A stretch of 38,903 bases of DNA from positions 1 to 38,903 of the forward strand of contig JAURNN010000025.1 of NCBI GenBank assembly GCA_030830185.1, given 5' to 3'. The notes beneath the pieces were generated by a model. It searched no databases. It was not told the origin of the DNA and saw only the letters and a list, made by a program, of their open reading frames with translations. Every line of letters begins with the position of its first letter. Within the stretch, counting starts at the first letter, position 1. Shown in pieces: positions 1 to 38,903 of this stretch. Source of the DNA: Bacillota bacterium (lineage in GTDB: Bacteria > Bacillota_I > Bacilli_A > Acholeplasmatales > Acholeplasmataceae). The position numbers and the translations under genes were made by a program.

Positions 1-550
1 AATCAATAAATTCAACATCAACTCCTGCTTCGATTAATACTCCAGCAAGTGTATGCGTTCTTTTTGAAACGCCACGATAACGAAATCTACCAGTATCTGT
101 AATTAACCCTGTATATAAAGCAATTGCAGATTCTAGTGGAATTTCTAGTTTGTGCTGAAATGCAAAGTCAGTAATCATTTCAGAAACTGCAGGGTAACTC
201 GTATCTACCCAATTCATATCACCATAAGCGTCAACATCAATATGATGGTCAATTTTAATCACTTTTTTCCCTAGTGTATATCTGGTATCGCTAATGCGAT
301 CTTTTGTCGCTGTATCTACAACAACTGATAATGCATCTTTATATACATCATCAGTAATCACATCTGGCGTTCCTACGTACTTGATGTAATCACTTTCTTC
401 TCCTACAACATAAATGTTCTTATGAGGAAAGGCTGCTTTTAAAATGCCTTTGAGTCCGTATTGTCCTCCGTAACAATCCCCATCTGGCCTTTTATGTCCG
501 TGAATAATAATCGTATCAAATTGTTTAATTTCTTGTAGAATGTTTGTCAT
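1..550 (-). CDS. DHH-family phosphoesterase, NrnA-like paralog 2 (C-terminus cut by the window edge)
   Basis: Own minus-strand translation from ATG 550-548 (RBS AAAGGTGA upstream): MTNILQEIKQFDTIIIHGHKRPDGDCYGG...VVVDTAT...KIDHHIDVD...ITDTGRFRY. DHH motifs are in canonical order. The frame is open to position 1. It is absent from the ORF track because it has no stop in the window. It overlaps the upstream paralog by 26 nt. Confidence 0.85.
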   Translation of the reverse strand, partial: MTNILQEIKQFDTIIIHGHKRPDGDCYGGQYGLKGILKAAFPHKNIYVVGEESDYIKYVGTPDVITDDVYKDALSVVVDTATKDRISDTRYTLGKKVIKIDHHIDVDAYGDMNWVDTSYPAVSEMITDFAFQHKLEIPLESAIALYTGLITDTGRFRYRGVSKRTHTLAGVLIEAGVDVEFID

Positions 551-1481
551 GTTGTTTCACCTTTTCATTTAAGTCTTCTATGAGTTGATATACTTTTTCA
601 ATATTTTCTAATGTTGCACCACAAGCATTTAAATGCCCACCGCCACCATATTTTTTAGCAACATCTACAATCGGGATATCTCTTGAACGAAGTTCGGCGA
701 CATATGAACCATTGTGATCTTCAGAGAAGCTTCCCCATATAAGAACTTCTTTAATACCTGACATTTGATTGACCATACCACGACTAATGGATTGAAAGTC
801 TTCGCCAGTTGATTCAATCAAGGCTTTGGAGTTAATTCTATAAGCAACATTTTCTTTAGTAAGTTCAAATGCTGAAAATTGATTTTTCAATATTTTTCTT
901 GAAAGTGTTTCGGTATACAAATAATTATATAAATCTTGGATGCTAGGTTCAAAACGAGATACATAGCTTGCGAGTAAAAAGGTTCTTTCTGGATTTTTTA
1001 AGTATAAAAACCTTCCAGAATCTGTGACCATACCTCCATAAAGATACGTCGCTGCATCTTTTGATAAATAAAAGTCGTGCGTCTTAGCAATGTCTATTAT
1101 CATCTCACATGCTGAGTTAAAGCTCGTATCTTTATAATGGATTGAAACATTTTCTACGTCAGTATCGTTTTCATGGTGGTCGATAACGATGATTTCTTTT
1201 CCTAATTGATAACGATCATCACTAATCATATGTGATACAGCAACATCTGTAATGATAACAAGTGCGTCTTTATAAGTTTCATCTGTTATTTCATCCATCT
1301 TTGCAAGATAACTCATTGTATTTAAATCCCCTACAACACATATCTTTTTTTCTGGATATTGGCTTTCTAAAAGAAATTTCAATCCCATTTGACTCCCAAT
1401 AGCATCTAAGTCGGGTCTTAGGTGTCTATGGATGATAATCGTGTGATATGCTTTGATTTTGCTTAAGATGACATCTTTCAT
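525..1481 (-). CDS. DHH/DHHA1-family phosphoesterase (NrnA-like nanoRNase / pAp phosphatase), paralog 1
   Basis: 318 aa. Motifs IIIHRHLRPDLDAIGS (DxD), VIITDV, VIDHHEND (DHH) and DHHA1 GGGGHLNACGA. RBS AAAGGAG lies before the ATG at 1481. Confidence 0.88.
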   Translation of the reverse strand: MKDVILSKIKAYHTIIIHRHLRPDLDAIGSQMGLKFLLESQYPEKKICVVGDLNTMSYLAKMDEITDETYKDALVIITDVAVSHMISDDRYQLGKEIIVIDHHENDTDVENVSIHYKDTSFNSACEMIIDIAKTHDFYLSKDAATYLYGGMVTDSGRFLYLKNPERTFLLASYVSRFEPSIQDLYNYLYTETLSRKILKNQFSAFELTKENVAYRINSKALIESTGEDFQSISRGMVNQMSGIKEVLIWGSFSEDHNGSYVAELRSRDIPIVDVAKKYGGGGHLNACGATLENIEKVYQLIEDLNEKVKQHDKHSTRN

Positions 1482-1521
1482 GTTTGCTCCTTTTGAAGAT
1501 TATAATAGAATATCATATTTC

Positions 1522-1550
1522 ATAATAAAAAGCGAGTTGCCCCGCTTTTA
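1522..1550 (-). terminator. Putative intrinsic terminator after the LTD-nuclease gene
   Basis: Minus strand reads TAAAAGCGGGGCAACTCGCTTTTTATTAT. The stem is AAAAGCGgG/CtCGCTTTT with one mismatch, followed by a U-tract. It starts at the stop codon. Confidence 0.45.
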
Positions 1551-2756
1551 TTCCCAAGGAAGTTTTAAGTGTGGTGTCCAAACTGGATTTTCAGTTGTAT
1601 TTCTTCTTGTGTCATAGTTCCAGTCAGGAGATTTTTCACCTTCTGGGTCATTTGGAAACCCTTTAGTTGCCCAACTGTTCTCTTCCGCTCTATGTTGAGC
1701 AAATCTTAAAAATGTTAAATACGGAACGTTTTTATAGGTTAACAAATAATCATAGGCTTGGTATTGTGAACCAACATCTTCTGATAATCCTTCCGCGACA
1801 ATCCAAAATTGCGAAAGTGCTCCGTTGATCCAAACAAGTCCAAGATTTCTACCATATCCCTCTTGTAGACTGTTTCCAGGAATTGATTGTATGTGTATGG
1901 TTTTTGAATTAGAATCGCCTAAAAGGTATTCTTTATTATATTTACTAGCCACATATCCCCATGGTTCTGCGGATACATTGCTTCCATTCACTTCAGGTGT
2001 GTTTAAGTAAAAGTATCTTAAAGACCCTCCTGGATATCCATTCATTGAGGTAAAAAATGCGGTATCTCCATCAGCAACACCGTTCAGTTTAACCTCTGCT
2101 GCACCACCATAACCTAATTCATTATTGTTTGGGTCAACATATGGCAAATCTAAATAGCGTTGTTCTAATTGAGGCCCTTGATAAAGTTGTTCGAGTGTTT
2201 TAATGTCGTGATTGTCGTTTTTTAAGTTCTCAAACAAATCAGGAACATACGCAATAAAATTAAATTGATTATATTCAGTTGATGCGATATAGTCTTCTTT
2301 TTCACCAAGTCTTATCATTGTAAGGTCGACTGCAAAATTAATATCAAACCCTAGTAGCCCAAATTGATCTACCTTTTGATCATTATAAAAAAGTTCTATG
2401 ACGTCATTACCGTTATAAGGCAAGTTATTATTATATTGATAATCTGTCTTGTTTTGAATATTTATATTCGTTGGATTGTTCCCCGAAACTACATAATAGG
2501 AATCTGGTTCGAGAATTCCTTCTAGTTGTATGGCGTGATCACCACCTTCTGTTGTCGACCCATTATTATAAATTCTTAGTTCAACTTTATTTAAATCTAC
2601 CGGTTCAATAGTTGGGTTATATACTTCAATAACATTATTAGACATCGATGTGGCATCGAATACTTTAGAAATAACAATGTTTGGTGTTTCTCCTTGACAC
2701 GATTGAAGTAAGAAAACACTTAAAAGTAGCATGATTATCGTGGTGGTTTTTCTCAT
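1548..2756 (-). CDS. Surface lipoprotein nuclease: N-terminal lamin-tail domain (LTD) fused to a C-terminal staphylococcal/thermonuclease (SNase) domain
   Basis: Signal peptide plus lipobox MRKTTTIIMLLLSVFLLQSC. LTD-like segment: VISKVFDATSMSNNVIEVYNPTIEPVDLNKVELRIYNNGST...SYYVVSGN. SNase-like segment: VKLNGVADGDTAFF...LRYFYLNTPE...EPWGYVASKYNKEYLL...GYGRNLGLVWINGALSQFWIVAEGLS. Confidence 0.8.
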   Translation of the reverse strand: MRKTTTIIMLLLSVFLLQSCQGETPNIVISKVFDATSMSNNVIEVYNPTIEPVDLNKVELRIYNNGSTTEGGDHAIQLEGILEPDSYYVVSGNNPTNINIQNKTDYQYNNNLPYNGNDVIELFYNDQKVDQFGLLGFDINFAVDLTMIRLGEKEDYIASTEYNQFNFIAYVPDLFENLKNDNHDIKTLEQLYQGPQLEQRYLDLPYVDPNNNELGYGGAAEVKLNGVADGDTAFFTSMNGYPGGSLRYFYLNTPEVNGSNVSAEPWGYVASKYNKEYLLGDSNSKTIHIQSIPGNSLQEGYGRNLGLVWINGALSQFWIVAEGLSEDVGSQYQAYDYLLTYKNVPYLTFLRFAQHRAEENSWATKGFPNDPEGEKSPDWNYDTRRNTTENPVWTPHLKLPWE

Positions 2757-3610
2757 TTTTTGATCTCCTTGTTTGTTTTCATTCTCTTCATGTTTTTATG
2801 AAAAAACGTAAAGTAGGTGACGGGAATAAATATAAGTATTTCAATTCCTATATATAAGTAACTCAAGTAGTTATATGATTGAAAAAGTGTATTAAGTTCG
2901 GTATTGAGATACCACGTATCTTTATCATTAATGGTTTCAAGTTGAATATTTGATTCTTCTATTATATTTAAATCTGCTTGGTAGAAATCCGGGAAACTTA
3001 AACTCTTATCCTCATAAACTTCAGTATTGATGAGTTTAGATGTTGAAACATCAAATCCTTCTGTTGGATAAAATACTTCAATACGTTCAATACGTGTTGT
3101 TTTGGTGTCATTTATAAAATGTTTTTGGTCAATTGCATACATGTGCATTGAATCATCATATAGTTGGACGAATTGTTCTTGAAAGACGCTTTGATTAAAC
3201 CCTTCTGGATTAGATTCAAACGCAATATCAATTTTTAGTGTAAGTGCATCATCATTAAAAAAAGCAAAAGAATCAGTATTCTCATAATCGCGAATGAGTA
3301 TGATCATTTCATAATGATAATTACTATTGTTTTCGTATAATAGCACGGGAAAAATCATGAGTTGATAAGCATAGTTTGGTTGAGTAATTTCAACATCAAT
3401 GATGGGGTCATTTTTGATATAAATATCAAATTGTCCTTGTGTGTTTGCGATTAAAGTTGCTGTTATCAAATCCTTTGAATCATCATAAATACGTGCTTCT
3501 TGTTCTTCTAAAAATGTTACTGTTTGATTGGCTCTTGCATAACCAGCAACAATAAAGGTGATAAAAGCAATCAATATGATATATGATGTGATTCCAAAGA
3601 TTTTTCCCAT
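2753..3610 (-). CDS. Membrane protein of unknown function with one N-terminal and one C-terminal TM helix and an external domain of about 220 aa
   Basis: 285 aa. TM1 is ITSYIILIAFITFIVAGYA and TM2 is YLYIGIEILIFIPVTYFTFF, followed by a basic tail. Its stop overlaps the nuclease start (ATGA at 2753-2756). I recognise no family motif. Confidence 0.6.
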   Translation of the reverse strand: MGKIFGITSYIILIAFITFIVAGYARANQTVTFLEEQEARIYDDSKDLITATLIANTQGQFDIYIKNDPIIDVEITQPNYAYQLMIFPVLLYENNSNYHYEMIILIRDYENTDSFAFFNDDALTLKIDIAFESNPEGFNQSVFQEQFVQLYDDSMHMYAIDQKHFINDTKTTRIERIEVFYPTEGFDVSTSKLINTEVYEDKSLSFPDFYQADLNIIEESNIQLETINDKDTWYLNTELNTLFQSYNYLSYLYIGIEILIFIPVTYFTFFHKNMKRMKTNKEIKK

Positions 3611-3638
3611 GTATTTTCCTAGGTTTTTGTGTATGTCT

Positions 3639-3667
3639 ATTATACGTTTTTTAATGCTTTTTTACAA
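3639..3667 (-). promoter_or_regulatory. Sigma-70/SigA-type promoter for the 2-TM protein / LTD-nuclease unit
   Basis: Minus strand reads TTGTAA, a 17-nt spacer, then TATAAT. The -35 is the reverse complement of 3662-3667 and the -10 is the reverse complement of 3639-3644. It lies about 29 nt upstream of the ATG at 3610, with AGGAAAA as the RBS. Confidence 0.6.
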
Positions 3668-3700
3668 ATAAAAAAAGGATAGATTGCTCTATCCTTTTTC
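3666..3700 (-). terminator. Strong intrinsic terminator ending the ABC / giant-lipoprotein operon
   Basis: Perfect 8-bp stem AGGATAGA/TCTATCCT (3676-3683 and 3688-3695) with a 4-nt loop. It is flanked by A7 and T5, so on the minus strand the hairpin is followed by TTTTTTTATTT. Confidence 0.8.
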
Positions 3701-3720
3701 TTACAATGTTTAATCAATTA

Positions 3721-6700
3721 TTACGCTGTGTGTGAACCTAAATAGGAGAAATCATTTGCTGGATATACAATCCATTCTTCTGGATTCCATGTTCCTGTCC
3801 CACCAGTTACACCCGGTTTTCTTACAAGAGTTACATTTGCTGTTGTTCCAGTGCCAACAACCCAAGATGATCCTGGATCTTCACCAACAACACCAAACAT
3901 GTCTATAACAACCCATGTTGTACCTCCATCGGTTGTTTTTTCTAATACAAATGCATCATCTCCATTAAAAAATGTGACGTCTCCTGCTAAATCTCCAACT
4001 GAAGTAATTTCAGAAACTGATTGACTGTTATAAATTACAAATACGTCTCCAGCTGCAAGAGAACCAGAAAGTACTGATGTTTGAGAAGCCGTTGTACTTC
4101 CGTTTGAATATAAAGTTACTCTATAATTTGTTAGATCTAAAGCAGCATCTGTTGGATTATATAGTTCAATTGCTTTATTGTTTCCGCCATCACCTTCAAC
4201 ATACTCAGAAATGAATAGGTCAGAAGTTGGGGTTACCACAACAACTTTTTCAACAGCATCAGCGCTTGCAATACGTAATCTTAATTCATTACTCCAATAT
4301 GCACCAGCAACAACATTGATTACATCACCAACAACTAACTCAGTTGGTAACCCAACAGGATCACCTGATCTAGAGTCCCAACGAATAAAGAATGTTGCAG
4401 TTCCATTTGAAACTTCAATATCTAAATTATCATATTGGTCGTATGCTATACTAATCACTTCTAATCCTTTAAATTCTACAAGTTGTGCAGTATAGGCTTC
4501 TAATGCAGTAACATCCATTGCTGTGACATCAACTGCTGTTGGGAAGTCAAATCCTGGTGTTGGAATAACATTTACAAATTGAACACTAGAAACTTGTTCT
4601 AATCCTCTAAATGCGCCGCGAGTTGCTTGAATTTCAATTGCATATCCACCTAAGTAAGCAGCTAGGAATGCATCTTTTTCAGCACTTGAACCGCTTCCTA
4701 AAAACACATCTAGTGCCCCTGTGTTGTCTTGGAATAAGAAGTTATTACCATCGACATTAAGTGTGACATATCCACGAATCGTAACGATTGTATCTACCGC
4801 TTCAGCAAGTGCAGCAGCAATTGTCATTGGAGGTAATGTGAAGTCACCTTCAGCATCAATTCTTAAACGTGCACCATCACTCCAGTAAACACCGACAACA
4901 GCATCAACAACATCACCAGCAACTAGTGTTAGTGGGAATCCTACTGGATCTCCTGTTCTTGAATCCCAACGAATTTCAACTGTTTCACTACCTAGTGTAA
5001 ATGTGAAATCAACATTATCATATTGATCTGTCGCTAGGCTTACAAATACTAAACCTTCTAAACGAACTTGTTGTGCAATGTAGTCTGATAAGTCAGCAAC
5101 GCTTGTGACAACTGTTGGTGTAGGGAATGCAGCACCAATTTTATCAAAAAGCATTAAATCTGTAATTGTTGATACTTGTTCTAATCCTCTAAATGTTCCA
5201 CGTTTTGCAGTAAGTTGAACTGCATAACGTCCGTGATACGCACGTAATAATTCATCTTTAGTAGGACTTGCACCACCACCAGCAAAGATATCAAGTGCAC
5301 CAGTACCATCTTGAATAAAGAAGTTGTTACCCTCAACATTCATGGTGATGTATCCTTCAACGGTTACAATAGTATCCACAGCTTCCAATAATGCTGCTGC
5401 AATTGTCATTGGAGGCAATGAAACATCGTCTGCAGAGTCAATTCTTAATATTGCTGAGTTACTGAAATACACACCTGCAACAATGTTAACAATATCGCCT
5501 GCTTCAAGTTCTGTTGGAAGTCCAGCAGGTGTAGCAGCTCTTGAGTCCCAACGAATCACAACTGTTTCTGTTCCTAAAGTTGCAGTAATATCTAAGTTTC
5601 CATATGAGTCATAAGCAATACTTACTACTTCTAAATTTCTAAATCTAACGAGTTGAGCAACGAGTCCGTCTAATTGTGATAATGCTGTTACATCAACAAC
5701 AATCGGGAATGCTACTTCAGGTTCAGAAACAACAGCGACACTTGTAATGTTAGATAATTGTTCTAACCCTCTAAATGAACCTCGTTCACCAACAACTTCA
5801 ACAAGTTCACCACTTGCTAATGCTGCTAAAATTGCAGTTTTTTGTTCACTATCGCCAGGCATATATAAATCAAGCGCACCTGTTTCGTCTTGTAGTAAGA
5901 AGTTGTTTCCATCAACATTCAATGTAACATAGCCTTGAACAACTGCAAGTTCACCTGCTGCAATTTCTAATGCTTCAGAAATAGAAACAACTGGTGATAC
6001 ACCAACTTTAACTGTAAATTCTTTAACAACTGCAGTTGCGGTTCCAAGTGATACTGTTGCAGTTAATAGAACTGTCGCTTGACCATCTGTTGGTACAGTG
6101 ACTGCACCTGTCGTTGGGTTAATGACAGCTTCATTATCTGATGTCCAAGCAATCGTGGTATCATTTGCACCTGTCGTTGCTAAATCTAGTGTCGTATCTT
6201 CTAAAATGTTAAATGGAATTGATAGTGCGTTGCTATCTACTTCAATTGCTTCAGCATCTGTTAGGTTTGCTGTAATTCCGTCAGCACCACCTACATAGTA
6301 AAATGCAAATGCTTTATTGTTTGATCTGAATGTATAAATTAAAATATCAACAGTAATAACTTTGCCGTCATACGCTTGAATTTCAGCCATATTAAATGTA
6401 TTGTAATATAGCATGAGTCCCACTGTAGGAGCTTCAGTTGTTCCTGGAACCCATGTTTGTGTTGTGTCATAATTGGTTGGCATAATATAGGTATTATAGT
6501 TTCCTGTATCACCAGGAATCACATAAACACGTCCAGTAACTGTTGCATAAACTGTTTCAAATGCACCACTTGATGCATTACCATATGCAATTTCATCTTG
6601 ATCTGTATCAAGTAAGTTATTGACATATGCTGCAATGTCAGTAATGACTTCAGCTGTTGGCATTTGTGGTGTTGCTGTAGCATCTAATTCAGCTGTCCAA

Positions 6701-7350
6701 GCAACAAGTTCCCAAATTCCAAAGTACCATTCAGTAGTACCAGAAACATCATAGACTTTTCCTACTTCAAGTCCACTCATGTCTCCACCGTAAAGTTGAA
6801 TGATTCCTGTTCCGTCATATGCAAACGCAGAATCTGAACCTTTACCTACAATGGTTAATCCGTCTAATGTTACTTGGTATGTACCATCATATGCAACATC
6901 GTCAAGTGCAAGAACGTCTTCTATATTTTCAATTGTGACCTCTTCAACCTCACTTGATTTAACAGTAAGTTCTAAACTCCAGGTAAGTGTAAGCTCTTGA
7001 GTTGCATCTAACTCAGATGGAATTGTTAAAACCGCCGTTAACATGACTTTGGCATCTGGTTCACCAAATGCAGGACGGTTCACAGTTACAACTGCTAAGT
7101 TACTTGCTGGTTGTCCTACTGTGACAACCCCTGGATTATTGGTTGACCATACTGCATCCACACCACCAACAAGTAATGTTGGAACCGTAAAGTTACCGGT
7201 AATATTTGATGGGTCAGATATTAATCCGTTTAATGTATCATATGCATCTTGTAAGGTTTCTTGAGCTGGATCGACCGTTACTGGGTCTTCACATGCTACT
7301 AAACCAAAGACAAGTGCGAATGATGCGAGTAATAAAAATAATTTTTTCAT
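3721..7350 (-). CDS. Giant surface lipoprotein: Ig-like N-terminal segments, OB-like beta-barrel modules (three tandem ~194-aa repeats) and a C-terminal lamin-tail domain. No recognisable catalytic domain.
   Basis: 1209 aa. Lipobox is LASFALVFGLVAC. Ig-like pattern: TTIAWTSDNEAVINPTTGAVTVPTDGQATVLLTATV. Repeats start at SPVVSISEAL / PPMTIAAALLEAVDTIV / PPMTIAAALAEAVDTIV. Each repeat contains GYVT.NV.GNNF..QD.TGALD, RG.FRGLEQ and IRWDSR. LTD segment: LFISEYVEGDGGNNKAIELYNPTDAALDLTNYRVTLYSNGST...GDVFVIYN...FNGDDAFVL. Confidence 0.8.
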   Translation of the reverse strand: MKKLFLLLASFALVFGLVACEDPVTVDPAQETLQDAYDTLNGLISDPSNITGNFTVPTLLVGGVDAVWSTNNPGVVTVGQPASNLAVVTVNRPAFGEPDAKVMLTAVLTIPSELDATQELTLTWSLELTVKSSEVEEVTIENIEDVLALDDVAYDGTYQVTLDGLTIVGKGSDSAFAYDGTGIIQLYGGDMSGLEVGKVYDVSGTTEWYFGIWELVAWTAELDATATPQMPTAEVITDIAAYVNNLLDTDQDEIAYGNASSGAFETVYATVTGRVYVIPGDTGNYNTYIMPTNYDTTQTWVPGTTEAPTVGLMLYYNTFNMAEIQAYDGKVITVDILIYTFRSNNKAFAFYYVGGADGITANLTDAEAIEVDSNALSIPFNILEDTTLDLATTGANDTTIAWTSDNEAVINPTTGAVTVPTDGQATVLLTATVSLGTATAVVKEFTVKVGVSPVVSISEALEIAAGELAVVQGYVTLNVDGNNFLLQDETGALDLYMPGDSEQKTAILAALASGELVEVVGERGSFRGLEQLSNITSVAVVSEPEVAFPIVVDVTALSQLDGLVAQLVRFRNLEVVSIAYDSYGNLDITATLGTETVVIRWDSRAATPAGLPTELEAGDIVNIVAGVYFSNSAILRIDSADDVSLPPMTIAAALLEAVDTIVTVEGYITMNVEGNNFFIQDGTGALDIFAGGGASPTKDELLRAYHGRYAVQLTAKRGTFRGLEQVSTITDLMLFDKIGAAFPTPTVVTSVADLSDYIAQQVRLEGLVFVSLATDQYDNVDFTFTLGSETVEIRWDSRTGDPVGFPLTLVAGDVVDAVVGVYWSDGARLRIDAEGDFTLPPMTIAAALAEAVDTIVTIRGYVTLNVDGNNFLFQDNTGALDVFLGSGSSAEKDAFLAAYLGGYAIEIQATRGAFRGLEQVSSVQFVNVIPTPGFDFPTAVDVTAMDVTALEAYTAQLVEFKGLEVISIAYDQYDNLDIEVSNGTATFFIRWDSRSGDPVGLPTELVVGDVINVVAGAYWSNELRLRIASADAVEKVVVVTPTSDLFISEYVEGDGGNNKAIELYNPTDAALDLTNYRVTLYSNGSTTASQTSVLSGSLAAGDVFVIYNSQSVSEITSVGDLAGDVTFFNGDDAFVLEKTTDGGTTWVVIDMFGVVGEDPGSSWVVGTGTTANVTLVRKPGVTGGTGTWNPEEWIVYPANDFSYLGSHTA
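4246..5997 (-). repeat. Three in-frame tandem coding repeats (about 579-582 nt, 193-194 aa each) inside the giant lipoprotein gene
   Basis: Repeat starts on the minus strand are near 5997, 5418 and 4836. The identical 17-mer gcaattgtcattggagg occurs at 5400-5416 and 4818-4834. Protein copies are clearly homologous along their whole length, but the DNA has diverged. Confidence 0.8.
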
Positions 7351-7376
7351 TCACTTCTCCCTTTTTCTTTTTTTTA

Positions 7377-8816
7377 TTAATTCGTTATAAAATCAAATGA
7401 TTCTTGGTATTGCTCATCAATATACGCATCTAAATCGGCGTCGCTTGCTGCTTCATAAGCAAGTATTTTTACAAGTAGTGCACCAACTTCAGATCGTGTT
7501 TTTGAACTTTGATTAAACACTGCTGATGTGAAGAAAATATCTTCATTTTCTAAGAAAATTTCAATCGCTTCTTTAACAAGTTTTGCAATCGCTTCATCCA
7601 TCGTTGTTGGGTTTTCTTTGATACCTGCAACATAGTTCGTCCAACGCGTTGTTTCGTAAGCTGAATAACGAATTGGTGCATATCCTGAAGGAATACTAAA
7701 TTCAGCAGTTCTTTCTGGTTCTAGCATAAACTTCGCAAATAACCACGCAGCAATCATGCGTTGTTCATCATTAGATTTGAATAAGTTAATGTTTGGTCCT
7801 TGTTGAATTTGGAAACGAGATTCTGCAGTAAATCCTGGAAGTGGTGCAACACCAACACGGTAACCAGCGTCAAAAACCGCTTGAGGCATACCAACATAAG
7901 CATAGCGTGTTCCACCTGTAGATCCAACATACATATATGTTTTAGGGTTTGCAACTTTCATTGAGTCAGAGTTATATGCATCCCCATTGAGTGCACGTGT
8001 AATCATTAATCCCTTATCTACTTTATCTTTAAAGTAACGTACCATGTCTTTAGATAAGTCGTTGTTGAATTGAACTTCACCGCGTCCAGTTTCAGCGTTG
8101 TATCCTGTATAAGGTGCATTAAATTGTTTAGACCCTGTAATGAATAAGTTATCTTCTGAGTCATATCCAAAAGGAAATGAATCTGGTTCTCTATCTTTGA
8201 TATCTTGGGCGATTGCGAATACTCCATCCCAAGTTGTTGGAACGTCATATCCGTGTTCCTTAAAATATGATTCGTTATAGAAAAACGCTTCTGAGGATTT
8301 AGTAAATGGTAATGAAAGAATTGTTCCTTCATCATCATAACTTTGACCTTCTGCCCATAATCCTGGTAAAAAGTCTGCAATTTCTTCATCTGTTAAACCA
8401 ATGTTTGGATTATTAATAAAGTTATTCAGAGCAAGTGGTGCTTTTGCAGCAGCATATCTTGCAATATGGTCTGGATAACTTTCGGCAATATCTGGTTGAT
8501 TTCCTGCAGGAATTGCAAGCGCAATCTTATCAGATAAAGCAGTATAATCTCCAGCTGCTTTTTCTTCAATCACTGTAATGTTTGGATAAACAACATTAAA
8601 CTCTTCGATCCATTTTTGTACAAGTGCTTGAGATTGTGCACCCATGCGATGCCAAAACGTGATCGTGATTTCTTTTGAAGTATCAAGATCAGCATCTGCA
8701 GATAATTCATACCACTCAACAAGACGAGCAGCTTCATTACCTGTACGTTCACCACCACATGCAGCAAGTGAAACTGCAGCAGTAAGTGCTAAAAATAATA
8801 AAAATACTTTTTTCAT
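7377..8816 (-). CDS. ABC transporter substrate-binding lipoprotein (family-1 / CUT1-type extracellular solute-binding protein)
   Basis: 479 aa. Lipobox is ALTAAVSLAAC. General SBP-family-1 look (ITFWHRMG..., LPFTKSSEAFFYN). It sits directly downstream of the permeases with an RBS (AAGGAGAAAAGGG) and no terminator. Confidence 0.8.
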   Translation of the reverse strand: MKKVFLLFLALTAAVSLAACGGERTGNEAARLVEWYELSADADLDTSKEITITFWHRMGAQSQALVQKWIEEFNVVYPNITVIEEKAAGDYTALSDKIALAIPAGNQPDIAESYPDHIARYAAAKAPLALNNFINNPNIGLTDEEIADFLPGLWAEGQSYDDEGTILSLPFTKSSEAFFYNESYFKEHGYDVPTTWDGVFAIAQDIKDREPDSFPFGYDSEDNLFITGSKQFNAPYTGYNAETGRGEVQFNNDLSKDMVRYFKDKVDKGLMITRALNGDAYNSDSMKVANPKTYMYVGSTGGTRYAYVGMPQAVFDAGYRVGVAPLPGFTAESRFQIQQGPNINLFKSNDEQRMIAAWLFAKFMLEPERTAEFSIPSGYAPIRYSAYETTRWTNYVAGIKENPTTMDEAIAKLVKEAIEIFLENEDIFFTSAVFNQSSKTRSEVGALLVKILAYEAASDADLDAYIDEQYQESFDFITN

Positions 8817-8844
8817 ACCCTTTTCTCCTTTTTTGTTTTATTTA

Positions 8845-9783
8845 TTACCCTTTAACACCACTTCTAGAAATTCCAGACATGATGTATTTTCTAAAAAAGA
8901 TAAACATAAGTAGTAATGGCACTGTTACAATTACAGTCGCTGCCATTTGATAGTTGATTAAGACTCTACCAACACCTGTTGCGTCTTGATCAGTAAATGA
9001 AGATCTAAGCCAGGTTGTGACGAGTTTGTATTTCTCGTTTGCAACAATATCTGGCCAGATATAGGCATTCCATGCACCCATTAATTTTAAGATGACGATG
9101 GTAATGATTGAACTTTTTGCCATAGGAACCATCACAGTTCTTAAGTATTTAAAGTCTTTGCATCCATCGACTTTGGCTGCATAATACAATTCATTAGGAA
9201 TTTGTTTAAACGTTTGTCTAAGTAAATAAATATGGAAAATTGAAATAAAGAATGGAATAATCATCGCCAAAAACGATCCGATACCATCATCATTGACCCA
9301 TCCTAATCTTGAAACTGTAATATAGTTTGAGATAATAAGCATTTCACCTGGAATCATCATGGTTGCAAGCAAGATTGTAAAAATAAGTTCTTTTCCTTTG
9401 AAGTTCAGTCTTGCAAGTGCGAATGCCACAAGTATTGAAAAGAAGGTTCCACCTACAGTTGAAAATATCGCAACAATTAGTGTATTACTTAAATATCTCG
9501 TAAAGGTAATTCCACCTTGTTGTGCTGATGAATATAAAAATGTTGAAACGTAGTTCTGTGGGCTAAACTCTTTAGGAAATAAACTTGTGTTAAGGGAGTT
9601 AAGTACTTCGTTACTAGATTGAAAGGACACATTAAGCATCCAGTAAAATGGCACAATCACAATAAACGCCATGACAAATAAGAAGAAATATGTCATTGAT
9701 TTATTTGCAACAAAAAGTGCACGTTGTTCTTTTAATTTTCGGTTAACGCGGTAATGACCGCTTGGATTCATGTATTGTATCAT
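8845..9783 (-). CDS. ABC transporter permease (MalG/UgpE-like, CUT1 family)
   Basis: 312 aa and multi-TM. EAA-loop-like segment: YYAAKVDGCKDFKYLRTVMVPMAKSS. RBS AAGGAGAG lies before the ATG at 9783. Confidence 0.85.
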   Translation of the reverse strand: MIQYMNPSGHYRVNRKLKEQRALFVANKSMTYFFLFVMAFIVIVPFYWMLNVSFQSSNEVLNSLNTSLFPKEFSPQNYVSTFLYSSAQQGGITFTRYLSNTLIVAIFSTVGGTFFSILVAFALARLNFKGKELIFTILLATMMIPGEMLIISNYITVSRLGWVNDDGIGSFLAMIIPFFISIFHIYLLRQTFKQIPNELYYAAKVDGCKDFKYLRTVMVPMAKSSIITIVILKLMGAWNAYIWPDIVANEKYKLVTTWLRSSFTDQDATGVGRVLINYQMAATVIVTVPLLLMFIFFRKYIMSGISRSGVKG

Positions 9784-9793
9784 ATTGCTCTCC

Positions 9794-10720
9794 TTAGTAA
9801 TGAACCCGTTTTTTAGAGATGTTCAAGTTAATAAAGGTGAATATCAAAATAATGATAAATAAAATAACCGCAGAAGCTGCGCCTCTAGAATAATAAGAAA
9901 CAAAATTACTATCTAGCCCAACGTTACCAATCTTGTCGTAGACATAAGCAACAGCTGTCCATCGATTTCTATCAAGAAGCCTTCCTGTTGAACCTGCAAC
10001 AGCAAGCACACTTTCATAAGATTTAAATGCACCAATGAAAGAGGTAATCAAGATATAGCTAATAAGTGGTGATAGTAGTGGAATGGTGATGTGTCTTAAA
10101 ATTCTTCTTTTTGGAGTTGCATCAATTTTTGCTGCATCATAATATTGTTTTGAAATGTTTTGGAGCCCGCCAATGAAAACTAAAATTTTAAATGGTAGTC
10201 CGTCCCAAATAGAGTACACCAGAACAACAAACATCCAATCTGAACGGTCTGCAGTCACACCAACCCAGTCTCTAGAAAGTCCAAACAAAGTATTAATAAG
10301 ACCTTCAGCCATTAAACCGTCTGTTAGTGGGTGTGAAAACATGACGCTAAAAACCATCCCAATTGCTAACCCGTTTGTTACATAAGGTAGGAAGAACACC
10401 GTTTGGAATATTTTTTGAAGCGGTTTAATCGAATTTAAAGCAACTGCAATTAATAAAGCTAGCCCTGTTGAAACTGGCACGGATACAAAAACTAAAATCA
10501 TTGTGTTTCCAATGGCTCTAATAAAATAAGGATCATTAAAAATTGCGCCATATGCAGCGATATCTAAATACGATCCAAATGTATCTGTCATAGGATTATA
10601 TTGAGAAAAAACAGAGATTAAAATTGTTTTTACTAAGGGATAGAACGTAAATACTGTTAGTAAAAGTAGTGGAAAAGCAAGATAAAACCATGCTTTTCGA
10701 TCAATTTTATTTTCTAACAT
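9794..10720 (-). CDS. ABC transporter permease (MalF/UgpA-like, CUT1 family)
   Basis: 308 aa with 6 predicted TM helices. EAA-loop-like segment: YYDAAKIDATPKRRILRHITIPLLSP. The start overlaps the ATPase stop (TAATG at 10718-10722). Confidence 0.85.
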   Translation of the reverse strand: MLENKIDRKAWFYLAFPLLLLTVFTFYPLVKTILISVFSQYNPMTDTFGSYLDIAAYGAIFNDPYFIRAIGNTMILVFVSVPVSTGLALLIAVALNSIKPLQKIFQTVFFLPYVTNGLAIGMVFSVMFSHPLTDGLMAEGLINTLFGLSRDWVGVTADRSDWMFVVLVYSIWDGLPFKILVFIGGLQNISKQYYDAAKIDATPKRRILRHITIPLLSPLISYILITSFIGAFKSYESVLAVAGSTGRLLDRNRWTAVAYVYDKIGNVGLDSNFVSYYSRGAASAVILFIIILIFTFINLNISKKRVHY

Positions 10721-12267
10721 TACGCAAGTCTCCTACCGTTAGATTCGTCAAAAATATAGGTTTTATTTTCTTTTAATTTAAATGATACATTTCCTTTTAG
10801 TTCTTTTAGATTAACCTCGTCATTTAAAATAATTCTAAATGATGGTGCGGTAGATGCTGAATGACTTGACACCAGGGCAAAATCGCGTCCAATCGTTTCA
10901 ACAAACTGAGCTTCAATTGTTAGCGGTCCTTCTTTATCAAGAGTATATCCTTCAGGACGAACACCAACAACAACGTTTCTGTCTTTTTCTTTAGAGAGTT
11001 TCTCTGATTCAAACACGGGTTTTTGGTTAATAAAAACTTGTCCTTTTTTAAGTTCTGCACGGTATAACCCAATTGGTGGTGTTCCTAAAAATTGTGCCGA
11101 AAACAAGTTGGCTGGTTGGTCATAAACTTCTTGAGGTTGGCCTTTTTGTTGTTCTTCACCAAAATTCATTAAGACAATTTCATCAGAAATAGACATTGCT
11201 TCTTCTTGATCGTGAGTAACAAAAATGGTTGTAATGCCCGTTTCTCTTTGAATACGTTTAATTTCTTCTCTTGTTTGAAGTCTAAGTCTTGCATCTAAGT
11301 TTGATAGTGGTTCGTCTAATAACAACACTTGTGGTTTTTTAACAAGTGCGCGTGCAATCGCTACACGTTGTTGTTGTCCACCCGAGAGTTGAGCCGGCTT
11401 TTTGTCTAATTGATCTTCTATACCAACGAGTTTTGCCATTTCTATCATGCTGTTTTCCATTAGTGCTTTATAATTTGTTCTTTTTGCTTCTAAAACGAGC
11501 GAAACACTCTCTGGTGCAACGGCATCAGAATTATTTTTCAAAGTTTCTTTATAGGTCATTTCTTTTGCTTGATACGTTTGTTTCATTGTTGAAAATAACG
11601 CCTTAAAATCCTCAATAACGAGTTCGCTTAATTCTTTTTCGTATTGCTTAGATAACGCGTCACGCTTGTTTTTGAGTTCAAACTTAAGTGTTTTTATTTT
11701 TTCTTTATTTGCTTGTTTCAATTCTTTGTTTTGTTTGCTTTCAACTTTTAAACTTTGAACGGCATTATTCACTTCATTTGCCTCATCATTGTCTAATCTC
11801 TTAAATTTGTTTTGTAGGCTTTCAAAAGCATCTACATAATCAAAATATCTCTTTGCTTCTGATGGTGTTTCGATAAAAAACGCTTTTCTATAAGCTTTTT
11901 CTATAGACACTTTTTTTAAATTCATATTTTCTAAAGGAAATAAAATATTTTTTCTAACTGTCATGTGTGGGTAAAGTGCATAGTTTTGAAAAACTAAACC
12001 AATCCCTCTCTTTTCGGCGTCCAATTCGGTGACTTCTGTTTCACCAAAGAAAATTTTACCTTTTGTTGGTGCCAAAAGTCCCGCAATCATGTAAAGTGTT
12101 GTTGATTTTCCGCACCCTGAAGGTCCTAATAATCCTACAAGTTTTCCTGACGGAATTTCGACATCGAAATCATACACGGCACGCGTGATTTTTCCTGTTT
12201 TTTTATCGACAAAATCCTTGTGTAGATTTTCTAATTTGATGGATAAACTCTTGTGTGAATTTTGCAT
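10720..12267 (-). CDS. ABC transporter ATP-binding protein (MalK/UgpC-like) with a Lys/Glu-rich insertion of about 145 aa in the helical subdomain
   Basis: 515 aa. Walker [10 protein letters not shown] (aa 48-56), Q-loop [13 protein letters not shown], signature LSGGQQQRV (aa about 293), Walker [13 protein letters not shown]-loop FVTHDQ, and a C-terminal MalK-type regulatory/OB domain. About 175 aa separate the Q-loop region from LSGGQ, versus about 35-40 aa in E. coli MalK. Confidence 0.9.
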
Positions 12268-12285
12268 TGCTTTTCTCCGTTTTTC

Positions 12286-12324
12286 TTAAAATAAAAAGCA
12301 CTTAATCAGAATATTAAGCGCTTT
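12286..12324 (-). terminator. Intrinsic terminator inside the 5' leader of the ABC operon (candidate attenuator)
   Basis: Minus strand reads AAAGCGCTTAAT-ATTCTG-ATTAAGTGCTTT followed by TTATTTT. The stem is 12 bp including one G.U pair. On the plus strand the same position is an A/C mismatch, so the hairpin is better on the minus strand. It ends about 8 nt before the RBS GGAG (12275-12278). Confidence 0.6.
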
Positions 12325-12373
12325 AAAAATTTAGTTTTTTGTGTTATTGTTAAAAAAACCCAAGGTAATTGTT

Positions 12374-12391
12374 ATATTCAAATTTTTGAAT
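12374..12391 (-). promoter_or_regulatory. Perfect 8-2-8 inverted repeat in the ABC-operon leader (operator or RNA hairpin)
   Basis: TATTCAAA-tt-TTTGAATA, located about 35-50 nt downstream of the predicted transcription start. Its 3' half (GAATAT) can also pair with AUAUUC in the terminator 5' arm and loop. Confidence 0.4.
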
Positions 12392-12432
12392 AAATAGTAG
12401 TCTGTTTTCAATCTTAATTCCCTCGCATAACT

Positions 12433-12460
12433 ATTATATATCAAAACGTGGTTTTTTCAA
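12433..12460 (-). promoter_or_regulatory. Sigma-70/SigA-type promoter of the ABC / giant-lipoprotein operon
   Basis: Minus strand reads TTGAAA (reverse complement of 12455-12460), a 16-nt spacer, then TATAAT (reverse complement of 12433-12438). Confidence 0.65.
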
Positions 12461-12491
12461 GTAATGCAATGGTTTTTTTGTAAGGTTTATG

Positions 12492-13874
12492 TCAAAATTC
12501 GCAATTGTTTGGTGTTCTTGGAAATGGAATCACATCTCTAATATTTTCTACACCTGTTTAATACATAATGAGTCTTTCAAAACCCATCCCAAATCCGCTA
12601 TGAACAGTACCGCCATAACGTCTTAAATCAAGATACCAATTAAATTCTTCTATAGGAACATGCATTTCTTTCATTCTTTTTATAAGGAGGTCTAATCGTT
12701 CTTCTCTTTGAGATCCACCGATAAGTTCTCCACTTCCCGGAACGAGCAAGTCCATTGCTGCAACTGTCTTTTGATCATCATTGATTCTCATATAAAACGC
12801 TTTAATATCTTTAGGCCAATGTGTAATAAATACAGGCGTTTTATATAGAACATCTGTTAAATATTTTTCGTGTTCTGTGTTTAAATCTTGTCCGTGTGTT
12901 GGTTTGTTTTCAAAAGGGTGATTAGAGGCTAGTAGTTGATTGATCGCTTCTTTGTGAGTAATTTTTTCAAAACTACTATTTAATACTAGTGTTAGTCTCT
13001 CTTTAAGGTTTTTATCAACAAACTCATTAAAAAAATCAATTTCGAAGTGACAGGTTTTTAGAATGTATTCAATGACGTATTTAACCATGTCTTCAGCGAC
13101 ATTCATATTTCCTTCAAGATCACAAAAAGCCATTTCTGGTTCAATCATCCAAAACTCAGATGCGTGTCTTTGAGTGTTTGATTTTTCAGCTCGAAAAGTA
13201 GGTCCGAATGTATACACGTTTTTAAACGCCATCGCGTATGCTTCGGCTTCTAATTGGCCAGTTACAGCAAGATAGGTTGGTTTTCCAAAAAAATCTTTGG
13301 AATAATCAATGTCTTTTTCTTTTCCCGTTTGTTTCAAGTCTAGCGTAGTCACTTGAAACATCGATCCAGCACCTTCACCATCATTTCCTGTAATGAGTGG
13401 TGTGTGCGTATAAACAAATCCTCGTTTATTAAAAAATTGATGAATGGCCATTGCAGCTTCACTTCTCACTCGAAAGACCGCTTGAAAAAGATTGGTTCGC
13501 ATGCGAAGATGAGCAACTTCTCTTAAAAACTCTCTTGTATGTCTTTTGGGTTGAATTGGATAATCTTCCGGAGAATCCCCAAGAAGAGTGATTTGTGTTG
13601 CTTTAATTTCAAAAGGCTGTTTCATATTAGGGGTTAAAACAAGCTTCCCATGAATTTCAACAGAACTACCTACACGCATTTTTTGAGTTTCTTTGAAATT
13701 GTGTAGCGTTTCTTCGTAAACAACCTGTAGTGTTGGGAATGTCGTTCCGTCATGAAAATTGATAAATCCGAAGTTTTTTTGGCTTCGGTTGTTTCTTATC
13801 CATCCATACAAGACAACTCTTTGTTGGTCTAATTGTTGGTGATTTTCAAATAAATACTTAACTGTCGTCTCCAT
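12492..13874 (-). CDS. asnS: Asparagine--tRNA ligase interrupted by an in-frame TAA at 12558-12560 (possible pseudogene, sequencing error or readthrough)
   Basis: Class-II aaRS with an N-terminal OB domain (VVLYGWIRNNRSQKNFGFINFHDGT), motif 2 (FRAEKSNTQRHASEFWMIEPE) and motif 3 (GFGMGFERLIMY). After the TAA the same frame continues as [21 protein letters not shown], then TGA at 12492-12494. The likely start is ATG 13874 (RBS GAGGA 5 nt upstream); the ORF-track start at 13886 is an alternative. Confidence 0.85.
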
Positions 13875-14997
13875 CGTTATCCTCATCTTTAGTCATGTTA
13901 TCTATGAATCGTGCTTCTTCGAATTTAGCATCTTTAATATAATCAAATTTCTTTTTAATTTTTTCAGTGGTGGTTGACATTTTTTCAGCATCTTTTTTAA
14001 TCGTGTCAATCGATCGATTCAATTTTTCCCAACGTTCACTATATCTCATAAACTCGATATTAAGTTTATTAAGTTCATCAATAATGACTTTTGTTTGTTC
14101 ATCTCTTTTTAAGTTTTGAACAAAGACTTGTATCATTGTTAGGGTTGAAAATAGTGTTGTTGGGGAGGTTAACCAAACACGCCTATTGTTGCTGTACTCT
14201 ACTAAGGTTTCATGATGTGCGGTGATTTCGGCGAAGATGGCTTCTGCAGGTAAGAACAGTATTGCTTGGTGTGACGTTTCACCTTCAATAATGTATTTGT
14301 TTGCAATATCATCGATATGTTTTTTAACGTCAGATTGAAATAATTTTTTTGCAGCATCTCTTTCTGTTTGATGGTATTCACTATTGGTCATTCTTTTATA
14401 GTTATCTAGTGGAAACTTCGAATCTATAACAACCATACCAAGTGGTTCTGGTGCATATAAAACCGCGTCTGCAATGGTTTGGTTAGATAGTTTCACCTGC
14501 GTTTTATAAAGATTTTCATCTTGGCCAAAAACAGCTGATAAAAGTTGATAAAGTTGAACTTCTCCATAAATCCCTCTTGTTTTTTTATCAGCTAAAACGC
14601 TATTTAAGCTCACAACTTCTTTTGATAATTGCTCAATGTTTTTTTGAGCCTCGTCTATTTTTGATAACCTTTCAACAACATTAACAAACGTTTCATTGGT
14701 TCTTTCAAATCCACCTTGAAGTCTTTTTTCAACAAGCGTGTTCATTTCCTTTAATTTGTTTTCGATATGTACTGTAATTAAATCTTTAAAATTATATAAA
14801 TCTTTTGTGTTTTTTTCGTTTGATTCATAAATCAACTCTCTTAGTTGGGTTTTTAATCCTTCATACTCTTTTTGCATATAGACTTTTAAATCGCTTTGAT
14901 CTTGAGGAATCGCTTTTTTTTGGCTTTGTATTACTAAAAATACAACCAAAATGATCATGAGACTCGCAAGTAAAATAAGTGTTACAATTTCAATCAT
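13858..14997 (-). CDS. rmuC: DNA recombination protein RmuC
   Basis: 379 aa. N-terminal TM helix, long coiled coil, and a C-terminal RmuC-type segment (VVIDSKFPLDNY...AILFLPAEAIFAEI...VWLTSPTTLFSTL). Confidence 0.8.
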   Translation of the reverse strand: MIEIVTLILLASLMIILVVFLVIQSQKKAIPQDQSDLKVYMQKEYEGLKTQLRELIYESNEKNTKDLYNFKDLITVHIENKLKEMNTLVEKRLQGGFERTNETFVNVVERLSKIDEAQKNIEQLSKEVVSLNSVLADKKTRGIYGEVQLYQLLSAVFGQDENLYKTQVKLSNQTIADAVLYAPEPLGMVVIDSKFPLDNYKRMTNSEYHQTERDAAKKLFQSDVKKHIDDIANKYIIEGETSHQAILFLPAEAIFAEITAHHETLVEYSNNRRVWLTSPTTLFSTLTMIQVFVQNLKRDEQTKVIIDELNKLNIEFMRYSERWEKLNRSIDTIKKDAEKMSTTTEKIKKKFDYIKDAKFEEARFIDNMTKDEDNDGDDS

Positions 14998-15917
14998 TAT
15001 GAACCTCCTTCAATATCCTCTAAATGATAAATAGACACAACGTTGTTTTCTATTTTAATGTAGCTTGTAATATAGGTTTCTTCTGCATTAATTAGGTCAT
15101 TAACTGATGTAATGAATCGATCATTAAGGGCTTGTGCATAGCCCCTTTGTCGGTGTGTTGGAACCATGACATCTTGATATGCTCTTGAAATCATATCTGT
15201 GCAATAATATTTATATTCAACATCTAGAAAAAAAGTATAGTTATATAGTGCTTTTTCTTCATATAGCGTTCTCGCATATTCAACAGCACCTGCTCTTTGG
15301 GTGTTTGTCATATTTTTAACACGCAAACTTAAAAACTCGTTTCTGTTAAAAGAGCCGTAATAAGGATATGCCGGGCTTGACTCTGTTCTTCTATTTGTGT
15401 TCAACCAGTAATTGTTGCTTTGTGTGACGGAAATATCAAAATCATGCTCTTTGTTTCCCGGAAACAACATAACTTCAAAAATGTTTGCACTTCCAATTCC
15501 GGTTGCCTCGTATAGTTTGTTGTCCTCGTTCACTAAAGAAGCGTGACCCCCAAAATAATACGTTATCCATTCGTGGATTCCTGGAACATTTGGGAACGGA
15601 GATTGTTGTGTAACAATGATATCTCCCGTTTGACCAAGTTTTGTCTTATTTTCATCAAAAAACACATTTCTTTGATCATCCAATTCGAATGTTTCACGTG
15701 AAACAGGAAAATAATTGAATGTATATCCGTTAATTATTTGTGTGTGCTCTGGTGTTGTTTCTGCTCTAGAGGTAAATGTATGAATATTTTGGGTGGCTTC
15801 AATATCGAGTCTTATGACTCCTCCAAAACTATAAATAAGGCCTGTTATGACAATAAGCGCGCTTGTTTTGATGTATCTTAAAATTGATTTTTTTATTTTT
15901 GAGAAAAACAATGTCAT
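14997..15917 (-). CDS. Membrane-anchored permuted papain-fold (YiiX/YaeF-like, NlpC/P60 superfamily) putative amidase
   Basis: The preferred start is ATG 15917 (MTLFFSKIKK..., followed by the TM helix ALIVITGLIYSFGG). His comes before Cys, as in permuted papain enzymes: GDIIVTQQS...GGHASLV...LYEATG...YYCTDMISRAYQDV. The family call is by motif resemblance only. Confidence 0.5.
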   Translation of the reverse strand: MTLFFSKIKKSILRYIKTSALIVITGLIYSFGGVIRLDIEATQNIHTFTSRAETTPEHTQIINGYTFNYFPVSRETFELDDQRNVFFDENKTKLGQTGDIIVTQQSPFPNVPGIHEWITYYFGGHASLVNEDNKLYEATGIGSANIFEVMLFPGNKEHDFDISVTQSNNYWLNTNRRTESSPAYPYYGSFNRNEFLSLRVKNMTNTQRAGAVEYARTLYEEKALYNYTFFLDVEYKYYCTDMISRAYQDVMVPTHRQRGYAQALNDRFITSVNDLINAEETYITSYIKIENNVVSIYHLEDIEGGS

Positions 15918-15948
15918 TGCGGGTTTTTTCCTTTTTTTACTCGATTTG

Positions 15949-15957
15949 ATTATAACA
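15949..15957 (-). promoter_or_regulatory. Extended -10 promoter element for the YiiX-like / rmuC / asnS unit
   Basis: Minus strand reads TGTTATAAT (TGnTATAAT), about 32 nt upstream of ATG 15917. No clear -35. Confidence 0.35.
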
Positions 15958-15967
15958 TATTGGGTAT

Positions 15968-15995
15968 AAAAAAAAGTAGCTGGGCTACTTTTTTG
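15968..15995 (-). terminator. Intrinsic terminator after jag
   Basis: Minus strand reads AAAAAAGTAGC-CCA-GCTACTTTTTTTT. The stem includes the jag stop codon and is followed by a U-tract. Confidence 0.6.
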
Positions 15996-16605
15996 GACGA
16001 ATGACAAGTGCGCGTTCTTCGCCTTCACCTTGAGATTCGGTTTCTACATCGCGCCATTCGCTTAATTTCGTGTGAATGATGCGTCTATCGTAGGCGTTCA
16101 TTGGATCAAGTTTAACTTCGATTTTAGATCTAGCAACATCTTTCGCGGTTTTCGTTGCAAGAATTTCTAGTTGGCGTTTATGATTTTCAAAATAGTTAGC
16201 AATGTCAAGAGTAATCACGGCTTGACTTTGAACAAACGTCTGCAAATAACTTCTAAGTAGGTATTGAAGCGCAATCAACGTTCTTCCTTCTCTTCCAATA
16301 AGTACTGCGTTGTCTGTAGATTGTATATTATAATGAATTTCTTTGCCGTCTTCTTTTGTTCTAAGTTCCATTTTAAATTCAACATCCATTGTTTGTAAGA
16401 TGCTTTCCAAATAGGTTTTTCCTTCAAGTGTTAAGTTGACGTCAGGAATGGCTTCGTACAAATTGTTCCCACCAGCAAAAAGACCTTTTTTCTCGCGAGT
16501 AAGTGTGATTTTTAGTTTTTCCGGTTGAATTCTTAATTCTTCTGCAGCGCGTTCGCGAGCTTCAGTCTCGTTTTTAGCTTCTAATTCAATACGTTTTAAA
16601 ATCAT
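15985..16605 (-). CDS. jag: RNA-binding protein Jag/KhpB (Jag_N, KH and R3H domains)
   Basis: 206 aa. R3H motif YDRRIIHTKLSEW, KH-like segment NAVLIGREGRTLIALQYL. Conserved position after yidC, with a 4-nt overlap. Confidence 0.88.
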   Translation of the reverse strand: MILKRIELEAKNETEARERAAEELRIQPEKLKITLTREKKGLFAGGNNLYEAIPDVNLTLEGKTYLESILQTMDVEFKMELRTKEDGKEIHYNIQSTDNAVLIGREGRTLIALQYLLRSYLQTFVQSQAVITLDIANYFENHKRQLEILATKTAKDVARSKIEVKLDPMNAYDRRIIHTKLSEWRDVETESQGEGEERALVIRPKK

Positions 16606-17996
16606 TTAACTAGACCTCCTAAAAGTTCTTTTTCTTTTAGTTTTGCGTGTTTCTTTTCGCTTAGTCTTCTGTTTATAATTGTTTGTGTAAGTGAATATAA
16701 GTTACCAAAGATCCAATAAACAGCAAGCGCATTGCTTTGGTATGAAATAAACATCATCATAATGACCATAAAGTAACTCACGTATTTCATGGTTTGTTGA
16801 GATTGTTGTGCTTGTGGGTTAGGATTTACAACTGTTTTTGCATAGTTTGGTTTAGACATCGCAAGTTTTTGAAGTCCAAACATGGTTGCACCTACAATTG
16901 ATGCTAATACAATTGCTGTGATCCCATCGTTTGTATTTGCTAAATCAATTCCAAAGAACATTGTGTTTGAAACTTGTTCTGAATACATACCGCCTGGAAT
17001 TGTAATTCTTCTAACGACACTATACATTGCAATAAAAATTGGCATTTGTAGAAATGGTAATAAACAACCAAACGCATTAATGCCGTATTTTTTGTATACG
17101 CCCATCATTTCCATTTGCATTTGTTGTTGTGATTGTGGATCTTTTCTTGTTGCGTACTTACCTTGGACGCGTTGCATTTCAGGTTGTGCAAGATTCATTT
17201 TTAAGCTCAAATCATTACTTTTCGCATAAATAGGCCATGCAAGTGTTCTTACAATCAATGTTGTAAATAAAATCCCAAGTGCAAATGAGTTTCCAAATAG
17301 CCCCCCAAATAATTGGGTTAGGAATGCAACTGGAATTACTAAAATCCAATCAAAGAACCCAGCATCATCAGAGTGAATAGGTGCTTCTCCGCCTGTAACA
17401 TAGACTTCAAAGTTTGCTGAATTTCCTTCATAGGTAAACGTAACATCAAAACTATCGTTTGCAAAAAAACCATCTTCTTGAAGAGGAATAAACCCGTTGT
17501 TTGAGAATTTATCTATATGCTCTTCAGCATTTAAAATCTCAACTGTTCCGTTAGCACGAACAACATATACATCTAATCCTTCTAAGTTTTCTATTCCACC
17601 AATGTTTGTTCTAACATTTGCCTCATTAAAAATAAAATTGATTAAAACAATGGTTGTGTCGTTAGAATTGACGTTGCTAGGGATAACATAAATATCAAAA
17701 TCATAAAGTACATCATTATATGAAACGCGGTATGTTAAAACTCCGTTATCTCCAACGGGTTCGTTGATTCCTTGGTTTTCTAATGGGACGACTTCAACTT
17801 CACCCGATTGTTTGATGTTTAAAAACGAGACACCCTCTTCACCTTTAAAGACATATCCGTTTGCGAATTCAGCCTCTGTGTAGACCATATTTAAAGGTGC
17901 GTTTACAACTGTTTTAATCGTCTCATCTTCTTGGGTACAACCCGATAAGATGACAAGTGCTAAAATAACACTAAATAGCAATACTATTTTTTTCAT
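16602..17996 (-). CDS. yidC: Membrane protein insertase YidC (lipoprotein type) with an extra N-terminal extracellular domain of about 200 aa
   Basis: The preferred start is ATG 17996 (RBS GGAGAAAAATA), giving MKKIVLLFSVILALVILSGC (lipobox). The YidC/Oxa1 core is WPIYAKSNDLSLKMNLAQPEMQRVQGKY...GCLLPFLQMPIFIAMY...LAVYWIFGNLYSLTQT. The ORF-track start at 18059 is rejected. Confidence 0.88.
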   Translation of the reverse strand: MKKIVLLFSVILALVILSGCTQEDETIKTVVNAPLNMVYTEAEFANGYVFKGEEGVSFLNIKQSGEVEVVPLENQGINEPVGDNGVLTYRVSYNDVLYDFDIYVIPSNVNSNDTTIVLINFIFNEANVRTNIGGIENLEGLDVYVVRANGTVEILNAEEHIDKFSNNGFIPLQEDGFFANDSFDVTFTYEGNSANFEVYVTGGEAPIHSDDAGFFDWILVIPVAFLTQLFGGLFGNSFALGILFTTLIVRTLAWPIYAKSNDLSLKMNLAQPEMQRVQGKYATRKDPQSQQQMQMEMMGVYKKYGINAFGCLLPFLQMPIFIAMYSVVRRITIPGGMYSEQVSNTMFFGIDLANTNDGITAIVLASIVGATMFGLQKLAMSKPNYAKTVVNPNPQAQQSQQTMKYVSYFMVIMMMFISYQSNALAVYWIFGNLYSLTQTIINRRLSEKKHAKLKEKELLGGLVK

Positions 17997-18336
17997 TATT
18001 TTTCTCCGTGAGTGTTGCTTGATCGGTAAGTTGCAACACATTTTTTTGGACTTCTTCAAAACTTAACTGATTTGATTTTGGGTAAATAACAACAACAAAT
18101 TGGACATGGTTTGAAATTTGTTGTATTGAAGAAACAATCATTCGAATTTGTCTTTTTCTAATGTTTCTGGCAACGGCATTGCCGTACTTTCTTCCTATAG
18201 ATAATGCAAACCTAAAGTGTAGTTGATCCAAGTTTTTTATGAAGTGGATACCAAAAAATTGGTTTTTAACGCTTTTTTTATTTGCAAAAACAAAATCAAT
18301 TTCTTTCTTTGTTTTTAGTCGGTATCTTTTTTTCAT
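17971..18336 (-). CDS. rnpA: Ribonuclease P protein component
   Basis: 121 aa and basic. MKKRYRLKTKKEIDFVF...FRFALSIGRKYGNAVARNIRKRQIR. Conserved rpmH-rnpA-yidC order. Confidence 0.88.
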   Translation of the reverse strand: MKKRYRLKTKKEIDFVFANKKSVKNQFFGIHFIKNLDQLHFRFALSIGRKYGNAVARNIRKRQIRMIVSSIQQISNHVQFVVVIYPKSNQLSFEEVQKNVLQLTDQATLTEKNNEKNSIAI

Positions 18337-18405
18337 ATTTTTTTATAAAAAAAGGACGTCTCTTTGAAATTTATTCGAGTAGTCCTAGTTATTTATAAAT
18401 TACAA

Positions 18406-18540
18406 TTAAACGGTGAGCTGCGCTCTACCTTTTGCGCGACGTCTTGCAAGTACGCGGCGTCCACCAACAGTTGCCATTCTTGCTCTAAAGCCGTGTGTCT
18501 TTTGACGTTTACGTTTATTTGGTTGATATGTTCTTTTCAT
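18406..18540 (-). CDS. rpmH: 50S ribosomal protein L34
   Basis: Own translation; this gene is not in the ORF track. [44 protein letters not shown] plus TAA. RBS GAAAGGTGG. Confidence 0.95.
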
Positions 18541-18577
18541 GTATCTTACCACCTTTCATAGGAAACCATGCTTTGTT

Positions 18578-18606
18578 ATTATATATAAAGGTTTTATCTT
18601 TGTCAA
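18578..18606 (-). promoter_or_regulatory. Consensus promoter of the rpmH-rnpA-yidC-jag operon
   Basis: Minus strand reads TTGACA (reverse complement of 18601-18606), a 17-nt spacer, then TATAAT (reverse complement of 18578-18583). Both hexamers are perfect. Confidence 0.75.
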
Positions 18607-18642
18607 CAAGAATCCATTACAAAGTTAGAGGCTGGGCTCTAA

Positions 18643-18792
18643 TGTGGACAACTCTTTGTTATAGTTATAGACATTGTGGACAACTGGATAACCCTTAAAG
18701 TGTCTTTATAAAGACTTAAAGTGTCTTTTTTTATCCACAATTTTTGTTGTTTCTTTCGTGCTTATAAAAAGTTATCCACAATTTTTGTTGTT
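18643..18792. promoter_or_regulatory. oriC part 1: DnaA-box cluster between rpmH and dnaA
   Basis: TTATCCACA at 18731-18739 and 18772-18780. Each is the start of an identical 21-mer TTATCCACAATTTTTGTTGTT. TGTGGACAA (the reverse complement of TTGTCCACA) at 18643-18651 and 18675-18683. TGGATAACC at 18685-18693. A 14-nt direct repeat CTTAAAGTGTCTTT at 18694-18707 and 18715-18728 flanks the palindrome GTCTTTATAAAGAC. Confidence 0.8.
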
Positions 18793-18857
18793 ATTTATTT
18801 ATTTGTTTTTGTTTTTTTTATGCTAATATTTCCTTATGATTTTTAGGAGAGACCCTT

Positions 18858-20213
18858 TTGAACAATTACGACATCTTATGGCAAACAATTTTATCTGATC
18901 TTGAACAAACTTATGATGAAGATACTTTCGGTGAGGTTTTTGAGCCTCTTCAAACAATTCATCAAGTTTTAAATAACGTTATTTATATTCTTGTACCTAA
19001 TGAATTTATTAAAAACCGGATACAACGATTATATTTATCTAAAATTCAAGATCTCGCTCAAATTCATAGTGGTGAAACACTTCGTTTTAAGTTTTTGCTA
19101 GAAAACGAAATAGAGCCCGAGTATGATATTGTATCTCCCGATCTAGATTTAGAAAACAGATACCGTCTAGGTAATTTAAACGGCTCTTTCCGCTTTGATA
19201 ATTTTGTTGTTGGTAAAAGTAACATGTTTGCATTTAGAATGGCGATGAAGGTTGCTGATCAACCGGGCGTTGTTGCAAATCCACTTTATGTATTTGGTGA
19301 TGTGGGATTAGGAAAAACACATTTAACTCAAGCGATAGGAAATTATATTTTAGACAATGATCCGCTCGCAAAAGTTTTATATGTCAAGGCAGATAGTTTT
19401 ATTGAAGATTTTGCAAACTTACTCAAACGACAAAAAATGGATGATTTCCATCTTAAATACCGTGATATCGATGTTCTACTTGTTGATGATATCCAAATTA
19501 TGGGTGGTGCAACAAAAACTCAAATGGAGTTTTTTAAACTTTTTGATATTTTGTATCAACAAAATAAACAAATTGTCATTACAAGTGATAAGCCAGCTTC
19601 AGAATTAAAAAATATGATGTCCCGGCTAACATCGCGATTTGAAGTGGGTTTAAGTGTTGATATCCAAGTTCCAGATTTAGAACACAGAATTGAAATCTTA
19701 AAAAGAAAGTTATCTTCTGAAACATCTCAAGCAGAAGCGATGAACTATGATGTTTTGAACTTTATTGCGTCTTCTTTTGTAACAAACATAAGAGAACTTG
19801 AGGGTGCTTTAAAACGTGTCTTATTTTATGCACTTACAAATAATATTGATATTACTATCGAGCACGCTCAAGAAGCTTTAGAACCTCTATTAAAAACTAG
19901 ACGGAAAAGTAATCAACTCAACGAAAACAACTACGATCGTATTCAAAGTGTTGTTAGTGATTTTTACGGGATTTCAATTGATGACCTTATTGGTAAAAAA
20001 AGACATTCTAAATATGTCATTCCAAGACACATCGCAATGTATTTAATCAAAACACAACACAATATTCCTTATAAGAGCATTGGTTCGTTGTTTGGAGATA
20101 GGGATCATTCAACGGTATTAACAGCGTGTGAGAAAATTGAAAATGAACTCAAACAAGATAAAACACTGAAGCTCGCGGTCGATACAATCATTAAAAAACT
20201 AAATCATGTTTAA
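18858..20213 (+). CDS. dnaA: Chromosomal replication initiator protein DnaA (TTG start)
   Basis: 451 aa. Walker A GDVGLGKTHL, Walker B LLVDDIQ, DNA-binding domain IPRHIAMYLIK...SIGSLFGDRDHSTVL. RBS AGGAGAG lies 7 nt before the TTG. There is no in-frame ATG near the conserved N-terminus. Confidence 0.95.
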   Translation: MNNYDILWQTILSDLEQTYDEDTFGEVFEPLQTIHQVLNNVIYILVPNEFIKNRIQRLYLSKIQDLAQIHSGETLRFKFLLENEIEPEYDIVSPDLDLENRYRLGNLNGSFRFDNFVVGKSNMFAFRMAMKVADQPGVVANPLYVFGDVGLGKTHLTQAIGNYILDNDPLAKVLYVKADSFIEDFANLLKRQKMDDFHLKYRDIDVLLVDDIQIMGGATKTQMEFFKLFDILYQQNKQIVITSDKPASELKNMMSRLTSRFEVGLSVDIQVPDLEHRIEILKRKLSSETSQAEAMNYDVLNFIASSFVTNIRELEGALKRVLFYALTNNIDITIEHAQEALEPLLKTRRKSNQLNENNYDRIQSVVSDFYGISIDDLIGKKRHSKYVIPRHIAMYLIKTQHNIPYKSIGSLFGDRDHSTVLTACEKIENELKQDKTLKLAVDTIIKKLNHV

Positions 20214-20224
20214 CCACATTTTAA

Positions 20225-20340
20225 AGTGGATTATTTGTGGGTTATTTGATATAATAATCTATAGATGAAGCCCATAAAAAAGTTATCCACAAACCCACAT
20301 TTGTAATAATAATTATACTTATAAATATAATAAAAGGACG
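20225..20340. promoter_or_regulatory. oriC part 2: DnaA box(es) plus an AT-rich candidate unwinding element between dnaA and dnaN
   Basis: Perfect TTATCCACA at 20283-20291. Degenerate boxes at 20236-20244 (reverse complement TAACCCACA) and about 20226-20234 (reverse complement TAATCCAC). An almost pure A/T run follows at 20300-20335: ttgtaataataattatacttataaatataataaaa. Confidence 0.65.
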
Positions 20341-20347
20341 TGAACGT

Positions 20348-21478
20348 ATGTTATTTTCAATTGAAAGAGATAGTTTACTAAATCATTTAAATACCATTCA
20401 AAAAGGATTGCCTTTAAAAACACCAATGCCTATTTTATATGCAATTAAATTTGAAGCACTTCAAGATCATATGATACTAACAACGTCTAATTCAGATGTG
20501 GCAATTCAAGTAGTTGTTGATGATCCATCATTAGAAATTAAAACACCAGGTAAAACTGCAATTCCAGGTCGTTATTTAATCGACATTGTTAGAAAAGTAG
20601 TATCTAAAAATATTGAGTTTGCATTGATAGAACAAAACATTATGGTGATCCGTGCAGATAAATCAGAATTTAAACTACGTCTTATGGATGTGGAAGACTA
20701 TCCAGATATCGATTTCATGGATTTAAACGATCCACTGACATTTGATCCCAAAGCATTATCAAACGTCATTAAAGAAACAAATTTTGCAACCTCACAAAAC
20801 GAAAAACGTCCTGTATTAACCGGTGTTGATTTTAAATTTTTAGAGAAAAAATTATTTTGTGTTGCAACAGATTCATACAGACTTGCTCAAAAAGAAATGG
20901 CTTTTGATTTAGAAAGAGATCCTTTTGATTTAGTCATTCCAAATAAAAGCTTAGATGAACTTCAAAAAATATTAGAAACCATCAACTCACCAGTAGAACT
21001 TTATATTAACCCTAATAAAGTACTATTTAAATTTGATAACATTTTATTTCAAACAAGACTTCTAGAAGGTTCTTATCCTGATACAATGAGGATTATTCCA
21101 AAATCTTTCGTTGTAGAAATCCCATTCCATAAGGAACAACTCCTCGCTGCCATCGATCGTGTTTCACTGCTTTCACCTAAAGAAAGAGAAACCAATGTTA
21201 ATATCGTTAAGTTGGCACTTAAAGAAAACCAAGTGGTTGAAATTAGCTCAACAAATGCTGAAATTGGAGACGCTTCAGAAGAAATCATTCCATCTGGAGA
21301 TGTAAAAGGTCCTCAAATAAAACTCGCATTTTCTTCAAAATACTTAAAAGAAGCACTTAAAACGTTTCACTCTGAAGAAGTTACAATTTCATTCTCAGGA
21401 GAAATCAAACCATTCATTATTACCGGTAAAGAAGATCCAACATTATTACATTTAATTTTACCAGTCCGATTAGACTAA
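20348..21478 (+). CDS. dnaN: DNA polymerase III beta sliding clamp
   Basis: 376 aa with typical three-domain length. Position after dnaA. Segments LTTSNSDVAIQ, PVLTGVDFKF, ATDSYRLA, LPVRLD. Confidence 0.93.
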   Translation: MLFSIERDSLLNHLNTIQKGLPLKTPMPILYAIKFEALQDHMILTTSNSDVAIQVVVDDPSLEIKTPGKTAIPGRYLIDIVRKVVSKNIEFALIEQNIMVIRADKSEFKLRLMDVEDYPDIDFMDLNDPLTFDPKALSNVIKETNFATSQNEKRPVLTGVDFKFLEKKLFCVATDSYRLAQKEMAFDLERDPFDLVIPNKSLDELQKILETINSPVELYINPNKVLFKFDNILFQTRLLEGSYPDTMRIIPKSFVVEIPFHKEQLLAAIDRVSLLSPKERETNVNIVKLALKENQVVEISSTNAEIGDASEEIIPSGDVKGPQIKLAFSSKYLKEALKTFHSEEVTISFSGEIKPFIITGKEDPTLLHLILPVRLD

Positions 21479-21496
21479 AAAAACTTAAGATACAAC

Positions 21497-21532
21497 AAAA
21501 AAGCCGAAATTTTATCAAATACGGCTTTTTTT
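21497..21532 (+). terminator. Possible intrinsic terminator after dnaN
   Basis: AAAAAAGCCG...15-nt loop...CGGCTTTTTTT. The G/C core is short and the loop is large, so this is tentative. Confidence 0.4.
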
Positions 21533-21598
21533 ATTATTTTGATGACAACCCCTACTTATACTTAAAAAACGAAAAATGAACCATTTTTAAAAGTTTTA

Positions 21599-21607
21599 TG
21601 GTATAAT
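21599..21607 (+). promoter_or_regulatory. Extended -10 promoter (TGgTATAAT) immediately upstream of yaaA
   Basis: TG at 21599-21600 and TATAAT at 21602-21607. Only 6 nt (TACACT) separate the -10 from the yaaA ATG at 21614, and there is no Shine-Dalgarno sequence. Confidence 0.45.
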
Positions 21608-21613
21608 TACACT

Positions 21614-21835
21614 ATGAAACAATATGAAACCTTCATACTAAAAAAAGAATATATTACACTTGGTCAACTCGTGAAAGCGTGTGGTTTTATTGCTTCAGGT
21701 GGGGACGCAAAATCGTATTTGGTGGAGCACCCAGTAAAAGTAAATGACATCCTTAAATCAACGAGAAAAACCAAAGTAGTTGATGGTGATGTTGTTGAGA
21801 TAGAAAATAGCATTTATAAAGTTATCCATGATTAA
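21614..21835 (+). CDS. yaaA: S4-domain RNA-binding protein YaaA
   Basis: 73 aa. ITLGQLVKACGFIASGGDAKSYL...V.VNDI...KVVDGDVVEI. Conserved slot between dnaN and recF. Confidence 0.85.
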   Translation: MKQYETFILKKEYITLGQLVKACGFIASGGDAKSYLVEHPVKVNDILKSTRKTKVVDGDVVEIENSIYKVIHD

Positions 21836-22859
21836 AACGTTAACCTTAACAAACACAAGGTGTTTCCACCAAAAAAAGCTTATTTTCGAACATCCTCAAA
21901 CCTACATGTTTGGTGATAATGGTGTTGGAAAAACAGCCATTTTAGAAGCCATTCACATGATTGCAACAACGAAATCACACCGAACCAACCAAGATAAAGA
22001 AATCATCCAAGAAGGAAAACCGTTTTCTAAGATTACACTAGAAACAAACCAAAACACATTTGAGATGGTCATTACAGATAAAGGAAAAAGAGTTTGGTTC
22101 AATGGTGTTGAAAAAAGAAAACTATCGCAGTTTATTGGCCACTTAAACATCGTTTTGTTTGCTCCTGAAGACATTGAACTCATTAAGGGATCACCAACCT
22201 ATCGTAGACAGTTTTTAGATATTGCAATGACTCAAATAGATCCAAGCTATTTAGATATCCTCACAAAATACAAAAAAATACTAAAACAAAGAAATGCGCT
22301 ATTAAAAAAAATTGATGTCACGGGGGATTTCACATTTCTTGATATCTTATCAGAGCAACTTTTAATAGAAGCAAAGACGATGATTGAAAAAAGAACACAG
22401 CTCATAGATATTCTTAATGAGGTAATTCAACCAATTACAAAACAGTTTCAGCTTCCGCTTGTAAAAATAGAATATAACGATGATGTCAATTTAGACCAAT
22501 TAAAACTACATTTATTAACAAAGCAAAAGATTGATATTATCCAACAAGCCACATCAAGGGGCCCACACAAAGACGATTTCACTGTTTACTATGAACAAAA
22601 AAACGCAAGTCAATATGCCTCTCAAGGACAACAAAGGTTACTGGCACTATCACTTAAGCTTGCACTCTTCCAACACTTAAAAAAAGAAAGCAATAAAGAA
22701 TTAATCTTACTTTTAGACGATGTTTTAAGTGAATTAGACGAAACCCATCAACAACAACTTTTAACATACGAATTTCAAAACTACCCACTCATCATGAATA
22801 GCACCCACGATCACGTGAAACACAACATGCACAACATGCATCTTAAAAAGGAGTCATAA
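21828..22859 (+). CDS. recF: DNA replication/repair protein RecF
   Basis: 343 aa. Walker A GDNGVGKTAILEAI, signature-like SQGQQRLLALSLKLA, Walker B LILLLDDVLSELD. 8-nt overlap with yaaA. Confidence 0.9.
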   Translation: MIKTLTLTNTRCFHQKKLIFEHPQTYMFGDNGVGKTAILEAIHMIATTKSHRTNQDKEIIQEGKPFSKITLETNQNTFEMVITDKGKRVWFNGVEKRKLSQFIGHLNIVLFAPEDIELIKGSPTYRRQFLDIAMTQIDPSYLDILTKYKKILKQRNALLKKIDVTGDFTFLDILSEQLLIEAKTMIEKRTQLIDILNEVIQPITKQFQLPLVKIEYNDDVNLDQLKLHLLTKQKIDIIQQATSRGPHKDDFTVYYEQKNASQYASQGQQRLLALSLKLALFQHLKKESNKELILLLDDVLSELDETHQQQLLTYEFQNYPLIMNSTHDHVKHNMHNMHLKKES

Positions 22860-24764
<1,905 letters not shown>

Positions 24765-24778
24765 AAAGGACAACAATC

Positions 24779-27376
24779 ATGGATGAATTAAATAAAGCAA
24801 GAGATCATGTTAAAGAAATAAACATCTCAAGTGAGATGAAAACGTCTTTTCTAAACTACGCAATGAGTGTCATTGTTTCCCGTGCGCTACCAGATGTTAG
24901 AGATGGTCTTAAGCCTGTTCAAAGACGTATATTATTCGCAATGAATGAACTTGGCATGACCGCCGATAAAGCACACAAAAAATCAGCACGTATCGTTGGT
25001 GAAGTTATTGGTAAATATCACCCACATGGTGAATCATCAGTCTATGAAGCAATGGTACGTATGGCACAACCTTTTAGTTACCGGATGCCACTTGTTGATG
25101 GTCATGGAAACTTTGGATCTGTTGATGGAGACGGAGCAGCAGCAATGCGCTATACCGAAGCAAGACTATCAAAACTCGCAGGACAACTAGTTAGAGATAT
25201 CGAAAAAAAAACTGTTAATTATATAGATAACTATGACGGTAGTGAAAAAGAGCCAGCAGTTCTACCAGCAAGATATCCAAACATACTCGTAAACGGATCT
25301 ACGGGGATTGCGGTTGGTATGGCAACCAATATTCCACCACACAACCTTACCGAAGTTATTGACGGACTCCTTGCATATATGGCAAATAAAGAGATTACAA
25401 CGCAAGAACTTATGGAATACGTCAAAGGCCCGGATTTCCCTACAGGAGGAGAAATTCTAGGAATCAGTGGATTGATACAAGCATACGAAACAGGTCGCGG
25501 CTCGATTGTAAACCGTGCAAGAACCGAAATTGTTGAAAATAAAAACAAATCATCGATCGTCGTCACAGCAATACCTTATCAAGTCAATAAAACAACACTT
25601 ATAGAACGTATTGCACAACTTGCAAAAGATAAAGTTGTTGACGGTATTACCGATTTGCGTGATGAATCTAACCGTAATGGTATGCGCGTTGTGATTGAAT
25701 TAAGACGCGATGTAAATGCACACGTCATGCTAAATAATTTATACAAACACACACAACTTCAACAATCGTTTAACTTTAACATGATTGCTTTGGATAAAGG
25801 CCAACCTAAAATGTTTTCACTTAAAGATATGTATGAAAAATATCTTGAACATCAACTTGAAATCATTTTAAGAAGAACCGTATTCGAACTTGAAAAAGCA
25901 GAAGCAAGACAACATATTGTTGAAGGTTTAATTAAAGCACTCAATGACATTGATCGTGCAATACAAATCATCAAACAATCTAAAACCGCCGAAGACGCAA
26001 GAGAAGCTTTAATGTCTGAATATGATATTGATGATGTTCAAGCGCGCGCAATTCTAGATACGAGACTTCAACGATTAACGGGACTTGAAATTGAAAAACT
26101 GCAACAAGAACACGAAGAACTAAAAAATAAAATCGTTGATTATAAAGACATTATTGCTAAAGATGAAAGAAAAATAGAAATCATTGAAGAAGAACTTCAA
26201 CAAATTAAAACGCAATTTCATGAACCGCGTTTAAGTGAAATCAACTTAAGTGACGATTTAACCATTGAAAATGAAGATTTAATTCCAGTTGAAGATGTCA
26301 TGATTACAATTACCAACAATGGCTATATTAAACGTATGAGTTTAGATCAATATAAAGCTCAAAACCGCGGTGGTGTTGGTATGGCCGGTATTAAAGTTCA
26401 CGAAGACGATTATGTTGAACACATTGATTTAACGTCAACTCACGATTTCCACTTATTTTTTACAAACACAGGACGTGTTTATAAAATAAAAGGATATCAA
26501 ATTCCACAAGGTTCGAGACAATCAAAAGGGTTGCCGTTAGTGAATTTGCTTGCGCTTAATCCAGATGAAAGACTTGCGTCAATGACGTGTGTAAAAAACT
26601 TTGATGACGAACAAGCAGCATTAACATTCGTGACCAAAAAAGGTATTGTAAAACGTACCCAAGTGTCTGAATTTAAAAACATACGTCAAAATGGGATCAT
26701 TGCGGTGAATCTAAGAGAAGACGACGAACTTCTTAATGTTTCATTGACTGATGGAGCTAAAGATATTATATTAGGTGCATCAAACGGTAAAGCGATCCGT
26801 TTTAACGAAGTGGACGTATCATCTGTTGGACGTACAGCAATTGGTGTAAAAGGGATGAGTTTAAATAGCGGAGACCATATTGTTGGTGTCGCAATTGTAG
26901 ATCCAAACAATGAGGAAGAAGACATTTTAGTTATTACTGAGAATGGTTTTGGTAAGCGTACAAAAGTTGACCAATATCGTGTTCAAAACCGTGGTGGTAA
27001 AGGTGTAAAAACCCTTAACGTGACTGAAAAAAATGGACCGTTAAAAACCCTTACTGTGGTTAAAAATGATCAAGACATTATTGTCGTTTCTGACCGTGGT
27101 GTTGTGATGAGAACAGAAGCATCTCAAATATCTACAACTCAACGCGCCACACAAGGTGTAAGAATTATTAAACTTAAAAATGATCAAAAAGTCTCTACGG
27201 TTGCAATTGTCCCACATCAAGAAATTGAAGAAGAAACACTTCAAATGCAAGAAGGTTTTGTTCAAGAGTCGCTTGATGTTGAAATAACACAAGTGTTACC
27301 AAACGTACAAGAATTAGATGCTGATATCGAAGAAGACATCGAAGATGAAACAAGCGATCAATTATTTGAAGACTAA
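24779..27376 (+). CDS. gyrA: DNA gyrase subunit A
   Basis: 865 aa. [52 protein letters not shown] (catalytic Tyr), C-terminal beta-pinwheel repeats and an acidic tail [19 protein letters not shown]. Confidence 0.97.
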
Positions 27377-27385
27377 GGAGTTCTT

Positions 27386-28354
27386 ATGAAAGTACTAGTT
27401 GTAGGCGGCGCGGGTTATATTGGTAGTCATGCAGTTTTAGAACTTATAAAAAAACAGCACGAAGTGATTGTTTTTGATAATTTAACTTCTGGATTTGAAG
27501 ATATGGTCTCAGAACAGGCAACTTTGATTATTGGAGATATTCGCGATAAAAGTGCTCTAGATGCTGTCTTTAAAGAACACAATGATATCGATGTTGTGAT
27601 GCATTTTGCAGCTAAGATCGTCGTTCCAGAAAGTGTAGAAAAACCCTTAGAATATTACTCAAATAATGTAGAGGGTGTTCGTGTGTTACTTGAATCTATG
27701 CAAGAACACAACATCAAAAATATTGTTTTTTCTTCAACTGCAGCAGTTTACGGAGAAGCTTCTGGTGTGTGTTTTGAAGATGATCCAACACAACCAATTA
27801 ACCCATATGGTGAAACAAAACTGGCAACAGAACGCATGATCAAGTGGGTAACACAAGCGTACGGAATGAAATATTTAATTTTTAGATATTTTAATGTTGC
27901 TGGTGCAGATCAATCACTAAAAGTTGGTTTAAAAAAAGATCAACTTACCCATTTAATTCCAGTAGCGATACAAGCACTTATTGGTTTAAGAGAAAAACTT
28001 CTTATTTATGGTGATGATTATGATACCGAAGATGGTACATGTGTTCGTGACTACATTCATGTTTCAGACTTAGCTTACGCACATGTTTTAGGTGCAACAT
28101 ACCTTAAAGATGGTGGTCAATCTACAACCATCAACTTAGGTTCTAATCAAGGATACTCAGTATTAGATGTTGCTAAAACCGTTCAAAAAATAGGTGACAT
28201 GACTTATGAAATTACAGAGAGAAGACCCGGTGATCCAGCAAAACTCATCGCATCTAATGAAAAAGCAAAAAAACTGCTTCATTGGGAGCCGAAATATGGA
28301 CTCGAAGATATCGTGAACTCAGATTTTGAATTTAGAAAAACATTAAAAAAATAA
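27386..28354 (+). CDS. galE: UDP-glucose 4-epimerase
   Basis: 322 aa. GGAGYIGSH Rossmann motif, SSTAAVYGE, and YGETKLATE as the YxxxK motif. Confidence 0.9.
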   Translation: MKVLVVGGAGYIGSHAVLELIKKQHEVIVFDNLTSGFEDMVSEQATLIIGDIRDKSALDAVFKEHNDIDVVMHFAAKIVVPESVEKPLEYYSNNVEGVRVLLESMQEHNIKNIVFSSTAAVYGEASGVCFEDDPTQPINPYGETKLATERMIKWVTQAYGMKYLIFRYFNVAGADQSLKVGLKKDQLTHLIPVAIQALIGLREKLLIYGDDYDTEDGTCVRDYIHVSDLAYAHVLGATYLKDGGQSTTINLGSNQGYSVLDVAKTVQKIGDMTYEITERRPGDPAKLIASNEKAKKLLHWEPKYGLEDIVNSDFEFRKTLKK

Positions 28355-28379
28355 GAAGCGCGAAAGCGCCTCTTTTTTT
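28355..28379 (+). terminator. Intrinsic terminator between convergent galE and uppP
   Basis: GAAGCGC-GAAA-GCGCCTC (7-bp stem, one mismatch) followed by T7. A-rich on the other side, so it may work in both directions. Confidence 0.65.
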
Positions 28380-28402
28380 ATAAACATTTACATGCAAACG
28401 AA

Positions 28403-29203
28403 TTAAATAAAATAAATAAATAATGAAATCAAGCCTACAATAAAACAATAAATTGAAAAATAAATTAAATTTTTTACTTTTACATAGTGATAAAACCAAC
28501 GTACAGCATAATAACTAAAAACAAAACTTAAGACAAAGGATATTCCATAACCCAATAAATTAATAGACTCATTGGCCTCTGACAAACGAATAAAACCTAA
28601 GATAGAAACAGGGACAGAAATCATAATGTAACTTAAGAAAGAAAACTTCATCGCATCCTTAAGGGGTAATTTTTGACTTAATCCACCAACTAAGGTAATT
28701 CCACTTCTAGAAATTCCCGGAACCACGGCAAACATCTGAAACAAACCGATGGCAATCGCATTTTGAAATCCAACATTTTTATTATATTCAAAATGACGAC
28801 CCAAATAGATAATCAATAAAAGCGTACCAGTGATTAATAAAGCAATAGAGGTTGTAAATAAATCATTAGGTAATGCATTTTCAAAAAGTAAACCAGCAAT
28901 TCCAACGGGAATAACCGCAATCCCAACTTTTACCACATATAAAAAATCATCTTTAAAGTTATGGTCATTCTTAATCACAAATCGATACGTTGAGTTTACT
29001 AAACCAGTGACATCTTTTCTAAAGAAAAACAAGATTGCTAAAAACGACCCTGTATTGGTTAGCATTAAAAAAACAGTAAGATTATCTAAGTTCATTCCTA
29101 AAAAATGGCTAAATAAAGTCAAATGACCACTGCTGGATACAGGAAGAATTTCAGTTATTCCTTGGATGATTCCCAGTATCACATATTTTAACAATTCCCA
29201 CAT
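28403..29203 (-). CDS. uppP: Undecaprenyl-diphosphate phosphatase (BacA/UppP)
   Basis: 266 aa and polytopic. GIIQGITEILPVSSSGHL and PGISRSGITLVGG motifs. Confidence 0.9.
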   Translation of the reverse strand: MWELLKYVILGIIQGITEILPVSSSGHLTLFSHFLGMNLDNLTVFLMLTNTGSFLAILFFFRKDVTGLVNSTYRFVIKNDHNFKDDFLYVVKVGIAVIPVGIAGLLFENALPNDLFTTSIALLITGTLLLIIYLGRHFEYNKNVGFQNAIAIGLFQMFAVVPGISRSGITLVGGLSQKLPLKDAMKFSFLSYIMISVPVSILGFIRLSEANESINLLGYGISFVLSFVFSYYAVRWFYHYVKVKNLIYFSIYCFIVGLISLFIYFI

Positions 29204-29298
29204 AAAATCCTCTTCTCGATACGATTATAACATATTAAAATCACATAATTGTGCTAAAATAGAGTTAATCATGACATTCCAATAAGAAAGGACTTTTT

Positions 29299-30159
29299 AT
29301 GATAAAAAAAGCGGTCATCCCGGCAGCAGGTTATGGAACAAGATTTTTACCAATCACAAAAGCGATTCCAAAAGAAATGTTGCCGATTATTGATAGACCA
29401 ACAATAGAATTTATTGTTAACGAAGCAAAAGAAAGCGGCATTGAAGATATTTTAATCATTGTAAGTAGCAATAAAAACGCAATCGTTGATTATTTTGACT
29501 ATAATATTGAACTTGAAACCATACTTAAATCAAAAGGAAAAGAAGAACTTTATCAAAAAGTTCACAAAATTGCTGAAGGTGTCAACATCTTTTTTGTGAG
29601 ACAAAAAGAACAACTAGGTCTTGGACACGCCGTTTTACAAGCAGAAGCGTTTGTTGGAAACGAACCTTTTGCGGTCCTTCTGGGAGATGATTTATATGTG
29701 GGAAAAGAAAAACCAGCACTAAGAGAACTCATGGATGTTTACGAAGATAAAAAACGTTCTGTGTTAGGAACCATGGAAGTTACATTAGAAAACACGTCTA
29801 AATACGGAATATGTGATCCGATCAATACAGAAGGAAACGTGATGCTCTTAAAAGGTGTTGTTGAAAAGCCAAACCCAAAAGACGCACCTTCAAGACATGC
29901 CATTGGTGGAAGGTACATTCTTTCTCCGGCTATTTTTAACAGCTTAAAGACTCAAGAGAAAGGTGTTGGAGGAGAAATTCAGCTTACAGATGCCATTTTA
30001 AATCTTATGAAAAAAGAAGATGTATACGCAGCATCATTACAAGCAAAAAGATATGATGTTGGATCAAAAATAGACTACATTGAAGCAATCATTGACTTTG
30101 CATTAAAAGACGAGACACTAAGACCTGATATAATCAAACTCTTAAAACAAAAAGGATAA
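29299..30159 (+). CDS. galU: UTP--glucose-1-phosphate uridylyltransferase
   Basis: 286 aa. KAVIPAAGYGTRFLPITKAIPKEMLPI, VRQKEQLGLGHAV, LLGDD. Confidence 0.92.
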   Translation: MIKKAVIPAAGYGTRFLPITKAIPKEMLPIIDRPTIEFIVNEAKESGIEDILIIVSSNKNAIVDYFDYNIELETILKSKGKEELYQKVHKIAEGVNIFFVRQKEQLGLGHAVLQAEAFVGNEPFAVLLGDDLYVGKEKPALRELMDVYEDKKRSVLGTMEVTLENTSKYGICDPINTEGNVMLLKGVVEKPNPKDAPSRHAIGGRYILSPAIFNSLKTQEKGVGGEIQLTDAILNLMKKEDVYAASLQAKRYDVGSKIDYIEAIIDFALKDETLRPDIIKLLKQKG

Positions 30160-30163
30160 CTCT

Positions 30164-31438
30164 ATGTTAGATTTAAAATACATCGTTGAAAACATCGATA
30201 CCGTCATCAAAAAACTAAATACACGGGGTCAAGACTTTTCGTATTTGAAAGAACTTGTTTCGCTTTCTGAAACACGAAAAAATATTATTTTAGACGTAGA
30301 AGCAAAAAAAGCATTTCGTAACGAGACGTCTAAAAAAATTGGTGAACTTAAACGTTTAAATCAAGATGCCACAGAAATACTAAAACACGTAGAATCTATT
30401 GGTGATGACATTAAACAGTTAGACCAACAACTACTAGAAGTGGATGACACAATCAAAGAAATACTACTCAATACACCCAATCTCCCAAGCGACTCAACGC
30501 CAGTTGGTAAGGATGAACATGATAATGTTGAAGTTAAAACCTATCTAGAACCAACGACATTTTCTTTTGAACCCAAAGATCATGTTGAGTTAGGAACAAA
30601 ACTTGGTATTTTAGATTTTGATCGTGCCGCTAAAATTACAGGTAGTCGGTTTGTTGTTGATAAAGGACTAGGTGCAAGATTAGAACGCGCACTCCTTCAA
30701 TTTATGATGGACACACATACCCTTGAACACGGATATACTGAAATGATCCTTCCTTATATCGTGAATGAAGCATCGATGATTGCAACAGGACAATTCCCTA
30801 AATTTAAAGACGAAGCTTTTAAAATAGAGTTAGAAGACAGAAATTGGTATTTAAATCCAACCGCAGAAGTTCCCTCAATCAATTATTACCGCGATGAAAT
30901 CATCAACGAGCCCCTACCTATTAAATTTGTATCATATACAACAGCATTTAGATCTGAAGCTGGATCTGCTGGAAAAGATACAAAAGGTATTTTAAGACAA
31001 CACCAGTTTCATAAAGTAGAACTCATTCAATTTACCAAACCAGAAGATTCTTATGAAGCGTTAGAAACCATGTTATTACATTCTGAAAAAATTCTTCAAA
31101 AACTACAACTTCCCTATCGTGTAGTTGCACTATGTACCGGTGACATGGGTTTTGGAATGGCGAAGACATACGATATAGAAGTGTATTTACCAGGTCAACA
31201 ACGTTATCGTGAAATAGGTTCAATTTCAAACGCTGAAGACTATCAATCAAGAAGAGGAAGCATTCGTTTTAAAAGAACCCCCGACTCTAAAGCAGAATAT
31301 GTTCATACCTTAAATGGATCAGGACTTGCGATAGGACGCACCATGATTGCAATTATTGAAAATTATCAAAATGAAGACGGAACCATTACCGTACCAGAAG
31401 TGCTCATACCATATATGCACACCAAAGTCATTTCCTAA
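30164..31438 (+). CDS. serS: Serine--tRNA ligase
   Basis: 424 aa. N-terminal coiled-coil arm, class-II motifs FRSEAGSAGKDTKGILRQHQFHKVE and GSGLAIGRTMIAIIEN. Confidence 0.95.
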   Translation: MLDLKYIVENIDTVIKKLNTRGQDFSYLKELVSLSETRKNIILDVEAKKAFRNETSKKIGELKRLNQDATEILKHVESIGDDIKQLDQQLLEVDDTIKEILLNTPNLPSDSTPVGKDEHDNVEVKTYLEPTTFSFEPKDHVELGTKLGILDFDRAAKITGSRFVVDKGLGARLERALLQFMMDTHTLEHGYTEMILPYIVNEASMIATGQFPKFKDEAFKIELEDRNWYLNPTAEVPSINYYRDEIINEPLPIKFVSYTTAFRSEAGSAGKDTKGILRQHQFHKVELIQFTKPEDSYEALETMLLHSEKILQKLQLPYRVVALCTGDMGFGMAKTYDIEVYLPGQQRYREIGSISNAEDYQSRRGSIRFKRTPDSKAEYVHTLNGSGLAIGRTMIAIIENYQNEDGTITVPEVLIPYMHTKVIS

Positions 31439-31453
31439 AAAAAGGAGGAAAAT

Positions 31454-32107
31454 ATGACCATAGTTTATGTAGAAGATGCATACGAATTATCAGAAATTAT
31501 AAGAAAATACCTACAAAGAGAAGGCTATTTAGTTAACGTTTATGATAATGGCGAAGACGCGTTAGAAATGCTAGATGAGACTGTAGATTTGTGGATTTTA
31601 GACATCATGCTTAAAGGCGAGATCACAGGATATGATCTTATTAAAAAAATTAAAGAGAAAAATCCAAAACAAGCCATTATGTTTACTTCAGCAAGAGACC
31701 AAGACATTGATAAAATTGTCGGACTCGAACTTGGAAGTGATGATTACTTAGCAAAACCATTTTCACCGAAAGAACTCATGTTACGTGTTCAAGCAATTTT
31801 AAGAAGAACTCACCCTAATGCTGAGGGTGTGATTGAATATGCACCGTACATCATTGATACCAATAAAAGACAAATTCACGAGGGTGAAGTTCTTATTGAC
31901 CTCACAAATAAAGAATTTGAAATGCTCGCATATTTTTTAAATCACCCAAATACACCACTTGAAAGAAATGCGATATTAAAACACGTTTGGGGAGATAATT
32001 ACTACGGTAGTGACCGTGTTGTAGACGATTTATTAAGACGTTTAAGACAAAAAATGCCAGATTTAAAAATTGAAACCATTTATGGTTTCGGTTATCGGAT
32101 GTTATGA
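31454..32107 (+). CDS. OmpR/PhoB-family response regulator
   Basis: 217 aa. Receiver domain (DLWILDIMLKG phospho-Asp context, KPFSPKEL) and winged-helix output domain (LTNKEFEMLAYFL...GFGYRM). RBS AAGGAGGA. Confidence 0.9.
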   Translation: MTIVYVEDAYELSEIIRKYLQREGYLVNVYDNGEDALEMLDETVDLWILDIMLKGEITGYDLIKKIKEKNPKQAIMFTSARDQDIDKIVGLELGSDDYLAKPFSPKELMLRVQAILRRTHPNAEGVIEYAPYIIDTNKRQIHEGEVLIDLTNKEFEMLAYFLNHPNTPLERNAILKHVWGDNYYGSDRVVDDLLRRLRQKMPDLKIETIYGFGYRML

Positions 32108-33393
32108 AAAGATTAAGACTTTCAACCCAGTTTTATATTATTTTTACGGTTGTTATTTTACTTACAAGTTTGTTTTTCACGCTTGGCATGAATTATGTCT
32201 TTGAAGATTTTAGATCAGAACAAAACCGTAATCAATTAGCGACCTATGCAAACAATGTATTTGATGCCTATTTAAATAAAGGACTTGACAGTCCTTTTTT
32301 AAGAAGCGATCATAACGGGTACATCATTTATGAAGACGGCATAAAAATTTATGATTCTCAATTTCAAATCATTGATAGTGTCTATACGAATAGACAACTT
32401 TATTTAAGAATGAATACATGGTTAAGTAATGAGAAAACAGAGACATTTGGAGAAGATACGTATTATTTTCATCTAACTAGATTTCAAAACGATGTCCTCA
32501 TCGTTACCTTTACAGATAGTTCATACTTGGAAAACCTTGGAACATCCTTTAACGTGATCTTAAGAATTAGTTTTATTTCACTTGTTTTGCTTGGAAATAC
32601 AACGATACTAGTTTGGTCTAGAATCATATTAGATCGTATTAGAAAACTTCAAGGAGAAGTGACAAAATTATCAGCAAATAATTACCATGTCCCAATTGAA
32701 GTCGTTGGTGAAGATGAGATCTCTGAACTTGCCAATCGTATTGAAACCATGAGAAAAGAAATTGAATCAAATGAAAAAACAAAACAAGAAATGATTCAAA
32801 ATATTTCACACGACTTTAAAACCCCAATTGCTGTTATCCAATCTTATGCAGAAGCGATACGTGATGGCATTGCTGATATTGAGGACACTAACATTATTAC
32901 AAAACAAGCAGACATTTTAAATCATAAAGTCAAACAACTCATTGAACTTACGAAACTTGAACACGCTTTGACAGAACAAGACCGGTCACACATTCGAGTT
33001 AGCGAAGTCATCGAGCATATTTATGACCAACAAAAATTTAGAAGAGATGACATTCAATTTGTGTTAGATTTAGATGATTCAACTTACTACGGCGTCTATG
33101 ATTATTTCTTTTCAGCGTTTTCAAATATTGTTGATAACATGTTAAGATACGCGAAAACAACCATTCAAATCACACTCAAAAACAATATTCTCACATTTGA
33201 AAATGATGGTGATCACATTGAAGAGAAACTTATTCACACATTGTTTAAACCTTATGAAAAAGGCCCAAAAGGGCAATTTGGTCTTGGATTATCTATTGTA
33301 AAAAGAACAATGGATTTATTTCATTTTTCAATTGAAGTCTATAACACAAAAGATGGTGTTGGGTTTAAAATAATACCGCTTGAATCCTTGTAA
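32104..33393 (+). CDS. Sensor histidine kinase with 2 TM helices and an external loop of about 115 aa
   Basis: 429 aa. H-box ISHDFKTPIAVIQSY, N-box IVDNMLRYA, G-boxes ENDGDHI and GLGLSIVKR. ATGA overlap with the regulator gene. Confidence 0.9.
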   Translation: MKRLRLSTQFYIIFTVVILLTSLFFTLGMNYVFEDFRSEQNRNQLATYANNVFDAYLNKGLDSPFLRSDHNGYIIYEDGIKIYDSQFQIIDSVYTNRQLYLRMNTWLSNEKTETFGEDTYYFHLTRFQNDVLIVTFTDSSYLENLGTSFNVILRISFISLVLLGNTTILVWSRIILDRIRKLQGEVTKLSANNYHVPIEVVGEDEISELANRIETMRKEIESNEKTKQEMIQNISHDFKTPIAVIQSYAEAIRDGIADIEDTNIITKQADILNHKVKQLIELTKLEHALTEQDRSHIRVSEVIEHIYDQQKFRRDDIQFVLDLDDSTYYGVYDYFFSAFSNIVDNMLRYAKTTIQITLKNNILTFENDGDHIEEKLIHTLFKPYEKGPKGQFGLGLSIVKRTMDLFHFSIEVYNTKDGVGFKIIPLESL

Positions 33394-33772
33394 GTAAGGA
33401 TTCAAAATTTTTATCTTGAGTGTTAGGCAAAAACGCAAGTGTCACATCATTAGAATCGTATCTTGGAAGCACATGTAAATGAACGTGAAATACTGTTTGA
33501 CCCGAAACCTCACCAACATTACTTAAGAAATTAAATCCCTTTGGACTTAAGCTTTGTTTTAATGCCTTCGCAATTTTCTTCGCAACAACAAACATATGAG
33601 ATAAAACTTCATCTGGTGTTTCTAAGACATCAGCAAAAGCTTCTTTAGAAACAACAAGCGTATGTCCTTTTGTTGCTTGTGAAATGTCTAAAAACGCCAT
33701 GACAAGTTCATCTTCATACACCATATATGATGGGATTTCTTTGTCTCGTATTTTTTCAAAAATTGTTTTCAT
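33365..33772 (-). CDS. HIT-family (histidine triad) nucleotide hydrolase/transferase
   Basis: 135 aa. IFEKIRDKEIPS..., DISQATKGHTLVV, histidine triad GQTVFHVHLHVLPR. Confidence 0.9.
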   Translation of the reverse strand: MKTIFEKIRDKEIPSYMVYEDELVMAFLDISQATKGHTLVVSKEAFADVLETPDEVLSHMFVVAKKIAKALKQSLSPKGFNFLSNVGEVSGQTVFHVHLHVLPRYDSNDVTLAFLPNTQDKNFESLLTRIQAVLF

Positions 33773-33811
33773 AATTACCTCTTATGGCTTTATTGTAGCA
33801 TAGTTTTTGTT

Positions 33812-33839
33812 TTGAAAATACACTTTATTATGTTAATAT
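33812..33839 (+). promoter_or_regulatory. Promoter of pduL
   Basis: TTGAAA (33812-33817), a 16-nt spacer, then TAATAT (33834-33839) preceded by TGt (extended -10). Confidence 0.55.
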
Positions 33840-33858
33840 ATTTAAGAAAGGTGAACAC

Positions 33859-34449
33859 ATGAAAAAAATACCACTAGGCATATCAGGACGTCATGTCCAC
33901 GTTACACAAGCTCATTTAGAGACGTTATTTGGTAAAGGTTACGAACTTACAGAATTTAAACCTTTGTCTCAACCTGGACAATATGCAGCTAACGAAAAAG
34001 TTGATGTTGTTTCACCAAAAGGAAATGTGATTAAAGGCGTTCGTATATTAGGACCCGTTCGACCTGCTTCACAAGTTGAAATTTCAAGAAGCGATGCACT
34101 TCGAGGAGGATTTATTGCTCCAGTTCGATCTTCAGGCGATGTTAAAGGAAGCGGACCTTGTACACTTGTTGGACCCGAAGGAAGTGTTGAATTAGAAGAA
34201 GGTGTGATCATTGCTGATAGACACATCCACTTTTCACTAGAAGATGCAGAAGCATTTGGAGTCTCAAATGGAGATATCGTCTCTATTTTAGTAGAAGGTG
34301 AAAAACCGGGACTTTTAGGAAACGTGTTATGCCGTGTTTCTAAAAGCTATGCACTTGATTGTCATTTAGATACAGATGATGGTAGCGCGTTTATGCTCAA
34401 TACTGGTGATCAAGCAACACTTGTAAAAACATACGAGATTAAATCATAG
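33859..34449 (+). CDS. pduL: PduL-type phosphate acyltransferase (phosphotransacylase)
   Basis: 196 aa. IPLGISGRHVHVTQAHLETLFG, VRILGPVRPASQVEISRSDA, and a second half with ADRHIHFSLEDAEAFG...LDCHLDTDD, typical of the duplicated PduL fold. Confidence 0.8.
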   Translation: MKKIPLGISGRHVHVTQAHLETLFGKGYELTEFKPLSQPGQYAANEKVDVVSPKGNVIKGVRILGPVRPASQVEISRSDALRGGFIAPVRSSGDVKGSGPCTLVGPEGSVELEEGVIIADRHIHFSLEDAEAFGVSNGDIVSILVEGEKPGLLGNVLCRVSKSYALDCHLDTDDGSAFMLNTGDQATLVKTYEIKS

Positions 34450-34470
34450 TGCCTAAAGCGGCACTTTTTT
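34448..34470 (+). terminator. Intrinsic terminator after pduL
   Basis: AGTGCC-taaagc-GGCACT followed by T6. It overlaps the pduL stop codon. Confidence 0.6.
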
Positions 34471-34474
34471 GTAT

Positions 34475-35008
34475 ATGAAAAAAACATTATTTGTTGTTGA
34501 AGGTATACACGACGAACATCACTTAAAGGCGTTATATCCAAACATTGAAACCATTTCGGTTGGCGGAAGTGCCATGATAAAAGAAAGTCTTGATTTTTTA
34601 ATCAAATATCAAGATGATTTTGAAATTGTTTTACTTTTTGATCCAGATTATCCTGGAGAAAAAATAAGAAAACAAGTTTCAGATAAACTCAAAGAACCAA
34701 GACATATCTATATCGATCAAAGCATTGCGAAATATAAAAGAAAAATTGGAATTGAACACGTTTCTAAAGCGCATTTAGATGAAGCACTTCAACATATTAT
34801 GATCCAAAGTTATGAAACTACACTATCAAAAGAAGCGTATATTGATCTTGGTTTAGAGGGTCATAAAGAAGCAAAACAAAGAAGACTAAAAGTTACTAAA
34901 GAACTTCATCTTGGTTATGCAAATGCAAAAACACTGTACAAAAGACTTAATTTAATAGGAAAGACAAAAGAAGATATCCAAAGGATTATATATGGCGCAT
35001 CAATTTAA
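34475..35008 (+). CDS. rnmV: Ribonuclease M5 (Toprim domain)
   Basis: LFVVEGIHDEHHLKALYPNIETISVGGSAM...LLFDPDYPGEKIR. ATG 34475 is preferred over the ORF-track TTG at 34469, which lies in the terminator T-run. No clear RBS for either. Confidence 0.8.
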   Translation: MKKTLFVVEGIHDEHHLKALYPNIETISVGGSAMIKESLDFLIKYQDDFEIVLLFDPDYPGEKIRKQVSDKLKEPRHIYIDQSIAKYKRKIGIEHVSKAHLDEALQHIMIQSYETTLSKEAYIDLGLEGHKEAKQRRLKVTKELHLGYANAKTLYKRLNLIGKTKEDIQRIIYGASI

Positions 35009-35753
35009 AAAGAGGTTCGGCCAAAATTTTTTAAGAGATGAAAATCTTTTAAAAAAAATTGTTTCAACGGCACAAATAAAAAACCAACATGTCATCGAAA
35101 TCGGACCTGGTGAAGGTGGTTTAACAAAATATCTTGTAAAAGAAGCAGCCACGATTAAAGCCTATGAAATCGATGAGTCATTAAAACACACATTAGAAGA
35201 ATTAGAATCAACCAACCCAAATCTAGAAGTTATCTTCAAAGACTTTTTGTCTGTTGAGAACTTCGATAGCAAAGATACCAACATCATAGGCAATATTCCA
35301 TACAACATCACTTCACCAATATTATTTAAAGTTTTAGATATTGAACACATCACATCAGCCACATTCATGGTTCAAAAGGAATTTGCAGAAAGACTATCAG
35401 CGCAACCAAATTCGAAAGCTTATAATGCTTTATCAGTGATGATACAACTTTCATTTGATGTAACCTATGCTTTCACTGTTACAAAAAAAGTGTTTTATCC
35501 AATTCCTAAAGTAGATAGTGCAGTCATTACCCTAAAAAGAACGGGTTCTCAAAATAAAGACCTTCACGCATTTATTAAAGATTGTTTTCAACAAAAACGA
35601 AAGACACTATTAAACAATTTATTTGAGACACGGGCAATCAATAAATCACAAACAGCATCATTTTTAGAAGAATTAGGGTATTCCTCTCAAGTGCGCGCAG
35701 AACAAATCATACAAAAAGATTTTATTAAATTATATAGTAAAACGCTTACATAA
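34992..35753 (+). CDS. rsmA: 16S rRNA (adenine1518/1519-N6)-dimethyltransferase
   Basis: 253 aa. KKRFGQNFL, VIEIGPGEGGLT, IGNIPYNITSPI. Confidence 0.93.
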   Translation: MAHQFKKRFGQNFLRDENLLKKIVSTAQIKNQHVIEIGPGEGGLTKYLVKEAATIKAYEIDESLKHTLEELESTNPNLEVIFKDFLSVENFDSKDTNIIGNIPYNITSPILFKVLDIEHITSATFMVQKEFAERLSAQPNSKAYNALSVMIQLSFDVTYAFTVTKKVFYPIPKVDSAVITLKRTGSQNKDLHAFIKDCFQQKRKTLLNNLFETRAINKSQTASFLEELGYSSQVRAEQIIQKDFIKLYSKTLT

Positions 35754-35829
35754 AGCCGTAAAACCTTGGTTTTAAATCGCTATATATCGTAAAAACGCTT
35801 TAATTAAGCCGTTAAGAAAAATGCAAAAG

Positions 35830-35857
35830 TTGAAATAAAACTTTTTTATGATATAAT
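35830..35857 (+). promoter_or_regulatory. Promoter of spoVG
   Basis: TTGAAA (35830-35835), a 16-nt spacer, then TGaTATAAT (extended -10, hexamer at 35852-35857). Confidence 0.65.
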
Positions 35858-35887
35858 CTTAATAACGATGAATCGTGGAGGAATAGG

Positions 35888-36160
35888 ATGAAAATTACCG
35901 ATGTTCGAGTGAAACTTGTTGAAAGTGATAGTCGTTTAAGAGGCGTTGCTACCATTACGTTTGATGATGCATTTGTTGTTCATGATATTCGCATCATTGA
36001 AGGAGAAAATGGAATTTTTGTTGCAATGCCATCTAAAAAAACACCAAACGGCACTTTTAGAGACATAGCTCATCCAATACATGGCGATATGCGTAAGTTG
36101 ATCGAAGAAGCCATCGTAAAAGCATTTGAAGAAGTAAAAAATAACCCACCACAAGAATAA
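35888..36160 (+). CDS. spoVG: SpoVG-family DNA/RNA-binding regulator
   Basis: 90 aa. MKITDVRVKLVESDSRLRGVATITFDDAFVVHDIRIIEGENGIFVAMPSKK. RBS GGAGGA. Confidence 0.93.
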   Translation: MKITDVRVKLVESDSRLRGVATITFDDAFVVHDIRIIEGENGIFVAMPSKKTPNGTFRDIAHPIHGDMRKLIEEAIVKAFEEVKNNPPQE

Positions 36161-36174
36161 ACATAATGATAATA

Positions 36175-36199
36175 AACACGTCAAATGACGTGTTTTTTT
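36175..36199 (+). terminator. Intrinsic terminator after spoVG
   Basis: AACACGTC-AAAT-GACGTGTT (perfect 8-bp stem) followed by a T-run. Confidence 0.75.
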
Positions 36200-36251
36200 A
36201 CGAAAAAATATTGTAAATTCATGTATAATAGAAAGTGGAAAAGAGGTCTAT

Positions 36252-37235
36252 ATGTCAGTCATTCATGATAAAAAAGTAAAATTATTTGCATTAAGTTCAA
36301 ATTTACCGCTTGCAGAAAAAATAGCTGAATCAGCACAAATTCCACTATCCAAAGCAGAAGTTTTTAAATTTGCAGACGGAGAAATCACAGTCAATATCGA
36401 AGAAAGTGTAAGAGGTCATGACGTTTTTATCATCCAATCAACTTCTGCACCAGCAAACGAACATATCATGGAACTACTCATTATGGCAGATGCAATCAAA
36501 AGAGCTTCAGCAAAGTCGCTTACAGTAATCATGCCTTATTATGGATACTCAAGACAAGACCGAAAATCAAAATCAAGACAACCAATTACTGCAAAATTAA
36601 TCGCTGATCTTATTGAAGTTTCAGGCATTGATCGTGTGATTTCTATTGACTTACATGCCGCTCAAATTCAAGGTTTTTTTAATATTCCAATTGATAATTT
36701 CCCAGCAAGCTCACTTCTTGCAGAAACATTTATCAATACTTATGACACAAGTAATGTTGTTGTTGTTTCACCAGATCACGGTGGTGTGACACGTGCACGT
36801 ATGGTTGCAAATGTCCTCGGTGCACCGCTTGCGATCATTGATAAGAGAAGACCAAAACCAAATGTCGCCGAAATTCAAAACATCATTGGTGATGTCAAAG
36901 GAATGAAAGCAATTATGATTGATGATATGATTGATACTGCAAGAACATTATGTGCTGGTGCTCAAGCGCTCATCGATGCTGGTGCAACTGAAGTTTATGC
37001 GATGGCAACCCACCCTGTGTTTTCAGGCAATTCAATTGAATTAATTGAAAAATCAGTATTAAAAGAAGTGTTAGTAACAGACACCATTCAAGTCGATCTT
37101 TCCAAATCAACTAAAATTAAACAAATTTCGATTGGAAAACTATTAGGTCGTTCCATTGTTCATATAGCTGGAGACCTCCCAATTAGTCAACTGTTTGATA
37201 GACTTGCACACAGAGTAAGATCAGAAAATGATTAA
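36252..37235 (+). CDS. prs: Ribose-phosphate pyrophosphokinase
   Basis: 327 aa. [50 protein letters not shown]. Confidence 0.95.
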
Positions 37236-37800
37236 ACTGATTGTTGGTTTGGGTAATCCGGGTAAACAATACGAAAAAACCAGACATAACGCTGGTTTTA
37301 TTGTTTTAGATAGATATATTGAATTAAAAAAAATAAAAATACAAAGCAAAGATAAGTTTCTAGGTGATATCGCTATATATGGTTCTGGAGAAGATAAAAC
37401 AGTCTTTTTAAAACCAAACACATATATGAATTTATCAGGTCAATCTATTTCAAAAGTTATACAATTTTATGATATTGCCTTGGAAAACATACTTATTTTT
37501 GTCGATGATATCTATTTAGATGTTGGCACCTTACGACTCAGAGAAAAAGGCGGACATGGAGGTCAAAACGGATTAAAAAATATCATTGCACACCTCCATT
37601 CTCAAGAATTTAAACGTGTTAGATTTGGTATTGGAGAAAACAAAAACATCCCACTCGATCAATATGTGCTCTCTAATTTCAGTAAATCAGAAGAAAAAAT
37701 TGTTGAAGAAGTGACGATTGCATGTCTTGAAATTATAGAGGCATTTATTCAAAATGTTCCATTTGTTGATATTATGACAAAACACAATACAAAAAAATAA
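37228..37800 (+). CDS. pth: Peptidyl-tRNA hydrolase
   Basis: 190 aa. [43 protein letters not shown]. Confidence 0.93.
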
Positions 37801-38903
37801 TGACCTATCAAGATATTATCATTCCAAAAAAACATATCGATCTATTAAAAGCCCAGCGTAATGAAACGCTGGTTTTTAAACATTCTACACACCCGTATAA
37901 TATGTATCTTTTGTCTCAACTTTATGAGGAGACACATAAAAACATTTTTATTGTATTGCCTAATTTATATGAAGCTCAGCAGTACTATGACCATCTTCAA
38001 AAAGTAATGGATACAAACAACATTCTTTTTTATCCAGTAGATCAAACCCTCACCTATTTGATGGCACTTGGAAGTCCAGAATTTAAGACAGAAAGGCTAT
38101 TTACCATTTATCAACTTCTTACTGGGAAGCCGTTTGTAATTATTACTACACACCAAGGACTTTCAAGATCAACGTTATCAGTTAATGACTATGAACAAGC
38201 GAAAACAACACTTCTAATAAACAATAACTACACTAAAGAAGATCTTTTAAAATATTTAGTCTATAACGGGTATCAAAATGTTCATACCGTTGAAAAACCA
38301 GGTGATTTTTCTACAAGAGGAAACATCATTGACTTTTACTCGCTTCAATACGAGCATCCAGTAAGACTTGATTTTTTTGGTAAGACACTAGAAACAATTA
38401 AGTTTTTTGAACTAGATACACAACGGTCTATTGCTAAATTAGATCAAATTGATATTGTTCCTGTCAACGAGCTTTTTTATACAGACACAATGAAAGAAAA
38501 ACTTATTGAAAAACTCGAAAAAGACTTAAACAACGACAAGTTATCTGAAAAAGAACATAAAAAACTTAACCTTGATATTGAGTTCATAAAAGAGCGTAAA
38601 CATCTAGAAAGATTAGATATTTATATACATGCAATGAATCAATTGACATCAACCATCACAGCATTTAGTGAAGATCATTATATCGTGATGATTGATGTAC
38701 ATAAAATGACATTCAATGAACAACAAAAAGAAAATGAATTTCATACGTATGAACATGCAATGGGTGGTCAATATTTTTTAAACCTTGTCAAAGAAAAACA
38801 ACTTGCTGAATTATTGAAAATCCACCACATCAAACTTTACACTCAACACACAGAAGACGAAGGCATCTCTCTACATATAGAAGAAGTCCCCCTTTACCAA
38901 CAA
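37800..38903 (+). CDS. mfd: Transcription-repair coupling factor Mfd, N-terminal 368 codons (runs off the window)
   Basis: Own translation from ATG 37800 (TAATG overlap with the pth stop): [26 protein letters not shown]...FPVDQT...PGDFSTRGNIIDFYSLQYEHPVRLDFFGKTLETIKFFELDTQRS. This is the UvrB-homology / D1-D3 region. No stop to the end of the window. pth-mfd order is conserved in Bacillota. Confidence 0.85.
   Translation, partial: MTYQDIIIPKKHIDLLKAQRNETLVFKHSTHPYNMYLLSQLYEETHKNIFIVLPNLYEAQQYYDHLQKVMDTNNILFYPVDQTLTYLMALGSPEFKTERLFTIYQLLTGKPFVIITTHQGLSRSTLSVNDYEQAKTTLLINNNYTKEDLLKYLVYNGYQNVHTVEKPGDFSTRGNIIDFYSLQYEHPVRLDFFGKTLETIKFFELDTQRSIAKLDQIDIVPVNELFYTDTMKEKLIEKLEKDLNNDKLSEKEHKKLNLDIEFIKERKHLERLDIYIHAMNQLTSTITAFSEDHYIVMIDVHKMTFNEQQKENEFHTYEHAMGGQYFLNLVKEKQLAELLKIHHIKLYTQHTEDEGISLHIEEVPLYQQ

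Follow-up and report, generated by a model that had tools for sequence, protein, structure and literature searches.

The locus lies at the start of the window (the whole 38,903-nucleotide stretch of DNA that was analysed) and comprises nine protein genes of a wall-less bacterium, all on the minus strand and running from position 12267 down to position 1 (Table 1); the ten counted in the first-pass annotation are reached only if a 26-codon leader ORF is included. Successive genes are spaced, in order, by a 1-nt overlap, 10, 28, 26 and 110 nt, a 4-nt overlap, 66 nt and a 26-nt overlap. They fall into three units with promoter and terminator signals, an arrangement already put forward in the first-pass annotation, and now upheld by motif scoring and by terminator folding energies scored against shuffled sequences (z). 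Several of its other assignments also stand: the strong terminator at 3666–3700, a terminator within the leader of unit 1 (hairpin and T-run at 12324–12295), the overlap of two DHH/DHHA1 genes (the second of them partial), the lack of a catalytic domain in the large lipoprotein, and the domain assignments of all block proteins, with which Pfam and NCBIfam matches agree. The promoter of unit 1 is the top-scoring site within 13 kb, and lipoboxes (LAAC, LVAC and LQSC) are legible in the translated ORFs. A TATAAT at 1504–1499 sits between the SNase-gene terminator and the DHH unit; with its own terminator and promoter, this unit is therefore not co-transcribed with the rest, a point that counts against reading the block as one pathway.

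Table 1. Features of the block, listed from high to low coordinate (all on the minus strand).
Feature	Position	Strand	Basis
Sigma-70-type promoter of ABC/scaffold operon	12433..12460	-	TTGAAA-16-TATAAT, 11/12 positions
Leader ORF, 26 codons, TTG start: MKTDYYLFKNLNITITLGFFNNNTKN, then stop	12331..12411	-	Read from sequence
Candidate leader terminator/attenuator, hairpin + T-run	12285..12324	-	-12.6 kcal/mol, z -5.4 vs shuffles
ABC ATPase, UgpC/MalK-like, 515 aa	10720..12267	-	Pfam ABC_tran 2e-36; NCBIfam UgpC 9e-98
CUT1 permease, UgpA/MalF-like, 308 aa	9794..10720	-	BPD_transp_1 5e-14; UgpA 9e-20
CUT1 permease, UgpE/MalG-like, 312 aa	8845..9783	-	BPD_transp_1 9e-18; UgpE 6.5e-26
Substrate-binding lipoprotein (SBP), 479 aa	7377..8816	-	SBP_bac_8 8e-37
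Surface lipoprotein without catalytic domain, 1209 aa	3721..7350	-	aBig_2 x2, BOF-type OB x3, C-terminal LTD
Intrinsic terminator closing unit 1	3666..3700	-	-16.3 kcal/mol, z -5.9 vs shuffles
Promoter of 2-TM/SNase unit	3639..3667	-	TTGTAA-17-TATAAT, 10/12 positions
2-TM membrane protein, 285 aa, beta-sandwich ectodomain	2753..3610	-	AF2 model pLDDT 82
LTD-SNase lipoprotein, 402 aa	1548..2756	-	LTD 1.4e-10; SNase 1.2e-3
Terminator past SNase gene	1527..1549	-	Hairpin + T-run, -11.1 kcal/mol, z -4.3
DHH/DHHA1 phosphoesterase class 'a', NrnA-like, 318 aa	525..1481	-	DHH 9e-16, DHHA1 1.5e-12
DHH phosphoesterase class 'b', partial at window edge	1..550	-	DHH 2.5e-15

For comparison we use a synteny survey anchored on the SBP, which covers 79 loci, each from a different species; partner counts refer to loci with enough flank. 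Working along unit 1, the ABC ATPase carries an insertion of ~137 aa (residues ~126–262) between the Q-loop region and the signature motif, splitting its best match, NCBIfam UgpC, into two stretches. Transporters of the CUT1 class classically import sugars or glycerophosphodiesters, which counts against a role in scavenging. On sequence grounds, the SBP belongs to the UgpB/dinucleotide-binding-protein subclade of CUT1: a single-sequence search of the PDB places 7C0F first (1e-18), above UgpB, and with a family profile UgpB (G3P-binding) and 7C0F (a dinucleotide binder) tie. Its nearest solved relatives are UgpB-type proteins, namely those of E. coli (4AQ4) and M. tuberculosis (6R1B) and the T. 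thermophilus UpG-binding protein (7C0F), with which it has in common the Tyr/Ser/Ser/Tyr phosphate contacts and a C-terminal Arg; Y91, S174, S299, Y379 and R441 align with the phosphate-binding residues of UgpB, whereas D222 and F225 stand in place of the Trp169/Trp172 glycerol clamp. It differs from these relatives in being a lipoprotein and in having ~45 additional N-terminal residues; a weak match links its N-terminus to the Mycoplasma P68 lipoprotein family. Essentially all of 72 family sequences carry this Y, S, S, Y and R set where UgpB contacts phosphate, and the Trp clamp is lost; sugar binders are reported to lack these phosphate-binding residues (PMC12718374). Because the pocket retains the phosphate contacts without the glycerol clamp, we propose that the SBP binds a phosphorylated fragment, and this sequence check speaks against a plain sugar binder, one of the outcomes that the first-pass annotation had regarded as fatal to its reading.

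The 1209-aa lipoprotein that closes unit 1 is built, in order, from aBig_2, OB, OB, aBig_2, an OB-containing module of ~192 aa present three times, and LTD; a Pfam/NCBIfam domain search finds no nuclease domain. An AF2 model of residues 21–460 gives confident OB folds (pLDDT 93.5), and the family profile matches the RPA2 OB fold at 5e-4. The OB matches are to BOF/YgiW-type models, and no member of that family is known to us to bind nucleic acid; this counts against the scavenging reading. OB and LTD modules also occur in extracellular nucleases such as the Shewanella ExeM/NucH family and B. subtilis YhcR, and the LTD/OB modules of both the large lipoprotein (4.8e-26) and the SNase protein (1.7e-12) hit the ExeM model in its N-terminal part. 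In contrast to ExeM/NucH, neither an EEP domain nor any other nuclease domain is present in the 1209-aa protein, the predicted roles of binding and cutting being divided over two lipoproteins.

The 2-TM protein that opens unit 2 has no family match in Pfam or NCBIfam, and its AF2 model no structural match in the PDB; just 59 representative clusters match it among 1.84 billion proteins, and this narrow family appears to be new. The stop of its gene overlaps the start of the SNase gene (ATGA), the two adjoin in 8 loci, and in L007 the 2-TM gene has relocated along with its neighbour. For the 402-aa nuclease itself, the SNase Pfam match (19.8 bits) falls slightly under the 21-bit cutoff; further matches are to the thermonuclease NucI (3e-7) and to SNase in the PDB (3e-5). 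The protein keeps D231, R247, E255 and R303, with N252 replacing D40. Loss of the catalytic residues, a concern raised at the outset, is not what we see: SNase D21, R35, E43 and R87 are invariant across an alignment of 61 orthologues. Asp40, a Ca2+ ligand in SNase, is Asn in most family members, which again counts against scavenging; even so, we predict that the LTD-SNase lipoprotein is an active surface nuclease.

In the third unit, both DHH genes resemble NrnA in their DHH fold, their DXD, D, DHH and GGGH motifs and the absence of a signal peptide, and both classes keep all catalytic motifs; unlike NrnA, class a scores under the equivalog cutoff (226 bits against 350), and the genes always form two distinct paralogue classes in fixed tandem order, a property that to our knowledge has not been described for NrnA. 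Class a is first of the pair in every case (a then b in 30/30 loci), the nearest neighbour of each protein is of its own class in 60/60 cases, and a full-length class-b orthologue is found in L015. We read the two as an ancient ordered pair, which possibly acts as a heteromer. Three loci (L004, L005 and L011) have gal genes between the pair and the nuclease, and housekeeping genes follow the pair; within Acholeplasmataceae, its presence may be partly inherited backbone synteny.

Upstream of the ATPase gene, the leader ORF has an SD sequence (GAGGG) at 12424–12420 and a T7 run at 12358–12352, and the hairpin that follows, for which a search of Rfam gives no family match, lies 28 nt upstream of the ATPase start. 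This layout recurs in L002, L003, L004, L005, L011, L015 and L017, where the ORFs have 25–29 codons, a T5–7 run lies 13–18 nt ahead of the stop and the hairpin starts −8 to +9 nt from it; the position of the −10 element relative to the leader SD is constant in 8 related loci, and the attenuator geometry is common to 8 diverged loci. We suggest that the ABC/scaffold operon may be under a translation-coupled attenuator, in which, as in E. coli pyrBI, the leader ORF contains a U-tract and runs up to the terminator; a model that presupposes transcription–translation coupling. As a candidate conserved leader-peptide attenuator with a U-tract, it appears to be new. UTP-sensitive, translation-coupled attenuators govern E. 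coli pyrBI and pyrE, with which the block leader has in common a short ORF that includes a U-tract and an intrinsic terminator placed so that it would be masked by a ribosome reaching the ORF's end; the leaders have no sequence relation, and the block attenuator would control uptake rather than biosynthesis genes. Sensing of UTP by the block leader, which we purely infer, would turn on expression of the operon at low UTP.

Across the survey, the order ATPase–permease–permease–SBP is kept in 79 species-level loci, spanning Acholeplasmataceae, gut Clostridia and Spirochaetes, with an ATPase orthologue in all loci whose upstream flank suffices. A SNase-domain surface lipoprotein is present in 64/72 (Acholeplasma-type 11/14, Clostridia-type 53/58), the large OB/aBig lipoprotein follows in 49/63 (10/10 and 39/53) and the ordered tandem DHH pair is found in 28/46 (4/7 and 24/39); the Clostridial counts are not independent events, because many loci come from related families. 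The large OB lipoproteins of the Acholeplasma and Clostridial types are homologous (hhalign 99.7%, E 3e-25), and in L070 and L056 the transporter, SNase, OB lipoprotein and DHH genes all point in the same direction. Clostridial loci add further nucleotide enzymes, namely SurE, a barnase-type RNase, an NT5C–guanylate kinase fusion, a 5'-nucleotidase and HD/PHP proteins. The partners that the first-pass annotation had grouped are, then, retained in related genomes, and the spread into gut Clostridia appears to be new.

The block is not a new kind of system, related ones having been described in Izemoplasma (2021) and, earlier, in Mycoplasma. In Candidatus Izemoplasmatales, 'DNA-degradation loci' (PMC8289736, Wasmund et al. 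2021; PMC8397711, on X. coldseepsis zrk13) were described as encoding a large lamin-tail protein that binds nucleic acid, an ABC transporter, phosphohydrolases and nucleases, and their proposed role is that of the block, extracellular DNA digestion and import. X. coldseepsis is an Izemoplasma in culture; DNA promotes its growth and induces a locus described as having these gene classes (PMC8397711). Candidatus Izemoplasma sp. B36 (L081) encodes counterparts of every block component but the 2-TM protein—an LTD-SNase, a UgpC/A/E-like ABC system, a large aBig_2/LTD lipoprotein and an ordered DHHa–DHHb pair—plus a Na/Pi transporter, and the ligand-site residues of its SBP are identical to those in the window. 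Of the components earlier held to lie outside described systems, the 2-TM protein keeps that status, whereas the large LTD/OB lipoprotein and the DHH pair do not. Unlike the Izemoplasmatales loci, the block has neither a phosphate transporter nor an Endonuclease_1 gene next to it in the window; it has the triplicated OB module and the ATPase insertion, and a 2-TM partner upstream of the nuclease where Izemoplasma has an unrelated 258-aa protein downstream; and the published Izemoplasmatales large protein (1,049 aa) is reported with a nuclease domain, which the window's lacks.

For Mycoplasma, a nuclease-plus-ABC import proposal is already in print (PMC3585158), the SNase/ABC genes of M. agalactiae being co-transcribed and proposed to supply nucleotide precursors (PMC3585158, PMC9740415). 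By gene content, orthology aside, the Mycoplasma operons (mhp379, MAG_5040, MPN133, MG_186; SNase lipoprotein, P80-type lipoprotein, ABC) have in common with the block a surface SNase lipoprotein beside a UgpC/A/E-like ABC transporter, and their lipoprotein has been proposed as an SBP, like that of the block. There the nuclease gene belongs to the operon and lies upstream in it, whereas in the block it forms a unit of its own further downstream; L016 follows the Mycoplasma order. The Mycoplasma nucleases have no LTD, and neither a large OB scaffold nor a 2-TM partner has been described there.

Synteny, catalytic residues and ligand-site residues together support the single pathway of capture, cutting, import and finishing that was first suggested for these genes. 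It is unlikely, in our estimation, that the locus scavenges by digesting nucleic acid completely outside and importing nucleosides or nucleobases, with the DHH proteins serving general cytoplasmic RNA turnover, as Wasmund et al. proposed of import by the Izemoplasma ABC system (PMC8289736): CUT1 binding proteins usually recognise sugars, nucleosides contain ribose and eight Clostridial loci have a gene for a large Metallophos/5'-nucleotidase protein as well, but the phosphate-coordinating residues kept in essentially every family member are those that sugar binders reportedly do without (PMC12718374), and many loci bring together SurE, which is a 5'/3'-nucleotidase, and cytoplasmic DHH pairs of the nanoRNase type, so that entry of phosphorylated fragments is the best fit. 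Far less probable is that the ABC system simply imports glycerophosphodiesters, G3P or a sugar and sits beside nucleases incidentally; the NCBIfam models that match best are UgpB, UgpA, UgpE and UgpC, and source annotations read 'multiple sugar transport system', yet all NCBIfam scores lie far under the equivalog cutoffs (UgpB 59 bits against 411), the Trp clamp for G3P is missing, the nuclease and OB partners are kept over three phylum-level groups despite rearrangements, and a GlpQ-type glycerophosphodiesterase is absent among the annotated neighbours of any locus. Mycoplasma SNase lipoproteins are cytotoxic and break down neutrophil extracellular traps (PMC9740415), but a mainly non-nutritional nuclease and scaffold (DNA-trap escape, biofilm remodelling or restriction of incoming DNA), with transporter and DHH proteins functionally separate, is scarcely credible for a gene set also found in free-living marine Izemoplasma, environmental Acholeplasmataceae and gut commensals, whose nuclease gene in most loci directly adjoins that for the SBP or the ATPase; moreover, an X. 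coldseepsis locus described as having these gene classes responds to nutrient DNA (PMC8397711).

We consider the block, reading from its sequence, to be probably the Acholeplasmataceae version of a conserved extracellular nucleic-acid scavenging system. The OB/LTD lipoprotein would hold nucleic acid at the membrane surface, where the LTD-SNase lipoprotein, co-produced with its 2-TM partner, would cut it into what SNase chemistry predicts to be 3'-phosphorylated mono-, di- and short oligonucleotides; the UgpB-like SBP would pass a phosphate-containing fragment to the CUT1-type permeases and ATPase, and the two cytoplasmic NrnA-like DHH/DHHA1 paralogues would finish imported fragments to mononucleotides and strip terminal phosphates. 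The predicted cargo is likely to be phosphorylated fragments rather than nucleosides, and this too appears to be new.

The first 12460 positions of the window hold nine protein genes, all on the minus strand, rather than the ten counted in the first-pass annotation, whose own list also comes to nine; the tenth possible ORF is a leader ORF of 26 codons. Each of the domain assignments made there was matched in Pfam and NCBIfam, and its division of the block into three units agrees with the promoters and hairpin/T-run terminators that we located at the unit boundaries (see the table). The transporter has the complete CUT1 architecture: a substrate-binding lipoprotein (SBP) of the SBP_bac_8 family, two BPD_transp_1 permeases and a MalK/UgpC-type ATPase. 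Lipoprotein signal peptides are present in the SBP (LAAC), in the large protein with OB folds and a lamin-tail domain (LTD; LVAC) and in the LTD-SNase nuclease (LQSC); the DHH proteins have none. The nuclease gene is on the same strand as the SBP gene and ~4.6 kb further downstream, its start codon overlapping the stop codon of the gene for the 2-TM protein (ATGA). A metagenomic contig 99.87% identical to the window (L001) has the same genes.

Features of the minus-strand block, in order of transcription
Feature	Position	Strand	Details
Promoter	12460-12433		11/12 positions match
Leader ORF with Shine-Dalgarno sequence and T run	12331-12424	-	
Terminator, hairpin + T-run	12324-12295		z = -5.4 vs shuffles
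ATPase	10720-12267	-	515 aa; UgpC/MalK-like
Two permeases		-	BPD_transp_1; UgpA-like and UgpE-like
SBP	7377-8816	-	SBP_bac_8
Large protein	3721-7350	-	1209 aa; aBig_2 x2, BOF-type OB x3, C-terminal LTD; no catalytic domain
Terminator, hairpin + T-run	3700-3666		z = -5.9 vs shuffles
Second promoter	3667-3639		
2-TM protein		-	285 aa; no family match
LTD + SNase protein		-	402 aa
Terminator, hairpin + T-run	1549-1528		z = -4.3 vs shuffles
DHH/DHHA1 gene			complete
Second DHH gene			overlaps the first; runs past the window edge

Upstream of the block lie asnS, rmuC, a conserved unknown gene, khpB and yidC, and beyond yidC a probable replication origin gap followed by dnaA-dnaN-recF-gyrB-gyrA, both coinciding with a change of sign in AT skew; the block is thus 6-18 kb from oriC and co-oriented with replication. 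The probable oriC (18060-18857 plus flanks) occupies the ~800-nt gap between yidC and a TTG-start dnaA, and the remainder of the window consists of housekeeping genes. Within asnS (12492-13886, minus strand) there is an in-frame TAA at 12558-12560, after which the conserved C-terminus resumes in frame; at this position L001 has TTA (Leu) and an intact 460-aa gene. The stop is either a nonsense mutation of this strain or an error of assembly. A 343-aa ORF at 14997-16028 (minus strand) has no Pfam match; a gene at the equivalent site, in the khpB-rmuC interval, recurs in several Acholeplasmataceae loci (cluster c19).

To survey related loci we aligned SBP relatives and then scanned one genome per species, finding at least 592 genomic stretches that encode such a relative. 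The best 79 of these were analysed: 17 of Acholeplasma type and 62 of Clostridia type at 33-39% identity, the latter mostly from MAGs of gut Oscillospiraceae, Eubacteriales and Lachnospiraceae, with a few Spirochaetes. Partners were detected by comparing the window proteins with all six-frame ORFs, all predicted genes also being clustered, and the partner counts rest additionally on phmmer matches; greedy ORF picking generated antisense artefacts in GC-rich Clostridial loci (clusters 7, 10 and 13), and these were disregarded. The order ATPase-permease-permease-SBP is universal among the surveyed loci. Conservation of the remaining genes together with the transporter, which the first-pass annotation proposed to check, is borne out by counts over those of the 79 best loci with adequate flank, which are phylogenetically non-independent: an SNase gene is found in 11/14 Acholeplasma-type and 53/58 Clostridia-type loci, the large OB protein in 10/10 and 39/53, and the tandem DHH pair in 4/7 and 24/39. 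By a rough, uncomputed estimate, only a few per cent of genomes should have a DHH pair as close as 10 kb to a gene chosen arbitrarily.

The arrangement of the partners differs from group to group. The gene next after that of the SBP in Acholeplasma-type loci is the large-lipoprotein homologue, and then come the 2-TM and LTD-SNase genes, which relocate jointly (in one locus, L007, they are divergent and upstream), and in another, L016, the nuclease lies directly upstream of the ATPase, an order like that of Mycoplasma. In Clostridia-type loci the SBP is followed by a ~458-aa lipoprotein with SNase (Pfam 1e-9 to 1e-10) and OB folds, and this by a 550-1100-aa lipoprotein with aBig_2 and OB folds; an RDD-family membrane protein is encoded directly upstream of the ATPase in 42 of 51 loci (e.g. 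L018:2880-3701), a protein unrelated to the 2-TM protein of Acholeplasma. SurE is a neighbour in 20 loci, other recurrent neighbours being barnase-type RNase, an NT5C-guanylate kinase fusion, Metallophos/5'-nucleotidase, PHP and HD/HD_assoc proteins; in two loci, L056 and L070 (the latter from a Spirochaete), the nuclease, transporter, OB and DHH genes and other recurrent partners all run in one direction. The linkage of transporter and partners persists through rearrangement in three phylum-level groups.

Some Acholeplasma-type loci carry further genes. Galactose genes (a LacI-type regulator, galT, galK and a galE-like gene; L004:16687-21239, L005:16728-18862, L011:16635-21198) separate the nuclease gene from the DHH pair, or occupy the corresponding site where the contig ends; we rejected these genes as pathway members, being unrelated to it, and since they intervene in some Acholeplasmataceae, the DHH adjacency of the window does not hold for the whole family. 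In L015 the DHH pair is followed by MgtC and MnmE. L011 (Mycoplasmatota strain zrk7) has an rve IS-type integrase gene at 5198-6100, between asnS and the transporter operon, and one permease ORF broken in two (9011-9229, 9233-9952). L010 (CAMBSI010000002.1), from a MAG titled Staphylococcus epidermidis, contains an Acholeplasma-type locus whose SBP shares 67% identity with that of the window and whose flanks are those of the 'Bacilli bacterium' MAGs L006 and L009; probably the contig was mis-binned or the genome mislabelled.

Turning to the cargo, the window SBP shares 64-66% identity with proteins of Acholeplasma laidlawii and A. hippikon; the source organism thus belongs to Acholeplasmataceae. 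As a single sequence the best PDB match of the SBP is 7C0F (1e-18), a dinucleotide-binding protein of Thermus thermophilus with UpG as its ligand (PMC12718374, Table S5, which leads back to Chandravanshi et al. 2021), ahead of the glycerol-3-phosphate (G3P)/glycerophosphodiester-binding UgpB (1e-15 to 1e-13). When the family profile is compared with the PDB the two tie; we have thus dropped the reading in which the dinucleotide binder was its nearest relative, and place the SBP no more narrowly than in the CUT1 subclade that binds phosphates and phosphodiesters. Against the UgpB model of NCBIfam the window SBP scores 59 bits (cutoff 411).

Binders of G3P, glycerophosphocholine and UpG have in common two Tyr and two Ser on the phosphate, a set absent from sugar binders (PMC12718374). 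We aligned 72 family members to E. coli UgpB, the reference having been checked against 4AQ4 and the W169S/W172S mutant 6X84. In UgpB numbering, S121, S247 and R374 are the same residue in 72/72 members, Y323 is Tyr in 71/72 and Y42 in 63/72; Y91, S174, S299 and Y379 of the window protein align with Tyr42, Ser121, Ser247 and Tyr323. At the glycerol clamp, W169/W172, the family has D/A/S/G together with F (D222 and F225 in the window). With the phosphate contacts kept and the clamp replaced, this alignment suggests that the pocket would still grip phosphate, not glycerol. The ATPase matches its family in two stretches and thus has an insertion of ~137 aa, which is Lys/Glu-rich and lies between the Q-loop region and the signature motif (11482-11892, residues ~126-262); Acholeplasma-type ATPase genes are long, at about 515-600 codons, and the Clostridial and Izemoplasma orthologues have 350-390 aa and no insertion.

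The nuclease of the window scores 19.8 bits in Pfam against a cutoff of 21, its Clostridial partners reaching 36-41 bits. Its catalytic residues proved intact on alignment with staphylococcal nuclease A: D21, R35, E43 and R87 show no substitution among 11 Acholeplasma-type and 50 Clostridia-type proteins, corresponding to D231, R247, E255 and R303 in the window. D40 of the staphylococcal enzyme is a Ca2+ ligand; this position is N252 in the window and Asn in 54 of 61 orthologues, a trait of the family and not decay. The 2-TM protein is modelled (pLDDT 82) as a beta-sandwich ectodomain flanked by an N-terminal and a C-terminal helix; it has no PDB match at E <= 1e-3 in a fold search and no Pfam match, that to the RDD family of the Clostridial membrane protein included, and only 59 representative clusters among 1.84 billion proteins match it. 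A relationship to a 258-aa Izemoplasma protein was ruled out (hhalign probability 4.6%). The fixed pairing of the 2-TM protein with the nuclease suggests that it may be an anchor, chaperone or regulator.

The family of the large lipoprotein is typically ~920 aa long in Acholeplasmataceae, A. laidlawii included, and three tandem ~192-aa OB modules are found only in the closest relatives of the window. The triplicated module (4246-5988, residues 455-1035) comprises an OB fold and another beta domain that bears a 'WDSR' motif; one copy is the rule in the family, A. laidlawii included, and only relatives at 51% identity or more have three. An AlphaFold model of residues 21-460 (pLDDT 93.5) shows aBig_2, two five-stranded OB-type barrels and a further aBig_2. 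The family profile matches the ssDNA-binding OB fold of RPA2 (5e-4). A fold search with the N-terminal part gave no more than generic Ig-like domain strings, with a weak match to the ssDNA-binding protein LEF-3 as the one hint of function, and in a search of PDB sequences with the full 1209-aa protein only the aBig domain of AbnA matched. Compared with ExeM/NucH, the protein matches only the N-terminal LTD/OB part (model 17-174, 91 bits against a cutoff of 1300) and lacks the EEP catalytic domain. Profile-profile comparison with the large lipoprotein of Clostridia gives 99.7% probability (E 3e-25, 338 columns), and the OB scaffold is therefore a conserved partner of the transporter.

Where both DHH genes are present, class a comes first and class b second in 30/30 loci, the ORFs usually overlapping or abutting. 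On average, members of one class share 54% (class a) and 53% (class b) identity, against 34% for comparisons across classes; in 60/60 cases the closest sequence in a different locus is of the same class, and the DXD, D, DHH and GGGH motifs (DHH I-IV and DHHA1) are kept in both classes throughout the 30 loci. The duplication is thus ancient and ordered. That the two form a heteromer, or divide labour, is speculation. The complete DHH gene of the window scores 226 bits with the NrnA model (equivalog cutoff 350).

Several elements of the block have precedents. The Mycoplasma background given in the first-pass annotation agrees with the literature: SNase lipoprotein genes stand beside UgpC/A/E-like ABC genes and one for a P80-type lipoprotein; in M. 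agalactiae these are co-transcribed, and their proposed role is to provide the transporter with nucleotide precursors (PMC3585158; PMC9740415). From Candidatus Izemoplasmatales, 'DNA-degradation loci' have been described with extracellular nucleases, 3'-5' nucleases, phosphohydrolases and ABC and phosphate transporters (Wasmund et al. 2021, PMC8289736); the authors guessed that the cargo is nucleosides or nucleobases. X. coldseepsis zrk13 is the sole case in which such a locus is known to be DNA-induced and DNA to promote growth (Zheng et al. 2021, PMC8397711).

The locus of Candidatus Izemoplasma sp. B36 (L081) reads LTD-SNase, a 258-aa protein, ATPase, two permeases, a 179-aa protein, SBP and an aBig_2/LTD protein (P0237, the large-lipoprotein homologue), then Endonuclease_1 on the opposite strand, DHHa, DHHb and a Na/Pi-PhoU transporter. 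Every component of the window block except the 2-TM protein has a counterpart there, the SBP ligand-site pattern is the same and the DHH tandem has the same order; the block is therefore of a kind already described. Novelty had been claimed for the large lipoprotein, the 2-TM protein and the DHH duplication, and of these only the 2-TM protein is without a counterpart in L081. The window's large lipoprotein has no nuclease domain, whereas the published 1,049-aa Izemoplasma protein is reported to have one; no Pst or Na/Pi phosphate transporter is found among the scanned genes of the 38.9-kb window, which ends within the DHH-b gene. A full-text search, of incomplete coverage and so weak evidence of absence, found no paper extending such loci to Acholeplasmataceae or Clostridia.

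The leader of the transporter operon follows a design shared by eight Acholeplasmataceae loci (the window, L002, L003, L004, L005, L011, L015 and L017), with a ninth, L013, fitting by eye: a -10 box, 8-15 nt, a strong Shine-Dalgarno sequence, 8-11 nt and a start codon. Across the eight, the leader ORF has 25-29 codons, each with a chance of ~0.1 of being open by accident, with a T5-7 run at codons 18-22, 13-18 nt before the stop; the terminator hairpin begins -8 to +9 nt from that stop. The T run is better conserved than the residues it encodes (FF, FL, FS, FY), and a ribosome at the end of the leader ORF would be expected to mask the 5' arm of the terminator. The E. coli pyrBI attenuator, which is UTP-sensitive, likewise has a leader ORF with an internal U-tract that ends at or within an intrinsic terminator. 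By this analogy the leader looks like a translation-coupled, possibly UTP-sensing attenuator, which would make regulatory sense for a nucleotide-scavenging operon. Rfam returned no match in the leader at a permissive threshold, nor in the whole window at the gathering threshold; a known riboswitch was rejected, the match to the PyrG leader being at chance level (19.7 bits against a cutoff of 65).

The reading of the block as one pathway is supported by every computational test available, once the claim of novelty is corrected. We consider it likely that the large OB/LTD lipoprotein would capture nucleic acid at the surface, the LTD-SNase cut it, the UgpB-like SBP and ABC system import the phosphorylated fragments and the DHH pair finish the imported pieces, with the putative attenuator controlling the ABC/scaffold operon. 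In the textbook view, the products of nucleic acids are dephosphorylated to nucleosides before import. The Izemoplasma papers assume the same (PMC8289736, PMC8397711). The main rival explanation is that nucleosides are imported after full extracellular digestion. Because both the phosphate contacts of the SBP and the cytoplasmic nanoRNase/nucleotidase partners are conserved, import of phosphorylated mono- or oligonucleotides is a testable alternative to that view, and we regard the nucleoside route as improbable here. A bolder form of the fragment-import reading is tentative, and on balance doubtful: that the SBP/permease family is the first dedicated bacterial importer of phosphorylated fragments (3'-nucleotides, di-/trinucleotides), made by surface SNase on an OB-fold scaffold, in wall-less Bacilli, gut Clostridia and some Spirochaetes; that the DHHa-DHHb tandem is a heteromeric nanoRNase/3'-phosphatase specialised for imported pieces; and that in Acholeplasmataceae the operon is turned on by low UTP via a pyrBI-like leader-peptide attenuator.

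Mollicutes and many gut anaerobes rely on salvaged nucleotides, and both Acholeplasma laidlawii and gut Oscillospiraceae carry the system. Concrete points that can be tested are its cargo, its extension into gut Clostridia, the fixed order of the two DHH genes and the attenuator. If phosphorylated mono- and oligonucleotides are indeed imported, a large group of genes now labelled 'multiple sugar transport system' (the species-level scan gave at least 592 genomic matches) would be renamed, and extracellular DNA and RNA would be a nutrient for common gut Clostridia.
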